NCBI GenBank assembly: GCA_023379025.1
Contig: JAMCTH010000012.1
Span: 1 to 55,501 of the forward strand
Reading direction: 5' to 3'
Source: Patescibacteria group bacterium
GTDB lineage: Bacteria > Patescibacteriota > Microgenomatia > UBA10105 > UBA927
Length of the DNA stretch: 55,501 bases
This document shows, piece after piece, positions 1 to 55,501 of this stretch. Positions within the stretch are counted from its first letter, which is position 1. Each line of letters starts with the position of its first letter. The notes below the pieces were generated by a model that searched no databases, was not told where the DNA came from, and saw only the letters and a list, made by a program, of their open reading frames with translations. The position numbers were made by a program, and so were the translations under genes.

Positions 1-146
1 TTAAAGGAAACCGGATCTCCGTTTGACTTGCGGAGAAAGCCGAGCGTACAATCGCCGAGACCCGCAATAGCCAGATTTCGTTCAAGCGTTCTCAGATAGC
101 GCTGATCGATATCCTCCGCTCCCGCAAAATCAAATTCTACCGTCAT
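1..146 (-). CDS. 5' part of a hypothetical protein running off the window edge (MTVEFDFAGAEDIDQRYLRTLERN...)
   Basis: ATG at 146-144, open to base 1, divergent from the metK promoter; no recognisable motif. Confidence 0.4.
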   Translation of the reverse strand, partial: MTVEFDFAGAEDIDQRYLRTLERNLAIAGLGDCTLGFLRKSNGDPVSF

Positions 147-192
147 AGAAGGGTAATTATAACCTATAGCACTGATTGCATCAATTTCACTC

Positions 193-221
193 TTGACAGG
201 AGAAGCGTTTCCCGTTACGCT
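193..221 (+). promoter_or_regulatory. sigma70-type promoter for the SAM riboswitch/metK transcript
   Basis: TTGACA (193-198), 17-bp spacer, TACGCT (216-221), just upstream of the aptamer. Confidence 0.7.
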
Positions 222-235
222 TAACACTAATTAAA

Positions 236-338
236 TATATCAAGAGTGGCGGGGAGTGACCTAGCACGGTGATCCGCCCGGCAACCCTTCGACAAGCTCA
301 GGGTGCCAATACTAGCCCCGGAAACGGGGAGTGATAAG
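236..338 (+). promoter_or_regulatory. SAM-I (S-box) riboswitch aptamer
   Basis: TATC-AAGAG...GGCAACC...GGTGCC...GATA core; P2 GGCGG/CCGCC with kink-turn-like GA; L2 CTAG pairing with J3/4 CTAG; P4 CCCCG-GAAA-CGGGG; lies upstream of metK. Confidence 0.9.
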
Positions 339-357
339 CCGAATCCGGAAAACGCTT

Positions 358-388
358 AGAACTCTCCTTTTTACGGAGAGTTTTTTAT
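358..388 (+). terminator. intrinsic terminator, expression platform of the SAM riboswitch
   Basis: AGAACTCTCC/GGAGAGTTTT stem followed by a T-rich tract. Confidence 0.8.
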
Positions 389-412
389 TATTAATAATAA
401 AAAGGAGGGTAT

Positions 413-619
413 ATGGAAGAACTGAGATTTGATGGATCTGCTCATCCGAGAGATGCCGAAGGGAATGCGATGCCATTTAGGGTTATTGACGAAGAAGGGC
501 ATACTGAATTTGTTCCGGTTGAAACAGCTTATGGCTGGAACACCGGTTGGAACGAAGCGGCTTGGGAACAATTTACGGCGGAAGGTGATACTCAAGGAGT
601 AGAGAAGGAGGAAGCATGA
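413..619 (+). CDS. small acidic hypothetical protein (68 aa), first gene of the riboswitch-controlled operon
   Basis: strong SD AAGGAGG upstream; stop overlaps metK start (ATGA). Confidence 0.65.
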   Translation: MEELRFDGSAHPRDAEGNAMPFRVIDEEGHTEFVPVETAYGWNTGWNEAAWEQFTAEGDTQGVEKEEA

Positions 620-1722
620 TCACGTCATTTACTTCCGAATCAGTTGCAGCGGGGCACCCGGATAAGATCTGCGATCAGGTGTCGGATGCGATACTGGATG
701 CGGCTCTTGCCGCCGACCCCGATGCGCATGTTGCCGTTGAGACGCTCGTGACGACGGACCGTGTGGTTTTAGCAGGCGAAGTCCGCTGCCGCAAAAAGCT
801 TGATTACGAAAAAATCGCCCGCGGCGTCATCAAGTCGCTTGGGTACACCAACGGCATCTATCACTTTTCCCACACTTCGCCGGTATCCGTATATATCCAT
901 GAGCAATCCCAGGATATAGCGGTCGGGGTGGATAACGAAGGAGCCGGGGACCAGGGGATGATGTTCGGCTATGCCACAAACGAGACGCCGGAGCTTATGC
1001 CGCTTCCCATCATTCTTGCCCACCGGCTGGTCGAGAACATGGATGAAGCGCGGGAGAAGAAGACGCTGCCGTATCTTCGTCCCGACGGGAAAAGCGAGGT
1101 AAAGGTGAGCTACCGCGACGGCAAACCGGTACGCGTTGAACATGTCGTCCTGGCCGTCCCGCACGACCCGAAGGTGTCGCCGGACCGGGTGAAAAAGGAC
1201 CTTATCCGCTGGGTCGTCCGGCCGGTCCTCAGGCACTATCATATGGCGGTCCCGGAGGATCGTTTTATCACGCTGAACGGCACGGGTCGGTGGGATATCG
1301 GCGGGCCGTCGTCCGATACCGGCGTTACGGGCCGGAAGATTATCGTCGACACGTACGGCGCGTTTGCCCGTCACGGCGGCGGGGCGTTCAGCGGCAAGGA
1401 TCCGACTAAAGTAGACAGGAGCGCCGCATATGCCGCGCGGTATATCGCCAAAAATGTTGTGGCCAAAGGATTAGCGCAGCGCTGCGAAGTGCGGGTTGCC
1501 TATGTTATCGGCCAGCGGGAACCGATCATGAAGACGCTCGAACTTTTCGGTACCGGCAAAAAGCCTCAGAAGGAGATAGAAGCCTATGCATGGGGGCTTC
1601 TTGACCTGTCGGTCAAAGGGATCATACAGGGCCTGAACCTGAAGCGTCCGATTTACCGCGAAAGCGCGCGCTACGGGCATTTCGGCCGAAATGGATTTCC
1701 CTGGGAAGCGGTAGTACAATAG
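616..1722 (+). CDS. metK: S-adenosylmethionine synthetase
   Basis: FTSESV..GHPDKICDQ, GAGDQG, GGGAFSGKDPTKVDRS motifs. Confidence 0.98.
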   Translation: MITSFTSESVAAGHPDKICDQVSDAILDAALAADPDAHVAVETLVTTDRVVLAGEVRCRKKLDYEKIARGVIKSLGYTNGIYHFSHTSPVSVYIHEQSQDIAVGVDNEGAGDQGMMFGYATNETPELMPLPIILAHRLVENMDEAREKKTLPYLRPDGKSEVKVSYRDGKPVRVEHVVLAVPHDPKVSPDRVKKDLIRWVVRPVLRHYHMAVPEDRFITLNGTGRWDIGGPSSDTGVTGRKIIVDTYGAFARHGGGAFSGKDPTKVDRSAAYAARYIAKNVVAKGLAQRCEVRVAYVIGQREPIMKTLELFGTGKKPQKEIEAYAWGLLDLSVKGIIQGLNLKRPIYRESARYGHFGRNGFPWEAVVQ

Positions 1723-1727
1723 CCACG

Positions 1728-2918
1728 ATGGCAGAGTACCGGCCGCTTGCAGACATTCTCCGCCCCCGGACGTTTGACGACGTCATCGGGCAAGGCCATC
1801 TGGTGGGCAAAACCGGGATTCTCCGCAAACTCGTTTCCTCAGGATTTCTCCCCTCCATCGTATTTTGGGGACCGCCGGGTAGCGGAAAAACCACGCTCGC
1901 AGAACTCCTGGCCCGCCAGACCAACGCGCATTTCGAGTCAAAATCAGCAGTCACGACGACGCTTTCGGATGTACGCGCGGTCGTTGCCGATGCGAGGAAA
2001 CGGCTCGATACCGGCGGACAGCGGACGATCCTCTTTATTGACGAAATTCACCGGTTTACGAAAGCCCAGCAGGATGCGTTCCTCCCGCATGTCGAGCACG
2101 GCACCATCATCTTCATGGGTGCAACCACGGAAAATCCCTCGTTTGAAGTCATCGCCCCGCTTCTTTCGCGCTGCCGCGTCTTTGTTCTTAAACGGCTCGA
2201 AGACGCGGAGCTTAACGGTATCATCAGCCGGGGTGTAGCTTACCTTAAGCGCAACATCGATGACGACGCGAGAAAGACGCTTCTTGCCTTTGCCAACGGC
2301 GATGCAAGGAGTCTCCTTACGGTGCTTGAAATAGCAGACCGCCTGACCCGGGCGCGCGATAAACGCACGTCACGCGGCAGGGTCATACGGCTTTCCGATA
2401 TCGAAGAGGCGGCTCAGACAAAAATGCTCCAGTACGACCGGGCCGCGGAGGAGCACTACAATACGATCAGCGCCTTCATCAAAAGCATGAGGGCAAGCGA
2501 TGTCGATGCTGCACTTTACTATCTTGCCCGTATGGTAGCGGCCGGAGAAGATCCTCTTTTTATCGCGCGCCGTATGGTTGTCTTTGCTTCGGAAGACATC
2601 GGTATGGCCCAACCCACGGCGCTTGTTGTCGCAAATGCGGTCTTTGACGCCTGCAACAAAATCGGCTATCCCGAATGCCAGGAAAATCTTGCCCACGGTG
2701 TCGTGTATCTTGCTCTTGCCAAAAAAGACCGGCATGCCTATGACGCGTATTTCCGGGCGCTTGATGACGTGAACCGGTTCGGAAACCTGCCTATCCCCCT
2801 GGTCATCAGGAATACCCCGACCAAACTTATGAAGGATCTGGGTTACGGAAAAGGCTACGACCGGTATACGAAAGCGTCTCTTTTACCCGATGCCGTCAAA
2901 GGGAAGAAATACTACTGA
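1728..2918 (+). CDS. rarA: replication-associated recombination protein A (MgsA/RarA AAA+ ATPase)
   Basis: GPPGSGKTT, FIDEIHRF, GATTENPSF, SEDIG motifs. Confidence 0.95.
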   Translation: MAEYRPLADILRPRTFDDVIGQGHLVGKTGILRKLVSSGFLPSIVFWGPPGSGKTTLAELLARQTNAHFESKSAVTTTLSDVRAVVADARKRLDTGGQRTILFIDEIHRFTKAQQDAFLPHVEHGTIIFMGATTENPSFEVIAPLLSRCRVFVLKRLEDAELNGIISRGVAYLKRNIDDDARKTLLAFANGDARSLLTVLEIADRLTRARDKRTSRGRVIRLSDIEEAAQTKMLQYDRAAEEHYNTISAFIKSMRASDVDAALYYLARMVAAGEDPLFIARRMVVFASEDIGMAQPTALVVANAVFDACNKIGYPECQENLAHGVVYLALAKKDRHAYDAYFRALDDVNRFGNLPIPLVIRNTPTKLMKDLGYGKGYDRYTKASLLPDAVKGKKYY

Positions 2919-3001
2919 CATACAGAGGACATGGACAGTGCATGTTGTGAGCGTTTGTGAATACCTGAACCGTCTTTTTTATGGAAAGGAGGTGAGTATT
3001 C

Positions 3002-3259
3002 ATGGATATTCAGATCGGCCGGATCACGCACTACTATGATAAAATCGGTGTTGCCGTCGTGTCGGTCATGAACCAGCCGCTGAAGGTCGGGGATACGGTC
3101 AAAATTTCCGGTCATGACAGCGAATTCACCCAGGACATCACGTCGTTGCAGGTCGAACACGCCAAAGTCCCTGAGGTAGCGGCAGGAGACAGTTGCGGGC
3201 TTAAGGTAGACCAGCCCGTCAAAGAAGGGGACCGGATATTTCTGATCGGGCACAGTTAG
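3002..3259 (+). CDS. small translation-factor domain II-like beta-barrel protein (U32 peptidase C-terminal-like)
   Basis: IGRITHYYDKIGVAV...LKVGD...G.KV...V.EGD pattern; strong SD AAGGAGGTG. Confidence 0.7.
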   Translation: MDIQIGRITHYYDKIGVAVVSVMNQPLKVGDTVKISGHDSEFTQDITSLQVEHAKVPEVAAGDSCGLKVDQPVKEGDRIFLIGHS

Positions 3260-3349
3260 TGCTTCAGGCCGGACCAGGTATTTGTAGGCAGGGAAGCCTG
3301 TTATCATTTATGTTTGGTAAAAATGACGTTGGCGGAGTATCTTTATGCT

Positions 3350-3781
3350 ATGAAACAGGAACATTCGGCAGGAGGCATGATTCTCCGCAAGAAAAAAACA
3401 TGGGAAGTCCTCGTCATCCGGGATATGAATGACTCCTGGACCTTCCCGAAAGGCCTGATCGAACCGGGCGAAAAGGCACGGGATGCTGCTATCCGCGAAA
3501 TCCGGGAAGAAACGGGACTCACGCAGATCCGCTACTGCCGGGATCTCGGGTCCATCGACTATCAGTACAGGCGAAACGGCCTTATCCGGAAGACGGTTGC
3601 GTATTTTTTATTCTCGCTTACGGGTGCTGAACCGTTCAAGCTTCAGCGCGAAGAAGGTATCCGCGCCGCCCGGTGGGTCACGCTCGGACGGGCTGTAGGC
3701 GTCGTCGGTTATCCCGACACCAACCTGCCGTTACTGGAAAAAGCCGCCGCGTACGTGAACCGAAATCAGGAGAGTACATAG
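3350..3781 (+). CDS. NUDIX hydrolase (Ap4A hydrolase-like)
   Basis: WTFPKG...GE....AAIREIREETG Nudix box. Confidence 0.9.
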   Translation: MKQEHSAGGMILRKKKTWEVLVIRDMNDSWTFPKGLIEPGEKARDAAIREIREETGLTQIRYCRDLGSIDYQYRRNGLIRKTVAYFLFSLTGAEPFKLQREEGIRAARWVTLGRAVGVVGYPDTNLPLLEKAAAYVNRNQEST

Positions 3782-3785
3782 TCCT

Positions 3786-4166
3786 ATGGACCTTGTTCCC
3801 GCACCGGACGTTGAAGAGATAGGCCGCGTCATACTGCGGCGGGTTCCGTTTGACTACATCGATCCCGCGAAACTTACCTTTATGAGAAGTTATCATGCTA
3901 CCAGCCGTGCGCGTGCGCGTATCTGGAGTTTTCCGAAAATCTGGCAGCTTGCTCTCGTGCATCCGCCGCATTACGTCATAGAAGTCCTCTCCGAGCATTT
4001 CGACCGGATGAGTCAGGACGATAAGATTCGCGTGATTATCCATGAATTCATGCATATCCCGAAAAATTTCTCCGGGGCGCTTGTCCCGCACCGCGGCCGC
4101 CACCGGAGGATAGACATGAGGAGCGTGGAAACGCTGTTCAAGCAGTTCCAGGCATACGGCGGATAA
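3786..4166 (+). CDS. putative zinc metallopeptidase
   Basis: IIHEFMHIP HExxH motif. Confidence 0.7.
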   Translation: MDLVPAPDVEEIGRVILRRVPFDYIDPAKLTFMRSYHATSRARARIWSFPKIWQLALVHPPHYVIEVLSEHFDRMSQDDKIRVIIHEFMHIPKNFSGALVPHRGRHRRIDMRSVETLFKQFQAYGG

Positions 4167-4193
4167 CGCTCTGCCACGGGTATTCACACAACT

Positions 4194-4886
4194 ATGCTCT
4201 ACCTTTTTCACGGAGATGATACCGGCGCGTCGCGCGCGGCCTATCTTGCTGCCAGAGCCGGCCGCTCCGAGCCCGACATACGCCCGCTCAACGGCCAGTC
4301 CATGACGGAAACGGATCTTGTCCAGGCCCTTACTTCGGAGTCACTGTTCGGCACGGAGCGTCTTATCCTTATAGAAAATCTGTTTACCGCACTCGGCAGG
4401 AAGGAAACGCTCGCGAAACGCTTTGCCGCGCATCTTTCGCGCGTATCTGCCGATGAGTCCGTGTTTCTCTGGGAAGCGAAGGAGCTTTCGGCGGGGCTCG
4501 TACGGCTTCTTGGATCCGGCGTCAGGGTATCGCTCTTCAAACTGCCGGTTCTTCTCTTTTCATTCCTTGATGGGATCCGTCAGGGAGGGGTAAAGGAGTC
4601 CGTCGCCTCACTCGAAAAACTTCTCGGACATACACCGGCCGAACTCGTGTTTGTTATGCTCGTGCGCCGCGTCCGGGACCTTCTTCTTCTCCGCGACGGG
4701 AAGAAGCCTTCTGCCCTTCAGTCATGGCAAATCGCCCGTTTGACAAGACAGGCGGACTCATTTACCATGGAAAAACTTGTCGCTATGTACCAAAATCTTT
4801 ATGAGATAGACCGCTCGGTCAAGTCCGGAACCACCCCATTTACATCACGGGAACTCATCGAACAATTTCTTATCCGTCATACCTGA
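4194..4886 (+). CDS. holA: DNA polymerase III delta subunit (short, divergent)
   Basis: MLYLFHGDD start, SLF...RLI.IE, C-terminal D..VKSG pattern typical of HolA. Confidence 0.7.
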   Translation: MLYLFHGDDTGASRAAYLAARAGRSEPDIRPLNGQSMTETDLVQALTSESLFGTERLILIENLFTALGRKETLAKRFAAHLSRVSADESVFLWEAKELSAGLVRLLGSGVRVSLFKLPVLLFSFLDGIRQGGVKESVASLEKLLGHTPAELVFVMLVRRVRDLLLLRDGKKPSALQSWQIARLTRQADSFTMEKLVAMYQNLYEIDRSVKSGTTPFTSRELIEQFLIRHT

Positions 4887-4897
4887 AAAGGAGGCAT

Positions 4898-6259
4898 ATG
4901 GCATACGACCTCTCCATTTTTAAAGATTACGATATCCGCGGCACCTACCCCGACAAGATAAACGGGAATGTCGCCGAGGCAATCGCCTATGCAATAGTCC
5001 GTAAATTTCAGCCGCGGTCGGTCGGGATTTGCCGGGATATGCGGCTCTCCGGTACGGAACTGCGTGACGCATTTGTCCGTGTGTTTACGGCGCTTGGGAT
5101 AGAGGTCTTCGACGCCGGACTGGTCGGCACGGAAATGCAGTATTACATCGCCGGCACGAGGCCCTATGACCTGGTCCTCATGATATCCGCCTCGCACAAT
5201 CCGCCGGAATATAACGGCATCAAACTCGTGAAAAAGGGTCCTATCGCGGTTACCAGCGACAGCGGGCTTTATGAGGTACGGGACCTTCTTGGCGCCGGAC
5301 CGCTCCCGGATGCCCCGGACAAAGGATCCGTTACCATGATCGACGTCATCGGGGAATGGAAAAAGAAAATCTACTCGCTGGTCGACGTTTCCTCGCTCAA
5401 GCCGCTTTCCGTCGTCGTTGATGCCGGTAACGGCATGGCCGGTAAGCTTGTCCCTGCGGCATTTGAGGGGCTTCCCATGAACGTGACGCCGCTTTTTTTT
5501 GCGTTGGACGGCCGCTTTCCCAATCACGTGCCCAATCCGCTGATTGACAGCAATAACAAGGTGCTCGTCAAAACCATCACGGAAACGCACGCGGATATCG
5601 GCCTTACCTTCGACGGCGACGCGGACCGGATATTTCTGGTAGACGACCGGGGACGGATCGTATCGGGTACGATTACGACCGCCCTTCTTGCCCAGCATTT
5701 TTTGAAAAATCACCCCGGGGAACTTATCCTCTATAACGCGATATGCGGCAGGATTGTTCCGGAAACGGTCAAGCGTATGGGAGGCAAATCCAAACGCGTC
5801 CGCGTGGGGCATAGCTATATCAAAACATACATGCGGGAGACCGGGGCGATATTTGCGGGGGAACACTCGGGCCACTACTACTACCGCGACTTTTTTGCGG
5901 CAGAAAGCGGCGTCCTGACGGCGCTTCTTGTCCTGTCGTTCCTCGGCCGCGAAGGCAGGAAACTCTCGGAGATGGTTGACGCGCTTGACGTCTATCCGGC
6001 AAGCGGGGAGATCAACTTCGTGGTTGCCGACCGCGACGGGACGCAAAAGGCCATGCGCGACGCTTTCCCCGACGCATCAGCGGTTGACGAGCTTGACGGA
6101 GTCAGCATCTGGTACAAGGACTATTGGTTTAATGTGAGGGCGTCCAAAACCGAGCCGCTTCTCCGGCTGAACGTGGAAGCGGATACCGCGGAGCTTCTCA
6201 AAGAAAAGACCGATATGCTTATCCAAAAAATAGAATCCCTTGGCGGGAAAAGAAAGTGA
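4898..6259 (+). CDS. phosphomannomutase/phosphoglucomutase
   Basis: FKDYDIRG, SASHNP, FDGDADR, GEHSGH motifs. Confidence 0.95.
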   Translation: MAYDLSIFKDYDIRGTYPDKINGNVAEAIAYAIVRKFQPRSVGICRDMRLSGTELRDAFVRVFTALGIEVFDAGLVGTEMQYYIAGTRPYDLVLMISASHNPPEYNGIKLVKKGPIAVTSDSGLYEVRDLLGAGPLPDAPDKGSVTMIDVIGEWKKKIYSLVDVSSLKPLSVVVDAGNGMAGKLVPAAFEGLPMNVTPLFFALDGRFPNHVPNPLIDSNNKVLVKTITETHADIGLTFDGDADRIFLVDDRGRIVSGTITTALLAQHFLKNHPGELILYNAICGRIVPETVKRMGGKSKRVRVGHSYIKTYMRETGAIFAGEHSGHYYYRDFFAAESGVLTALLVLSFLGREGRKLSEMVDALDVYPASGEINFVVADRDGTQKAMRDAFPDASAVDELDGVSIWYKDYWFNVRASKTEPLLRLNVEADTAELLKEKTDMLIQKIESLGGKRK

Positions 6260-6265
6260 GGGAGT

Positions 6266-7339
6266 ATGACAAATCTCGATGATCTTAGTGCCATACAAAC
6301 GCTTGACGCCGAAAACGTCCGGGGGTCGATAGAGCTGGTCGGGAAACAGTGCCGTCAGGCATGGGACGATGTCCGGGGTATCGCCTTTCCCGCGGCTTAC
6401 CGGACCCCTTCTTCAATCGTATTCGCCGGTATGGGCGGGTCTGCGCTTGGTGCATACATGATCCGTTCTTTGTTTTTTGACACGATTCCGGTTCCGTTTG
6501 AGATCGTCAACGATTATCATCTGCCGCCGTACGTAAACGAAAAGACGCTCGTTATCGTCTGCAGCTACTCCGGTACCACGGAAGAAGCGATCTCCTGCGC
6601 CCGGGAAGCCATCGGGAAGCACGCCATGCTGACCGGTATTACCGAAGGGAAAACGCTCGGGGAGCTTTTCCGATCATCGGATACTCCGGCATATCTATTC
6701 ACCCCGACGTACAATCCTTCCAACCAGCCGCGGCTTGGGACCGGGTACACCGCTTACAGCCAGTTTGCCATCCTTACCGCGTTGGGTCTTGTTTCGGTTA
6801 CGGACCGGGACACGGATGACGTCGTCCGGGTAGCGGAAGAAGGGAATAAGGCATACGGCCTTTCCGTTCCTACTTCCGGCAATCCCGCCAAAGCCCTGGC
6901 ACACACCTGGTTTGAAAAAATCCCCATTATCGTATCTGCGGAATTTTTGAAGCAGGTCGGCCGCATCATCAGGAACCAGTTCCATGAATGCGCCAAGTCG
7001 TTTGCCGCATACCACGATATTCCGGAGCTTAACCACCACCTTATGGAAGCGCTCACCTATCCGGAGGGAAACAAATCGCTTCTCAGTTTCCTGTTTCTCG
7101 ACTCGCCTCTCTACTCGCCCCGCATTAAAAAGCGCGTCGGGATCACCAAAGATGTCGTGAAGCGGCAGGGTATGCACGTTGAGGAATTCGTCCCCACATC
7201 ATCGACCAAAATCACTCAGGCATTCGAGTGCGTGCAGTTTGGGGCATACGTCAACTATTATATGTCCATGCTCTACGGCATCAACCCGAGCAAAATTCCC
7301 TGGGTCGATTATTTCAAAACGGAGCTTGCAAAAGAATAA
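6266..7339 (+). CDS. bifunctional phosphoglucose/phosphomannose isomerase (SIS family)
   Basis: GMGGS, SYSGTTEE, QPR, PELNHH motifs. Confidence 0.88.
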   Translation: MTNLDDLSAIQTLDAENVRGSIELVGKQCRQAWDDVRGIAFPAAYRTPSSIVFAGMGGSALGAYMIRSLFFDTIPVPFEIVNDYHLPPYVNEKTLVIVCSYSGTTEEAISCAREAIGKHAMLTGITEGKTLGELFRSSDTPAYLFTPTYNPSNQPRLGTGYTAYSQFAILTALGLVSVTDRDTDDVVRVAEEGNKAYGLSVPTSGNPAKALAHTWFEKIPIIVSAEFLKQVGRIIRNQFHECAKSFAAYHDIPELNHHLMEALTYPEGNKSLLSFLFLDSPLYSPRIKKRVGITKDVVKRQGMHVEEFVPTSSTKITQAFECVQFGAYVNYYMSMLYGINPSKIPWVDYFKTELAKE

Positions 7340-7390
7340 ACGTTTCCGGGCTTTTCGGATATGTTTTCGACGTTTGCACGATTACCTCCC

Positions 7391-7419
7391 TTGCCATCGC
7401 CGGCAAAAGTGTCCATACT
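7391..7419 (+). promoter_or_regulatory. promoter for ppsA, probably giving a leaderless mRNA
   Basis: TTGCCA-17bp-CATACT; ATG 6 nt after the -10. Confidence 0.6.
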
Positions 7420-7425
7420 GGTAGT

Positions 7426-9711
7426 ATGCCCGAACAGTATGTCCTTTGGTTTAAGGAAGTCGGAAAAGATGATGTCGGTAGAGTCGGAGGAAAAGGCGCT
7501 AACCTCGGGGAAATGACCCGTGCGCAATTCCCCGTGCCCCCGGGTTTTATTGTAAGTGTTGCGGCGTATAACCACTTCCTCGATGTTTCCGGTCTTCGCA
7601 CGTTCATCCATGACGAACTCAAAAACCTGGATGTTTCCGATTCTGCAGCGCTTGAGAAATCCTCCCGTGCCATCCGGGAACGAATTGTCAGGACCGCGTT
7701 TCCCCGGGAGATCGCCAAGCCGGTTCTTGACGCATATTTTTCCCTGGACCGGGGGATGCTCCGGCACGCCACCGTTGCCGTGCGTTCCTCGGCAACGGCA
7801 GAAGACCTGCCGGGTGCTTCCTTTGCCGGCCAGCAGGATACGTACCTCAATGTGTACGGCGAGGCAAATCTTATAGAAAAGATCAAAGAAGCCTGGGCAT
7901 CGCTGTTTACCGGGCGTGCCATCTTTTACCGTGCGACCAATCACTACGACCATTTCAAAGTCGGTATCGCGATACCGGTCCAGAAAATGGTCGAGTCCGA
8001 TATGTCCGGGATCATGTTTACGATCGACCCCGTGACCAATGACAAGAAAAAGATCATCATCGAGGCAATTTTCGGTCTCGGCGAGATGATCGTGCAGGGA
8101 GCGGTCACGCCCGACCATTATGAAGTGGACAAGCAGAGCCTGACCGTTACGGGAGTTGTCGTCAGGACGCAGGAAAAAATGATGCGCCAGAAAGACGGTA
8201 AAACGGGTATCGTACCGCTTTCGAAGGAGGATGGCGGCCGGAGGAAGCTGACGGATGATCAGGTACTTGCCCTGGCGCGTCTCGGTAAAAAACTCGAAGA
8301 GCACTATTATTTCCCCCAGGACAGCGAATGGGCCATCGAGCGCGGGGAAGTTTTCCTCGTTCAGACCCGCCCGGTCACGACCGTCGGCAAAAAGCATGAG
8401 GCGGAAACCGGCTCTCCGTTTGCCGGCCACGAAGTTATCGTCAAAGGCGACCCGGCAAGTCCCGGTATCGCGAGCGGCCCGGTGAAGGTGCTTTCCTCAC
8501 CTTCGGAAATCGGTAAAATCGTATCCGGAGACGTACTGGTTGCGGAAATGACCAATCCGGATTATGTCCCGGCCATGAAAAAAGCCGTAGCTATTATTAC
8601 CGAACGCGGGGGCCGGACCTCCCATGCCGCTATCGTTTCCCGTGAACTCGGTATCCCTGCGGTCGTGGGTGCCGAAGGGATCCTCAAAAACGTGAAAGAC
8701 GGGCTGGTTGTGTCGGTAGACGGGACAACCGGAAGTATCTACAAAGGAGCAGTCTCACACGGCGCCGCGATGAAAGCCGCGCCCCGCCATGCCGCGGAGC
8801 ATATCAAAACCGCGACCAAAGTGTATGTAAACATGGCCGAGCCCGACCGCGCCGCAAAAAACGCGGCGCTCAACGTGGACGGCGTCGGACTTCTCCGGGC
8901 AGAGTTTATGATCGCCCAGATCGGTACCCATCCCAGGAAATTCATCGCGGATAAAAAAGAAGATGTCTTCGTCCGTGCGCTCGCAAGCGGGCTTGAACAG
9001 ATCGCTAACGCTTTCCGGCCCCGGCCCGTTATCTACCGGGCGACGGATTTCCGTACCAATGAATACCGCGATTTGAAAGGGGGCGATGCGTACGAGCCCA
9101 AGGAAGACAACCCCATGCTCGGCTTCCGCGGCGCCGCGCGCTATATCGCCGATGCATCCGTCTTTAACCTTGAGCTTGAAGCGCTAAAGTACGTCCGCAA
9201 TAAAATCGGCCTCAAAAACCTCAATCTCATGATCCCGTTCGTGCGTTCCCCGGGGGAACTTCTTGAAGTCAAAAAACTCGTGACCGCTTCGGGTCTTGCC
9301 CGTTCGGCGCAGTTTAAGCTCTCTATGATGGTTGAAATTCCGACGAACGTCATACGGATCGAAGAATTTCTCGATGTCGGTATAGACGGCATATCGATCG
9401 GCTCAAACGACCTGACCATGCTTATTCTGGGGACCGACCGCGACAACAGCGAGGTGCGCGGGGACTACGACGAGCGCGATCCTGCGGTCCTTTGGGCACT
9501 CGAACACGTCATCCGGGCGGCAGCCAAACGCGGGGTTACGAGTTCGATATGCGGCCAGGCCCCTTCTGACTACCCGGAGCTTGTGGAAAAGCTCGTTTCC
9601 TGGGGCATCACCGGCGTTTCCGTCAATCCGGATGCCGTTGACCAGGTCCGGGAGACCATTGCCCATGCCGAAGCAGCGCTTGTCACCGGCAAGAGCACCC
9701 CTGCCCTATGA
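7426..9711 (+). CDS. ppsA: phosphoenolpyruvate synthase
   Basis: GGKGANLGEM, AVRSSATAEDL..ASFAGQ, TSHAAIVSRE, SIGSNDL; start moved to MPEQ (7426). Confidence 0.95.
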   Translation: MPEQYVLWFKEVGKDDVGRVGGKGANLGEMTRAQFPVPPGFIVSVAAYNHFLDVSGLRTFIHDELKNLDVSDSAALEKSSRAIRERIVRTAFPREIAKPVLDAYFSLDRGMLRHATVAVRSSATAEDLPGASFAGQQDTYLNVYGEANLIEKIKEAWASLFTGRAIFYRATNHYDHFKVGIAIPVQKMVESDMSGIMFTIDPVTNDKKKIIIEAIFGLGEMIVQGAVTPDHYEVDKQSLTVTGVVVRTQEKMMRQKDGKTGIVPLSKEDGGRRKLTDDQVLALARLGKKLEEHYYFPQDSEWAIERGEVFLVQTRPVTTVGKKHEAETGSPFAGHEVIVKGDPASPGIASGPVKVLSSPSEIGKIVSGDVLVAEMTNPDYVPAMKKAVAIITERGGRTSHAAIVSRELGIPAVVGAEGILKNVKDGLVVSVDGTTGSIYKGAVSHGAAMKAAPRHAAEHIKTATKVYVNMAEPDRAAKNAALNVDGVGLLRAEFMIAQIGTHPRKFIADKKEDVFVRALASGLEQIANAFRPRPVIYRATDFRTNEYRDLKGGDAYEPKEDNPMLGFRGAARYIADASVFNLELEALKYVRNKIGLKNLNLMIPFVRSPGELLEVKKLVTASGLARSAQFKLSMMVEIPTNVIRIEEFLDVGIDGISIGSNDLTMLILGTDRDNSEVRGDYDERDPAVLWALEHVIRAAAKRGVTSSICGQAPSDYPELVEKLVSWGITGVSVNPDAVDQVRETIAHAEAALVTGKSTPAL

Positions 9712-10991
9712 CCGACACTGGACCCGCCATCGCCGGCGTCTTCGCTCATGAAATTCTGGACTCCCGCGCCAATCCGACGGTCGAGACGCTCGTGACGCTG
9801 ACCGACGGATACTGGGGTCTGTCTTCCGTACCCGCAGGCGCCTCGGTCAGCAAATACGAAGCAGTCGAACTCAGGGATGGCGACGACAAACGGTACAAAG
9901 GCATGGGTGTCCTGAAAGCCGTTGCCAACGTAAATACGGTCATCGCGCCCAAACTCCGCGGCATGAGCCCGTTTGACCAGTGGCATATCGACGATGTCCT
10001 GCGGGAGCTCGACGGTACGCCGAATCTTTCAAAACTCGGTGCCAATGCCGTCCTCAGTGTTTCGCTCGCGGTCGCGGTCACCGCCGCAAACGTTTCCCGC
10101 GTTCCTCTATACCGGTATCTCAATAAACTCTTTTCCGGTCTCGTGCCGACGGAGATCAAGCGTATTCCGGCACCGGTCATGAATATCATAAACGGCGGCA
10201 AACACGGGGCCGGCAACCTCAATTTTCAGGAATTTCATGTCATCCCCGCGACAAACAAAAGCTACTCGGAGGCGCTCCGTCTCGGTGTCGAGGTATACCA
10301 GCAGGTAAAGGAAATACTTATCTACAGAAATGCCATTCATTCGGTCGGCGACGAAGGCGGATTTGCCCCGAACCTCTATACGAACGCAGACGCTATAGAA
10401 ATCCTTCTTGAGGCGATCAGAACGGCTTCCTACCACTACGGGGTCGATGTCTTTATCGGTCTTGACCTTGCCGCAAGCGTTTTTAAGACGCCCGGCGGGT
10501 ATAAGATTATTGATAAGCCGTCCGAACTCCCCGAGAAAGCGTTCATCGATTTTTTGAAAGACCTCCACAAGAAATACCATTTCCTTCTCCTCGAAGATGC
10601 CCTGGACCAGGATGACTGGGACGGATGGAAAGAGCTCACCCAGTCCTTCGGCGCGGAAACGCTTATCGTCGGCGATGATTTTTTGGCGACCAATGAGGAG
10701 CGTCTGACGCGTGCGGTACGGGAAAAAGCCTGTACTGCCATACTCCTCAAGCCCAACCAGATCGGTACGCTTTCCTCCTACTTCAAGGTTGTCGCTCTTG
10801 CGAAAAAAAATAATATCCATTGTATCGTTTCCCACAGAAGCGGGGAGACCAATGACAGTTTTATCGCGGACCTGGGCGTTGCCGTTCAGTCCGAATACGT
10901 GAAATTCGGCGCCCCTGCCCGCGGGGAACGCGTCGCAAAGTACAACCGTCTTCTCCAGATAGAAACGGATCTTATTGCGGGGAAACGGTAA
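9708..10991 (+). CDS. eno: enolase
   Basis: EILDSR, GDEGGFAP, VSHRSGET, ERVAKYNRLL. Confidence 0.97.
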   Translation: MTDTGPAIAGVFAHEILDSRANPTVETLVTLTDGYWGLSSVPAGASVSKYEAVELRDGDDKRYKGMGVLKAVANVNTVIAPKLRGMSPFDQWHIDDVLRELDGTPNLSKLGANAVLSVSLAVAVTAANVSRVPLYRYLNKLFSGLVPTEIKRIPAPVMNIINGGKHGAGNLNFQEFHVIPATNKSYSEALRLGVEVYQQVKEILIYRNAIHSVGDEGGFAPNLYTNADAIEILLEAIRTASYHYGVDVFIGLDLAASVFKTPGGYKIIDKPSELPEKAFIDFLKDLHKKYHFLLLEDALDQDDWDGWKELTQSFGAETLIVGDDFLATNEERLTRAVREKACTAILLKPNQIGTLSSYFKVVALAKKNNIHCIVSHRSGETNDSFIADLGVAVQSEYVKFGAPARGERVAKYNRLLQIETDLIAGKR

Positions 10992-11018
10992 CCGTTTCCG
11001 GTGCGGCACACGAATCCT

Positions 11019-12671
11019 ATGACCAAACCCGTGGTACTCATTATTATGGACGGCTGGGGACTTGCGCCTCCGGGGCCCGGGAATGCCATTTCCCTCTCAG
11101 CACTCAAACATATCCCGTCATACTGGCACAGGTATCCGCATACGGAGCTTGCCGCTTCCGGCGAAGCCGTCGGACTGCCCCCGGGAGAAGACGGGAACAC
11201 GGAAACCGGGCATATCAATATCGGTGCCGGACGCGTGGTTTACCAGGATCTGCCGCGGATCAACATGGCGATAGCAGACGGCAACTTTTTCAAAAACGAC
11301 GCGTTCCTCGGCGCCGTACAGTATGTGACGGAGCACCATTCCAATCTTCACCTGCTGGGCCTTGCAACGGATGCGGGCGTTCACGCGAGCCTTGAGCACC
11401 TGTATGCGCTTCTGACCCTCGCCAAACGGCATACTCTGAACGGACGGCTGTTCCTCCATCTGTTTACGGACGGCCGCGATTCCTTTCCCAATGCCGCGCC
11501 CCGTTACCTCCGGGAAATCGAGGCCAGATGCAGGCTCACGGGCATCGGGACGATTGCCACCATTATGGGGCGGTATTATGCTATGGACCGGGATCAGCGC
11601 TGGGACCGCACCCGGAAAGCCTACGAGGCGCTTACGGAACATGCACCCTATCAAGAAAAGGATGCGGTTGCCGCGGTTGAGGCATCGTATAAACGCGGCC
11701 AGACGGATGAATTCGTCGAGCCGACCATTTTGACGGACGCGGACGGCAAGCCCTACCCGCGCATCGCGGATTCCGATGCCGTGATTTTCTATAACTACCG
11801 GATCGACCGCCCGCGGCAGCTCACGCGTGCGTTTGTCCTGCCGGATTTCGAATCGCACAATAAACCCATTGCGTTTGACCCCTATGCGGTCAAATACTTC
11901 CATAAGCACGTGCCGGATTTGGGTGCCGCTAAAAAACCCTTTGCACGGCACGTCATCCTGAAAAACCTTTTTTTCGTCACCATGACCGAATACGAGCGTG
12001 ACCTTCCCTGCGCGGTCGCATTTCCGCCCAATCCGGTATACATGAATATCGGCCGCGTCATCGCCGACCGCAATCTCCGCCAGCTTCGGGTTGCCGAGAC
12101 GGAAAAGGAACGCTTCGTCACGTATTACTTCAACGGCATGCGGGAAGACCCTTACAGCGGGGAGGAGCGGCTCATCATCCCGTCTCCCTCCGTCGCGACC
12201 TATGACCTCAAGCCGGAAATGTCCGCCGCCGAAACGACCGCGCGGCTTATCGACCGGCTCTCGACGGGCGTCTATGCGTTTGCCGTCATCAATTACGCCA
12301 ATCCTGACATGGTCGGGCACACCGGTAATATCCCCGCAGCCGTCCGTGCCTGTCAGGAAACGGACCGCTGTGTTGGGCTCCTTGTCTCATCGGTGCTCGC
12401 GCGCGGCGGGGCTTGCGTTATAACCGGCGACCATGGTAACGTAGAAGAGATGCTCGGTCCCGGAGGGGAAATGGACACCGAGCATTCTACATTTCCGGTT
12501 CCGTTTCTTTTTATCGCGTCTATGTTTGAAGGATATCCCTACGTTCTTCCCTTCGGTAAGCTTGCAGACATCGCCCCCACGATCCTTTCCTATATGCATA
12601 TCGCCGTTCCCGACGAAATGACCGGACGAAATCTGCTTGCTGATGTTGCCGTGAAAGGAGGCAATGTATGA
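11019..12671 (+). CDS. gpmI: 2,3-bisphosphoglycerate-independent phosphoglycerate mutase
   Basis: LIIMDGWG, GRYYAMDRD, NPDMVGHTG, DHGN motifs. Confidence 0.95.
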   Translation: MTKPVVLIIMDGWGLAPPGPGNAISLSALKHIPSYWHRYPHTELAASGEAVGLPPGEDGNTETGHINIGAGRVVYQDLPRINMAIADGNFFKNDAFLGAVQYVTEHHSNLHLLGLATDAGVHASLEHLYALLTLAKRHTLNGRLFLHLFTDGRDSFPNAAPRYLREIEARCRLTGIGTIATIMGRYYAMDRDQRWDRTRKAYEALTEHAPYQEKDAVAAVEASYKRGQTDEFVEPTILTDADGKPYPRIADSDAVIFYNYRIDRPRQLTRAFVLPDFESHNKPIAFDPYAVKYFHKHVPDLGAAKKPFARHVILKNLFFVTMTEYERDLPCAVAFPPNPVYMNIGRVIADRNLRQLRVAETEKERFVTYYFNGMREDPYSGEERLIIPSPSVATYDLKPEMSAAETTARLIDRLSTGVYAFAVINYANPDMVGHTGNIPAAVRACQETDRCVGLLVSSVLARGGACVITGDHGNVEEMLGPGGEMDTEHSTFPVPFLFIASMFEGYPYVLPFGKLADIAPTILSYMHIAVPDEMTGRNLLADVAVKGGNV

Positions 12672-13777
12672 AAACAACGATCTCTGTCATCAAAGCCGAT
12701 ACCGGAAGTGTCGGCGGGCATAACCGCCCGAGCGAAGCCATGGTCGAAAAAGCCAGGGAACGCGTACGGAAAGGCATAAGCGACGGACTTCTCCTGGACG
12801 GACGGGTGACGTTTACCGGAGATGATATTGCCCTTCTCATGACCCACACCAAAGGTACGGATAGCCCGGATATCCATAAGTTCGCCTGGGATACGTTTGT
12901 CGAAACCACGGCAATTGCCAAGTCAGAGGGGCTCTATGGCGCGGGGCAGGACCTTCTCAAGAATGCCTTTTCCGGTAACGTCCGCGGCATGGGGCCGGGG
13001 TCTGCGGAAATAGCGTTTGAGGAGCGCACGGCCGAGCCGTTTATCGTGTTTGCGGGAGACAAATGCGGTCCGGGCGTCTTTAACTACCCGCTGTTTGAAG
13101 GCTTTGCCAACCCGTACCACAATGCGGGACTCCTGCTTGCACCGGATATGAAAGCAGGCTTTACGTTCCACATCATGGACGTGAACTACACGGAAGCGGA
13201 CCGGGTCATTATGCTGAAAGCCCCGGCAGACTACTACGATATCTGTACGCTGCTCCGGGATCCCAATCATTATGTCATCGAGTCGGTCGTCGAAAACGCG
13301 ACCGGGCTCACCGCAGCAGTTGCATCGACCGCACGGCTTCATAATATCGCCGGCAAATATGTCGGCAAAGACGATCCGGTCGCCATCGTCCGGAGCCAGA
13401 AGCAGTTTCCTTCAACGGGTGAAATCCTTTCCCCGTGGGCGCTTGCGCACTACACGCTCGGGGACAACCGGGGTTCGCACCATGTTGCGGTTATGCCGGT
13501 CAAGCAGAATTCTATCATCTCGTTTTTCGACGGACCGACCATCATCTCAGCCGCAGGATACTGCGTCCACGAGGGGAAACTCACCGATGCGGTCGATCTT
13601 TTCGACCAGCCCTTCTGGGATACGATCCGTACGAAAGCGTCGGAAAAAACGCTCGATATCCGCGCGCAGGGTTTTTACGGTCCTGCCATGGCCGGTATGG
13701 ATGAGCTCGAGTACACCGGAGTCGTTGAAAACCTCAAACGCCTCGATGAGAAGTTTACCCTGAGGGAAAAGAAATAA
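12668..13777 (+). CDS. fbp: fructose-1,6-bisphosphate aldolase/phosphatase (class V FBPase)
   Basis: IKAD.GS.GGH, LYGAGQDLL, GMGPG, YVGKDDPV (Schiff-base Lys), RGSH, ELEYT. Confidence 0.93.
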   Translation: MKTTISVIKADTGSVGGHNRPSEAMVEKARERVRKGISDGLLLDGRVTFTGDDIALLMTHTKGTDSPDIHKFAWDTFVETTAIAKSEGLYGAGQDLLKNAFSGNVRGMGPGSAEIAFEERTAEPFIVFAGDKCGPGVFNYPLFEGFANPYHNAGLLLAPDMKAGFTFHIMDVNYTEADRVIMLKAPADYYDICTLLRDPNHYVIESVVENATGLTAAVASTARLHNIAGKYVGKDDPVAIVRSQKQFPSTGEILSPWALAHYTLGDNRGSHHVAVMPVKQNSIISFFDGPTIISAAGYCVHEGKLTDAVDLFDQPFWDTIRTKASEKTLDIRAQGFYGPAMAGMDELEYTGVVENLKRLDEKFTLREKK

Positions 13778-15508
13778 ATGAAAAGCGACCTGTACCGCAA
13801 AACAAAGAAAGACCTGCCGGTTCCGCCGAATCTCGGGGATTATGAGGAGCTAAGGAAATCCTTCAGCTGGAAAACTGCGGAAAAGGAACTTGCCTGGTTC
13901 GAAGGGAAGATCAATGCCGCGTACAACGCCGTCGACCGTCACGTTGAGACATGGAGGAAGAACAAAGTCGCGCTTTACTGGGAAGATGAGGAGGGCCGCA
14001 AACAACAGTATACGTTCGAGGAGCTGGCCCGGCGTTCCAATCAGTTCGGCAATTACCTCAAAGACCTGGGTGTTGCTCGCGGAGACCGCGTGTTTCTGTT
14101 TCTGCCGCGTATTCCGGAACTCTATATTGCATTCCTCGGCATCCTCAAAATCGGCGCCATAGCGGGTACGCTTTTCAGTGCGTTCCAGGAACAGGCACTT
14201 TCCGACCGCCTCGGCAACAGCGGCGCTTCGGTTGTCGTGACGCACTCGTCACTCCTCCCGCGGATAGAAAAAGTTCGTCATAAACTGCCGGAGCTCCATC
14301 ATGTCCTGGTCGTTGACCACGAAGCGTTCGCGAAAGAGCTCTCCAAAAAAGACGAAGAGCTTCATATTGTCCATATGGACCCCGGCGACTATGCGTTTAT
14401 GCTCTATACCTCAGGGACCACGGGCAAACCCAAGGGCGTCATGCATACGCACCGCGCGGTCGTACAGGAATATGAGACGGCTCGATGGGTCCTTGATCTT
14501 CGGGATGAGGATACCTACTGGTGTACCGCCGACCCCGGGTGGGTCACCGGCATCGCGTATGAGATACTGGGGAGCTGGACTGCCGGGGTGTCGGCGCTCG
14601 TCTATGCGGGCCGGTTTGACCCGAAGCGCTGGTACAAACTCCTTGAGGACTATAAGATCAGCGTCTGGTACACGGCGCCGACGGCGGTGCGCATGCTTAT
14701 GGCGGCAGGAGGGGCTCTCGTCCGCGGGTATGACCTTTCGCACCTTCGTCATATGTGCTCAGTCGGTGAACCGCTCAACCCGGAGGCGATTGTCTGGGCA
14801 GTCCGGACCTTCGGCAGGCCGTTCCATGATACCTGGTGGCAGACGGAAACCGGCGCCATCTGTATCGCAAACTATCCTGCGATGGATATTAAAATCGGCT
14901 CCATGGGCAAACCTATCCCCGGGCTTGATGCGGCAATTGTCGATGACAGCGGCCATGTACTGCCGCCGGGCACCGAGGGCAACATCGCGCTCAAACCCGG
15001 TTGGCCCTCCATGATGAAGACGATCTGGAAACGGCCGCATAAATACGAAAGCTATTTTTCCGGCGGGTATTACATAAGCGGCGACCGCGGTCTTATGGAC
15101 CGGGACGGCTACTTCTGGTTTATCGGAAGGGCGGACGACGTCATCAAGACATCCGGAGAGCGTGTCGGACCGTTTGAGGTCGAATCCGCGCTTGTTGCCC
15201 ATCCGGCGGTTATCGAGGCCGGCGTCATCGGCAAACCCGATTCCCTGCGGGGGGAGATCATCAAAGCATTCGTCGTTCTTACGAAGGAAGAAAGCGATAA
15301 GGTAAAAGTGAAAGCCTATGCGGAAAAACTTAAGGAGGAGCTTGCAAGTCATGTAAAGAAACATCTTGCCGGCCATGCCTACCCGCGGGAAATAGAATTT
15401 ATCGACAAACTCCCCAAAACCCGCTCAGGCAAAATCATGCGCCGCATTCTCAAAGCCCGGGAAATGGGACTTCCGATCGGCGATACGAGCACCTTAGAAG
15501 AATACTGA
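13778..15508 (+). CDS. acsA: acetate--CoA ligase (AMP-forming)
   Basis: YTSGTTGKPKG, DTWWQTETG, LPKTRSGKIMRR, GDTSTLE. Confidence 0.93.
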   Translation: MKSDLYRKTKKDLPVPPNLGDYEELRKSFSWKTAEKELAWFEGKINAAYNAVDRHVETWRKNKVALYWEDEEGRKQQYTFEELARRSNQFGNYLKDLGVARGDRVFLFLPRIPELYIAFLGILKIGAIAGTLFSAFQEQALSDRLGNSGASVVVTHSSLLPRIEKVRHKLPELHHVLVVDHEAFAKELSKKDEELHIVHMDPGDYAFMLYTSGTTGKPKGVMHTHRAVVQEYETARWVLDLRDEDTYWCTADPGWVTGIAYEILGSWTAGVSALVYAGRFDPKRWYKLLEDYKISVWYTAPTAVRMLMAAGGALVRGYDLSHLRHMCSVGEPLNPEAIVWAVRTFGRPFHDTWWQTETGAICIANYPAMDIKIGSMGKPIPGLDAAIVDDSGHVLPPGTEGNIALKPGWPSMMKTIWKRPHKYESYFSGGYYISGDRGLMDRDGYFWFIGRADDVIKTSGERVGPFEVESALVAHPAVIEAGVIGKPDSLRGEIIKAFVVLTKEESDKVKVKAYAEKLKEELASHVKKHLAGHAYPREIEFIDKLPKTRSGKIMRRILKAREMGLPIGDTSTLEEY

Positions 15509-15555
15509 TGCAACAGCTACTGGCTTCTTAGTGAAATCTCCGGTAAAATAAACCA

Positions 15556-16185
15556 ATGCTGGAAGTTATTGGCGGCGCTATCGTCCATTTCATATCGTCC
15601 TTGGGGTATGTCGGCATTTTTCTCCTCATGACCCTTGAGTCGGCACTTATCCCCATCCCTTCCGAAGTTACCATGCCGTTTTCCGGGTCACTCGTCGCCC
15701 TCGGCCGGTTTAACTTCTGGCTGGTTGTTGCGGCGGGCGCTTTCGGAAACCTGTTCGGATCGCTTCTGGCCTACTGGCTGGGCTATTGGGGGCAGGAAAC
15801 GGTTGTCCGGAAAGTCATCGTCCGCTACGGCAAGTATCTTCTTCTCAGCGAACGTGAGTATGACCAGTCGGAACGCTGGTTCAGGAAACACGGGGAAATC
15901 ATTGTCTTTGTGTCGAGGATCCTGCCGGTCGCCAGAACCTTCATATCCCTTCCGGCAGGAGTTGCCGAAATGAAAATGTCCAAATTCGTCGTCTATACGC
16001 TTATCGGATCGATTCTCTGGTCCATCCTTCTCACCTCTATCGGCGTTGTCCTCGGAAGCAACTGGAAGTCCCTTCAGGTGTATTTCCACAAGTTCGATGC
16101 GGGTATCGTAATCGCCGGCATTTTGTTTCTGGTCTGGTACGTCCGCCGTAAGCTAAAGCACCTCAAACAACCCGCTACAGAGTGA
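15556..16185 (+). CDS. DedA family membrane protein
   Basis: LES..IPIPSE, R..P..RTFIS.PAG motifs. Confidence 0.92.
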   Translation: MLEVIGGAIVHFISSLGYVGIFLLMTLESALIPIPSEVTMPFSGSLVALGRFNFWLVVAAGAFGNLFGSLLAYWLGYWGQETVVRKVIVRYGKYLLLSEREYDQSERWFRKHGEIIVFVSRILPVARTFISLPAGVAEMKMSKFVVYTLIGSILWSILLTSIGVVLGSNWKSLQVYFHKFDAGIVIAGILFLVWYVRRKLKHLKQPATE

Positions 16186-16200
16186 GTATGTCCTCAAGCT

Positions 16201-16827
16201 TCAGGAAGAAAATTTGCGGATAAGCCCGACGACTTTTCCCTGTATTTTTACGTGCGTTGCAAAAATAGGGGACATGGTTGCATTGGCCGGCATGAGTTTA
16301 ATCCGGTCTTTTTCGAAATAGATGCGTTTCAACGTCGCAAAGCCGTTGGGGAGGAGTGCCACGACGATATCGCCGTTTTTGGCTTCCTGCTGGTGCTGTA
16401 CGACCACAAAATCGCCGTCCAGGATGCCGTCATCGATCATCGACGTTCCCTTGACCTGGAGGACATAGGCGGCTTTGGAAGACGCCACCATACCTGGCGC
16501 CACCGATAGGTAGTAGTTGGGATCGGTATACGGCTCAAGCGGCGCTCCGGCTGCGATAAAGCCGAGGACGGGAAGCTCGACGGACGCTTCGGAAGCGCCG
16601 TAGCGGAATTTTTCCGTCACGATCTCGAGTCCCCTCGCGGTACCGTCCAGTTTGCGGATAAAGCCTTTCAGCCGGAGGCGGTCAATATGCTCGTGGACGG
16701 TTGCGGGTGAGGATATGCCCATGGACGTGCCGATCTCCTTGAGGGTGGGCGCATATCCATACCGCTGGATAAACTGGGCGATAAAGTCAAGAAGCTGTCG
16801 TTCGCGGGGGTACAAAGTTACCGGCAT
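16201..16827 (-). CDS. lexA: LexA SOS repressor
   Basis: GYAPTLKEI winged HTH, IAAG cleavage site, V.GTSM and TLKR catalytic Ser/Lys. Confidence 0.95.
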   Translation of the reverse strand: MPVTLYPRERQLLDFIAQFIQRYGYAPTLKEIGTSMGISSPATVHEHIDRLRLKGFIRKLDGTARGLEIVTEKFRYGASEASVELPVLGFIAAGAPLEPYTDPNYYLSVAPGMVASSKAAYVLQVKGTSMIDDGILDGDFVVVQHQQEAKNGDIVVALLPNGFATLKRIYFEKDRIKLMPANATMSPIFATHVKIQGKVVGLIRKFSS

Positions 16828-16859
16828 ATGGTGTATAACGGAATTGTATAGTGGTTATA

Positions 16860-16875
16860 CCGAAGAAAAACCGAA
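16860..16875 (-). promoter_or_regulatory. candidate LexA operator, direct repeat TTCGG-N6-TTCGG in the spacer of the lexA promoter
   Basis: minus-strand TTGACA (16882-16877)-17bp-TATAAC (16859-16854) brackets the repeat exactly. Confidence 0.7.
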
Positions 16876-16930
16876 CTGTCAACTGCTTCACACGCATATA
16901 TACCGGATCAATTTCGTACGCTACCCGAAT

Positions 16931-18955
16931 ATGAACCGCTTTACGCTCAATGCCCCGTTTCAGCCGGCCGGCGACCAGCCGGAGGCTATTGCCCGGCTGT
17001 TGGCAAATATCAGTAAAGGCATGGAGGAACAGGTCCTTCTTGGTGTTACCGGAAGCGGGAAGACGTACACCATGGCTGAGGTCATTGCTGCGCTCAACCG
17101 TCCGACGCTTATCATTTCGCACAACAAAACGCTTGCCGCACAGCTGTACCAGGAATTCCGCGACTTTTTCCCGAAAAACGCCGTATCGTATTTCGTCTCC
17201 TATTACGATTATTACCAGCCGGAAGCGTACATCCCGCAGTCGGATACCTATATAGAAAAGGAAACCGAAATCAACGAGGAAATAGATAAACTCCGCCTTG
17301 CGGCGACTACGAACCTTCTCACGCGGCCCGACACCATCGTTGTTGCGTCCGTATCCTGTATCTACAACATCGGCTCTCCCAAGGAATACGGACATTTCGT
17401 CCTGGAACTTAAACCCGGCATGAAGGTTGACCGTACATCGGTATTCAAGCGGCTCGTCGATCTCCAGTACGAACGCACGGAGTACGGCTTTACGCGCGGG
17501 ACGTTCCGCGTCCGCGGGGAAACCGTGGATCTTTTCCCGGCATACGAAGATAGCGCACTACGGCTGACTCTCAACGGAGAGTACCTCCGGTCAATAGAAC
17601 GGATGGACCCCTTGACCGGGAATCGGATCGATATTCTTCCCGCCACCGTCATCTACCCGGCCAAGCACTACATGACCGACCCCAAAACGTATACGGACGT
17701 CTTTGCCCTGATCCGGTCCGATCTTGAGGCTTCGGTCCGCCGTTTTCAGGAAAACGGCAAATACATCGAAGCGCAGCGGATCGGGGAACGCGTTAATTTT
17801 GATCTTGAGATGATCCGCGAGATGGGCTATGTCAACGGCATCGAAAACTACTCCCGCTACTTTGACGGCCGTACCCCCGGAGATCCGCCGTATACGCTTC
17901 TCGACTATTTTTCCGAAGCTGCCGGCAGGGACTGGCTTCTGTTTATCGATGAGTCGCACATGACGGTTCCGCAGATCCGCGGCATGTACAACGGAGACCG
18001 CGCAAGGAAACAGACGCTCATAGACTATGGTTTCCGGCTTCCGGCGGCTCTTGATAACCGGCCGCTCCGGTTTGAGGAGTTTCTCCGGAGGATCCCACAG
18101 ACGGTCTACGTATCAGCAACCCCGGACGAGTGGGAAATAGGGAGGGCCAGGGAGTCCGCCTCCCGGATATCCCCGGACGGCGGGGGCGGCGGCATCACGG
18201 AGCAGCTCGTCCGGCCCACGGGGCTTCTTGATCCTATCGTGGAGCTTCGGCCGTCAAAGGGGCAGATCGACGATCTTACGGCGGAAATTGAAACGCACGC
18301 CGGCAGGCACGAACGCGTGCTGGTTACGACGCTCACGAAGCGCATGGCAGAGGATCTCGCTGCATATCTTGAAGAAAAAGGCATACGGGTGCACTACCTT
18401 CATTCGGATGTCGAGACGCTTATGCGTACGGATATTCTCGCGGACCTGCGAAGCGGCACCTATGACGTTATCGTGGGGATCAATCTTCTCCGGGAAGGCC
18501 TCGATCTTCCCGAGGTGTCACTCGTCGCCATCCTCGACGCGGATAAGGAAGGGTTCCTCAGGAGTAGAACCAGCCTTATCCAGACCATGGGCCGTGCGGC
18601 GCGCCACAGGAACGGCAGGGTCATCATGTATGCAGATCACGTCACGCGGTCCATGCAGGATGCTATCGATGAGGGAAAACGCAGGCGTCTCGTACAGGAA
18701 ACGTTCAACAGGGAACACGGACTCGAGCCGCACTCGATCGTCAAACCGATTCGGAAAAAGCTCGTCGAGTACGAAACAAAAGAACAGGAGGATATCGGTC
18801 ATATGCTTTCCGAGCCCGGAGCCGTCGAGACGCTTACGCCCGGAGACCGCAAACAGCGCGCTGCCGAACTCACCCGGGCCATGAGACGGGCGGCACGGGA
18901 CCTGGATTTTGAATCCGCCGCAAGGCTCCGGGACTTGATCGAGACACTCCGCTGA
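16931..18955 (+). CDS. uvrB: excinuclease ABC subunit B
   Basis: GVTGSGKT, YYDYYQPEAY, DESH, GRAAR, C-terminal UVR domain; start moved to MNRF. Confidence 0.97.
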   Translation: MNRFTLNAPFQPAGDQPEAIARLLANISKGMEEQVLLGVTGSGKTYTMAEVIAALNRPTLIISHNKTLAAQLYQEFRDFFPKNAVSYFVSYYDYYQPEAYIPQSDTYIEKETEINEEIDKLRLAATTNLLTRPDTIVVASVSCIYNIGSPKEYGHFVLELKPGMKVDRTSVFKRLVDLQYERTEYGFTRGTFRVRGETVDLFPAYEDSALRLTLNGEYLRSIERMDPLTGNRIDILPATVIYPAKHYMTDPKTYTDVFALIRSDLEASVRRFQENGKYIEAQRIGERVNFDLEMIREMGYVNGIENYSRYFDGRTPGDPPYTLLDYFSEAAGRDWLLFIDESHMTVPQIRGMYNGDRARKQTLIDYGFRLPAALDNRPLRFEEFLRRIPQTVYVSATPDEWEIGRARESASRISPDGGGGGITEQLVRPTGLLDPIVELRPSKGQIDDLTAEIETHAGRHERVLVTTLTKRMAEDLAAYLEEKGIRVHYLHSDVETLMRTDILADLRSGTYDVIVGINLLREGLDLPEVSLVAILDADKEGFLRSRTSLIQTMGRAARHRNGRVIMYADHVTRSMQDAIDEGKRRRLVQETFNREHGLEPHSIVKPIRKKLVEYETKEQEDIGHMLSEPGAVETLTPGDRKQRAAELTRAMRRAARDLDFESAARLRDLIETLR

Positions 18956-19006
18956 TCGTATACTTGGAAACTGCCGCGGGGCAATCCGCGGTCATTTGAC
19001 GTTCAT

Positions 19007-22000
19007 ATGGAACAACTGGTTATCAGAGGAGCACGTCAGCACAACCTAAAAAACATTACGTTGGCGCTGCCGAAAAACAGCCTGATCGTCTTCACCGGCG
19101 TGTCCGGTTCCGGCAAGTCATCGCTTGCGTTTGACACGATCTATGCCGAAGGGCAGAGGCGTTATGTCGAGTCGCTCTCCTCCTACGCGCGGCAGTTTCT
19201 GGGCGTCATGGACAAACCCGATGTCGACGCGATCGAGGGCCTGTCGCCGGCCATATCCATAGACCAGAAATCGACTTCGCATAACCCGCGTTCAACCGTC
19301 GGCACGGTCACGGAAATCTACGACTACCTCAGACTGCTCTATGCACGGATAGGACACCCGCACTGCCCGTCATGCGGACGCGAAATTGCGCGCCTCTCGC
19401 GCCAGCAGATGACGGAACAGATCCTGGACCTCGCCCGGGAGAAGCTTTCCGAACGCAGACTGGCGCAGCTGCGCTTCTTTATTCTCGCGCCCGTGGTGCG
19501 GGACCGGAAAGGCGAATTCAGCGGGCTTTTTGCCAACCTCAAAACCAAAGGGTACCGCACAATCCGCGTCGACGGCAGATATCTTGAGACTGACAGTGAC
19601 ATGGCGCTCATCAAGACCAACAAACATACGATCGACGTCGTCATAGACCGCGTGAGCATCGACCGGAAAACCGTGAAATTTCTGGATGACTACGCGCGCT
19701 CCGAAGGCGCTCAGGGCAGAGGCATACCTCCCGGCATCGCCATACGGTCGCGGATCGGCGATGCGGTCGAGCAGGCGGCAAACCTCTCCGACGGCCTGGT
19801 TATCGTCACCGAACTTACGGGCGCCGCGTTTGACCTGGACAAAACCCCCAAGCAAACGGTTGATCACCTGTTTTCGGAAAAGTTTTCCTGCCCGGTCTGC
19901 AATATTTCGATCCCGGAGATAGAGCCGCGGACGTTTTCGTTCAATACACCCCACGGGGCCTGTCCCGACTGCAGCGGATTGGGGGAGATACTCACCGTAG
20001 ACCCGTCGCGGGTCATCAATCCGGAGCTCTCCATCACCGAGGGAGGTATTTTGCCGTTTGCCAGGATGTTTTTCCATGACACCTGGTTTTCCCGGGTCAT
20101 CACGACCATGTGCGATGCAAACGGCATAGATCCCAGGAAAGCTTTGAAACACGCGGGTCGAGACGGACTTAAGGCGCTTCTCTACGGCACAGGAGAACGC
20201 CTCTATACCGTTATCGGGAAAAACCGCTTCGGCGACACGACCCGGATAGAGGAGCGCTACCCCGGCATTGTGCCCGAACTCAAACGGCGCTACAGCCAAT
20301 CCGAATCGGATTTCGTCCGGACGGAAATAGAAAAATACATGCGGACGGAAACCTGTACGGCGTGCGGCGGGCGGCGGCTTAAACCGGAAGCGCTGACGGT
20401 GACCGTGGAAGGCAAAAACATCGCTGCGGTGACGGATCTTTCGATTGCTGACGCCCGGGCGTTTATTTCTTCGCTTCCCGAACGGCTCAGTTCTCCTTCG
20501 GAGCGCACGATTGCCGCGCCGATTGTCAAAGAAGTCTCCGCGCGTCTCGGATTTCTTACCGCGGTCGGACTCGAATACCTCACCCTGGCGCGTTCGGCGA
20601 CGACACTGGCCGGCGGGGAAGCACAGCGCATCCGGCTTGCCTCCCAGATCGGATCGGGTCTGTCCGGGGTACTCTACGTTTTAGACGAACCGTCGATCGG
20701 TCTTCATCAGCGGGACAACAGAAAACTTATCGATACGCTCGTGAAACTCCGCGATCTCGGCAATACGGTTATTGTCGTTGAGCACGACCGGGAAATGATG
20801 GAGCACGCGGACTATCTCGTGGATTTCGGTCCGGGGGCCGGAGAAAACGGAGGCGCGGTTGTTGCTGCGGGAACGGTACGGGAGGTGAAATCCAACCCGC
20901 TCTCGCTTACCGGGGCCTATCTTCGGGATGAGCGCCGCATACGCCGCAAGCCGGTCCGTGCCGCAGAGCTTCCGGCATCCGGCCGTCAGCTTTTCGAAGC
21001 AAACGAAGAGCGGCATACGAAAGCGCCGGAGCTTCTTACTCTAACCGGGGCCTCGGAACATAACCTGCAATCCATACGGGTTTCCTTTCCCATCGGTACC
21101 TTTATCTGCGTCACCGGGCTTTCCGGGTCGGGCAAGTCCTCACTCGTCGTCGAGACGCTGTACCCCGCTCTTGCTGCAGCGTTTTCCCCGATGAGTAAAC
21201 GCACCCCCGGCGCCTATACGGGGTTAACCGGTACGGATGCTCTCGATAACGTCATACTCATTGACCAGTCCCCGATAGGCAGGACCCCGAGGAGTAATCC
21301 CGCTACCTATACGGGCATTTTTTCGCCGATGAGGGAAATCTATGCAGAACTTCCGGAATCGCGTCTTCGGGGATACAAAGCCGGACGATTTTCGTTCAAT
21401 GTCAAAGGCGGACGGTGCGAGGCGTGTGAAGGCGAGGGACAGCGGAAAATAGAAATGCAGTTTCTTTCGGATATTTATGTTACCTGTGAGGTCTGCCACG
21501 GCAAGCGGTATAACACGGAAACCCTCGATGTGCTCTATCACGGCAAATCCATAGCGGATGTCCTCGATATGACGGTCGATGAGGCGCTTGAGTTTTTCCG
21601 CCATTACCCGGGGCTTTCCGAAAAACTCTCGACCATCCATGACGTCGGGCTCGGATATATTCACCTGGGTCAGCCCGCTCCGACACTGTCCGGCGGGGAA
21701 GCACAGCGGGTCAAGCTTGCCACCGAACTCTCGAGAAAAACGACGGGAAAAACGGTGTATATCCTGGACGAACCGACGACCGGCCTTCATTTTGCCGATC
21801 TCGAAAAACTTCTCGACGTTCTTTCCCGCCTTACCGCGCTCGGCAATACGGTTATCGTCATCGAACACAATCTGGATATCATCAAAAACGCGGACTGGAT
21901 TATTGATCTCGGACCGGAAGGCGGGGAAAACGGGGGGAAGGTCGTCGCAACCGGCACTCCGCGTGATATCGCGCAAAACCCCGCCTCATATACCGGCAGA

Positions 22001-22030
22001 TTTTTAAAGGAACTTCTTGGCCGCGGATAA
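19007..22030 (+). CDS. uvrA: excinuclease ABC subunit A
   Basis: two ABC ATPase domains (G.SGSGKSS, GGEAQR) and zinc fingers. Confidence 0.98.
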   Translation: MEQLVIRGARQHNLKNITLALPKNSLIVFTGVSGSGKSSLAFDTIYAEGQRRYVESLSSYARQFLGVMDKPDVDAIEGLSPAISIDQKSTSHNPRSTVGTVTEIYDYLRLLYARIGHPHCPSCGREIARLSRQQMTEQILDLAREKLSERRLAQLRFFILAPVVRDRKGEFSGLFANLKTKGYRTIRVDGRYLETDSDMALIKTNKHTIDVVIDRVSIDRKTVKFLDDYARSEGAQGRGIPPGIAIRSRIGDAVEQAANLSDGLVIVTELTGAAFDLDKTPKQTVDHLFSEKFSCPVCNISIPEIEPRTFSFNTPHGACPDCSGLGEILTVDPSRVINPELSITEGGILPFARMFFHDTWFSRVITTMCDANGIDPRKALKHAGRDGLKALLYGTGERLYTVIGKNRFGDTTRIEERYPGIVPELKRRYSQSESDFVRTEIEKYMRTETCTACGGRRLKPEALTVTVEGKNIAAVTDLSIADARAFISSLPERLSSPSERTIAAPIVKEVSARLGFLTAVGLEYLTLARSATTLAGGEAQRIRLASQIGSGLSGVLYVLDEPSIGLHQRDNRKLIDTLVKLRDLGNTVIVVEHDREMMEHADYLVDFGPGAGENGGAVVAAGTVREVKSNPLSLTGAYLRDERRIRRKPVRAAELPASGRQLFEANEERHTKAPELLTLTGASEHNLQSIRVSFPIGTFICVTGLSGSGKSSLVVETLYPALAAAFSPMSKRTPGAYTGLTGTDALDNVILIDQSPIGRTPRSNPATYTGIFSPMREIYAELPESRLRGYKAGRFSFNVKGGRCEACEGEGQRKIEMQFLSDIYVTCEVCHGKRYNTETLDVLYHGKSIADVLDMTVDEALEFFRHYPGLSEKLSTIHDVGLGYIHLGQPAPTLSGGEAQRVKLATELSRKTTGKTVYILDEPTTGLHFADLEKLLDVLSRLTALGNTVIVIEHNLDIIKNADWIIDLGPEGGENGGKVVATGTPRDIAQNPASYTGRFLKELLGRG

Positions 22031-22070
22031 TGTAGAGAGCACCCGTCATATGCGTTACACTGGAGGAAGC

Positions 22071-23864
22071 ATGTCCCGGATCATACAGATTGCAGCATTC
22101 GTATTCACCTTTTTTTTTATTCCGTTGTTCCGCGTCGAAGCCGCCGGCGGGTATTTCCGTGCCGATTACGACGTGCAGTATGACGTTGCTCCGGGCGGCA
22201 AAACCATCGTCACCCAGACGGTCCAGCTCACCAACAAGGAAACCAATCTCTATCCCAAACAGTATTCGATAGACATCGATACGGATCAGATCAGGAACGT
22301 TGTTGCGCGTGATCCGTCCGGGCAGATCACGCCGCAGATCACCCAGTCCGACGGAAAAACCCATATCCTTCTGACCTTCGGCACGCAGGTGGTAGGACTT
22401 GGGAAAACTCTGAGTTTTACATTGCGCTACGAAGATCTTCTTATCGCCCAAAAAAACGGGCGGATCTGGGAAGTGAACATACCGGGGGTCTCGCCCGACC
22501 CGGACCTCGGCGATTACCGGGTGGGTTTAACCGTGCCGCCGGCCTTCGGCGATGCGGCATACGTGTCACCGCTTCCCGCGGACGGCACCCACTGGGACAA
22601 AGCGCAGATGCTCACGGGCGGCATCAGCGCGGCATACGGCACGAGCCAGGTGTTTTCGGTCGGTCTTTCGTATTATCTTGCCAACAGCAATGTCACTCCC
22701 GGCTATACGGAAATAGCCCTTCCCCCCGATACCGAATATCAGCATGTTTTTATCTCCGCCATCAACCCCAAACCCTCAAACGTCCGCGAAGACCGGGATG
22801 GAAACTGGCTTGCGCGTTACGACTTAAGCGGCGGGCAGAAACTGAACGTATCCGTATCCGCCCTGGTTGCCGTATCTCCGACGCCCCGGGCGGGATATCA
22901 TCAAAAACGCGGAGATCCCTCCCTCTATACCGGGCCGGACGAATACTGGGAATCCGGCGATCAGGAAATCGCCGCGGCTGCCCGCTCCCTGCATACCCCG
23001 AGGGCGATATACGATTATGTCGTTAAAACGCTCTCCTACGACTATGCGCGGGTCAACGGGCAACCGATCAGGAAAGGTGCTGCCGAGGCGCTGAAGACCC
23101 CGGATCAGTCGGTCTGCATGGAATTTACGGATCTCTTTGTTGCCCTGTCCCGCGCGGCGGGCATACCGGCACGGGAAGTCGTCGGCTATGCGTATACGAC
23201 CAATACCAAGCTGCGCCCGCTGTCGCTTGTTGCTGATGTTCTGCATTCGTGGCCGGAGTATTACGATACCGGGGCTTCACGCTGGATCGCCGTCGATCCG
23301 ACCTGGGGGAAAACCACCGGAGGCGTCGACTATTTCGACAAGATGGATTTTGACCATATCGCGCTTGCAGTCCACGGCGTTTCCAGTACGCTTCCGTATC
23401 CGGCGGGGTTTTACCGGAAGCCGGGGTCAAGCGGCAAAGACCTCGATGTCTCATTCACGGACCGCGATCTGCCCGTTTTCTCTCCGGGAAACCTCTCCGC
23501 TGCCGTTTCCTTCCCGTCCTGGGTCCTTTCCGGTACAGTGGCGGAGGGACTCGTCACCATACAAAACGTATCCGGCCTTGCCGCCGGGAATATCGCCTAT
23601 TCAATCCAGACCGAGCCGCACGTGTTTTCGGCATCCGATACGATCACGCGGGTTCCGCCGCTTTCCGAACTTTCCGTCCCCATAACGATTCGCGCGCCGC
23701 AGATCCTTACGATCGGGCGGGGAAGGATATCGGTTTCGGTATCGGGCGGGGAGGTCAACGCATATTATACGGTAGAACCGGTAGTAATCCTTCTTATTCC
23801 CATCGGATTTGCCGTTTCGATGGCTATCATTGCCGTATGGATTCTCTTCAGGAAAAAAACCTAG
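22071..23864 (+). CDS. exported, membrane-anchored transglutaminase-like protein
   Basis: signal peptide, VCMEF / HSWPE / DPTWG Cys-His-Asp triad, C-terminal TM helix. Confidence 0.85.
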   Translation: MSRIIQIAAFVFTFFFIPLFRVEAAGGYFRADYDVQYDVAPGGKTIVTQTVQLTNKETNLYPKQYSIDIDTDQIRNVVARDPSGQITPQITQSDGKTHILLTFGTQVVGLGKTLSFTLRYEDLLIAQKNGRIWEVNIPGVSPDPDLGDYRVGLTVPPAFGDAAYVSPLPADGTHWDKAQMLTGGISAAYGTSQVFSVGLSYYLANSNVTPGYTEIALPPDTEYQHVFISAINPKPSNVREDRDGNWLARYDLSGGQKLNVSVSALVAVSPTPRAGYHQKRGDPSLYTGPDEYWESGDQEIAAAARSLHTPRAIYDYVVKTLSYDYARVNGQPIRKGAAEALKTPDQSVCMEFTDLFVALSRAAGIPAREVVGYAYTTNTKLRPLSLVADVLHSWPEYYDTGASRWIAVDPTWGKTTGGVDYFDKMDFDHIALAVHGVSSTLPYPAGFYRKPGSSGKDLDVSFTDRDLPVFSPGNLSAAVSFPSWVLSGTVAEGLVTIQNVSGLAAGNIAYSIQTEPHVFSASDTITRVPPLSELSVPITIRAPQILTIGRGRISVSVSGGEVNAYYTVEPVVILLIPIGFAVSMAIIAVWILFRKKT

Positions 23865-25201
23865 ACCGCCTCAAAAAAACTGCCCGGACCCTGCCGGAGC
23901 GCCCCGGTGTCTATCTCTACGCCGGCAAAAACGGCAGGATTATCTATGTCGGTAAGGCCGTCAATCTCAAACGGCGGGTGTCGCAGTACTTTACGGGCAG
24001 CGGCGCGGTCGGCGAAAAAACGGCGCTCCTTGTTTCGCAGATCCGCTCCCTACGGACTATAGAAACCGTCTCCGAATTTGATGCGCTCCTTCTCGAGGCG
24101 AAACTCATCAGGCGGTACCTGCCCCGGTATAACGTCATAAGCCGCGACGACAAAAGCCCGGTCTATATTGTCCTCACGATGGATCATCTCCTTCCGGCGG
24201 TCATCCTTTGCCGGAAATCATCGCTTCCTGACCCGGTTCCGAGAGGCAGACGCGTATTCGGGCCGTTTCAGTCCTCGCGCGTTGCACGTATGCTCCTCCG
24301 CACCATCAGAAGAAGCATTCCCTACTGTACCGAGAAACAGAGAAACGGCACGCCCTGTTTTTATACGCATCTCGGGTTATGCGACCCCTGTCCGTCCGTC
24401 ATCGCCGCGCTGCCCCAGTCCCCGGAAAGATCCCGGCTTGTCCGCCGGTACCGCAGGAATATTTCCGCCATCGCATCCATACTGTCCGGCAGGCATGCGG
24501 CAGTCAGGAGATCGCTCGAGCGCACGATGAACCGGCTTTCGGACACGCGCCGGTTCGAGGAGGCAGCCGACATACACCGGCAGCTCACTAGCCTCTACGA
24601 ACTCATAGGACACCGGTTTGATCCGTCACTCTACACGACCAACGACTCGCTTGCCCCCATGGAGCGAAGCCATGAAGGGGACGACCTCCGCCGTCACCTT
24701 CTGCCGTATCTGCCGGATCTTCAGCCGCTCAGGCGCGTCGAGTGCGTCGATATCGCGACCATCGGCGGAGCGGATACGACCGGCTCGCTCGTTGTTCTTA
24801 TCGACGGCATACCGGATCACTCCTGGTACCGCCGGTTCCGTATGAAAAACGGCCTCGCCACGGACGATACGAAACGCATCGCGGAAGTCGTAACCCGGAG
24901 GTTTGCCCACCCGGAATGGCCGTTTCCGGACCTTCTTGTTATCGACGGCGGAAAAGGACAGGTTGATGCTGCCCGGACGGCACTGAGGGAAAAGGGGATT
25001 ATGACGGTTCCGGTCATAGGTCTTGCCAAACGCCGGGAGGAAATCATATGCATGACGGGGGATCAGTACAGGAACGTTATCCTTCCGCTTTCCTCGCCGG
25101 CACTCCACCTTCTCGAGCGGATCCGCGACGAAGCACACCGTTTTGCGCGCGTCTATCATCATTTCCTCCGCCGGCAGCATATTCCCCGTGCCGCGCACTA
25201 G
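23837..25201 (+). CDS. uvrC: excinuclease ABC subunit C-like (GIY-YIG + UVR + RNase H-like; no HhH tail)
   Basis: PGVY..IIYVGKA.NL, DGGKGQ, RDEAHRFA. Confidence 0.85.
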   Translation: MDSLQEKNLDRLKKTARTLPERPGVYLYAGKNGRIIYVGKAVNLKRRVSQYFTGSGAVGEKTALLVSQIRSLRTIETVSEFDALLLEAKLIRRYLPRYNVISRDDKSPVYIVLTMDHLLPAVILCRKSSLPDPVPRGRRVFGPFQSSRVARMLLRTIRRSIPYCTEKQRNGTPCFYTHLGLCDPCPSVIAALPQSPERSRLVRRYRRNISAIASILSGRHAAVRRSLERTMNRLSDTRRFEEAADIHRQLTSLYELIGHRFDPSLYTTNDSLAPMERSHEGDDLRRHLLPYLPDLQPLRRVECVDIATIGGADTTGSLVVLIDGIPDHSWYRRFRMKNGLATDDTKRIAEVVTRRFAHPEWPFPDLLVIDGGKGQVDAARTALREKGIMTVPVIGLAKRREEIICMTGDQYRNVILPLSSPALHLLERIRDEAHRFARVYHHFLRRQHIPRAAH

Positions 25202-25240
25202 GATTGCCGATCCGGGCGATATTTGCTACCATTGGAACAC

Positions 25241-25645
25241 ATGAAACACATCGTCCGCGTGTTTTTGTTTGCGATGTTCGCCCTCTGGCTGACGAGTCAG
25301 ATATTTCCGACGATTGTCATCGCGGGAAGCTGGCAGACGCTCCTCGTTGCCGGGGCAATATTTGCCCTCCTTATGCTCTTTGTGCATCCGATGCTCAAGA
25401 TTCTCTTTATTCCCATCAATATCATCACCTTCGGCCTTCTCTCGTGGCTTATCAACGTCATCGTATTGTGGCTTCTCACGGTTTTTGTCCCGGCAGTCGA
25501 GGTGCGGCCGTGGCAGTTCCCGGGGTATAGTGTCGGCGGATTTGTCATTCCGGCCATATCGTTCTCCTACCCTCTTGCTCTCATCCTTTCGTCATTATCC
25601 ATCACCTTCATATCCAATATCCTGCACGACGTAAGTGAAGGCTGA
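25241..25645 (+). CDS. YvlD/DUF360 (4-TM holin-like) membrane protein
   Basis: V.P.LK.L..P.NI.T.GL...IN pattern. Confidence 0.8.
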   Translation: MKHIVRVFLFAMFALWLTSQIFPTIVIAGSWQTLLVAGAIFALLMLFVHPMLKILFIPINIITFGLLSWLINVIVLWLLTVFVPAVEVRPWQFPGYSVGGFVIPAISFSYPLALILSSLSITFISNILHDVSEG

Positions 25646-25649
25646 TCGT

Positions 25650-26645
25650 ATGAAAACTCAGGCACATATCGTCTGTATCGGCGGAGGAACCGGAACGTTT
25701 GTTGCGCTGAGAGGTCTCAAAAAATATACCGAAAACGTTTCCGCTATCGTTGCCATGAGCGACTCCGGCGGAAGCAACAAACGGATACGGGACGAATTCG
25801 GGCTCCTTCCGACATCGGACATCCGCCAGTGCCTGGTCGCCCTTTCGGACGAAAACGGCGGGGCGGGGCTCCTCAGGAAACTGTTCATGTACCGGTTCGA
25901 GAAAGGGGAAGGGATATCCGGCATGACGTTCGGCAACCTCTTTATGGCAGCCCTTGCCGATATCCTCGGTTCGCAGAAGGAAGCGATCCGTCAGACGGGC
26001 AAAGTGCTCCGTATCCACGGGTCAGTCATACCGGTATCGTTTACGAAAACAAACCTCTTTGCGCGCTACGAAGACGGCCATGTCCTGTCGGAAGAACACC
26101 TCATAGACGAACCGCCGCACGACGGAACCCTCCGGATCACCGATATCTCCCTCAAACCCAAAGCGCGGGTCAACCCGGAAGCCGTAACCGCGATTATGGA
26201 GGCAGATGCCGTACTTCTCGGCCCCGGCGATCTCTACACCTCCGTCATACCGAACCTTCTTGTCACCGGAATAGCCCGGGCGCTCATCAAAACCCACGCG
26301 AAAGTCATCTATACGGTGAACCTTATGACCAAATACGGACAAACGTACCGGTTTACCGCCCGCGATCATGTCCGCGCCCTCGAGCAATTCATCGGCCGAT
26401 CGCTCGACTACTGCCTCATGAACACCGAACCGCTGTCAGAAGAGGCGCTTGCGATTTACGGTAAACTGCACGAAGAGCCGGTAGCTGATGATCTCGGGAA
26501 AAAGGAGTATTATACGATCGTGAGGGCTAAACTCGTGAGCCGCCGGATCGTGCACAAGACCAAAAGCGACGTATTGGTGCGGAGCCTTATCAGGCATGAC
26601 AGCGGGAAGCTTGCCGCAGCAGTCATGGGAATACTGGCCAAATGA
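25650..26645 (+). CDS. yvcK: YvcK/GlmR (gluconeogenesis factor, UPF0052) family protein
   Basis: IGGGTG, D.GGS, GPGDLYTS..PNL, RHD motifs. Confidence 0.9.
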   Translation: MKTQAHIVCIGGGTGTFVALRGLKKYTENVSAIVAMSDSGGSNKRIRDEFGLLPTSDIRQCLVALSDENGGAGLLRKLFMYRFEKGEGISGMTFGNLFMAALADILGSQKEAIRQTGKVLRIHGSVIPVSFTKTNLFARYEDGHVLSEEHLIDEPPHDGTLRITDISLKPKARVNPEAVTAIMEADAVLLGPGDLYTSVIPNLLVTGIARALIKTHAKVIYTVNLMTKYGQTYRFTARDHVRALEQFIGRSLDYCLMNTEPLSEEALAIYGKLHEEPVADDLGKKEYYTIVRAKLVSRRIVHKTKSDVLVRSLIRHDSGKLAAAVMGILAK

Positions 26646-26655
26646 ACGAAACTCT

Positions 26656-26874
26656 ATGAAAGCTGTTGCGCTCGTCATTCATCTCATTGTCTCGGTAGCT
26701 CTGGTCGGACTTATCCTCATGCAGTCAACCAAAGGTGGGCTCGGCAGCGCATTCGGCGGCGGGGAAGTCTACCGGACGCGCCGGGGGGCTGAGCGTATCG
26801 TGTTTCTGGCTACCGTCGTCGTCTCCGTACTCTTTCTCCTTTCCTCAATGGTGAATTTGCTGATACACTCATGA
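26656..26874 (+). CDS. secG: preprotein translocase subunit SecG
   Basis: ILMQ..GGLG.AFGG...RRGAE between two TM helices. Confidence 0.9.
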   Translation: MKAVALVIHLIVSVALVGLILMQSTKGGLGSAFGGGEVYRTRRGAERIVFLATVVVSVLFLLSSMVNLLIHS

Positions 26875-28217
26875 AACTTTTCAAACGCGGACGGTACCTC
26901 TACCGGCTCATGGCGGAACTGTCCCGCAAGTATCGCGCAGCACTCCTGCTGGGTTTTTTGCTGGGACTGCTCGGTTCGATTGTTTTCCTCAAGATTTCTC
27001 CGGTCGTTGACCGCGAATTCTTGACGCCGACGGAACACATCGGCATGGTCGGGGATTTCACGCCGACGACCCTTCCCTATGATATTCAGTCCAAATTGAG
27101 CTTCGGTCTTACGCGTATCGCAGCGGACGGATCCGCTTCCGCCGCACTCGCCGGGTCATGGGAAGCGACCGCAAGCGGCAAAGTATACCTGTTTCACCTG
27201 AAAAAAAACGTATTTTGGCCCTCAGGCATGGAAGTGACCGCACGGGACGTCAATTACAATATCCGCGACGTTACGTTCCGTGCGCTTTCGGACCGCACGC
27301 TTGAAGCCCGGCTTTCGGAATCCTACAGCCCCTTTCCGACGCTCGTCTCCAAACCCATATTCCGAAGCGGACTTGTGGGATTCGGAGCCTATCGCGTCGA
27401 TTCAATACGGCTTGAGGGGGACAGGATATCGTACCTCCGCATCCTGCCCGCTCCCGGGACCCACGGCCCATCCGCCGAATACCGCTTTTACCCGACGGAA
27501 AGCATGGCCATCGTCGCGTACAAGAGGGGAGACGTCGATATCCTTCAGGATCTCACGTCTCCGGCGGACCTCACCGGCTGGAAAAATACGGCGGTCACGG
27601 TCAAAACGGATTACCAGGAAATCGTTTCGCTCTTTTACAACACGAAAAACCCGAAACTTACCGAAAAATCCCTGCGCCAGGCGCTTTCCTACGATATACC
27701 GGATATTGCCGCCGAACGCGCCTGGTCCCCCATATCGGTCAAGTCGTGGGCATACGAGGATCCGGGCAAGCATTACACCTACGAGCCCGATACCGCCAAA
27801 CCGCTTTTTGCCAAATCGGCGCTTGCCTCCGCATCCGCATCCCTCACCATCTCGACGTTTGCGCCGTATATTGACCTTGCCCAGAGCATCGCCAATAACT
27901 GGACGGCATTGGGAATACCCACGGGTGTCCGGGTCATCAACGACCTGTCCGACGGCTTTGAAGTACTCCTGACAGCCCAGTTCATCCCGCCGGATCCGGA
28001 CCAGTATCCGTTCTGGCATTCGACCCAGAAGGAAACAAACATCACGGGCTATACCAACGTCAAAATAGACAAGCTGCTTGAAGACGGGAGAGTCTCAACA
28101 AACGTCAGCACCAGAAAGGCTATCTATGCGGATTTTGCCAGGCGTCTCGTTGACGACGATCCGGTCACATTCCTCTACTACCCCAAGCGGTATACGATCA
28201 CCCGCGTTCACCGCTAG
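26871..28217 (+). CDS. ABC transporter substrate-binding protein, family 5
   Basis: N-terminal TM, W..G..VTA.DV, PDPDQYPFWHS, D.LLE.GR. Confidence 0.85.
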   Translation: MKLFKRGRYLYRLMAELSRKYRAALLLGFLLGLLGSIVFLKISPVVDREFLTPTEHIGMVGDFTPTTLPYDIQSKLSFGLTRIAADGSASAALAGSWEATASGKVYLFHLKKNVFWPSGMEVTARDVNYNIRDVTFRALSDRTLEARLSESYSPFPTLVSKPIFRSGLVGFGAYRVDSIRLEGDRISYLRILPAPGTHGPSAEYRFYPTESMAIVAYKRGDVDILQDLTSPADLTGWKNTAVTVKTDYQEIVSLFYNTKNPKLTEKSLRQALSYDIPDIAAERAWSPISVKSWAYEDPGKHYTYEPDTAKPLFAKSALASASASLTISTFAPYIDLAQSIANNWTALGIPTGVRVINDLSDGFEVLLTAQFIPPDPDQYPFWHSTQKETNITGYTNVKIDKLLEDGRVSTNVSTRKAIYADFARRLVDDDPVTFLYYPKRYTITRVHR

Positions 28218-28364
28218 ACTGCTTCCCGCCCGGAAAACTTTACATCAGGCAAAATTGCGGTATACTAAGGCGGTACGATTTAACCCTCAGTTGCGGTCGT
28301 CCCCCGGGCAGTACAATCCTATCCTGAGAGGCCGACGAGGTACGGCGACGGATAATCCCACCGT

Positions 28365-30587
28365 ATGAAACAAACGTTTTTCACCGTCATCATTTTCTTC
28401 ATTCTCGTATGCCTGACCACTGCCTTTTTTACCTTCCGGCAGGCAAACCGCGAGTCGCAGCGTCTCACGACCGACCTTCAATACAGGACAACGCTCCTTG
28501 CGGACAGCCTCAAAGATAAAGTAGAGCCGTACGTGGTTTATGAAAACAAACCCGTACTCACGCGGATCATTACGACGTTCGTTGACGACAAGCGGATCAT
28601 GGGGGTCATGCTGTTTGACAACAAGGACAATCTTATCGCTTCCTCATCCGCCGATTCTACCGTTTCCGCAGAGATGACGACGCTCATCGCCAACTCCATG
28701 GACGAGGATAAAGTCAGCGCGGACACGCTGACGCTTGCAAAGAAAAAAGTCTATGTGTTTGCGCTTCCGCTTCATCAGGATACGAATGTCGTGGGTTCGC
28801 TTGTCCTTACCCAGAACGCCGGATTCATCGATGACCGGATCACCGAGATCTGGCGGACAAACATCATCCGTCTCGGTGTCCAGGCCACGATCGTATTTCT
28901 CGCCATATTCCTTACCCTCCGGTTTATCATCTACACACCGATCCACGATCTTGTAGAGTCCGTCCAGGCACTCCGCACCAATCCCGGTGACTCGAAAGCC
29001 CGCCGTCTCCCGGATAATTTCATGTTGCGGCCGCTCATCCGGGAGATCTCCCACGTCAATCAAAGCCTCATCGAAGCCCGTATGGCGGCAAGCGAAGAAG
29101 CAAAGATGCGCATCGAAAAACTCGACTCGCCGTGGACCGAACAGCGCCTCCACGAATACATCAAGCAAATCCTGAAAGACCGGACGATTTTTGTCGTCTC
29201 CAACCGGGAGCCGTATATCCATGTAAAAAGGGGAAATGACATTACCTATTACGTACCGGCGAGCGGCATGGTAACGGCTATTGAGCCTATGGTTCGTGCC
29301 TGTAACGGCACGTGGATTGCCCACGGAAGCGGCTCGGCCGACCGCCTGGTTGTCGATAAGCATGACGCGATCAGAGTCCCTCCGGATGAGCCGGGTTATA
29401 CCCTCCGGCGGGTATGGCTTACCCAGGAAGAGGAAAAGCGCTATTACTACGGATTTGCCAACGAAGGCCTGTGGCCGCTTTGCCATATGGCTCACACCCG
29501 TCCGGTATTCCGGGAAGAAGACTGGCACACCTACAAGGCGGTCAACGGCAAATTCGCCGAAGTCATACTCAAAGAAATGAAAAACACCGGCCACCCGCTT
29601 ATTCTCATACAGGATTACCATTTCGCAGCGCTTCCACGCATGATAAAAAATGCCCGTCCAGACGCGCAGATCGGTATGTTCTGGCATATTCCCTGGCCCA
29701 ACGCGGAAGCGTTTGGCATCTGCCCCTACCGCGCGGACATCCTGGACGGCATGCTCGGCGCGGACCTCATCGGGTTCCATACCCAGCTTCACTGCAATAA
29801 TTTTATCGAAACCATAGGAAGGGAACTCGAGTCGCTGATCGACTGGGAACAGTTTTCCGTCAAAAAAAACAGCCATACAAGCTATGTCCGTGCATTCCCG
29901 ATCAGCATTGCGTTTTCAGGTCGTCCTGAGGAGAAAAAAGGCGATGAGGGCGCACTCGTCAAGGAACTCAATCTCACCCCGGTAAAATATATCGGGGTCG
30001 GCGTAGACCGCCTCGACTATACGAAAGGCATCATAGAGCGCCTTAAGGCTATCGAGCTCCTCCTTGAGGAAAAGCCGGCGTACCGGAAAACCTTCACCTT
30101 TATCCAAATTGCACCACCGAGCAGGAGTCAGATCGCCGCGTATCACGCGCTCGAGACACAGGTCGAAGAAGAAACGAAACGCATCAATGCCCGGTTCCGG
30201 TCCGGCAGCTGGCAGCCCATCATACTCCTCAAAAAACACCATACGCACGGGGAAATCAACCGGTTTTTCAAAATAGCCAACGTGTGTCTTGTCACCTCGC
30301 TTCATGACGGCATGAATCTCGTTGCCAAGGAATTCGTCGCCGCGAGAAGCGATGAAAAAGGCGTCCTCATCCTTTCGAAGTTTGCCGGAGCCTCGCGGGA
30401 ACTGAAGGAAGCGCTCATTATCAATCCCTATGACATCCGCGAGCTTTCCGAAGCCATCAATACATCCCTCCAGATGAGCATTCTCGAGCAGAAATCGCGG
30501 ATGAAGGAGATGCGCGATACGGTCGGCCGGAACAATATTTACCGCTGGTCGGCAGACCTTCTCAAAACGCTGGTTGAGATCGAATAA
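28365..30587 (+). CDS. otsA: trehalose-6-phosphate synthase (GT20) fused to an N-terminal TM-extracytoplasmic-TM-HAMP-like module
   Basis: VSNREP, QDYH, FWHIPWP, DRLDYTKG, DGMNLVAKE; ~250-aa receptor-like N-terminus. Confidence 0.9.
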   Translation: MKQTFFTVIIFFILVCLTTAFFTFRQANRESQRLTTDLQYRTTLLADSLKDKVEPYVVYENKPVLTRIITTFVDDKRIMGVMLFDNKDNLIASSSADSTVSAEMTTLIANSMDEDKVSADTLTLAKKKVYVFALPLHQDTNVVGSLVLTQNAGFIDDRITEIWRTNIIRLGVQATIVFLAIFLTLRFIIYTPIHDLVESVQALRTNPGDSKARRLPDNFMLRPLIREISHVNQSLIEARMAASEEAKMRIEKLDSPWTEQRLHEYIKQILKDRTIFVVSNREPYIHVKRGNDITYYVPASGMVTAIEPMVRACNGTWIAHGSGSADRLVVDKHDAIRVPPDEPGYTLRRVWLTQEEEKRYYYGFANEGLWPLCHMAHTRPVFREEDWHTYKAVNGKFAEVILKEMKNTGHPLILIQDYHFAALPRMIKNARPDAQIGMFWHIPWPNAEAFGICPYRADILDGMLGADLIGFHTQLHCNNFIETIGRELESLIDWEQFSVKKNSHTSYVRAFPISIAFSGRPEEKKGDEGALVKELNLTPVKYIGVGVDRLDYTKGIIERLKAIELLLEEKPAYRKTFTFIQIAPPSRSQIAAYHALETQVEEETKRINARFRSGSWQPIILLKKHHTHGEINRFFKIANVCLVTSLHDGMNLVAKEFVAARSDEKGVLILSKFAGASRELKEALIINPYDIRELSEAINTSLQMSILEQKSRMKEMRDTVGRNNIYRWSADLLKTLVEIE

Positions 30588-30592
30588 CGGTT

Positions 30593-31405
30593 ATGACCCA
30601 TGCTGCTGCTCGAACTGAGGAGGCGGATAATTCACGGGCCGCTCTCGTTGTAGCGCTTGATTTTGACGGCACGCTGGCGCCGATTGCCCGGTCCTCCCGG
30701 CAGGCAACGATCGGAGCGGCTCCACGTGCGGTTCTCCGTCGGCTTGTATCACTCACGGCGGTCCGGCTTGCCGTCATATCCGGAAGAAGTCTCAATGATA
30801 TAAGAACGAAGGTCGGAGTCAGCGGCATTACCTATGCAGGAAACCACGGACTCGAATGGAGTCTCGATGGCATAACGGCGAACGCGCCCGTACCCGCCGG
30901 CGAAAGCCGGGCTGTCCGTTCCTGCACACGAACATTAAAACCGTTCGAGTCGCGTTTTCCCGGATGTACCGTCGAGGATAAAGGCATGACGGTTGCCCTT
31001 CATTACCGCGGTGTCCGGCCGCGGATGCGGAGCCGTCTCCTGAGAGCGCTTTCCGGTACCCTTCGTGACCCGCGCCTGGCATCCCGCATACGGATCATCC
31101 GCGGGAAAATGGTCTTTGACGTCCGGCCGGCCTTCCCCTGGACCAAAGCAGACTTTATCCGGCTTCTCCTCCGGCATGAGCGCTTACCGGCGGCAACCGG
31201 CCGGCTCATCTATATCGGGGACGACGCCACCGATGAGGATGTTTTTTCGGCATTTCCGTCCGCCATGACGGTCCGGGTCGGACGGGGGAAACGGACCTTC
31301 GCGCGTTACCGCATCCGCTCACCCAAAACGGTGACTGCCTTCCTTTCTCTGCTCGTTGCCCGGTATGAAACTCAGAAACCTGCCGTCGCTCACCGTTATG
31401 CCTGA
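30593..31405 (+). CDS. otsB: trehalose-6-phosphate phosphatase
   Basis: LDFDGTL, ISGR, GNHG.E, GDDATDED HAD motifs; next to otsA. Confidence 0.92.
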   Translation: MTHAAARTEEADNSRAALVVALDFDGTLAPIARSSRQATIGAAPRAVLRRLVSLTAVRLAVISGRSLNDIRTKVGVSGITYAGNHGLEWSLDGITANAPVPAGESRAVRSCTRTLKPFESRFPGCTVEDKGMTVALHYRGVRPRMRSRLLRALSGTLRDPRLASRIRIIRGKMVFDVRPAFPWTKADFIRLLLRHERLPAATGRLIYIGDDATDEDVFSAFPSAMTVRVGRGKRTFARYRIRSPKTVTAFLSLLVARYETQKPAVAHRYA

Positions 31406-31440
31406 ACCATTACGGATATGAGAGCGCAGCAGGTGTACGA

Positions 31441-32955
31441 TTAATGGGTGCGAAGGCCCGTTTTGCGGAATGCATAAAACGACCCGGTGTGGACGAGAAG
31501 GGTATAGGCAGGATCCCCGAGCAACCGAGCGACCGCCTGGCTTTGCGCCTTCCTGCTCGGCCATGCATACTGGTCCCCGAGAAGCGCTACCACGTAATCG
31601 GCGTGCTCTGCATTCACGGGAAACGTATAAAGGTGCTCGCGGTCGGAAAAATGCGCCCCGATGTTATTGGTTGCCGAGACGGAATACCGCGACGGTATGG
31701 ACATAGCTGCAGAAAGGATTGCCGATGCTTCCGGAGGTCGTGTCTGAAAATACCGGAACCGGCTTTTTGCGCCGTACGGATACTCTCCCCAGAGGTAAGA
31801 AGACCACGCCGTGCATAGGAAAAAAACGAGCGCTATGAACGCGGTAGCCCACCGCGCGGAAATAACCCGTGACAGGAATTTCTCAAAGGTTTTCCATCCG
31901 TAAACAGCCGAGACGAACACCCACGGTGTTATGCCGCTCGTATACTGGTAATCGATCATCCGCATCAGCGTATCGCTGCTTAATACATTGATTGCAAGGT
32001 TTGGAAGCGTCAGAAGGAGCAGCTGGGGAGCGAAAAGACTGAAAAACCCTACGGGAAACAGCAGCTGGAAATAATAATAGAGGCGGTCGGGTGCTATGGC
32101 CGTACCGATGGCGGCAACCGGGTGAAGCAAAAGGCTTTTGACGATATCGCTGATATTTCCTCCGTAATCCGAAAGGTAGATAAGCGCCCAATGCTGACCC
32201 GAAGGCGTCACCGAAGGGATAAATTTCCAAAAGAGAAGGTAAAAAATCACACTGCTTACGGCCGTCACGGCAAGACCGAAAGCGCGGTACTGTTTCTTTG
32301 CGATCCATAGAATACCGAGGAGCGCCGTTACGGCCCAGAACTGTTCCTTTCCCATGGCGGCCAGTCCCGCAAATACGGCAAAAAGCCATGGCCTGTCATC
32401 GACAAGATACCAGAAAGCAAACAGGAGAAAGGGCGTCGAGATGGAAGTAGCGTGGAAATCATGAAGGGCATTGAGGCCGACGGTCGGGTAGAGAAGGTAG
32501 GATACGCTCAGGAGGTAAGCAACCCATTCCTTCTTGAGTACTTTTTGGGCAAGCCAAAAAAGCGGTATGGCGCCGGAGGCGAGTGCGATCGCCTGAACGA
32601 TGAGAAGCATCCGGGGATCGGACCACAGGAAATAGAGTGGCGCCATAAGTATGAGGAGAAAGTCCGCATGTATGGCAAGCCGTGATTCCTGGGCCGTACC
32701 CATAGGATCCGTCAGCGTAAAGCCGTTCCCATGCGCCACGTTCCACACCGTCTGATCCATATTCCCGAGATCAATCCGGAGCGAATGGATGTTTTCATGC
32801 CGGGCAAAGGAGAGGAATAGGAAATAGCCGATAAACAAAGCTATCGACAGACAGAGGAGGTTCCTCCAGGTTCCGGTCCGGGAAGAAAGCGCTTTTATGT
32901 GTGGGGATGAAGCGGATCGCTCCGTACCACGTTGTTTCGGTTGGTGTGTTGCCAT
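31441..32955 (-). CDS. DUF2079-like multi-TM protein (GT-C type glycosyltransferase)
   Basis: DLG..DQ.VWN..HG, L..H...I, DFH motifs; many TM helices. Confidence 0.75.
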   Translation of the reverse strand: MATHQPKQRGTERSASSPHIKALSSRTGTWRNLLCLSIALFIGYFLFLSFARHENIHSLRIDLGNMDQTVWNVAHGNGFTLTDPMGTAQESRLAIHADFLLILMAPLYFLWSDPRMLLIVQAIALASGAIPLFWLAQKVLKKEWVAYLLSVSYLLYPTVGLNALHDFHATSISTPFLLFAFWYLVDDRPWLFAVFAGLAAMGKEQFWAVTALLGILWIAKKQYRAFGLAVTAVSSVIFYLLFWKFIPSVTPSGQHWALIYLSDYGGNISDIVKSLLLHPVAAIGTAIAPDRLYYYFQLLFPVGFFSLFAPQLLLLTLPNLAINVLSSDTLMRMIDYQYTSGITPWVFVSAVYGWKTFEKFLSRVISARWATAFIALVFFLCTAWSSYLWGEYPYGAKSRFRYFQTRPPEASAILSAAMSIPSRYSVSATNNIGAHFSDREHLYTFPVNAEHADYVVALLGDQYAWPSRKAQSQAVARLLGDPAYTLLVHTGSFYAFRKTGLRTH

Positions 32956-33343
32956 CGGTATCTTTGGCGTCTTATGCAGAATATATCACGCTCCGGTGAA
33001 TTTCTTATGAAGAGTGCCTCATGCCGGACACGCTTGGCCAATTGTGTCACCGTTTTTCACGCTCTGCAAGCGGGCTAGGTGGGAACGCTATCAACTGTGG
33101 GCAACCGCTTTCTCTTGTGCAGATGAAGCGATCAAATACGAACCACTTCTAGACTCCATTTTATCACATTGGAAACCTCTTAACCTAGACTATAAAAATA
33201 TTGTCTTTGAAGAGACAAATATGACGACCGGATTCAGTGAGGCTGGTTTTTCCTATCTGTACTGATAAGAGGCAGACTATTGAACCATGTATGTATAAAC
33301 GGTGCTCTCAGCCTCAATTTAGGTCATCTGGTAAAATATAATA

Positions 33344-34090
33344 GTGAAATACTATTTAGATTACTTTCAACACGTGCCTCAAGACGACTTCGGCTGGTCT
33401 TCAGAATGTAATTCTGAAGTAAATATATGGCTAGAGTATTTATATACAATTAACCCCGCTCATTATGAACTAAATAAGAAACGAGTGCTTAAGGACAAAC
33501 AGCGTGATGAGTTTCTAGGAGAAATAAAAACTCTGTATTTTCTCGGTAAAATACTGGGATTAGAGACTGTTGCACTGGAGCCTAACGGAAAAGGAAATAC
33601 GTTGCTTGATCTGTCTATTCAGGATTTAGGTGGAGTTTTGTGGAAAGTTGAGGTAAAAGCACCGTCGTGGAAAGGGCAAATATGGAAAGATCCAAGTTTG
33701 ACTGATGAAATGAAGAAGGCGCGCACCTCTCTGCCAAAGTTCATTAACGGTCAAGGAGGATCTTTTTCGTCTGAGGAAGAAATACAGTACGCGGCGGAGG
33801 ATTCAATAAAAAACGCCCTTCCTAAATTTATGTCAGGCGACAATAACCTTCTCGTCATTACTCCGGATATGTATCAACAAATTATCACGATGCTTGCGAT
33901 CTCGGCAATGGCCGGGGGCAGCACGACTATACAAAATACGTTACGGGTTAAAGATGCGCGCAAGTTAATATCTACAGTTTTAATTTTAGAACCAGTCTTG
34001 CCTTCCGAATCCGGCAGGGTTGAGTATTGGCATAGATTTATAAAAATTACCTCACGACCTTCATTGCCCCCAATAGCTAAATTTGTCTAG
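33344..34090 (+). CDS. hypothetical protein with PD-(D/E)XK nuclease-like motif
   Basis: GE...LLDLSI...KVEVK arrangement; AT-rich. Confidence 0.55.
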   Translation: MKYYLDYFQHVPQDDFGWSSECNSEVNIWLEYLYTINPAHYELNKKRVLKDKQRDEFLGEIKTLYFLGKILGLETVALEPNGKGNTLLDLSIQDLGGVLWKVEVKAPSWKGQIWKDPSLTDEMKKARTSLPKFINGQGGSFSSEEEIQYAAEDSIKNALPKFMSGDNNLLVITPDMYQQIITMLAISAMAGGSTTIQNTLRVKDARKLISTVLILEPVLPSESGRVEYWHRFIKITSRPSLPPIAKFV

Positions 34091-34330
34091 AATTTATATT
34101 TCTAGCCCATATTGTAACGAAAGTGCGTATTACAGGACAGAGACATTATATTTGTTGAAGCTAAGTAGAAACAAAGACGTCGCACCTCGTTGATTGTGCG
34201 ACTGCTAAATACTCCCATTATTGATTTGGCAAAATTATATGTATGTATTTTTAAGTATATCAAACTATTACAATTTTTACTATTTATAGCTAGGAACGCC
34301 CCTGTACCCTGCCTGCTTGTAACCACCGCT

Positions 34331-34367
34331 CCCGCCCGCTCCCCCCGGCGTTGGGGGGAAGGGCGGG
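34331..34367. repeat. GC-rich inverted repeat/hairpin
   Basis: CCCGCCC-GC-TCCCCCC-GGCGTT-GGGGGGA-A-GGGCGGG. Confidence 0.8.
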
Positions 34368-34438
34368 CTCGTTTGATCATGTCTTCTCCTCGCGCGCGGA
34401 GGGTGTGGGCGCTTTTGGAAACGGCGTATAATAATGGT

Positions 34439-35041
34439 ATGGCCAATACCGGACACAAACTCGCACTTGCCCTGGAAACCGCCTCGGAAATTTCGGGGAA
34501 GGTGATGGATTTGCGGGTGCTTATGGCGAAGATGACAGAACACCAGCGCACTCTATTTGCCTACCTTGTAAAGGGTTACAGTGAGCTAGAAACGCTCCTT
34601 CTTGCCGGTCGGATGGAAGAACTCGCTCACGTGGTTCCGGTGGTCACGACGACTACCGGCACTATGATAAAAACCGGCGCTCTACGGGCATTAAGCGACC
34701 TCAAACAGCTTGAGCCCGGGAGTCTTGCTGCGCTTGAGAAGCTCGCGAGGGAACATGTTCAAGCTTCTATTGGGACGTTTAACTACCAACAGCCATTGGA
34801 GGATATTTCCTGGTTTTTCAAACTGCTTGCGCCTCAGGCCGCGCAAATTGTCACGGAGATTATGGAAGACACGAAGGTAGCGGCCCAAACCCGTCTCACG
34901 GCCGCCAATAGTTTGTTAGACCGCGCTGGATATCGCCCAACGGAAAGTATTAAGAGAGTGGAACTGCCTGTTAGGGTAATTATTAACCCGCCTCCAACAA
35001 TTCAACAGGGCGAAGTGGTTAAAGGGACAGCAGCAACTTAA
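34439..35041 (+). CDS. phage terminase small subunit-like HTH protein
   Basis: MTEHQR.LF..L.KG.S......AG N-terminal HTH pattern and RL.AA..LLDRAG; TATAAT 6 nt before this ATG. Confidence 0.55.
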   Translation: MANTGHKLALALETASEISGKVMDLRVLMAKMTEHQRTLFAYLVKGYSELETLLLAGRMEELAHVVPVVTTTTGTMIKTGALRALSDLKQLEPGSLAALEKLAREHVQASIGTFNYQQPLEDISWFFKLLAPQAAQIVTEIMEDTKVAAQTRLTAANSLLDRAGYRPTESIKRVELPVRVIINPPPTIQQGEVVKGTAAT

Positions 35042-35226
35042 GAAGTAAAAACGTTAAAACCCCGCTTGACGCATACAGGATCTATAGTGTATTTCGTGAT
35101 AAGGTACGCCATAATCGTATGCGTCTTTGTCACATCTGGCCTTTGAAGCTTCATAATATAAAAACAGAATAAATATAACGATGATACCTAAGGTGGTAAG
35201 TGAGCCTTTTAAAATCCGTTTCATGT

Positions 35227-36288
35227 CTACTCAGTTAGCTTTTGTTTAGATTTAGTAAATAATCTCCCCATTTTAATAATTAGTGCTCCCAAAATTAATA
35301 AAACCATTGTTGATATGGCAAAGAAGAGCCAACTACCAAACAAGGCGAGGAGTACATTTGTTTTTCTTAGAAAGATAAAAAACGAGACTATACCTAACAA
35401 AAATGTAAGAACTAAAACGCGCTTAGCAATAATTGTGGAAGTCTGTATAGAAATATCTGACGTATATGTATTGTCATTTGCCGCCTCAACTTGTTTGAGA
35501 TACCGACCCAATAAAATCTTAGCCTCAAAACTACCAACGGATTCACCTTGTAAACCCTCTATTACTTTGGCCGGAATGTTAACTAATAAATTACATCTGG
35601 TACAAAACGCTGGAAAGTTATTAGTATCCAACTCTAAATTTTCATTGATGCTTTTGAAATCAAAATAAACGTGGGTGGTTGATTTATTACAAAAATTACA
35701 GGGGTAGGACAATCTAAAAGCAAAGGGTTCTCTTGTATTCATTTTTTTTGTCTCCATTTCTGCGGGACTTAAAAAGCTCCCTGCTGGTTTCTTTCCGACT
35801 GGAACATTTTTAGAATAAAGCTGACGTGCTTGTGTTAAATATTCGTTAACATCAAGTTTGTAAGTTACAGAACTTCCATATTTTTCTAAGACCTGATTAA
35901 TTTGTTGAGTTTCCGGTATGGCATCTACGCTTTTACCATAATGTGCCCTATCAATAATTTGTTTGAATCTTAAACTCTGGACGACCAGGTTGCGAATCTC
36001 TGGATTATTATCCATAAGCGAATTAGCTTCCGCCGGAATTTCTTTAATAATTTCTGCGATCTTTTCCTTTAACGGACTTGCTGATTCAGCCATTACCTTT
36101 TCTACGGACGTACCCATTAGATAATTCATGGTTTGAGCCGCGAGCACTTGAGCAGTCCACTCCTCTCTTTCGCTTTTAAACTTTAGAAAGAGTTCGTCAA
36201 AAATCGTTATACTTATCAGTTTGTAGCCTTCAAAAATTTCTTTCTCAATTTTTCTACCTCCAAAATAGTCTTTGATAAAATCAAACAT
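35227..36288 (-). CDS. hypothetical protein with Zn-ribbon and two C-terminal TM helices
   Basis: CNFC...CTRC, hydrophobic C-terminus, SD GGAGGT, AT-rich. Confidence 0.75.
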   Translation of the reverse strand: MFDFIKDYFGGRKIEKEIFEGYKLISITIFDELFLKFKSEREEWTAQVLAAQTMNYLMGTSVEKVMAESASPLKEKIAEIIKEIPAEANSLMDNNPEIRNLVVQSLRFKQIIDRAHYGKSVDAIPETQQINQVLEKYGSSVTYKLDVNEYLTQARQLYSKNVPVGKKPAGSFLSPAEMETKKMNTREPFAFRLSYPCNFCNKSTTHVYFDFKSINENLELDTNNFPAFCTRCNLLVNIPAKVIEGLQGESVGSFEAKILLGRYLKQVEAANDNTYTSDISIQTSTIIAKRVLVLTFLLGIVSFFIFLRKTNVLLALFGSWLFFAISTMVLLILGALIIKMGRLFTKSKQKLTE

Positions 36289-36324
36289 TTTACCTCCATT
36301 TCAAGCTCACTGAGTCAAGCCAAC

Positions 36325-36474
36325 AAAAAAGCTCCCCGCCAGTGGTAGCTTACGCTACCCATAACCCTTTCGGATCATGACCTTCGCAGGTGCTCTGAAC
36401 GGAGAGCTTACTCCTGCGAAGGTTTTTCAGCCATGCCCCCGGAATGACCAAAGGGTTTAGGCCTATTAACTTGT
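36325..36474 (-). ncRNA. candidate structured leader RNA/attenuator (RNA-A)
   Basis: nested stems (11-bp perfect plus ~14-bp), GUAA-capped hairpin, competing pairing followed by U6; own promoter TTGCGT-17-TAGAAT. Confidence 0.6.
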
Positions 36475-36480
36475 ATAAGT

Positions 36481-36550
36481 ATTCTAAATCAGTAAGATAA
36501 AATACGCAACCTAAAATAGGTTGACAAGGATGCATGAAAAATGCTAGTGT
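36481..36550. promoter_or_regulatory. back-to-back promoters with palindromic operator CAACCTA-AAA-TAGGTTG (36507-36523) overlapping both -35 boxes
   Basis: minus: TTGCGT 36509-36504 / TAGAAT 36486-36481; plus: TTGACA 36521-36526 / TAGTGT 36545-36550. Confidence 0.6.
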
Positions 36551-36556
36551 GAACGT

Positions 36557-36787
36557 ACAATTAAATAATCGGTATGTTCTATTTTGAACAAGCCGCGGAC
36601 ACTGAAATTAGTTATCTGTCTGGGAATAAGTACGCTTTTCAACCAAAAGAGTGTCACTCACAGATTAACAGTAACTAATAGAGTCCAGGAAAAGCTCAAA
36701 ATGAACCGGTTGACCAATGCAGGATAACCTGAAGGCAACTAATTCATCTTGAGCTTTTTATTTGCAGCCTTTGGGGGCTGCTTTTTT
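36557..36787 (+). ncRNA. candidate structured leader RNA/attenuator (RNA-B) upstream of the recombinase operon
   Basis: long irregular hairpin 36567-36711, competing stem 36690-36758, terminator GCAGCC/GGCTGC+T6. Confidence 0.55.
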
Positions 36788-36802
36788 GTTGTGAAAATAC
36801 CC

Positions 36803-36979
36803 ATGGAAACCATCAAACAAAATGAGGAACCACAACCGACTCAGAAGACTACGCCTCCTGACGACGCAGCTATACAAAAATTGGTAGAAATAATGCGTAT
36901 GGTTGACTTGGATGACCCCGACGCCAAATTAAATGCAACTACCATAAGCGATGGCAAGGGTGGAAGAATCCTCCTATAA
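36803..36979 (+). CDS. small hypothetical protein (58 aa) upstream of the recombinase
   Basis: ATG after the leader terminator; ends 5 nt before the recombinase ORF. Confidence 0.5.
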   Translation: METIKQNEEPQPTQKTTPPDDAAIQKLVEIMRMVDLDDPDAKLNATTISDGKGGRILL

Positions 36980-36984
36980 TATCC

Positions 36985-38526
36985 GTGATGGAAGAAGAAT
37001 TTGATTTTACAAAATTGAAGTATGTCCTCTATGCTCGGAAATCCACAGATGATGTAGGAAGGCAACCAAAATCCATAGGTGATCAAATTGCCGAATGCAA
37101 GGAACTCGCAGCGAGAGAAGGACTTCATATTGTCGGTGATCCCCTCACAGAAACAAAATCTGCAAAAAGACCCAATCAACGACCCGTGTTCACACAAATG
37201 ATTAAAGATCTCAAAAAGGGCATCTATGACGGAATACTCTCATGGAACCCGGATCGGTTGGCTAGGAATATGAGAGAGGGCGGAGAAATCATTGACATGA
37301 TTGACGAAGGACAGATTAAGGATTTAAAGTTCGTCACCCATCATTTTTCAAAAGATGCAAACGGGAAAATGCTATTGGGGTTAGCGTTTGTTTTATCAAA
37401 GCAATACTCGGATAACCTTTCCCAAAACGTCAAACGTGGGGTCACTAGGAGACTGTCAGAGGGTAAATCGCCGACGCCGAAACATGGATACATAAAGGAC
37501 TCCGAAAGACTTTACCGACCAGATGGTAAAAACTTTGAACTAATATGTAATATTTGGGAATTAAGAGCAGAAGGAACTTCGTATGAAAACCTTGTAAAGT
37601 ATCTAAACGACAACAACTATGCGAGAACTACTAAACGCGGCAGAAGAATTGCAATTACTGGACAAATGCTTACTGATCTCTTTAAGGATCCATTTTATTA
37701 CGGTATTTTAGTTCAAAAGGATCAAAAAGTAGACTTACGATCTCTTTACAACTTTCAACCTGCAATTACGGAAGAGCTATATAATAAAGTGCAACAGCTC
37801 TCATACAGGAAAATATATTCCTCTAAAAAGCCTACTGCTGCATTTTATCCGCTAAAAAAGATGATAATATGTTCGTTTTGTGGCAGTAATATGTACGTCG
37901 GAGCTTCAACGGGAAGGTATCAGCGATACTTGAATGCAAGGTGCGGAAATGCATCTTGCCGTCGCAAGGACAAATCTATACGAATGAAGATTGTATTTGA
38001 CTTTATATATAAATTATTTGCTAAAGGATTAAACTTTACTGAGAAAGAATACGACAAATACTATGATAGCCTGTCAATGCTAACTGATAAAAAAAGACAA
38101 GAACTTACCATTGAGCTCCACAGCAAGCAGGCTATACTTAAAAAAGTAGATGCAGACCTGAATGAAAGAGCTTTAGGAATCGTAAAATTGAAGAAGGGCT
38201 CAGAGACGTGGAATATCAACGAACGGAAAATAAATAAACTAAGCAACCAAAAAATAGGTCTGCAAACTCAAATAGACAAGTTAAAGGAAAAAAATAGCAA
38301 TCCGGAAGCGGAGCAGCTAAATCTTGAGGATTTCTTGAACCTTTCAAAAAATGCTTCTGTAATAGTCCAATCGGCGAATGCGGTCGTAAAAGATCTAATT
38401 TGCCGAAAAATCTTTTTGAACCTTACTGTTGATAACGAGAAAGTATTGTCCTATCAAGCTAAAGAACCATTCGCTACCCTTCTAAAACAGAGGGGGCTGT
38501 TATCTTGTGCGGACGAGAGGACTTGA
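36985..38526 (+). CDS. large serine recombinase/integrase
   Basis: YARKS catalytic Ser, DRLARN, recombinase domain, CSFCG...C Zn ribbon, coiled coil. Confidence 0.92.
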   Translation: MMEEEFDFTKLKYVLYARKSTDDVGRQPKSIGDQIAECKELAAREGLHIVGDPLTETKSAKRPNQRPVFTQMIKDLKKGIYDGILSWNPDRLARNMREGGEIIDMIDEGQIKDLKFVTHHFSKDANGKMLLGLAFVLSKQYSDNLSQNVKRGVTRRLSEGKSPTPKHGYIKDSERLYRPDGKNFELICNIWELRAEGTSYENLVKYLNDNNYARTTKRGRRIAITGQMLTDLFKDPFYYGILVQKDQKVDLRSLYNFQPAITEELYNKVQQLSYRKIYSSKKPTAAFYPLKKMIICSFCGSNMYVGASTGRYQRYLNARCGNASCRRKDKSIRMKIVFDFIYKLFAKGLNFTEKEYDKYYDSLSMLTDKKRQELTIELHSKQAILKKVDADLNERALGIVKLKKGSETWNINERKINKLSNQKIGLQTQIDKLKEKNSNPEAEQLNLEDFLNLSKNASVIVQSANAVVKDLICRKIFLNLTVDNEKVLSYQAKEPFATLLKQRGLLSCADERT

Positions 38527-38589
38527 ACCTCCATGCCTTGCGGCACAGCCTCCTCAAGACTGCGCGTATACCAATTCCGCCACGTCCGC
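38508..38589 (-). tRNA. tRNA-Leu(GAG)
   Basis: cloverleaf GCGGACG/CGTCCGC, anticodon arm CAGTC-TT-GAG-GA-GGCTG, long variable arm. Confidence 0.95.
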
Positions 38590-38633
38590 ATGTAAAATTT
38601 GACAATAAAAATTTCTTCTTAGAAATTATTCTG

Positions 38634-38706
38634 TGCCGAGACTAGGAATTGCACCCAGATAACGTGTTTTTCAGACACGCGCCTTGACTACCTCGGCCAT
38701 CTCGGC
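38634..38706 (-). tRNA. tRNA-Phe(GAA)
   Basis: GCCGAGA/TCTCGGC acceptor, CGTGT-CT-GAA-AA-ACACG; T-loop TGCAATT. Confidence 0.92.
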
Positions 38707-38764
38707 AGACAGATATTACTCAAATAGCAATACAAACATCCTATTATAACGTATATTTCTTCTG

Positions 38765-38838
38765 TGGGCACGAAGAGACTCGGACTCCTGACCTCTTCTG
38801 TGTAAAAGAAGCGCTCTAACCGGCTGAGCTACGTGCCC
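38765..38838 (-). tRNA. tRNA-Val(TAC)
   Basis: GGGCACG/CGTGCCC, CTTCT-TT-TAC-AC-AGAAG; T-loop TCCGAGT. Confidence 0.92.
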
Positions 38839-38927
38839 GTCATCCGTATTTTAAATGAAATCCACGGGTAACTCAATGAATTATGTTGTCAAGCATACGT
38901 AAATTGGTTACAATACAAACTGTTCCT

Positions 38928-39002
38928 GCGGCGGTAGTTCACCGGTAGAATGTCTCCTTGCCAAGGAGAATGTAGCGGGTTCAATTCCCGTCCGCCGCTC
39001 CA
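38928..39002 (+). tRNA. tRNA-Gly(GCC)
   Basis: GCGGCGG/CCGCCGC, TCTCC-TT-GCC-AA-GGAGA, encoded CCA. Confidence 0.95.
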
Positions 39003-39056
39003 GACGGGATAGCCTGGTTATCAAAGTGGTGAATGAATTGATATAACGGGCTAATC
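39003..39056 (+). repeat. 54-nt palindromic trailer, copy 1
   Basis: 53/54 identical to the reverse complement of 47519-47572. Confidence 0.9.
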
Positions 39057-39250
39057 TTCCAATTTGACCTAAGTAACATATTACAAACGGATTTAGCCTC
39101 AATTGAGATTTCAGGAAGACGGGAATTGAATCCAAGGGAAAAATAAACTTTTTAACCGGGCTTGAAATTGTTCTTTTGTTGAAATATCCACTAAATAAGT
39201 ATATTTCATATGGTATTGACAAGTTTGATCATCTTTGATAACATATAGTC

Positions 39251-39523
39251 ATGTTAAACACATCTTTAGAGCCCACAAGAGCATATACTCCCGATCAGGT
39301 TGCTCAAATGCTGCAACTCTCTAAAAACACAGTTTATGAACTCATTAACCGGGGAGAAATTGTGGCCAAAAAAATCGGCAAAGTGTATCGGATACCGGCA
39401 GCTTCCATCGCCTTTATCTTTACCGGCCTTGATTATGACCTCTATCAGATGGATCAAGAAGACCGAAAATATCTTCCTCAGATCGAGAAGACGCTGAACG
39501 AGGTACGTTCTGAAATAAAATAG
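39251..39523 (+). CDS. excisionase-like (HTH_17) DNA-binding protein, putative antitoxin
   Basis: YTPDQVAQMLQLSKNTVYELI.RGEI.A.KIG..YRI; TTGACA-17-TAACAT promoter, leaderless. Confidence 0.85.
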   Translation: MLNTSLEPTRAYTPDQVAQMLQLSKNTVYELINRGEIVAKKIGKVYRIPAASIAFIFTGLDYDLYQMDQEDRKYLPQIEKTLNEVRSEIK

Positions 39524-39527
39524 ACGT

Positions 39528-39950
39528 ATGAACGTGTATGTTGATTCTGATGTTGTAATTTCATCCTTATTTTCCGGAACAGGAGCAGCATATTACCTTC
39601 TCAACAAGAGTTCGATAACTCCCGTAATTTCCTCTCTTTCAGTTCAAGAACTGAAGAATGTAATCTCACGCCTGAATATAGATCAGAACAGGCTCCTGGA
39701 GCTGACTAAAAAACATCTGAAACTCGTGGAGTTAAAACAGCGTATCGCGTCTTTGAAAACGAAATACTCTCCGTACGTGTTCGATGTTAATGACGGACAT
39801 ATTGTGGCAGGAGCCCAAAAGGAGAAAGTTAGTTTTCTTCTGACATATAATTTAAAACATTATAAAATTGCGAAAATTAAAGACGATCTCAATATTCAGG
39901 TCATTACTCCCGCACTTTTTCTTCAATATCTCCGAAGTTTGGAAAAATAA
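39528..39950 (+). CDS. PIN-domain protein, putative toxin
   Basis: VYVDSDV, E, D.ND.HI, LLTYN.KH. Confidence 0.85.
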   Translation: MNVYVDSDVVISSLFSGTGAAYYLLNKSSITPVISSLSVQELKNVISRLNIDQNRLLELTKKHLKLVELKQRIASLKTKYSPYVFDVNDGHIVAGAQKEKVSFLLTYNLKHYKIAKIKDDLNIQVITPALFLQYLRSLEK

Positions 39951-40017
39951 CGTCGCAAGACTCACTTTTATACTCATCGCCTTGATTAAGCCTCCATCAA
40001 GCTGTTAAAATGAGATA

Positions 40018-40160
40018 GGAGTTCGGGCAGGAGCGGTCTAAATATTTGTCCGCCTCCCGCTCGTAAACAGAGAACCGACAGGTGTTGATCATAGCCCTGG
40101 CAGGCAGCACAGGAGAAGGTACGTAGTATACGATGTGTAGCCGTAAGGCTATGATTTTTT
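40018..40160 (+). ncRNA. candidate structured RNA upstream of tRNA-Gln
   Basis: TTGATT-18-TAAAAT promoter, hairpin 40024-40063, ATCATAGCC/GGCTATGAT stem then T-run. Confidence 0.4.
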
Positions 40161-40163
40161 GTA

Positions 40164-40234
40164 TGCGGGATCGTCCAATGGTAGGACACAGGACTTTGGA
40201 TCCTGGTATCTAGGTTCGAATCCTAGTCCCGCAG
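40164..40234 (+). tRNA. tRNA-Gln(TTG)
   Basis: TGCGGGA/TCCCGCA, CAGGA-CT-TTG-GA-TCCTG. Confidence 0.95.
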
Positions 40235-40282
40235 CATATCTAACCATACAAATGAATGGTAATATTTATCTAAAATAATTTT

Positions 40283-40573
40283 ATGTCAAGAGAACAGTTA
40301 GCCAAAAAAATATACTGGACAAAAATAATTTGGATAGTAAGTATTATAAATCCGTTGATGACATTGCCTCAGTTTCTGCAGGTATGGCAAACTCATGAAA
40401 CGGCAGGCCTCTCGTTGGCTTTTCTTTTTATTCTTTTATTCGTTCAAACGGGGTTTTCGACACACGGATTCTTTACTAGAGATAAATTTATTATGGGAAG
40501 TAATGGATTAGCTGCCCTTATGACACTTCTTACAATACTTTCAACTTTATATTTTCGCAGTACTATTTCCTAA
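40283..40573 (+). CDS. SemiSWEET/PQ-loop family small transporter
   Basis: three TM helices, LPQ...W.T..T.GLS motif. Confidence 0.75.
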   Translation: MSREQLAKKIYWTKIIWIVSIINPLMTLPQFLQVWQTHETAGLSLAFLFILLFVQTGFSTHGFFTRDKFIMGSNGLAALMTLLTILSTLYFRSTIS

Positions 40574-40660
40574 ACTAACTTGTATCTAGTCCACCTGGTC
40601 TCCATTCCAACCTCTGAATATCGAAAAGTCATAAATATTTTGTTTCATGTAATCGGGCTT

Positions 40661-42085
40661 CTATAGCGGCTGGTAGCGGCTTCTCTCGCTCAGGAGTTTC
40701 TCGTAGTCTGTCCCGAGGAGGATGTCAACCGTATACTGCTGCCCCGAAATGTTCTCTCCATAGGTGACGATGCCGACGCCGAACATCGACTGCAGCATAT
40801 CGATATCCGCTTTTCCGATGGATCTGTCGTAGACCGTGATCGACGTCTTCGTGGTCGATGTCGCCGGTGCATTTCCCGTGGTTACCGAGGTATATCCCGC
40901 ATCCGTAAGTTTTCCGAGTGCTTCCTGAGCCAGGCCCTGTACGGGCGTCCCGTTTCGTACACGGATGAGGGGTGCTTTACCGGGGAGGGCCCCGAAGCTA
41001 TCAGCAATCCAGGTATGGACAGGGGTCCATGCATCGGTTCCGTTTTCGGGGATAAGCACCGCCTGTCCGTCCGAAGCCGTCCGGTCGGCCAGGAAATTGC
41101 CGTCCGTTAAAGCCATGGTGTGTACGGCATAGGTATTTAGCTCCGCGGACTTCTGTATGAGGGTCTGAAGATCCCCGGCCGTCATATCGGTACTGAAGTC
41201 GCGGGAAAGAGAATCAACAAAAGGGATGATTTTCGGTATAAACCCGATCGAAAAAATCTTCTCGCGTACCGCAAGGATGAGGTTTCTCTGCCGCTTTGCG
41301 CGTCCGAAATCCGTGCCGTCCTGTACTGAATGTCGGGACCGTACATACGCCAGAGCTGTGGCTCCGTCCATATGCTGGAGACCCGCGTCAAAATGCAGGT
41401 GCTCATAGCGGCAGGGGAATACGAGCTCTGCCGCCGTGGTCGCTTCTTCGGCCACAAGTGACGGCAATTCCTCCTGGGTATGGCCGCAGAGGTCATCTTC
41501 CTTGCCGGCGACGGGGTATTCGTAATCATCAAATGTTTTTTCTACGTTGATGTCCACGCCTCCCAGGGTATTGATGGTCTGTTCGAATCCGGAAAAATCA
41601 AGCGCCACGTAGTACTGGATCGGTTCGCCTATGACCTGGCCCACCGCCCAGCGCGCCAGTCTTCCGGCTGCTCCGGTCCCGGTATATTCTTTCGGTTTGT
41701 CGGGATAATCGGCGTCATCAAGACCTATGGCATAAGCCGCGTTCAGTTTCCAGTATTTGCCGCCGTTTCCGTTACTCGGCAGTTTTATCCATATGTCCCT
41801 CGGAACGGACAGAAGGGACACGACTTTGAGGTTGGAATCGATATGGGCCACAAGTATCGAATCGGTCAGATACGCGCCGTCGTGATTTCCGCCGCCATAA
41901 CCGAGGAGCAGGATATTCAGGGGCTTTTTGTTCATGAGGTAGTCGGCAACACGTGTCAGACTGGGTTCGCTGACACCCGATACCGGTATGAAAATGCGCT
42001 GCGTTACGTTTCTGAGCCAGAAATACGGCACACCGATACAGAGGACAAAAAGAAGAACTAGCAGAAATATTTTCTTCATGTGCAT
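40661..42085 (-). CDS. LCP (LytR-CpsA-Psr) family protein with LytR C-terminal domain
   Basis: LTDSI, SVPRD, YVRSRH, DFGRAKRQ, VRNGT..GLA. Confidence 0.93.
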   Translation of the reverse strand: MHMKKIFLLVLLFVLCIGVPYFWLRNVTQRIFIPVSGVSEPSLTRVADYLMNKKPLNILLLGYGGGNHDGAYLTDSILVAHIDSNLKVVSLLSVPRDIWIKLPSNGNGGKYWKLNAAYAIGLDDADYPDKPKEYTGTGAAGRLARWAVGQVIGEPIQYYVALDFSGFEQTINTLGGVDINVEKTFDDYEYPVAGKEDDLCGHTQEELPSLVAEEATTAAELVFPCRYEHLHFDAGLQHMDGATALAYVRSRHSVQDGTDFGRAKRQRNLILAVREKIFSIGFIPKIIPFVDSLSRDFSTDMTAGDLQTLIQKSAELNTYAVHTMALTDGNFLADRTASDGQAVLIPENGTDAWTPVHTWIADSFGALPGKAPLIRVRNGTPVQGLAQEALGKLTDAGYTSVTTGNAPATSTTKTSITVYDRSIGKADIDMLQSMFGVGIVTYGENISGQQYTVDILLGTDYEKLLSERSRYQPL

Positions 42086-42130
42086 CTCACGAGTGTATCA
42101 AAAATCGGGAACGTTTAGTATAATGCAGCT

Positions 42131-42292
42131 ATGATTGTTCAGGCTCTTATTATACTCTTTCTCGGTATCGTTGTCGGACTTATCGCCCTGCTTACCGGTG
42201 TGGTCGGCCGGCTCTGGCTTCTCCTGTTTAAAAAAGAACTGTCGCTCCCGTTCGGCGGGAAAAACGATGCTCCGTCGGAAACCGACAGATAA
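42131..42292 (+). CDS. 53-aa single-pass membrane protein, below the ORF-track cut-off
   Basis: MIVQALIILFLGIVVGLIALLTGVVGRLWLLLFKKE...; TATAAT 6 nt upstream; ends 6 nt before tgt. Confidence 0.6.
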   Translation: MIVQALIILFLGIVVGLIALLTGVVGRLWLLLFKKELSLPFGGKNDAPSETDR

Positions 42293-42298
42293 CCCGCG

Positions 42299-43513
42299 AT
42301 GCAACCGACGTTTGAACTCTCGTCTACTTCCCGGGAATGCAGTGCGCGGACAGGAGTTCTCCGCACGGCACACGGCAGTATAGAAACACCCTGTTTCGTC
42401 CCGGTCGGGACACAGGCCAGCCTTAAATCGCTCTCGTCAGAAGAAATCAGGGCTTCCGGGACCCAGCTTCTGTTTGTCAACACCTACCACCTCCATCTTC
42501 GGCCCGGTGAAGAGACCATTAAGGCGCTCGGGGGCGTCCACACCTTCATGCACCACGACGGTCCGCTCATCAGTGACAGCGGGGGATTTCAGGCATTTTC
42601 GCTGGGACTTGGTCTCGAGCACGGAGTCGGGAAAATCGCCGATATCTTTCCGGATGAAGAGAAACGGACCATAAATTTTGCCAAAACCGCAAAATCACTG
42701 GTGCATGTCGACCCCGACGGCGTCACGTTCCGCTCACATGTGGACGGCAGGAAGCTCAGGCTTACCCCCGAGTCATCCATCCGCATACAGGAAGCGCTCG
42801 GAACGGATATCGCGCTTGCCCTGGACGAGTGCACCTCGCCGCTCTCTCCGAAATCCTACGTACGGGAAGCGCTCCTTCGTACGACACGCTGGGCCGGGCG
42901 TTCGCTCGAGGCCCACAAAAGTAAACGTCAGCTCCTCTTCGGCATCATCCAGGGCGGGCATTACCGGGACCTCCGGGAGAAAGCGTGCCGTACGATCGGC
43001 TCACTCCCGTTTGACGGATTTGCCGTGGGCGGCGATTTCGGGAGAAGTAAGCGCGAAATGGTCCGGATAACGGCGCTGGTTATGAACAGTATTCCCCGGG
43101 ATAAACCGCGTCATATTCTGGGTATAGGCGAGATAGACGACATCTTCCGTATTGTCGAAAACGGCGCGGACAGTTTCGACTGTGTCATGCCGTCGCGGCT
43201 CGGCAGGATGGGACATATACTGCACAAATCAAAAATCAAAGATCAAAGATCAACAATATCGTTTACATACGATATCACGAAAAAAGTCTTCAGTAAGGAT
43301 AGTAAACCATTGGATGAAGCGTGTTTGTGCTGGGTCTGTCAAACGTATAGCCGCGCATACATGCATCACCTGTTTCGGACCCGAGAACTTCTGGGATACA
43401 GGCTCGCAACGTATCATAATGTCTCGTTTCTCAATACGCTGGTCGGAGATATCCGCCGTGCCATCAGAAACAATTCGTTCATAAAACTCCGAAATTCCTG
43501 GCTTGACAGCTGA
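42299..43513 (+). CDS. tgt: tRNA-guanine transglycosylase
   Basis: NTYHL, DSGGFQ, GIIQGG, DSFDCV, C.C..C...H Zn site. Confidence 0.95.
   Translation: MQPTFELSSTSRECSARTGVLRTAHGSIETPCFVPVGTQASLKSLSSEEIRASGTQLLFVNTYHLHLRPGEETIKALGGVHTFMHHDGPLISDSGGFQAFSLGLGLEHGVGKIADIFPDEEKRTINFAKTAKSLVHVDPDGVTFRSHVDGRKLRLTPESSIRIQEALGTDIALALDECTSPLSPKSYVREALLRTTRWAGRSLEAHKSKRQLLFGIIQGGHYRDLREKACRTIGSLPFDGFAVGGDFGRSKREMVRITALVMNSIPRDKPRHILGIGEIDDIFRIVENGADSFDCVMPSRLGRMGHILHKSKIKDQRSTISFTYDITKKVFSKDSKPLDEACLCWVCQTYSRAYMHHLFRTRELLGYRLATYHNVSFLNTLVGDIRRAIRNNSFIKLRNSWLDS
43224..43258 (+). repeat. five degenerate 7-nt tandem repeats inside tgt
   Basis: ACAAATC AAAAATC AAAGATC AAAGATC AACAATA. Confidence 0.75.
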
Positions 43514-43578
43514 TGGCGGAGTGAGTAGGGTAGTACTGTTTATCCCGTTTGAAATCCCCTGCCCGCACAAAACCATCA

Positions 43579-44178
43579 ATGCAACTTAGTGAAGCATTTA
43601 GGGGTTATTCTATTCAAGAAGGATCGGTATCCGATGGAATACCGTGGGATGAATTAGATAGACTGGTATCTACTGGATTCACGCAGGGAGAAGTCATAAC
43701 CAAATCCGGGCACACACTTTCTTTTGACGTAGCTCCATACTCTGTAAGACTGACGGATGCCGAAAGCAGTGACTATCTGATGGAAGGGGACATTGAACCA
43801 GAAAGCGGTGTTGCTCAATTTCATTTGTATACACGTTCACCGGCAGATTCTGTACACGATATCCCGAAGTATCACCCTGATTTTCATGCAGAATCATTTG
43901 TTGGAATAGTACTGCTGTATTTTGAATGTCAGGGATATCCTGTCTCTCGTATACATTCCCGGTGGGACGCCTGGGGATCCGGACATTTCGGAACACAATC
44001 AAACTATGCTGCCTTCCGTCGTGGTCTCATAAATACCAGTGATATTGTATCTATCGCACGTTCTACACCATCGGGTATGCTTTATAATCGTTTTGGATTT
44101 ACCGTCAACTCACGGGACCAAATATCGATAAGTTCTGATTGGAGCACTATTGAGGTATTGTTTGAAAAAGAGATGTAA
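43579..44178 (+). CDS. hypothetical protein
   Basis: ~200-aa ORF of lower GC converging on tRNA-Leu(CAG). Confidence 0.65.
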   Translation: MQLSEAFRGYSIQEGSVSDGIPWDELDRLVSTGFTQGEVITKSGHTLSFDVAPYSVRLTDAESSDYLMEGDIEPESGVAQFHLYTRSPADSVHDIPKYHPDFHAESFVGIVLLYFECQGYPVSRIHSRWDAWGSGHFGTQSNYAAFRRGLINTSDIVSIARSTPSGMLYNRFGFTVNSRDQISISSDWSTIEVLFEKEM

Positions 44179-44250
44179 TTTTATCAATAACCAAATTCAG
44201 CAACTCGTATTGTTCTGTATCTTCACGTAATATTTTATACACACGTTCTG

Positions 44251-44334
44251 TGCCGCAGAGAGGACTCGAACCTCCACGCCGTTACCGGCACACGCTCCTG
44301 AAGCGTGCCTGTATACCAATTTCAGCACTGCGGC
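44251..44334 (-). tRNA. tRNA-Leu(CAG)
   Basis: GCCGCAG/CTGCGGC, CACGC-TT-CAG-GA-GCGTG, variable arm. Confidence 0.95.
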
Positions 44335-44390
44335 GATACATCCGTATTGTAACAGCCTTTTTCATGGCTTTCCATCGCCTAATATACCTA

Positions 44391-44912
44391 ATGAAGTTTG
44401 GATTTCAATACTACCATTTAGTATCATGGGACTATGGCGCGAAGAAAAAATGGACAGAAGAAGATTTACGTCGTGCCACAGCACATGCAAGAAGCATACG
44501 ACAAATTCTTCATGAATTACATCTGGTTGAAGCCGGGGGGAACTACGCACAAGTGCAAAAATATCTTCAATATTATAAAATTGATACGGGTCACCTGAAA
44601 GGAAGAGGCTGGAATAAGGGTTTGAAGGGAATTGGAATGCCGCACATCCCATTACAATCAATACTTGTTACAAAAAGCACATTTCAAAGTTATAAGCTTA
44701 AAAAACGCCTGTTTCATGCCGGAATTAAACAACAAAAGTGCGAAATATGCGGCTGGTCAAAAAAATCATCTGACGGGAGAATTCCTCTTGAATTGGATCA
44801 TATAAATGGTGATCGGACGGATAATACCTTAATAAATCTTCGGGTACTTTGTCCAAACTGCCATAGTTTACAACCAACTCATAGAGGAAAAAACAGACAG
44901 AAACGACTGTGA
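44391..44912 (+). CDS. free-standing HNH endonuclease (start uncertain)
   Basis: CEICG...LELDHINGD.TDN...NLRVLCPNCH. Confidence 0.85.
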   Translation: MKFGFQYYHLVSWDYGAKKKWTEEDLRRATAHARSIRQILHELHLVEAGGNYAQVQKYLQYYKIDTGHLKGRGWNKGLKGIGMPHIPLQSILVTKSTFQSYKLKKRLFHAGIKQQKCEICGWSKKSSDGRIPLELDHINGDRTDNTLINLRVLCPNCHSLQPTHRGKNRQKRL

Positions 44913-44919
44913 TACTGCA

Positions 44920-45005
44920 GGGCGAGTGCTGGAACTGGCAGACAGGCAACACTTAAAATGTTGTGGTGAGAAATCACCGTGTGGGTTCGACTCCCACCCC
45001 GCCCA
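44920..45005 (+). tRNA. tRNA-Leu(TAA)
   Basis: CAACA-CT-TAA-AA-TGTTG, variable arm, GTGGG-TTCGACT-CCCAC. Confidence 0.92.
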
Positions 45006-45091
45006 CTGAACAATTTCTAAAAGAAAGTTTTTGTCTAAACACACGAGTACAATTGCATCGGGTTTATCCGAAAATTTTCTGCAAAGAAGCC

Positions 45092-45438
45092 GGTTCCGCG
45101 AGGTAACTCAATTGGCAGACTACGCACTTTACACTTCGAATTTGGTCGGAGAGTAGTTCAGTTGGTAGAACGCACGGTTTGTACCGAAATCTGGTCGGGG
45201 TGTGGCGCAATTGGCTAGCGCGCATCGTTTGGGACGATGAGGCTGAGAGTTCGAGTCTCTCCACCCCGACCAGTTTCCAGTATGAAGGTTTACTCGGGAT
45301 GTCGCGCTTTGAATATCCCGGGACCGTGAGGTCAGAGGCTCGAGTCCTCCATCCCCGGGTAAATTCCGAGTATAATGGAAGTTTGTCCGGAAGTATCGAA
45401 AGGTGAGGTTCCGGGTTTGTTTACTCGGCCTCCTGAAC
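45092..45438 (+). other. nested degenerate split-tRNA shells around tRNA-Pro
   Basis: tRNA-like 5' halves at 45097-45130 and 45147-45180, 3' halves at 45320-45357 and ~45397-45436, joined by complementary linkers. Confidence 0.6.
45196..45272 (+). tRNA. tRNA-Pro(TGG)
   Basis: CGGGGTG/CACCCCG, CATCG-TT-TGG-GA-CGATG, GAGAG-TTCGAGT-CTCTC, encoded CCA. Confidence 0.95.
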
Positions 45439-45442
45439 ATAT

Positions 45443-45901
45443 ATGAAAAAGCAAATTCCTGTCTGGTTGATTGCCGCAGTCTGCATCGTAGTGCTTCTTG
45501 GGGGCTATACCATTTATCACTATAAAACGCATCCGCTGGGAGCCGCTGCCGTCATACGGAGTCATCGCATTGCACTACTCCTGGCGGTCACGCCGTCGGA
45601 AAAAGACCGGGGGCTCGGGCACCGTGACAGTCTGCCTCCCGACACCGGGATGCTGTTTCCGTTTGACCGAAAAGCGCGGTACCAATTCTGGATGAAAGGC
45701 ATGCGGTTTCCTTTGGATTTTGTCTGGATCGCGGATAAAAAAGTAGCGGATATCACCCAAAACGTCCCGCCTCCGGCCGGCAGCGGGCCGCTTCCCGTCT
45801 ATCAGCCGTCGGTTCCCGTCGATCAGGTGCTCGAGCTCAACGCGGGTTCTGTAGCAAGACTCCATATCGCCGTCGGCGATACAGTCATCTATACATTTTA
45901 A
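45443..45901 (+). CDS. DUF192 family protein
   Basis: RGL..R..L....GMLF.F, FWMK.M.FPLD..WI, VLELNAG. Confidence 0.92.
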   Translation: MKKQIPVWLIAAVCIVVLLGGYTIYHYKTHPLGAAAVIRSHRIALLLAVTPSEKDRGLGHRDSLPPDTGMLFPFDRKARYQFWMKGMRFPLDFVWIADKKVADITQNVPPPAGSGPLPVYQPSVPVDQVLELNAGSVARLHIAVGDTVIYTF

Positions 45902-45998
45902 TCGAGGCTGTAGTCAACGCTGCGCTCTCCGCGGGAATTGTACCGGCAAGCTTCCCCGTAGCAGGGTGTTATGTGGTAGTCAAGCGGAATATCGTCTG

Positions 45999-46070
45999 CG
46001 CCCTCAGGTAGAATCGAACTACCATCTGCTCCTTAGAAGGGAGATGCTCTATCCGTTGAGCTATGAGGGC
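45999..46070 (-). tRNA. tRNA-Arg(TCT)
   Basis: GCCCTCA/TGAGGGC, CT-TCT-AA anticodon loop, GGTAG-TTCGATT-CTACC. Confidence 0.92.
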
Positions 46071-46325
46071 CCAATGCATATTTTACCCCCACTCTACGAA
46101 AAGCGCTACGGCAGGCGGGAGGGGCATGCTCTATCCGATGAAACTATGGGTGACTGACAGAACGAAACTACATGAGAGGAGGACGGTTGTGACACACCGA
46201 GGCGTCTGAGAATATTCTGGGCAGGAGACGCGGATTTTTTTGATCTCCTGTTCGACGAGATACTAATAGATTTTAGCAAGTTGATGGAAGCTTATTAAAC
46301 ACTTGGGGAAAAATTATTTCAAAAA

Positions 46326-47366
46326 TTAATTTTGATACCGAAGTATCATTGTGCAAAATTCATTAGCCACGGTAAAAGCTGCTGGTTGGTCATAGTTTGA
46401 TAAAACAACTGTAGTGTAATCTAGCAAAGGATACATATCTAAACGCGTATTTGCTCCGGCATATGCGCCTGCATGACCGTAACGTTGGAATTTCCCAGCC
46501 GCTTCCAGAATTTGAAAACCATAACCGTAGTACAGTGATTCATTATTCTTCGTTCCTATTTTGACCCTAGGGGAAAGCATTAATTTTGTTGTCTCCGGGG
46601 TGAACAGCTTGTTTTGCAGTAACGCTTGTGAAAATTTATATAAATCCCGGCAAGTTGAGTACCCTCCACCAGCCGAATTGCCTTTTTTTGGTAGGTCAAG
46701 AGTATTGTTTCGGCGAGGACCATCAATTAATTCGTGCGAAAAAGGCTGGCGATACGTATAGCCGTTGGCGATTCTCGGATTATTCTCATGAGGGTTGAAA
46801 CAACCGCTATCGGACATATTGGCAATATCGAATATATGTTTTTTTACGTAATCATAATACGATATCCCGGATATGGCTTCGACGATAGCACCCAGGATTA
46901 TATAGCCACAATTACTGTACTGGTTTTTTTCGCCTGGGTTAAAAAGGAGAGGTTTCTTTTTAAACAAATCAACATATTCATTTATCGAATCGATTTCCAG
47001 TCTTTTATCAATAAATTGTTTATCCTCCATATAACTGGGTAATCCATCAGTGTGAGTTAACAAATGATGGATAGTCATTTTGTTTGCTACTTCCTTGGGA
47101 TAATCGGATAGATATTTAGCAATAAGATCATTAAAATCCAATTTTCCTTGCTCCCGTAGCTGTCCAATCGCCACTGCGGTAAACATTTTATCCATCGACC
47201 CGATATTAAAAATGGTATCTATAGTATTCGGAATATACTTTTCTTTATCCGCGTATCCGCAGGAATGTTGGAGAAGTATTTTTCTATTTTTTACGATTAA
47301 TACATTCCCTGAAAATAGGTCTTTTTCCGTTTGATTGATAAGAAATGTCTTAAATTCATCTATCAT
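46326..47366 (-). CDS. serine hydrolase, class C beta-lactamase/PBP-like (AT-rich cargo)
   Basis: GSMDK (SxxK), YSN, GHAG motifs. Confidence 0.9.
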   Translation of the reverse strand: MIDEFKTFLINQTEKDLFSGNVLIVKNRKILLQHSCGYADKEKYIPNTIDTIFNIGSMDKMFTAVAIGQLREQGKLDFNDLIAKYLSDYPKEVANKMTIHHLLTHTDGLPSYMEDKQFIDKRLEIDSINEYVDLFKKKPLLFNPGEKNQYSNCGYIILGAIVEAISGISYYDYVKKHIFDIANMSDSGCFNPHENNPRIANGYTYRQPFSHELIDGPRRNNTLDLPKKGNSAGGGYSTCRDLYKFSQALLQNKLFTPETTKLMLSPRVKIGTKNNESLYYGYGFQILEAAGKFQRYGHAGAYAGANTRLDMYPLLDYTTVVLSNYDQPAAFTVANEFCTMILRYQN

Positions 47367-47518
47367 TAATTTCGAGTATATCAAACAAACTATTCGGTGC
47401 TGTTAGGCGTACATGATTTACTTATTACAAAAGCAATCAATTTGTTCAATTCTCATCTCAGTAAAACACAAAGTTAAGCCTAACAGTTTTATCTGATTCT
47501 ATTGAACTAATTTATGAT

Positions 47519-47572
47519 GATTAGCCCGTTATATCAATTCATTCACCACTTTAATAACCAGGCTATCCCGTC
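47519..47572 (-). repeat. 54-nt palindromic trailer, copy 2
   Basis: directly follows the CCA of tRNA-Gly(TCC); 53/54 identical to 39003-39056. Confidence 0.9.
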
Positions 47573-47647
47573 TGGAGCGGCGGACCGGATTTGAACCGGC
47601 GACCTTCTCCTTGGAAGGGAGACATTCTACCGCTGAACTACCGCCGC
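47573..47647 (-). tRNA. tRNA-Gly(TCC)
   Basis: GCGGCGG/CCGCCGC, TCTCC-CT-TCC-AA-GGAGA, encoded CCA. Confidence 0.95.
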
Positions 47648-47674
47648 AACAGCCTTCATTATACAATGAGTCTC

Positions 47675-49393
47675 ATGCATATGAAACGGGGGTTCTTTTT
47701 AGTTATCCTCGCGGCTCTCGTTTTGCCGTCGGAGGTCTTTGCGGTGTATGACCCGACAAGCGTTCCGAACAACCGGTTCGGTATCCACATCGCCGATACC
47801 AATAACATCCCCGAAGTTCCCGCGCTCGTTAATTCAACTGGCGGAGACTGGGGTTACGTAACACTCGTCATTCCTGATTCGGACAGGAATACGGAAAAAT
47901 GGCAAAAAATCTTCAATATTCTACGACGTTCACACCTTATTCCGATTGTTCGTCTTGCAACCCACAGCGACGGCCCGGTATGGATCAAGCCATCCGATGC
48001 GACTCTTCTTGACTGGGTCAGCTTTCTCGGAAGTCTCAACTGGCCGACCGCAAACCGCTACGTCGTGGTCTATAACGAGCCGAACCACGCGAACGAATGG
48101 GGAGGGCAGATCGATCCGGAGGGCTATGCGGACATTCTCAGTATTATTTCCAAGGAACTTAAAGCTTCTTCCCCGGACTATTTTATCCTGCCCGCGGGAC
48201 TTGATGCTTCCGCACCGTCGGGCGGGGAATCCATGGACGAAGCTGCGTTTCTCCGGCGTATGGTTACTGCCATTCCGGATATATTCTCGAGTATCGACGG
48301 CTGGACGTCCCACGCATACCCCAATCCGGAATTTTCCGGTTCTCCGTATGCCGAGGGCCGTGGTACGCTGACGACCTACCGCTGGGAGGAGCAATATCTT
48401 CATTCGCTCGGTCTTACGCGGCAGCTTCCTGTTTTTATCACGGAAACGGGCTGGGTTCACGACGCCGGGATACAGGAAAACCTGCGCTACCTCACTTCAG
48501 ACCAGATAGGCCGCTACCTTCTGTATGCCGCGGGAGCAGTCTGGAATGACCCGTCCGTCGTCGCCGTGACGCCGTTTGTGTTCAGTTACCAGGGCGAGCC
48601 GTTCGATCATTTTTCTTTTAAGGAAGTGGGGGGAGATGCATTCTATCCCCAGTATTACGCGTACCGGAGTATCCCGAAGGTGAGCGGAGAGCCGCTGCAG
48701 CACGAACGTTTTGACCTCCGCGAACCGATTCTCCCCCCGGTCCTCATCGCGGATTCCGTCTACACCGTGACGAGAACGATCGCCAATACCGGCCAGAGTA
48801 TTCTCGACGAAAAAGACGGATATTCATTCTCCCTCACCGACCCTGACGGCTCGTTTCAGGCCACCTCAGAAGCCTTGCCGTATCTTGAACCAGAGGAGAG
48901 CGGTACGCTCACGCTTTCGGTTAAAACGCCGAAAACTTCCGGTGTCTACCGTGTCGGTGCGTCGCTCACCCACCACGGATACCATATTCCGGTTACGGAG
49001 GAGACGGTCCGTATCGTACCGCCACCATCGCTCACCGTGAGCGCCCGGCTCGGGTGGAGAAAAACCAGTACTGCCCGCGGCGTCACCGTGCTTCTTTATA
49101 AAGATACGAAACTCCTCCAGAAATTCACCGGCCTCACGCTCCGGGATGGCAGGGTTACCGTGTCCGGTATCACCGGTATCATTCCCCGCGAACCGTACCG
49201 TGTCGTTATTCTTGTGCCGTACTATCTGCCGAGACAGGCAATCATCGCGTTGCAACCAAGCAGTACGGTCGTCACCATGCGCCGCATGCTGCCGCTTGAT
49301 TTCGACCGTGACGGCGCATTTACGCTCCGGGACATCATGGCGCTTCTCCGAAAAAGCCCGAAGGATATCCTTCCGTACATTTTTTCTCCCTAA
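47675..49393 (+). CDS. secreted clan GH-A glycoside hydrolase-like protein with C-terminal beta/dockerin-like domains
   Basis: signal peptide, YNEPN acid/base, SHAYP, ITETGW nucleophile, DFDRDG....RD EF-hand-like end. Confidence 0.75.
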   Translation: MHMKRGFFLVILAALVLPSEVFAVYDPTSVPNNRFGIHIADTNNIPEVPALVNSTGGDWGYVTLVIPDSDRNTEKWQKIFNILRRSHLIPIVRLATHSDGPVWIKPSDATLLDWVSFLGSLNWPTANRYVVVYNEPNHANEWGGQIDPEGYADILSIISKELKASSPDYFILPAGLDASAPSGGESMDEAAFLRRMVTAIPDIFSSIDGWTSHAYPNPEFSGSPYAEGRGTLTTYRWEEQYLHSLGLTRQLPVFITETGWVHDAGIQENLRYLTSDQIGRYLLYAAGAVWNDPSVVAVTPFVFSYQGEPFDHFSFKEVGGDAFYPQYYAYRSIPKVSGEPLQHERFDLREPILPPVLIADSVYTVTRTIANTGQSILDEKDGYSFSLTDPDGSFQATSEALPYLEPEESGTLTLSVKTPKTSGVYRVGASLTHHGYHIPVTEETVRIVPPPSLTVSARLGWRKTSTARGVTVLLYKDTKLLQKFTGLTLRDGRVTVSGITGIIPREPYRVVILVPYYLPRQAIIALQPSSTVVTMRRMLPLDFDRDGAFTLRDIMALLRKSPKDILPYIFSP

Positions 49394-49435
49394 GACTTTC
49401 TGTGATTCGCCGGGTACGCTATAATACGCGGTATT

Positions 49436-49512
49436 GGTGACGTGTGCCGAACGGCTTAGGCGCTGCCCTGTGGAGGCAGTTTTAGCGGGTCCGACTCCCG
49501 TACGTCACCCCA
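49436..49512 (+). tRNA. tRNA-His(GTG)
   Basis: encoded G-1:C73, CTGCC-CT-GTG-GA-GGCAG, CCA; T-loop TCCGACT. Confidence 0.9.
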
Positions 49513-49557
49513 AGGCTTGTCAATAGCATAGATAACTTGTTAGAACAGTCTAAATTA

Positions 49558-49632
49558 TTGACATAAAAGAGTCACTCGTGTAATATAAAAGTATAAACGC
49601 CTCGTCTTAGCGTAAGCTCGACGAGGTTTTTT
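49558..49632 (+). promoter_or_regulatory. promoter followed by a short terminator-like hairpin upstream of the NYN gene
   Basis: TTGACA-17-TAATAT, then CCTCGTC-TT-AGC-GTAA-GCT-C-GACGAGG + T6. Confidence 0.65.
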
Positions 49633-49649
49633 AGTGCTATACTAAAGCC

Positions 49650-50236
49650 ATGGATACGTACTTATTCATAGATGGAGAAAACTTCTTATACAAAGTTGAG
49701 GATGCGCTCCGAGAATCAGGCATTCCGAAACGTAAAATTGATACAACTCACATCAAGCTTGCCGGACTTATCTCGCAGGCGCTTACCGGATATACAATCG
49801 CAAAGAAAACTTTCTACTCAGCAAAACTCCGATTCTTTGAAGAAACGAAAGAAAAGTCACGAGTGCTTATCAATAAACAGCGAATACTTAAACAAAACCT
49901 AGAAAAACAGGGGTTTGAATTCCTTATCGCCGGCAATGTTCGTCCTCAACAAGTAACGGCAAACGGAAAAACTACATATGTTTTTAAAGAAAAAGGCTTG
50001 ATGTGAGAATCGCCGTCGATCTTATAACAGCCTGTTGCGATAAAAAAATAGATACGGCCATTCTTTGCAGTTCAGATTCCGATCTGCAGCCTGCAATTAC
50101 AGAATTAAAGCGACGCGGAGTAAAAATCGTATATGTAGGCTTTGAATTATCACCGAATAAAGGATTAACATTCACCTGTAACAAGACTATTTTGTTCAGA
50201 AACAGCGAAATTCTCAAATACTGCCCGCCTAAATAA
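49650..50236 (+). pseudogene. NYN (LabA/DUF88) domain RNase split by a 1-nt frameshift near 49997
   Basis: FIDGEN in ORF1, SSDSDL.P in ORF2; expected KEKGVDV is broken (AAA GGC TTGATGTG lacks one base). Confidence 0.8.
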
Positions 50237-50343
50237 AGGGGCGTGAAAGTACATTCAGTCAGCGGTACAACGGTGTTTCGCTCTGTATCCAAATTCGTCA
50301 TCGATTGGTTACTTTCCGCGAAACGCGGTTCTCCCCCTGTAAT

Positions 50344-51372
50344 ATGATGGATAAACGAAACACACCGTCAGGAGCACTTGTGTTTATACTGCTTGGGGCT
50401 CTTATTTTTTCCTATGTCCGTCTCAGGGTGCAAACGGTTCGGGAATCGTCGCCTGCAACCCGTCCTGTTATCCTCATCATGATGGAAAATACGTCCTGGG
50501 ACGGGATAGCCGGCAACCCGAACGCACCGTACATCAACAGTCTTCTCAGGCGCCGCGACGCGGCATATCTTACAAATTACCATTCGCCTGCCGGCATCCA
50601 TCCGAGTGAACCGAACTATGTCTGGCTGGAAGCCGGTATGTCGGAGTCACTTCCGAACGGGAAAGCGGGTGTAAGCTTTACCTCCGATGCGGTCCCCAGC
50701 CCGGGCAATTCTACCTCTACCCGGATCCACCTCTCGACGATTCTTTCGGCAAACGGATACACCTGGAAAGTCTACGCGGAAGGCATATCCGGAACGGACT
50801 GCCCGCTTACGGCGGATCCGTTTACCCGCTATGCCCCCAAGCATGTGCCGCAGCTTTTCTTTCAGGACGTGACCGGTGACAATGCGTCGGGTTTCCCCGC
50901 ATGTATACGTCACATACGGCCGCTCACGGAATTCCTGCCGGATATCGCACACCGCACGATAGCGGATTATTCGGTGGTCATCCCCAATACCTGCCACGAC
51001 ATGCACGATACGATCGGATGCGAATCCGGTGACCGTATTGCAAACGGCGACCGGTGGCTTTCCCGCTTCCTCCCGCCGCTTCTTTCCTCGGGAGTGTACC
51101 AAAACAACGGTGCGGTGTTTCTGACCTGGGACGAGGACGGCACGGACAGCGGAAATCCCATTGGTCTTATCCTGCTTTCGTTCTTATCCAAGGGAAGAGG
51201 GTACTCCAGCGCCAACTATTTCGACACAAGTTCGCTCGTTTCTACCTTCTGTCAGATGTATGCGCTATTCCCGTGCCCCGGACATGCACGGGAAGCCCCA
51301 CCCATGAACATCCTGTTTCAGGGCGATGCAGTTCCACATCTCCGGACCACTATAGGGACCACGACGCACTAA
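50344..51372 (+). CDS. phosphoesterase family protein (acid phosphatase/phospholipase C-like)
   Basis: IMMEN, HPSEPNY, YAPKH.P, P..CHDMHD, TWDE; N-terminal TM. Confidence 0.85.
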   Translation: MMDKRNTPSGALVFILLGALIFSYVRLRVQTVRESSPATRPVILIMMENTSWDGIAGNPNAPYINSLLRRRDAAYLTNYHSPAGIHPSEPNYVWLEAGMSESLPNGKAGVSFTSDAVPSPGNSTSTRIHLSTILSANGYTWKVYAEGISGTDCPLTADPFTRYAPKHVPQLFFQDVTGDNASGFPACIRHIRPLTEFLPDIAHRTIADYSVVIPNTCHDMHDTIGCESGDRIANGDRWLSRFLPPLLSSGVYQNNGAVFLTWDEDGTDSGNPIGLILLSFLSKGRGYSSANYFDTSSLVSTFCQMYALFPCPGHAREAPPMNILFQGDAVPHLRTTIGTTTH

Positions 51373-51431
51373 AAGTGCGCACCCGTGCTTGCTATTGGCG
51401 CCAGCTGTAGTACCATTAAAGGTACGAAATT

Positions 51432-53006
51432 ATGGAATTGCCGAATGTAGTCAATTCAGTAATCCGGGAATTTGAAGGCAAACGTCCGCTTCCCAAAGAC
51501 GGCGCCCACCTTACCGTCAGCCGCACTATATCGGTTCTGGCCGTTCTCTACGAGAAGGTCAGGAACGCCGTCGAGTTCCGGGCAGAACACCTCATACGCC
51601 GCGCGGCGATCGAACGGATCCTCAAACGGCGCATCCTCCTCAACGGCGGCTCGACGACCATCGCGGAAAACCTGGTCATCGAGCTTCTCTGGGCGCGCTA
51701 TATCGACAGCTCTCTCATTGATGACCTGAAGATCCGCGATATCCAAAAAATCATTGAGCGGTACCTCGCCGTCAAACATGCGGTATTTGACCGGGGATCC
51801 AAACCCAAATCCGTCACGTGGGATGACGTATTAGGCGTTGCTTCCTCGGAGATAGAAGAAACATTGGTTTCTCCGAACAAACGTGATGCGCTCAACTCCC
51901 TGTTTTACCAGGCGATCCGGCCGAAAGTCACGATTGCCGGCCGGGACGAAACATTCGTGAACGTCCAGACGTATGTTGCCGTCGAAAGGAGTTTTGCGCA
52001 GTCCGATGACGCACTTATTTCTTACCATCTCATGAAACTGGTCGATCCCGGATGGTTTACAGCAGGGCCGCCGGTCGACGCCACAGCCGTTTCGGCATTT
52101 ATGCATGCGTATACCGGGGTTCACCAGGCGCTTCATGATCCGGTTGGGGAGGGGATCTACCGCTTTGCCCGGCGCCTGACGCCTGCATTTCTTCTGATCC
52201 GTGACCTATTCTATGACCAGGGCGCCGAAGTCCGTAAAACCATCGAAGATCCGGTCGTCCTCGAACAGAAGCTCGCCGGGCTTGCCGCGAAAAAATATCA
52301 GGAAATCGGTACCAAGGTCCGCCGTGCCGTCATCCGGAGCTTCATATACATATTCCTCACCAAAATGGTCTTTGCGTTCGCCCTTGAAGCGCCGTACGAC
52401 CTCTACATCGCCAAAAAACTTCTTCCCATACCGCTGACGATCAATATGCTCTTCCCGCCGATACTCCTTATCCTCGTTGCCGGGTTTATCAGAGTCCCGG
52501 CCGGCGACAATACCAAACGTCTGACCGAACGGATACAGAAAATCCTCTACCGCTTCGATACGCTGAAGGATGAAACGGATCTCTACACCGGCAAAAAGAC
52601 GGAACGCCGGCCCATCCTCATGGCGGTATTCACGGCGATCTACATCCTCACCTTCGGCGCGACGTTTTATCTGATCCATCTTGGTCTCACAGCGCTTCAG
52701 TTCAATATCGCAAGCCAGATTATCTTCTTCTTTTTCGTCGCGCTTGTCACGTTTTTTGCCTACCGCATCAGGCAGTCCGCGCGTGAGTATGAAATTGTCG
52801 AACACCAGGGGGTCCTCGAACCGGTCGTCGATTATTTGTTTCTCCCGATTCTCCGCGCCGGTAACTTTCTGTCCGCGGAAATCGCGCGGCTGAATGTATT
52901 TCTTTTTGTCTTTGATTTTATTCTCGAGGCGCCGCTTAAAGTCATCTTCGAAGTCATCGAGGAATGGATCCGCTTCGTCCGCCTCAAAAAGGAAGAGATT
53001 GTTTAG
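51432..53006 (+). CDS. hypothetical membrane protein
   Basis: 524-aa ORF with host-like codon usage, YEK.RNAVE..EHL.RR.AI.RIL.RR N-terminus, several C-terminal TM helices. Confidence 0.8.
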   Translation: MELPNVVNSVIREFEGKRPLPKDGAHLTVSRTISVLAVLYEKVRNAVEFRAEHLIRRAAIERILKRRILLNGGSTTIAENLVIELLWARYIDSSLIDDLKIRDIQKIIERYLAVKHAVFDRGSKPKSVTWDDVLGVASSEIEETLVSPNKRDALNSLFYQAIRPKVTIAGRDETFVNVQTYVAVERSFAQSDDALISYHLMKLVDPGWFTAGPPVDATAVSAFMHAYTGVHQALHDPVGEGIYRFARRLTPAFLLIRDLFYDQGAEVRKTIEDPVVLEQKLAGLAAKKYQEIGTKVRRAVIRSFIYIFLTKMVFAFALEAPYDLYIAKKLLPIPLTINMLFPPILLILVAGFIRVPAGDNTKRLTERIQKILYRFDTLKDETDLYTGKKTERRPILMAVFTAIYILTFGATFYLIHLGLTALQFNIASQIIFFFFVALVTFFAYRIRQSAREYEIVEHQGVLEPVVDYLFLPILRAGNFLSAEIARLNVFLFVFDFILEAPLKVIFEVIEEWIRFVRLKKEEIV

Positions 53007-54418
53007 CCCTGCAACCGGTAAAAAGCTGCACCGGGATTATGTATGGACGGATCAGAAATCTTCCGGTAGCCGGATAGCACCTCAGGAAATCCATTCATGG
53101 TTTTCAGTCTTCCGTTCCAGGCAACGATCAGTGCAGGTTTTTCCGATTGTATGATCCCGGCAAACCTTTGGGAGGTCATGTTGCCGGATGCTATACGTAC
53201 ATAGGACAGGTCGGAAAGTTCCGGCGGAGGAAGCCGCCCGGACAGGGCAGAAAAAATCGCTTCATCACTCACGACACCGTCTCCCGGCTTTGTCGACCGC
53301 AGGATAAACGCGACCCCTTCCTGACGCTCCGGATCCAGAAGCGCCGACCCTGCTGAAGTTCTGACCAACTGCATCCGTACGCCGATTGCGGCGACGAGAA
53401 GAAGGATCGTGAATGGCGCAATCAATTCACGGCGGCGTTCCATAGAAAGCACGATAACATATGCCGTCGCCACGACGACCGGTACGGCCAGAATAGCGAG
53501 GTGATGGGGGAAAAACGGACGGTACAGCGAAAAAAACAGGAGTGATGACCCTGCCCAAAATATGAGCACCTGTCCCATATCCTTCAGCCGGTTTCTCACG
53601 GACCAAACCAGAACTGCACCGATAAGAAGTACCACGGAAAGCATCCGTTCGGTGCTCAAAAGGGATACCAGGCTTGCCGCCCCCGCAGCGACGCCTTCGG
53701 ACTGCATCCGATACCATACCGTATTGGAAAACACATTGCCGACGCCAAAGGGGATGGCCAAAACACCGGACACTGCGGCAACCACGCCGGAACAAACACG
53801 ATAAGCTCGGCCGAGCCGCTCTCGCCGGTGAGCCATATTGCCCGTACCGGCGCCTCCGGCGAGATAGATACCGAGGAGGAGCGGTGGCAGAAACGTCACA
53901 TCAAATTTTGTCCAGAATGCTACCGCATAGGCAACCGCTGTAGCAGCAAACCACAGAAGCTGTCCGGTGCGGAGGAATCGGAAAAGAGCGCCGAGAGACA
54001 GGAGCGTAAACGTCGTCACTATCGCATCGGACTGGAGTACAAGCGTTTGCCCGTAATAGTGGGGGATAAGGTAGAGAAGTGCGCTGGCAAGCGGGGCAAA
54101 CCATCGTTTCCCGAGCTCTTTGCCGATCCAGAACAGCGCACCTATCCCCACAAGCGACCATGCGGCAACCCCCAGGCGGAAGGTCTCAAGGTGGTTACCG
54201 GACAGAGAGACCAGGGGATAAAGCGACAGAAGAAATCCCGGCGGCTGGGAAAAAAACGTTTCGGCATACGCGGGAAAACCTTTCCGGATCAGAAGAAACG
54301 ACGTCAGATATATGCCTTCGTCATTGTCCGTTACCGGGTGCCCCGCAAGTGCTACATCGCTCCACGCGAGGAACAAAAACAAGCTTCCGATGAGTCCGAA
54401 CACAATTAGTCGTTTCAT
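53003..54418 (-). CDS. GT-C fold glycosyltransferase (ArnT/PMT, family 39-like)
   Basis: DEG.Y...Y..F..QPP loop after TM1; many TM helices. Confidence 0.8.
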   Translation of the reverse strand: MKRLIVFGLIGSLFLFLAWSDVALAGHPVTDNDEGIYLTSFLLIRKGFPAYAETFFSQPPGFLLSLYPLVSLSGNHLETFRLGVAAWSLVGIGALFWIGKELGKRWFAPLASALLYLIPHYYGQTLVLQSDAIVTTFTLLSLGALFRFLRTGQLLWFAATAVAYAVAFWTKFDVTFLPPLLLGIYLAGGAGTGNMAHRRERLGRAYRVCSGVVAAVSGVLAIPFGVGNVFSNTVWYRMQSEGVAAGAASLVSLLSTERMLSVVLLIGAVLVWSVRNRLKDMGQVLIFWAGSSLLFFSLYRPFFPHHLAILAVPVVVATAYVIVLSMERRRELIAPFTILLLVAAIGVRMQLVRTSAGSALLDPERQEGVAFILRSTKPGDGVVSDEAIFSALSGRLPPPELSDLSYVRIASGNMTSQRFAGIIQSEKPALIVAWNGRLKTMNGFPEVLSGYRKISDPSIHNPGAAFYRLQG

Positions 54419-54463
54419 GTACGCTTCGTTTCCTCTACACTATTCTAGTATGTCAAGCCATCT

Positions 54464-55414
54464 ATGAGAAATCCGGTATTCGACGTTCTCCGGTTCCTGC
54501 TGATCATCCCGATCGTCAGCCTTCATATGCGGATCATCATGGGCGCTTCATCCGGCAATCCCCTTGAGCCGGTCGCCTGGTACACCGTACCCGTATTTAT
54601 CATCCTCTCCTTCTATTTCCGCCGGAAAAAACCGCTCGCCGTACGTCTACAGCGCCTTATCATACCGTTTCTCTTCTGGTCAGCCGTTGGCTTCCTCATC
54701 TCTCCCCGGCTCGTCTCGGTGAGAAACGGCATACTCCAGCTGACCACCGGGCAGATCGTCGACACACCGCTCTATTATCTCCTCATCCTTGCTTCCTTTA
54801 CCCTCATCGCAAAATTCATGGATATGCTGCCCCGGCTCCTCACGGTTTTGCTGTACGCCGGCATCGTGCTTGGTGCCTTTACCCTCGAGTACAGCGGCCT
54901 CAATGCCCGTGTGTTCTCTCCCAAGCTGCCCGCTGTTGCCAGGACTTACGGACGCTTTGCCGAGCTTATCGTGTTTGTTCCGGCCGGGCTTGCCTTTTCC
55001 TGGCTTGCCGGGCGGAGCTTATCCCGGCTCTGGCTCATGCTCGTCCCGCTCGCGTTTCTCATACTCTCCGCTCTTGCAGCTATCATCCTGCCGGGCACTT
55101 CCGGGTTCCATTTCGGCGGCCTGCCGGTTGCTTTCGGTGCGTCAGCAATTTTTTCGGTTTTCCTCTTCCTCTCGGATATGAAGCTTCCCAACCGCGTCTC
55201 GGCAGCATTTCTTTTCCTCGGCAAGTATACATTCGGCGTATACCTTACCCACTATCTTATTATCCTCTCGGTCGTGACCCTCATTCCACAGGCGATACCA
55301 TTCATATCCGGGCACTACGCCGTGTCTCTTCTCCTGTTTCTGTTCCTCTCCTATACGTTTGCAGCCGCCCTGGACCGCGGCACCATGGGGCATGCAGCGA
55401 AGCTTGTCAGCTAA
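54464..55414 (+). CDS. acyltransferase family 3 membrane protein
   Basis: FD.LR....V..H, VP.F..LS, RL..P...W, LG..TFGVYL.H. Confidence 0.85.
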   Translation: MRNPVFDVLRFLLIIPIVSLHMRIIMGASSGNPLEPVAWYTVPVFIILSFYFRRKKPLAVRLQRLIIPFLFWSAVGFLISPRLVSVRNGILQLTTGQIVDTPLYYLLILASFTLIAKFMDMLPRLLTVLLYAGIVLGAFTLEYSGLNARVFSPKLPAVARTYGRFAELIVFVPAGLAFSWLAGRSLSRLWLMLVPLAFLILSALAAIILPGTSGFHFGGLPVAFGASAIFSVFLFLSDMKLPNRVSAAFLFLGKYTFGVYLTHYLIILSVVTLIPQAIPFISGHYAVSLLLFLFLSYTFAAALDRGTMGHAAKLVS

Positions 55415-55501
55415 ACATCACGTACGGCCGGTGTGATCCCCGATGCGGTCGCTACGCACAATTCTGCGCCCCATCAACCCGCCGGGTTACTTACGTTCAA
55501 A

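Follow-up and report, generated by a model that had tools for sequence, protein, structure and literature searches.

The window analysed here is the whole stretch of 55,501 nt (positions 1-55,501, + strand, contig JAMCTH010000012.1) of a Patescibacteria group bacterium (GCA_023379025.1), whose genome assembly (G000) is 95% complete. Two tRNA-Gly genes lie in it on opposite strands, and each is followed by a trailer, a cargo and a conserved right end. The features are given below, with the arms named according to the attachment-site model developed in the text (LSR, large serine recombinase).

38928-39002, + strand: tRNA-Gly(GCC); T-arm and acceptor 3' strand as host (B) arm; putative crossover dinucleotide GC at 38997-38998 (tRNA positions 71-72)
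39003-39056, + strand: trailer copy 1, 54 nt; putative element (P') arm of attL; antisense, the ISPLYQ segment of the LSR C-terminus (profile positions 484-510)
39093-39133, + strand: left-inner module of island 1, non-coding, function putative; 10-bp motif 39093-39102; inverted T-arm-like half-site 39118-39133
39251-39950, + strand: cargo of island 1, HTH_17 (39251-39523) and PIN_3 (39528-39950), a toxin-antitoxin-like pair
39963-40062, + strand: right end of island 1 (P arm of attR); core GC 40059-40060; degenerate T-loop-like motif 40036-40041; antisense, the rest of the LSR tail; 1062 bp core to core
46219-46318, - strand: right end of island 2 (P arm of attR); core GC 46222-46221; T-loop-like motif 46245-46240; 1356 bp core to core
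46326-47384, - strand: cargo of island 2, beta-lactamase-family serine hydrolase, PF00144
47443-47483, - strand: left-inner module of island 2; 10-bp motif 47474-47483; inverted T-arm-like half-site 47443-47457
47519-47572, - strand: trailer copy 2 (P' arm)
47573-47647, - strand: tRNA-Gly(TCC); B arm; putative core GC 47578-47577

As the initial annotation stated, the two tRNA genes differ at 8 of 75 nt, and the trailers match at 53 of 54 positions, or 66 of 67 with the last 13 tRNA bases included. The inverted repeat extends over 133 nt with 92% identity and is by far the longest among the 57 pairs of the window. A 7-nt complement to the T-stem across a 10-nt spacer is present as claimed, perfect in the GCC copy only. 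It had been taken for recombinase core-site geometry, and the centre of this 7-bp dyad indeed coincides with the crossover that we propose at tRNA positions 71-72. The bulged hairpin of the trailer exists but is modest (z -2.7 and -2.0; 2/200 and 8/200 shuffles are equally good).

A third trailer of the same length locates 3' of tRNA-Gly(CCC) on another contig (C5) and matches at 40/54 positions. All three glycine-tRNA genes of the genome carry an island directly downstream. The third copy, the antisense recombinase frame and the conserved right ends had all been missed before. The 53/54 identity in the window most likely reflects a recent homologous exchange, by gene conversion or by one element lineage inserted at both tRNAs and then collapsed. 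Behind the trailers, the left-inner modules of islands 1 and 2 have diverged, with an ungapped match at 40 of the 79 nt that follow.

The trailer matches a recombinase segment in antisense

In antisense, the trailer corresponds to the near-C-terminal ISPLYQ segment of an LSR. We collected 146 distinct homologous tRNA loci; at 49 of them the trailer frame is part of a longer ORF (at least 440 aa), an intact LSR. The one member scanned for domains, L211, contains PF00239, PF07508 and PF13408 (Resolvase, Recombinase and zinc-ribbon). The family, for which the LSR tree is a quick version, targets at least 11 kinds of tRNA. Other trailers closest to ours belong to the intact Gly-LSR loci L129 and L158 (51/58 and 50/58 identical). 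Of 401 class genomes, 49 contain the pattern T-loop + 50 nt + motif, which gave 0 matches in the control. Third-position conservation of ISPLYQ is unusable as evidence because the search patterns had fixed those bases. Among viral contigs, the Gly trailer gave 0 matches and the coding motif gave one, a tRNA-Phe-integrated LSR without a free attP.

Trailer identity stops sharply at the most conserved motif. Of seven loci found via the right end, three keep the full trailer, two a partial one and two none, so the sharp 54-nt boundary is partly a matter of ascertainment.

The autonomous relatives combine the LSR with a small unknown ORF, a VirD4-like coupling protein and a PF13814 (MobC-type) relaxase, the latter two both present at 28/39 intact loci. 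No mating-pore family was detected among the 70 selected element proteins scanned; the gene list of element L041 was made without Pfam. The small accessory ORF matches no Pfam family, and its atlas neighbours are hypothetical proteins only, at values below 0.9. Its model is all-helical (pLDDT 72, pTM 0.45) and has no PDB match at E <= 0.001.

We also considered the trailer as a tRNA 3' processing signal, a terminator hairpin or a tyrosine-recombinase site. Its fold into a weak hairpin agrees with this reading, as does the presence of tyrosine-recombinase genes in the genome. However, these two genes, of the kind that the initial annotation had hoped to find co-occurring, lie on other contigs and are unlinked. 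The trailer has no U-tract and matches no Rfam family, the scan giving tRNAs and below-gathering-score matches only. It is absent from 20/20 tRNA-Gly genes examined at unoccupied family loci, it is in frame with LSR genes, and the island ends share only ~2-6 bp. The downstream genes vary, in conflict with a fixed terminator followed by invariant genes. We regard such a role as extremely unlikely.

Right ends and the putative crossover in the tRNA

A T-loop-like hexamer is followed, at a distance of exactly 17 nt, by a copy of the tRNA bases 71-74 in 21/33 right ends (8/12 for those outside the training set); no other spacing from 10 to 23 scores above 1. The corresponding spacing in the tRNA is 12, which means a shift of 5 bp, as described for attP versus attB (Rutherford et al., 2013, PMC3783163). 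The core varies with the type of tRNA, being GC, GT, TC, CG or CC. We notice that A73 is found in 2 of 46 tRNA-Gly genes, both with family trailers, one of which is identical to a Leu-type trailer. These two mis-targeted genes indicate that the cut lies 5' of base 73. Judged from these sequence patterns, the crossover is probably the dinucleotide at tRNA positions 71-72.

When the right end is joined at the core, the LSR frame stays open for at least 19 codons in 22/23 elements, versus 2-5/23 when the joint is shifted by 1-2 nt. A circle-tail peptide motif occurs in 17/23 versus 0, a count that is not independent, as the pattern was made after the peptides had been inspected. The same right end lies 12.4 kb from the intact tRNA-Gly element L041, outside the training set (E 7e-17). 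It was found at 20/39 truncated loci with at least 2 kb and at 4/49 intact loci. At intact loci, no consistent far end emerged when tRNA fragments were sought as simple direct or inverted copies, whereas the right-end profile did find one.

On the P' arm, there is no clear T-loop-like motif at the attP distance of 17 nt. A weak conserved TCAAA is situated at 21-22 nt, which Phe-Asp/Glu codons can explain. We considered the right-end motifs as protein-binding boxes and dropped this reading because they are codons of the LSR tail.

Together, these features suggest a mechanism. In autonomous elements, the attachment site would lie inside the 3' end of the LSR gene. As attB, the LSR may bind the GTTCRA motif of the tRNA T-loop together with the acceptor 3' strand; it would cut at tRNA positions 71-72 and insert the circle, leaving the tRNA intact. 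Insertion would split the LSR tail, placing ~20 codons behind the tRNA as the trailer and ~25-35 codons at the far end as the right end. Loss of the interior could then leave trailer, cargo and right end, and repeated insertion could build tandem arrays. The earlier description of the trailer as a site holds in that it is probably one att arm; it is at the same time an LSR coding tail, and each cargo has a right end of its own.

Islands of the window and their facing trailers

All three islands of the genome have an attL and an attR end; they measure 1062, 1356 and 956 bp and are bounded by a conserved right end behind each cargo. Their GC content is 0.37-0.39 versus 0.52 for the genome. At the core, only ~2-6 bp are common to both ends of an island, in place of a long duplicated tRNA end. 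The right-end hexamer of the GCC island is degenerate with 2 mismatches, and base 73 is mismatched in the TCC island. We confirmed the two different AT-rich cargoes, HTH_17 with PIN_3 and the serine hydrolase, as well as the lack of integrase or transfer genes inside. Removal of the islands would give tRNA spacings of 99 and 146 nt, within the range of unoccupied relatives.

We conclude that the 1.0-1.4-kb islands with conserved ends are very probably non-autonomous, helper-needing derivatives of serine-recombinase integrative mobilizable elements. Those of this genome appear to be LSR-less, CIME-like mini-islands with putative mobility. The earlier idea of a tRNA-Gly cassette site served in trans was essentially right, except that the enzyme is an LSR instead of a tyrosine recombinase and that the targets are the 11 or more tRNA kinds of the family, not Gly only.

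The initial annotation had also offered the 8.5-kb segment between the repeats as invertible without damage to either tRNA. Homologous recombination could flip a segment bounded by such a near-perfect inverted repeat of 67 bp, the GC core is palindromic, and local inversions are frequent in the tRNA clusters of this family. The contigs break at the repeat; they are hence blind to orientation and show no strand-change joint linking the two copies. Against a switch, the third copy lies on another contig without a partner, and each repeat of the window has its own right end ~1 kb away, so that both are left ends of separate islands. The order Leu-Pro-DUF192 versus right flank is oriented as in the window in 11/12 informative family relatives, and no cognate recombinase was found in the genome. 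A recombinase gene that is whole in relatives has its tail split between the two island ends, which makes the trailer likely to be one arm of a docking site rather than the edge of a flippable switch. The two trailers face each other only because the tRNA genes lie on opposite strands. We consider programmed inversion very improbable.

Misassembly had been named as another way in which the arrangement could fail, and the right-flank gene order matches that of relatives. The read data consist of assembled contigs from three runs of one study, two of them possibly from the source; in these contigs, no excision, circle or empty-site joint was seen. A lone joint between opposite strands (38501-39021, 33-nt side, one contig) is probably due to the Leu trailer of another organism. 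Read depth drops to the right of tRNA-Gly(TCC).

Mobile units or passive remnants

We next weigh whether the ends are merely decaying remnants of former LSR elements, correct in their att origin, with nothing selected or mobile and the cargo trapped. No cognate LSR or relaxase was found in the 95% complete genome, where the PF13814 control matched nowhere, and the islands may accordingly be inert relics. The two LSRs that the genome does encode, at tRNA-Leu(GAG) in the window and at tRNA-Trp on contig C4, are unlikely helpers with ~24-25% identity to the family. Right-end motifs are degenerate in 2/3 islands, trailer loss is variable in the unbiased sample, and nine long pseudogene remnants show ordinary decay. 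The toxin-antitoxin module occurs without these ends in 24/24 homologous loci, so that nothing points to a past movement of this exact cassette. For the beta-lactamase-family cargo, no relative in metagenomes was confirmed.

On the other side, LSR-less loci share a left-inner module without coding capacity at fixed offsets. Its motif is found within the first 90 nt at 26/55 LSR-less loci versus 141/2908 control windows. Intact elements gave no match to the full module, either at their left end or internally, and it was seen only in LSR-less islands. Tandem units exist in L069, L048, L097, L163, L171, L094 and L239, and LSR-less arrays with complete junctions indicate that such units inserted as units. 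Passive decay is quite possible, even though we lean against it as a general account; for the three copies of this genome, it is compatible with their derivation from integrative mobilizable elements.

A bolder version makes the LSR-less islands, instead of products of decay, a self-standing lineage of ~1-kb parasitic cassettes, with the two coding halves of the LSR tail as att arms and a purpose-built left module, which tRNA-targeting LSR/MobC elements would excise, transfer and re-insert in trans. It would entail integron-like exchange of genes in Patescibacteria, the near-universal T-loop as a recombinase box and retargeting by the 2-bp core. We consider this version speculative and rather doubtful. 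The 10-bp left-inner motif also occurs in the predicted oriT region of intact elements, while a profile of that whole region gave no match in our islands or in any left end.

Comparison with known systems

The design of these elements is not unprecedented. Integrons, which employ IntI and an attC hairpin, share with the mini-islands the tandem build-up of TA-rich cassettes of one or two genes at a single site. The mini-islands differ in lacking both IntI and the hairpin, in their double-stranded serine-type geometry and in cargo of either orientation. In phage Mx8, attP lies inside the integrase gene.

Among the systems compared, the closest published one is that of the Dehalococcoides ssrA-specific genomic islands with the DsiB serine recombinase (McMurdie et al., 2011, PMC3146451). 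As described there, those islands target the T-loop of tmRNA (ssrA) with a 20-bp direct repeat and carry a dsiA/parB/mom-type module. Here, by contrast, tRNAs for at least 11 amino acids are targeted at acceptor positions 71-72 with ~2-6 shared bases, and the module consists of the small ORF, the VirD4-like protein and the PF13814 relaxase. The ssrA T-loop, the 20-bp repeat and the six-gene dsi module are all lacking in our islands. The integrase-less units described here mostly measure 0.5-1.5 kb and contain a left-inner module of their own. DsiB may, as its authors guessed, be complete only on the circle (PMC3146451); in the present family, a conserved circle-form tail is visible in sequence. 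This supports the idea left open for DsiB that an integrase overlapping its own att site regains a conserved tail on the circle only, a possible built-in switch of directionality.

CIMEs, as reviewed in PMC5704250, lack integrase and transfer genes, keep attL and attR and accrete in tandem at one site, with tRNA 3' ends among the sites used. The mini-islands share these traits, with cis-mobilisation putative, and related autonomous elements bear the same ends or site, as seen in the right end of L041 and the trailers of L129 and L158. According to that review, elements that target tRNAs rely on tyrosine integrases, and for serine-recombinase IMEs the usual outcome is gene disruption. In our case, a serine recombinase targets tRNA ends without disruption, and the att arms are coding remnants. 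The streptococcal Class_IME_8, two elements in Firmicutes, has the same three-module combination as our autonomous relatives, namely serine integrase, Rel_PF13814/MobC and VirD4 (Coluzzi et al., 2017, PMC5357655). Almost all serine integrases described in that study insert within genes. A further class of hitchhiker, iOriT, carries an oriT without a relaxase (bioRxiv 10.64898/2026.01.13.699239).

Our literature search, which covered few subscription papers and no supplements, found no description of this LSR family in Patescibacteria. The main text of Durrant et al. (PMC10083194) mentions neither tRNA nor Patescibacteria, and members might be listed in its supplements. Few mobile elements have been described in Patescibacteria, whose genomes are tiny. 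Exact ends and a putative crossover now define a tRNA-targeting serine-recombinase family with minimal cargo islands, and the 49/401 sampled genomes were obtained by one stringent pattern.

In the LI/A118 att model, the motif bound by the zinc-ribbon domain ends at 24 in attP and at 19 in attB (PMC3783163). The hexamer of our elements has the same two end positions, 24 in the right end and 19 in the tRNA, and the crossover would again be a dinucleotide. Unlike in LI/A118, a clear motif is present on the left arms (B, P) only; B' can be any host DNA, and P' is under coding constraint. A linked three-domain recombinase, found in the relatives and not in the window's own islands, accompanies the dinucleotide core and the 5-bp motif shift on the P and B arms, all typical of LSR att sites. 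A T-loop-reading enzyme family that has moved among so many tRNA types is a natural dataset for the study of serine-integrase specificity, and integration tools drawn from it could be tested directly.

A trailer repeat at the tRNA-Gly genes

The genome under study has 1.11 Mb, 12 contigs and 52% GC, and the window lies on contig C12. In the window, 8 of 75 bases distinguish the two tRNA-Gly genes, and a single base the 54-nt trailers behind them. The comparison bears out the initial annotation of near-identical trailers behind differing genes as an inverted repeat, the sole long one of the window. The trailer hairpin described there does fold, only weakly (z −2.7 and −2.0), and the trailer matched no Rfam family. 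By genome search, we found a third trailer of equal length 3' of tRNA-Gly(CCC) on contig C5 (40/54 matching, last 19-mer identical), followed by a small ORF and then a PIN gene. All three tRNA-Gly genes of the genome (called by ARAGORN) bear the trailer, and no further site of the 19-mer was found in the genome at up to 3 mismatches.

In antisense, the trailer codes for ISPLYQ, a near-C-terminal segment of large serine recombinases (LSRs), plus ~13 residues, in a frame entering the tRNA. In this genome, the LSR-family profile finds the three trailers, two distant LSRs and nothing else. The initial annotation recognized the cargo behind each trailer and overlooked what follows it: a conserved segment of ~90 nt, terminating in a degenerate tRNA acceptor end.

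Right ends of the three islands
39963-40062, + strand: right end of island 1, at tRNA-Gly(GCC); conserved segment behind the cargo
46318-46219, − strand: right end of island 2, at tRNA-Gly(TCC); conserved segment behind the cargo
C5 32477-32576: right end of the third island, at tRNA-Gly(CCC); conserved segment behind the cargo

A right-end profile, trained on 21 ends from LSR-less or pseudogene loci, recovers the same kind of end at an intact tRNA-Gly element, at a distance of 12.4 kb (E 7e-17), and in three further intact elements; the reversed-database control gave one match (E 0.67). Truncated loci with ≥2 kb yielded a right end in 20 of 39 cases, intact loci in only 4 of 49; for many of the intact ones, ≤7 kb was available. 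The right-end pattern matched 47 of 401 genomes of the class, with 3 control matches; reading 29 such loci (an unpublished one excluded) gave 19 true ends and 10 coding look-alikes.

Mini-islands with captured cargo

The islands measure 1062, 1356 and 956 bp core to core, with a GC content of 37–39%. In family relatives, none of 20 tRNA-Gly genes carries the trailer (15 loci, from 20 stretches of which four short ones were excluded and two merged). Gly(GCC)-Gln spacing is 6–208 nt in 5/6 relative loci and Gly(TCC)-Arg spacing 1–227 nt in 7/11; the window without islands would have 99 and 146. Judged by this sequence comparison, the islands are insertions.

Other LSR-less units carry mostly toxin-antitoxin, Fic, NYN, PLD or unknown genes in both orientations, and several genomes have tandem units with full junctions. 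Homologues of the HTH-PIN pair of the window occur in 25 other genomes of the 401; the 24 loci read lack right ends (0/24 at E < 0.05) and mostly lie away from tRNA genes (near one in only 1/24), which argues that the window cargo was captured rather than native. At four loci (L266, L281, L284, L289), HTH-PIN homologues sit between direct repeats of ≥20 bp unrelated to tRNAs, which suggests another route of spread.

The feature is real, and the repeat is very likely the P' arm of LSR-less mini-islands resembling cis-mobilizable elements (CIMEs; defined in PMC5704250). The sequences themselves show the repeats, the continuity of the coding frame, the pairing of the ends, their spacing, the variability of the cargo and the absence from unoccupied relatives; the islands would depend on a helper and may be mobile today.

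Host DNA past the right end of island 2 (46070-46220) holds a decayed copy of the tRNA-Arg 5' part, and a similar stretch lies directly behind an unoccupied tRNA-Gly(TCC) at L291.

Att-site geometry and a predicted split of the recombinase tail

Of 33 right ends, 21 (8 of the 12 outside the profile training set) repeat tRNA bases 71-74 exactly 17 nt past a GTTCRA-like hexamer; no other spacing scores more than one, and some misses, the GCC island included, arose because scoring picked another hexamer. Within the tRNA, 12 nt separate the T-loop hexamer and the same dinucleotide, giving a shift of 5 bp. Both the shift and the distal hexamer ends, at positions 24 and 19, agree with the attP/attB model described by Rutherford et al. 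(PMC3783163). We found no clear hexamer at attP distance in the P' arm.

Acceptor stems are paired through base 72 in 46 listed tRNA-Gly genes, a few with one mismatch or wobble, and A73 occurs in two of the 46, both before family trailers; together these bracket the cut to tRNA 71-72. The 7-bp dyad initially proposed as recombinase core-site geometry has its centre on this inferred crossover. In the two A73 cases, tRNA-Gly(CCC) of L104 and L141, the base replaces U73, apparently came from an element that targets a different tRNA, and could impair charging.

Joining right and left ends in silico at 71-72 leaves the LSR frame open for ≥19 further codons in 22/23 elements (median 28), versus 2–5/23 with shifted frames; this determines the reading frame, not the exact crossover base. 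The joined-tail peptides are visibly conserved, all three islands included. The frame continuity places the att site inside the LSR gene, so that insertion would split the LSR tail between trailer (left) and right end. The crossover chemistry and a circular form are predicted from sequence.

The 8.5-kb segment between the repeats

An invertible segment, as initially proposed, might be read from the facing repeats. Both are attL-type left ends, however, and the orientation of Leu-Pro-DUF192 to the right flank is that of the window in 11 of 12 informative relatives, which leaves this proposal unsupported. Arg-Gly(TCC) is oriented like the window in 6 relatives and oppositely in 4, and the left part of the tRNA cluster also varies; the repeats face each other because of ordinary tRNA-cluster shuffling. 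Among family members (L290-L309), we notice many small inversions of the cluster with breakpoints adjoining tRNA genes.

No inversion, excision or circle joints at att sites were seen in three runs (contigs only, from one study, two possibly the source), where contigs stop at the repeat. In all three, contig depth falls right of tRNA-Gly(TCC) at 47612-49600 (13 vs 24, ~3 vs 14, ~0–1.5 vs 3–8). Gene order there agrees with relatives, against a gross misjoin; the drop may reflect strain variation, GC bias or a misjoin of local extent.

The window islands are 98% identical in the trailer, yet only 51% over the 79 nt that follow and 57% at their right ends, where the TCC and CCC islands share 78%. 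Such a mosaic cannot arise from a core crossover. Homologous exchange stopping at the most conserved motif of the family could produce it, and we infer it as the cause of the 53/54 identity, either by gene conversion between two attL sites or by insertion of a single element lineage at both tRNAs and collapse between tandem trailers. The 54-nt length is partly an effect of the locus-finding method; among seven loci that were located through their right end and have a tRNA-Gly within reach, the trailer is complete in 3, partial in 2 and absent in 2.

The recombinase family and its intact elements

The pattern of T-loop, 50 nt and motif matched 49 of the 401 genomes, counting the present one and the unpublished G096, with no control matches. 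A collection scan gave at least 117 stretches; informative titles among the matches listed are largely Levy-, Davies-, Roizman-, Woese- and Curtissbacteria, and many others are labelled uncultured Gammaproteobacteria. Duplicate removal left at least 146 loci. In 49 of them, the trailer frame opens into an ORF ≥440 aa, and in 33 it stays open as far as the available DNA reaches; the others are long remnants (9), truncated (48) or too short (7). A domain scan identified one member as a large serine recombinase.

The family targets tRNAs of at least 11 amino acids. On a quick LSR tree, target type clusters (21 changes vs 31.8 shuffled), and near-identical LSRs occur at different isoacceptors. The nearest relatives of the window trailers are those of intact tRNA-Gly elements.

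A small ORF lies upstream in all 39 intact loci with ≥6.5 kb. It has ~110 aa, is predicted to be helical, matches no known family and may encode a directionality factor or a regulator. An operator-like palindromic box is conserved upstream of it, ~1.75–1.95 kb from the trailer (e.g. L081, L105, L160). A VirD4-like coupling protein and a PF13814 relaxase occur together in 28 of the 39, a combination with the LSR like that described for Class_IME_8 of streptococci (PMC5357655).

Just beyond the trailer, intact LSR genes contain a covarying T-loop-like dyad (7 pairs, kept in 67–77 of 77 loci; ~50 bp wide; 83–133 nt from the tRNA T-loop, e.g. L074, L053, L050) with a CCA-like end at tRNA distance. 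Several truncated loci stop directly past this dyad, which may be an att site of fossil or auxiliary kind.

A non-coding left-inner module carries a 10-bp motif ≤90 nt from the trailer in 26/55 LSR-less loci versus 4.8% of control windows; the 15/49 intact loci scored reflect a coding look-alike. In 18 hand-picked loci, including all three islands, the motif lies at ~+35 with an inverted T-arm-like half-site at ~+67; in 10 others, it lies at ~+52 with a direct half-site. The module was not found at the left end of or inside intact elements. In ~18/23 intact elements, judged by eye, the same 10-mer occurs on the opposite strand in the stretch that separates the coupling-protein and relaxase genes (e.g. 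L052, L064), upstream of the latter, with a hairpin on one side and a palindrome on the other. This region is a plausible candidate oriT for PF13814 relaxases. A profile of the whole predicted region gave no match in the islands, and we treat the link to the left-inner 10-mer as a lead.

The closest published system is the ssrA islands of Dehalococcoides, where DsiB on the reverse strand overlaps attL, and the islands are tandem, 15 without integration module being proposed as CIMEs (as described in PMC3146451). Relative to that description, the present family differs in its many tRNA targets, inferred cut at 71-72, mobilisation module, minimal size and left-inner module. Our literature search found no description of this LSR/mini-island family in Patescibacteria.

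Other observations at tRNA genes

The LSR at 36985-38526 (+) belongs to a different subfamily (24% to the trailer family) and has its end within the antisense tRNA-Leu(GAG); to its left lies a low-GC region that starts at ~33000, and the two probably form an island of their own. In the relative G007, tRNA-Leu(GAG) bears an ISPLYQ-family trailer instead. Behind tRNA-Glu of C5 (3031-3105) lies a remnant similar to the tail of the LSR at tRNA-Trp on contig C4; judged from this, a second LSR family leaves a trailer of the same kind.

An HNH endonuclease gene (44250-44912) lies between divergent tRNA-Leu(CAG) and tRNA-Leu(TAA), and a homologue (55%) precedes tRNA-Leu(TAA) in L303. An NYN-domain gene (49650-50236), apparently two overlapping ORFs, lies in an AT-rich patch behind tRNA-His. 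A block of five divergent tRNA genes on C4 (55874-56466; Asn, Trp, Glu, undetermined, Pro) duplicates types elsewhere in the genome and is possibly phage-derived. In L211, an IMG/VR contig, phage-like genes directly adjoin an intact LSR of the family and its small ORF, which sit at tRNA-Phe (4818-6814).

What the first reader, a model, noticed from the sequence alone, without database searches (positions are those of the whole stretch)
45092..45438. Russian-doll tRNA: intact tRNA-Pro nested in the anticodon loops of two successive tRNA shells
Seen: inner tRNA-Pro(TGG) at 45196-45272. Shell 1: 5' half CGGAGAG-TA-GTTC-AGTTGGTA-GAAC-G-CACGG-TTT (45147-45180) and 3' half GGGA-CCGTG-AGGTC-AGAGG-CTCGAGT-CCTCC-ATCCCCG (45320-45357). 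Joined, they give a perfect CACGG/CCGTG stem and a TT-TGG-GA Pro loop, with a mismatched acceptor stem. Shell 2, more decayed: CGCGAGG-TA-ACTC-AATTGGCA-GACT-A-CGCAC-TTT (45097-45130) and AGGTT-CCGGG...CTCGG-CCTCCTG (to ~45436), closed by GTTC/GAAC. Both breaks follow TTT in the anticodon loop. The linkers resemble each other and pair across the insert: GTACCGAAATCTGGT with ACCAGTTTCCAGTAT, and ACACTTCGAATTTGGT with GGTAAATTCCGAGTAT, each followed by GAA(G)GTTT...CGG. Decay increases outward. Inference: a small element that carries a tRNA, inserts into a tRNA anticodon loop, replaces the gene it breaks, and has done so twice; alternatively a tRNA-containing intron. I know of no described bacterial equivalent.
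Basis: partly seen in the sequence, partly recalled or inferred. Interest (0 to 1): 0.88.

Follow-up and report, generated by a model that had tools for sequence, protein, structure and literature searches.

The report
tRNA genes nested like Russian dolls
An intact proline tRNA gene sits inside the broken halves of two older proline tRNA genes, most likely left by a small selfish DNA element that inserts into tRNA genes and brings its own spare copy.

Summary
An intact tRNA-Pro(UGG) (45196-45272) lies in the anticodon loop of a second tRNA-Pro, whose halves (45147-45180, 45320-45358) rejoin in silico into a callable tRNA-Pro. A third, heavily decayed shell (45097-45130, ~45399-45437) is only weakly supported. 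Three read-set assemblies span the locus, so it is not a misassembly.

The shells are dead. No splicing enzymes were found, shell 1 is mutated at invariant tRNA positions, and identity to working relatives falls outward (96, 90, 75%).

The same nesting occurs at other tRNAs of this genome (Val, Arg, probably Ser), in two fully fetched relatives, and at 13 of 31 relatives' tRNA-Pro loci.

Related loci carry an ~80-aa GIY-YIG nuclease ORF directly upstream of the intact tRNA, preceded by a fragment of that same tRNA. One metagenome contig (L311) has this ORF inside a cassette with the same kind of arms as the window's.

Best reading: serial invasion by an intron-less homing-type element that carries a spare tRNA; the window holds two ORF-less copies. 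Homing itself is inferred. My eight literature searches found no description. The closest known system is phage T4 SegB.

The parts
45097..45130 (+). Shell 2, 5' half: a decayed tRNA-Pro-like acceptor strand, D arm and anticodon-stem 5' strand, ending in TTT.
   Evidence: Sequence. Weak profile hit 45100-45127, profile positions 4-31, E 5.5. Cloverleaf with its partner only at ARAGORN -ps85, against 3/400 controls.
45131..45146 (+). 5' arm of the outer cassette (ACACTTCG..TGGT type).
   Evidence: Sequence. Nearly the same arm precedes the GIY-YIG ORF in metagenome contig L311.
45147..45180 (+). Shell 1, 5' half: tRNA-Pro positions 1-34, of the 'type B' lineage.
   Evidence: 97% over 33 nt to the genome's own tRNA-Pro(CGG). 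Profile E 4.6e-7. ARAGORN intron mode.
45181..45195 (+). 5' arm (leader) of the inner cassette; it partly pairs with the trailer and extends the acceptor stem across the encoded ACCA.
   Evidence: Duplex -12.5 kcal/mol, p 0.06. The centroid fold shows the helix. A similar sequence lies upstream of the type-A tRNA-Pro in L012.
45196..45272 (+). Intact tRNA-Pro(UGG), 'type A', with encoded CCA; the only layer that looks functional.
   Evidence: ARAGORN. Rfam 66 bits. 96% to L010; differs at 1 of 61 positions invariant in 5 relatives.
45273..45319 (+). 3' arm of the inner cassette: a strand pairing with the leader, a GTATGAAGGTTTACTC motif, and a hairpin (CGGGAT..ATCCCG).
   Evidence: The motif CCAGTGTAAAGGTTYACTC plus a hairpin follows tRNA-Pro genes in L003, L014, L031, L041 and L311. 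One of the two strain SNPs (45279) lies here.
45320..45358 (+). Shell 1, 3' half: tRNA-Pro positions 35-73.
   Evidence: 92% over 38 nt to L033. Profile E 5.1e-5. T54C and A73G at positions invariant in 10 relatives.
45359..45398 (+). 3' arm of the outer cassette: a decayed copy of the same trailer motif.
   Evidence: Sequence resemblance to 45273-45319. Weak pairing with 45131-45146 (-8.7 kcal/mol, p 0.23).
45399..45437 (+). Shell 2, 3' half: decayed variable loop, T arm and acceptor 3' strand.
   Evidence: 14 nt are identical to positions 43-56 of L020's tRNA-Pro. Profile hit E 58, weak. Joined shell 2 is 75% identical to L020.

Best explanation
WHAT IT IS. This is a DNA-level fossil stack, not a spliced gene. 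The locus after tRNA-Leu(UAA) once held a tRNA-Pro(UGG). A ~140-bp cassette (5' arm, complete tRNA-Pro, 3' arm with hairpin) was inserted precisely, and in the same orientation, into its anticodon loop. That killed the resident gene, and the cassette supplied a working replacement. Later a second cassette of the same family entered the anticodon loop of the first cassette's tRNA. Only the innermost tRNA works; the outer halves decay.

WHAT FAMILY IT BELONGS TO. The cassettes belong to a family of tRNA-invading elements that is common in this bacterial class. The complete form carries an ~80-aa GIY-YIG nuclease ORF directly upstream of the spare tRNA. The two cassettes in the window are copies without the ORF.

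HOW IT PROBABLY WORKS (inferred). The nuclease breaks the cognate intact tRNA gene, and the break is repaired from an element-bearing copy. No intron is needed because the element brings its own spare. That spare recreates an intact target, so the locus can be invaded again and the nest grows.

SHOWN: the nesting, its precision, the decay, the recurrence, and the association of the ORF with tRNAs.
INFERRED: cleavage, homing, and loss of the ORF.
For: NESTING AND PRECISION
- ARAGORN intron mode and in-silico joins recover tRNA-Pro from the shell-1 halves. The profile hits cover positions 1-35 and 34-72 with no loss or duplication beyond 1-2 nt.
- Intact type-B tRNA-Pro(UGG) occupies the syntenic site in L018, L033, L037 and L040. 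Type A occupies it in L010-L012, L015 and L020.

DEAD SHELLS
- Shell 1 differs at 3 of 49 positions invariant in 10 working relatives (G4A, T54C, A73G) and has two broken stem pairs.
- A strain variant still has G4, so the A in the window is derived.
- Identity to the best working relative is 96, 90 and 75% going outward.
- The genome has separate UGG, CGG and GGG tRNA-Pro genes.

NO SPLICING MACHINERY
- No EndA or RtcB was found, and there is no group I intron match.

RECURRENCE
- Deleting the inner tRNA in silico recovers a shell with the same anticodon, at ARAGORN default, for 3 of 49 tRNAs in this genome (Pro UGG, Arg CCU, Val CAC) and 1 of 45 in G018 (Ile GAU). 0 of 8 shell-free control tRNAs gave any call.
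- More decayed or partial cases were read by eye and BLAST: Ser CGA, Arg UCU, Gln CUG and Met in G000; Gln UUG in G018; Tyr, Thr, Ser and Pro in G032.
- tRNA-Pro fragments flank 13 of 31 relatives' tRNA-Pro loci.

LINK TO THE NUCLEASE
- [5' tRNA fragment][GIY-YIG ORF][intact tRNA] occurs at Gln in G000; at Asp, Gly and Val in G018; at Tyr in G032; and at type-A tRNA-Pro in L010, which is 96% identical to the window's inner tRNA.
- 6 of 7 ORF hits in G018 lie within 30 nt of a tRNA.
- In 30 loci sampled across the class there were 33 ORF hits. 18 have a same-strand tRNA within 120 nt downstream, and 8 of those 18 have an exact 5' fragment (12 nt or more) of that tRNA upstream of the ORF.
- Contig L311 shows [5' shell remnant][arm like 45131-45146][GIY-YIG ORF][type-A tRNA-Pro][same trailer motif and hairpin][3' shell], with the trailer and 3' shell then repeated.
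- In G000 itself the tRNA-Pro(GGG) carries the same trailer and is preceded by a GIY-YIG gene broken by one TGA.
- All four ORFs tested are a GIY-YIG catalytic domain and nothing else.
Against: - The window's own cassettes contain no ORF. Their descent from ORF-bearing elements rests on arm and trailer similarity to one metagenome contig (L311) and to the Pro(GGG) locus.
- No cleavage or homing has been shown for these ~80-aa proteins. They lack any DNA-binding domain, so sequence-specific homing is not a given.
- The usual ORF-bearing form breaks the tRNA in the D arm (about positions 13-26) and leaves only a 5' fragment. That differs from the anticodon-loop, two-sided nest in the window.
- The arms are complementary to each other but differ in sequence between cassettes. 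Homing does not explain this.
- The arm pairing in the window itself is weak (p 0.06).
- 11 of 33 sampled ORF hits had no tRNA within 120 nt on either side.
- Shell 2 is statistically weak.
- The relatives' loci were chosen as the best matches to a query that included the nest, so 13 of 31 may overstate the frequency. Related genomes are also not independent samples.
Confidence: 0.6

Rival explanations
1. A hairpin-armed, REPIN-like cassette. The inverted arms plus the tRNA form a non-autonomous palindromic element. A single-strand (HUH/Y1, RAYT-like) transposase moves it in trans and inserts it into single-stranded loops of the folded tRNA gene. The GIY-YIG ORFs would be passengers or a separate phenomenon.
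For: - G000 has 6 Y1_Tnp matches. Five are ~200-226-aa RAYT-like genes, each flanked by its own palindromes.
- Insertions sit mostly in D, anticodon and T loops and have no target duplication.
- The arms are inverted repeats. Hairpin-only copies of the same arms exist (D loop of the L036/L023 shells, and L045).
- One RAYT-like gene follows a tRNA-Asn that has a 12-bp leader/trailer helix.
Against: - By inspection, the arms do not resemble the palindromes that flank any of the five RAYT-like genes.
- The arms are low-copy in G000: nothing beyond the two tRNA-Pro loci for the window's arms, and two copies of the CCTGCCCGC hairpin.
- Arm sequences differ between cassettes, which is unlike a transposase binding site.
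- Some insertions lie in stems (Arg CCU at 23/24; Ser CGA in the anticodon stem).
- Every insert lands in its own cognate tRNA.
Confidence: 0.15
2. In-place duplication with no mobile element. Unequal or misaligned recombination, or template switching, among tRNA-Pro copies at the locus produced the extra halves, which then diverged.
For: - Once a single nest exists, unequal exchange between shell and inner copies could add layers (my reasoning, not tested).
- In L029 the shell halves are 100% identical to the inner tRNA over 28 and 39 nt.
- Tandem repeats of the 3' shell occur in L031, L032 and L311.
Against: - In the window, inner tRNA and shell 1 share only 56 of 74 positions. Each is closer to working genes of other genomes (96% and 90%).
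- Both lineages occur alone at the syntenic site elsewhere, which points to replacement by a foreign type.
- This route does not produce a first nest with precise junctions, and it does not explain the shared arms or the adjacent nuclease ORFs.
Confidence: 0.1
3. An RNA-level intron. The insert is removed from the transcript and the shell halves are ligated, so that one gene yields two or three tRNAs.
For: - The shell-1 anticodon stem is intact and pairs across the insert in the centroid fold.
- The insertions sit at loop positions, like archaeal non-canonical tRNA introns (a comparison recalled from general knowledge and from the abstract of PMC4090602 listed).
Against: - No EndA and no RtcB were found in this 95%-complete genome.
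- There is no group I intron match.
- Shell 1 is mutated at T54, at the A73 discriminator and in two stem pairs.
- The shells are redundant with intact genes.
- Shells in relatives have lost whole arms.
Confidence: 0.04
4. Independent tandem pseudo-tRNAs, or chance. For example, 45295-45357 could be one decayed tRNA with CGGGATG/CATCCC ends and the upstream half could be unrelated. Alternatively, an assembly chimera.
For: - CGGGATG at 45295 can pair with 6 of 7 bases of the 3' acceptor strand (read).
- At relaxed thresholds ARAGORN offers other odd folds in the region.
Against: - The two halves match complementary, abutting parts (1-35 and 34-72) of one tRNA-Pro type, with E 4.6e-7 and 5.1e-5.
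- 45295-45318 lacks D and anticodon arms, and it is homologous to the trailer hairpin seen in relatives.
- 8 of 8 control tRNAs show no shell.
- Single contigs span the locus in three runs, one from a different sample with 2 SNPs.
Confidence: 0.03

Closest known systems
Phage T4 SegB, a free-standing GIY-YIG homing endonuclease in the tRNA gene cluster (PMC2330249, abstract read; PMC13096335, abstract, section 10 and three passages read)
   Same: A GIY-YIG nuclease gene lies next to tRNA genes. SegB recognises a site containing the conserved TψC stem-loop motif of tRNA genes. It drives preferential inheritance of itself and of neighbouring tRNA genes, and it can amplify a tRNA segment. segB genes co-localise with tRNAs in many phages.
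   Different: SegB is a phage protein described as recognising a 27-bp site; from recall it is longer and has a DNA-binding part. The ORFs here are ~80 aa, catalytic domain only, and chromosomal in a small-genome bacterium. SegB sits between genes and produces tandem repeats. It does not produce a tRNA nested inside a broken tRNA, and no 'spare inside the target' architecture is described in the parts I read. The supplementary tables were not visible.
Group I introns in bacterial tRNA anticodon loops (e.g. tRNA-Leu(UAA) of cyanobacteria; recalled, and review PMC3984707 seen only in the listing)
   Same: An insertion in the anticodon loop of a bacterial tRNA gene that can spread by homing and leaves the host viable.
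   Different: Those introns restore the gene by self-splicing and need a ribozyme core of about 200 nt or more. Here the insert is 139 nt, 77 nt of it is a tRNA, no ribozyme match was found, and the host gene is abandoned rather than restored.
Archaeal tRNA genes with multiple non-canonical introns, and split tRNAs (PMC4090602, PMC4390854, PMC3978253: listings and abstracts only)
   Same: Interruptions in D, anticodon and T loops, with the ends of the inserts pairing with each other.
   Different: Those depend on the EndA endonuclease, a ligase and a bulge-helix-bulge motif, and the exons form the working tRNA. Here EndA and RtcB were not found, the organism is bacterial, and the 'exons' are mutated and redundant.
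Integrase-mediated insertion of phages and islands into tRNA genes (recalled)
   Same: A mobile element targets a tRNA gene and carries sequence that keeps a working tRNA, leaving a tRNA fragment behind.
   Different: Those carry only the 3' part of the tRNA, leave a direct repeat at the far end of a kilobase-scale element, and encode an integrase. Here a whole tRNA sits between both halves of the old gene, the element is 140 bp, and it has no integrase.
REPIN/RAYT systems (PMC3116915, PMC3337134: listings and abstracts only)
   Same: Short inverted-repeat elements without coding capacity. RAYT-like genes are present in this genome.
   Different: REPINs are many-copy and have conserved arms matching those that flank the RAYT gene; I know of none with tRNA cargo. 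Here the arms are low-copy and varied.

Membership tests
Functional bacterial tRNA (inner gene) | Cloverleaf with conserved positions, scoring above the Rfam tRNA gathering threshold | tested here: met
   66 bits against a gathering score of 29. ARAGORN calls tRNA-Pro(tgg). It differs at 1 of 61 positions invariant in 5 relatives.
Protein-spliced (archaeal-type) tRNA intron | Splicing endonuclease (EndA, PF01974) encoded in the genome | tested here: not met
   0 matches at E<=1 in G000, which is 95% complete. The same search hits 6 of 14 control genomes, 4 of them above the family cut-off.
Protein-spliced (archaeal-type) tRNA intron | RtcB-type ligase encoded in the genome | tested here: not met
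   0 matches at E<=0.01 in G000. The same search hits 10 of 14 control genomes. Other ligase families were not searched.
Protein-spliced (archaeal-type) tRNA intron | Bulge-helix-bulge motif at both exon-intron junctions | not tested
   Only looked at by eye in the fold. No dedicated search was run.
Protein-spliced (archaeal-type) tRNA intron | Joined exons make a functional tRNA | tested here: not met
   Joined shell 1 folds but carries G4A, T54C, A73G and two broken stem pairs. Shell 2 is not called at normal thresholds.
Group I intron in a tRNA anticodon loop | Group I ribozyme core detectable by covariance model; insert of about 200 nt or more | tested here: not met
   There is no intron family among the window's matches at gathering threshold, and none at E<=10 in 44850-45550. 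The insert is 139 nt.
Integrase-type tRNA-targeting island | Integrase gene inside the element, and a direct repeat of the tRNA 3' segment only | tested here: not met
   The insert is 139 nt and has no room for a gene. Both 5' and 3' halves flank the insert.
Free-standing GIY-YIG homing endonuclease element (SegB-like) | A GIY-YIG ORF within the inserted element | tested here: not met
   Neither cassette in the window has an ORF. The feature is met in related elements: L311, G018 Val(GAC), L010.
Free-standing GIY-YIG homing endonuclease element (SegB-like) | Non-random linkage of the nuclease gene to tRNA genes | tested here: met
   18 of 33 ORF hits in 30 class-wide loci have a same-strand tRNA within 120 nt downstream. 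6 of 7 ORF hits in G018 lie within 30 nt of a tRNA.
Free-standing GIY-YIG homing endonuclease element (SegB-like) | The nuclease cleaves the element-free allele and is copied into it | not testable with these tools
   This needs protein biochemistry and a donor/recipient assay.
REPIN/RAYT | RAYT gene present, and cassette arms matching the palindromes that flank it, in many copies | tested here: not met
   RAYT-like genes are present. By inspection their flanking palindromes do not match the cassette arms. The arms are low-copy.

The most novel reading that the evidence does not exclude
These small-genome bacteria may host a previously undescribed class of intron-less homing element: a catalytic-domain-only GIY-YIG nuclease travelling with a spare tRNA, whole or partial. 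It would break the cognate tRNA gene and replace it instead of splicing. Because the spare recreates an intact target, the locus can be invaded again and again, building nested 'Russian doll' fossils. The process would drive turnover and horizontal exchange of tRNA genes across the class. The nuclease may recognise folded (hairpin or cloverleaf) DNA rather than a sequence, which would explain why insertions fall mostly in loops.
Probability: 0.45. Interest if true: 0.85.

Novelty: new variant of a known kind. Interest (0 to 1): 0.8.

Why it matters
- It would show a third way for a selfish element to live inside an essential RNA gene. The known ways are to splice out (introns) or to regenerate the gene's end (integrases). 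This one carries a complete spare and abandons the host copy.
- It would explain how tRNA genes of different lineages replace one another at a fixed chromosomal site in reduced genomes.
- It gives a readable historical record, because the layers are ordered by age.
- It assigns a testable role to the very common ~80-aa GIY-YIG proteins, found in 130 of 151 genomes sampled in this class.
- Practically, tRNA finders and annotation pipelines miss these shells, or miscall hybrids such as a false 'intron-bearing tRNA-Thr'.

Tried and rejected
TRIED WITHOUT USEFUL RESULT
No match lay within 150 nt of a tRNA, so most are probably chance. One hit, in a Roizmanbacteria record (L045), is a cargo-free hairpin of the same arm type. 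That scan says nothing about distribution.
- The viral-contig scan for the type-A tRNA-Pro core found nothing. It was an exact 39-nt pattern, so this is no evidence that phages lack such cassettes.
- RNA evidence: the only RNA run listed (X20) holds the inner tRNA on a contig with different flanks, so it comes from another organism. Nothing can be said about expression or processing of this locus.
- The Rfam tRNA model does not see the half-genes at E<=10.
- ARAGORN intron mode over the whole genome mostly returned hybrids of neighbouring tRNAs. The first full deletion-scan census had the same problem, so I counted only calls with the same anticodon as the inner tRNA.
- The deletion scan gave no call for Ser(CGA), Arg(UCU), Asn or Thr(UGU) in G000. 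Those shells rest on reading the sequence and on BLAST.
- The CCTGCCCGC hairpin has only 2 full copies in G000, so it is not a high-copy repeat.
- The HNH ORF upstream (44250-44912) has homologues in the same position in two relatives. I found no tRNA-Leu fragment beside it and do not link it to the nest.
- Genes between tRNA-Leu and tRNA-Pro in relatives are varied and give no consistent enzyme.
- Two of the four small GIY-YIG genes in G000 (C3:105678 and C11:33519) are of another type and are not next to tRNAs.
- Eight literature searches found no description of nested bacterial tRNA genes or of tRNA-fragment/GIY-YIG/tRNA units. The library lacks most subscription journals. Supplements, including those of PMC13096335, were not visible.

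CONSIDERED AND REJECTED
- Misassembly, rejected.
- An archaeal origin, rejected because the window encodes LytR, UvrA, a bacterial-type TGT and a SAM riboswitch.
Full report
WHAT IS IN THE SEQUENCE

ARAGORN and Rfam agree on an intact tRNA-Pro(UGG) at 45196-45272, with CCA encoded. The same anticodon-stem sequence lies on both sides of it.
- In intron mode at its default threshold, ARAGORN calls one tRNA spanning 45146-45359 with a 139-nt insert.
- Joining the two halves in silico gives tRNA-Pro(TGG) (45180 to 45320) or tRNA-Pro(CGG) (45179 to 45319). The halves are therefore real, and the break point is uncertain by one or two bases.
- I built a profile from 33 other tRNA-Pro genes. It hits 45147-45181 as positions 1-35 (E 4.6e-7) and 45319-45357 as positions 34-72 (E 5.1e-5), with the whole window as search space. 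The two pieces abut without loss or duplication.
- The 5' piece is 97% identical to the 5' half of this genome's own tRNA-Pro(CGG).

The outer shell is much weaker.
- ARAGORN makes no call on joined halves until the threshold is lowered to -ps85. 3 of 400 geometry-matched random joins reach that level too.
- The profile hits have E 5.5 and E 58, though they are correctly placed and ordered.
- 14 nt match a relative's tRNA-Pro exactly.
- I accept shell 2 as probable, not proven.

IS IT AN ARTEFACT?

One contig covers 44900-45950 in each of three sequencing runs. Two may be the source of the window. The third is another sample of the same study and differs at two bases, 45150 and 45279. Both differences lie in shell or linker, and none lies in the other ~700 bases. 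At 45150 the variant has G, which restores an acceptor pair and matches working relatives. The A in the window is therefore a derived, damaging change.

ARE THE SHELLS ALIVE?

No.
- Shell 1 differs from 10 working type-B tRNA-Pro(UGG) genes at 3 of 49 positions that never vary among them: G4A, T54C and the A73G discriminator. It also has two broken stem pairs.
- Identity to the best working relative falls from 96% (inner) to 90% (shell 1) to 75% (shell 2).
- The genome has separate UGG, CGG and GGG tRNA-Pro genes, so the shells are not needed.
- It is a bacterium, encoding LytR, UvrA, TGT and a SAM riboswitch.
- It has no detectable EndA or RtcB at 95% completeness, and no intron family matches.
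- The 349-nt RNA fold is only mildly better than shuffles (z -1.96), although the centroid does draw the nested helices.

WHAT RELATIVES SHOW

In related genomes the locus is tRNA-Leu(UAA), tRNA-Pro(UGG), a DUF192 gene, then tRNA-Arg(UCU) and tRNA-Gly(UCC). The tRNA-Pro there is either of the inner type ('A': L010-L012, L015, L020) or of the shell-1 type ('B': L018, L033, L037, L040), as an uninterrupted gene. The window therefore holds a type-A gene inserted precisely into a type-B gene. That is replacement by a different lineage, not local duplication followed by drift.

tRNA-Pro fragments flank 13 of 31 relatives' tRNA-Pro loci. Those loci were picked as the best matches to a query that contained the nest, so the fraction may be inflated.

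Many shells in relatives carry extra small hairpins in the D loop, at position 26 and in the T loop.

IT IS NOT ONLY PROLINE

- In this genome, tRNA-Val(CAC), tRNA-Arg(CCU) and, by reading the sequence, tRNA-Ser(CGA) each sit inside a broken copy of the same tRNA.
- tRNA-Arg(UCU) in the window has a 5' pseudo-half upstream.
- tRNA-Gln(CUG) and tRNA-Met have partial duplicates.
- I ran a blind test: delete the inner tRNA with variable flanks and ask ARAGORN, at default settings, for a junction-spanning tRNA with the same anticodon. It is positive for 3 of 49 tRNAs in G000 and 1 of 45 in the fully fetched relative G018. It is negative for 8 of 8 control tRNAs. It is also negative for the more decayed cases: Ser, Arg(UCU), Asn and Thr.
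- G032, from another family of the class, has tRNA fragments beside Tyr, Thr, Ser and Pro genes.

THE NUCLEASE LINK

Beside several of these loci lies an ~80-aa ORF that is a GIY-YIG catalytic domain and nothing else. The recurring layout is [5' fragment of tRNA X, often with hairpins][ORF][intact tRNA X]. It occurs at:
- Gln in G000;
- Asp, Gly(UCC) and Val(GAC) in G018, where Val also keeps part of a 3' shell;
- Tyr in G032;
- type-A tRNA-Pro in L010, which is 96% identical to the window's inner gene.

In G018, 6 of 7 such ORF hits lie within 30 nt of a tRNA. The family is present in 130 of 151 genomes sampled from the class. The 30 loci fetched contained 33 ORF hits:
- 18 have a same-strand tRNA within 120 nt downstream;
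- 8 of those 18 have an exact copy (12 nt or more) of that tRNA's 5' end upstream of the ORF;
- 4 have a tRNA upstream only;
- 11 have no tRNA within 120 nt on either side.

The closest tie to the window is metagenome contig L311. It reads: a 5' shell remnant ending in TTCG; an arm almost identical to 45131-45146; a GIY-YIG ORF; a type-A tRNA-Pro; the same trailer motif and hairpin as 45273-45319; a 3' shell; then the trailer and a 3' shell again.

In G000 itself, tRNA-Pro(GGG) has the same trailer and is preceded by a GIY-YIG gene broken by one TGA. Contigs L293, L294 and L297 look like L010 with the ORF gone.

HOW IT MOST LIKELY WORKS

Shown: precise, co-oriented insertion of a tRNA-bearing cassette into the cognate tRNA gene; decay of the outer copies; recurrence across isotypes and genomes; tight linkage of a GIY-YIG ORF to such sites.

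Inferred: the nuclease breaks an intact cognate tRNA gene and the break is repaired from an element-bearing copy, with the shell halves serving as homology. The spare tRNA makes the disruption harmless, so no intron is needed. The spare is itself a fresh target, so reinvasion stacks the layers. The two cassettes in the window have lost the ORF or never had it.

Not explained: why the arms on either side of the spare are complementary to each other yet differ in sequence between cassettes, and how a protein with no DNA-binding domain would find its site. A structure-specific cut at extruded hairpins or cloverleaves would fit the bias toward loops, but that is speculation.

RIVALS

- A REPIN/RAYT-like single-strand transposition is the most serious rival. 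Five RAYT-like genes are present, but their palindromes do not match the arms and the arms are low-copy.
- In-place duplication fails on the two-lineage argument.
- RNA splicing and chance are discussed above.

COMPARISON WITH WHAT IS KNOWN

- Phage T4 SegB is a GIY-YIG homing endonuclease that sits among tRNA genes. It recognises the TψC motif of tRNA genes and drives inheritance and amplification of tRNA genes; segB genes co-localise with tRNAs in many phages (PMC2330249, abstract; PMC13096335, abstract, section 10 and three passages). What I read describes tandem repeats, not nesting or a spare inside the target, and it concerns phages. Supplements were not visible.
- Group I introns, archaeal tRNA introns and integrase-type islands each fail at least one defining test (see the membership table).
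- Eight literature searches found no description of this architecture in bacteria. The library is incomplete, so this is not proof of novelty.

VERDICT

I class it as a new variant of a known kind, an intron-less homing-type element with a spare tRNA. The mechanism is inferred, not shown.

Noticed in passing
window 46110-46152 (- strand): A 5' pseudo-half of tRNA-Arg(UCU), running to the anticodon loop and followed by CCGCCTGCC, lies about 40 nt upstream of the intact tRNA-Arg(UCU) at 45998-46070. I saw no 3' half, and the deletion scan gave no call.
   Followed up: partly
window 44250-44912 (+); the true start is probably near 44364-44391: An HNH endonuclease ORF ends 7 nt before tRNA-Leu(UAA). 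Homologues sit in the same position in L027 and L040, and the L040 copy looks frameshifted. The layout resembles the GIY-YIG/tRNA units, but I found no tRNA-Leu fragment beside it.
   Followed up: partly
G000 C6:16974-17156 (-); C4 about 86784-86975 (-); C9 around 127032-127118 (-): tRNA-Val(CAC), tRNA-Arg(CCU) and tRNA-Ser(CGA) are each nested in a broken copy of the same tRNA. Their arms are of the CCTGCC../..GGCAGG or CGTAC../..TACGGGG types, and the break points are at position 38, at 23/24 and in the anticodon stem.
   Followed up: partly
G000 C1:19232, C8:7152, C7:53608, C9:114858, C4:110907: There are five RAYT-like (Y1 transposase) genes of about 200-226 aa in a 1.1-Mb genome. Each is flanked by its own palindrome. 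One lies directly after a tRNA-Asn that has a 12-bp leader/trailer helix.
   Followed up: partly
shells in L014, L030, L031, L032, L010, L036, L023; G018 Gly and Val loci: Small GC-rich hairpins (e.g. TCCCGC-GAA-GCGGGA, TCCGCC-AGNN-GGCGGA) are inserted at the same D-loop, position-26 and T-loop (after TT) sites of dead tRNA shells in different genera. The stem sequences differ but remain complementary.
   Followed up: no
window 36344-36463 (-) and 234-340 (+): A LOOT RNA match (92.6 bits) and a SAM riboswitch match (51.1 bits).
   Followed up: no
window 36985-38526 (+): A large serine recombinase ORF (513 aa) whose end overlaps tRNA-Leu(GAG) on the opposite strand, at the edge of a tRNA cluster.
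   Followed up: no
G000 C4:55874-56466: A tight array of five tRNA calls (Asn, Trp, Glu, one with an odd two-base anticodon call, and Pro(UGG)). Several duplicate tRNAs found elsewhere in the genome, so the array may be foreign.
   Followed up: no
G018 C1:37114-37187 (-), also L024 and L309: ARAGORN labels a tRNA here as 'Pyl(cta)', at the place where G000 has tRNA-Arg(UCU). This is probably a register ambiguity in the anticodon loop. I did not check it.
   Followed up: no
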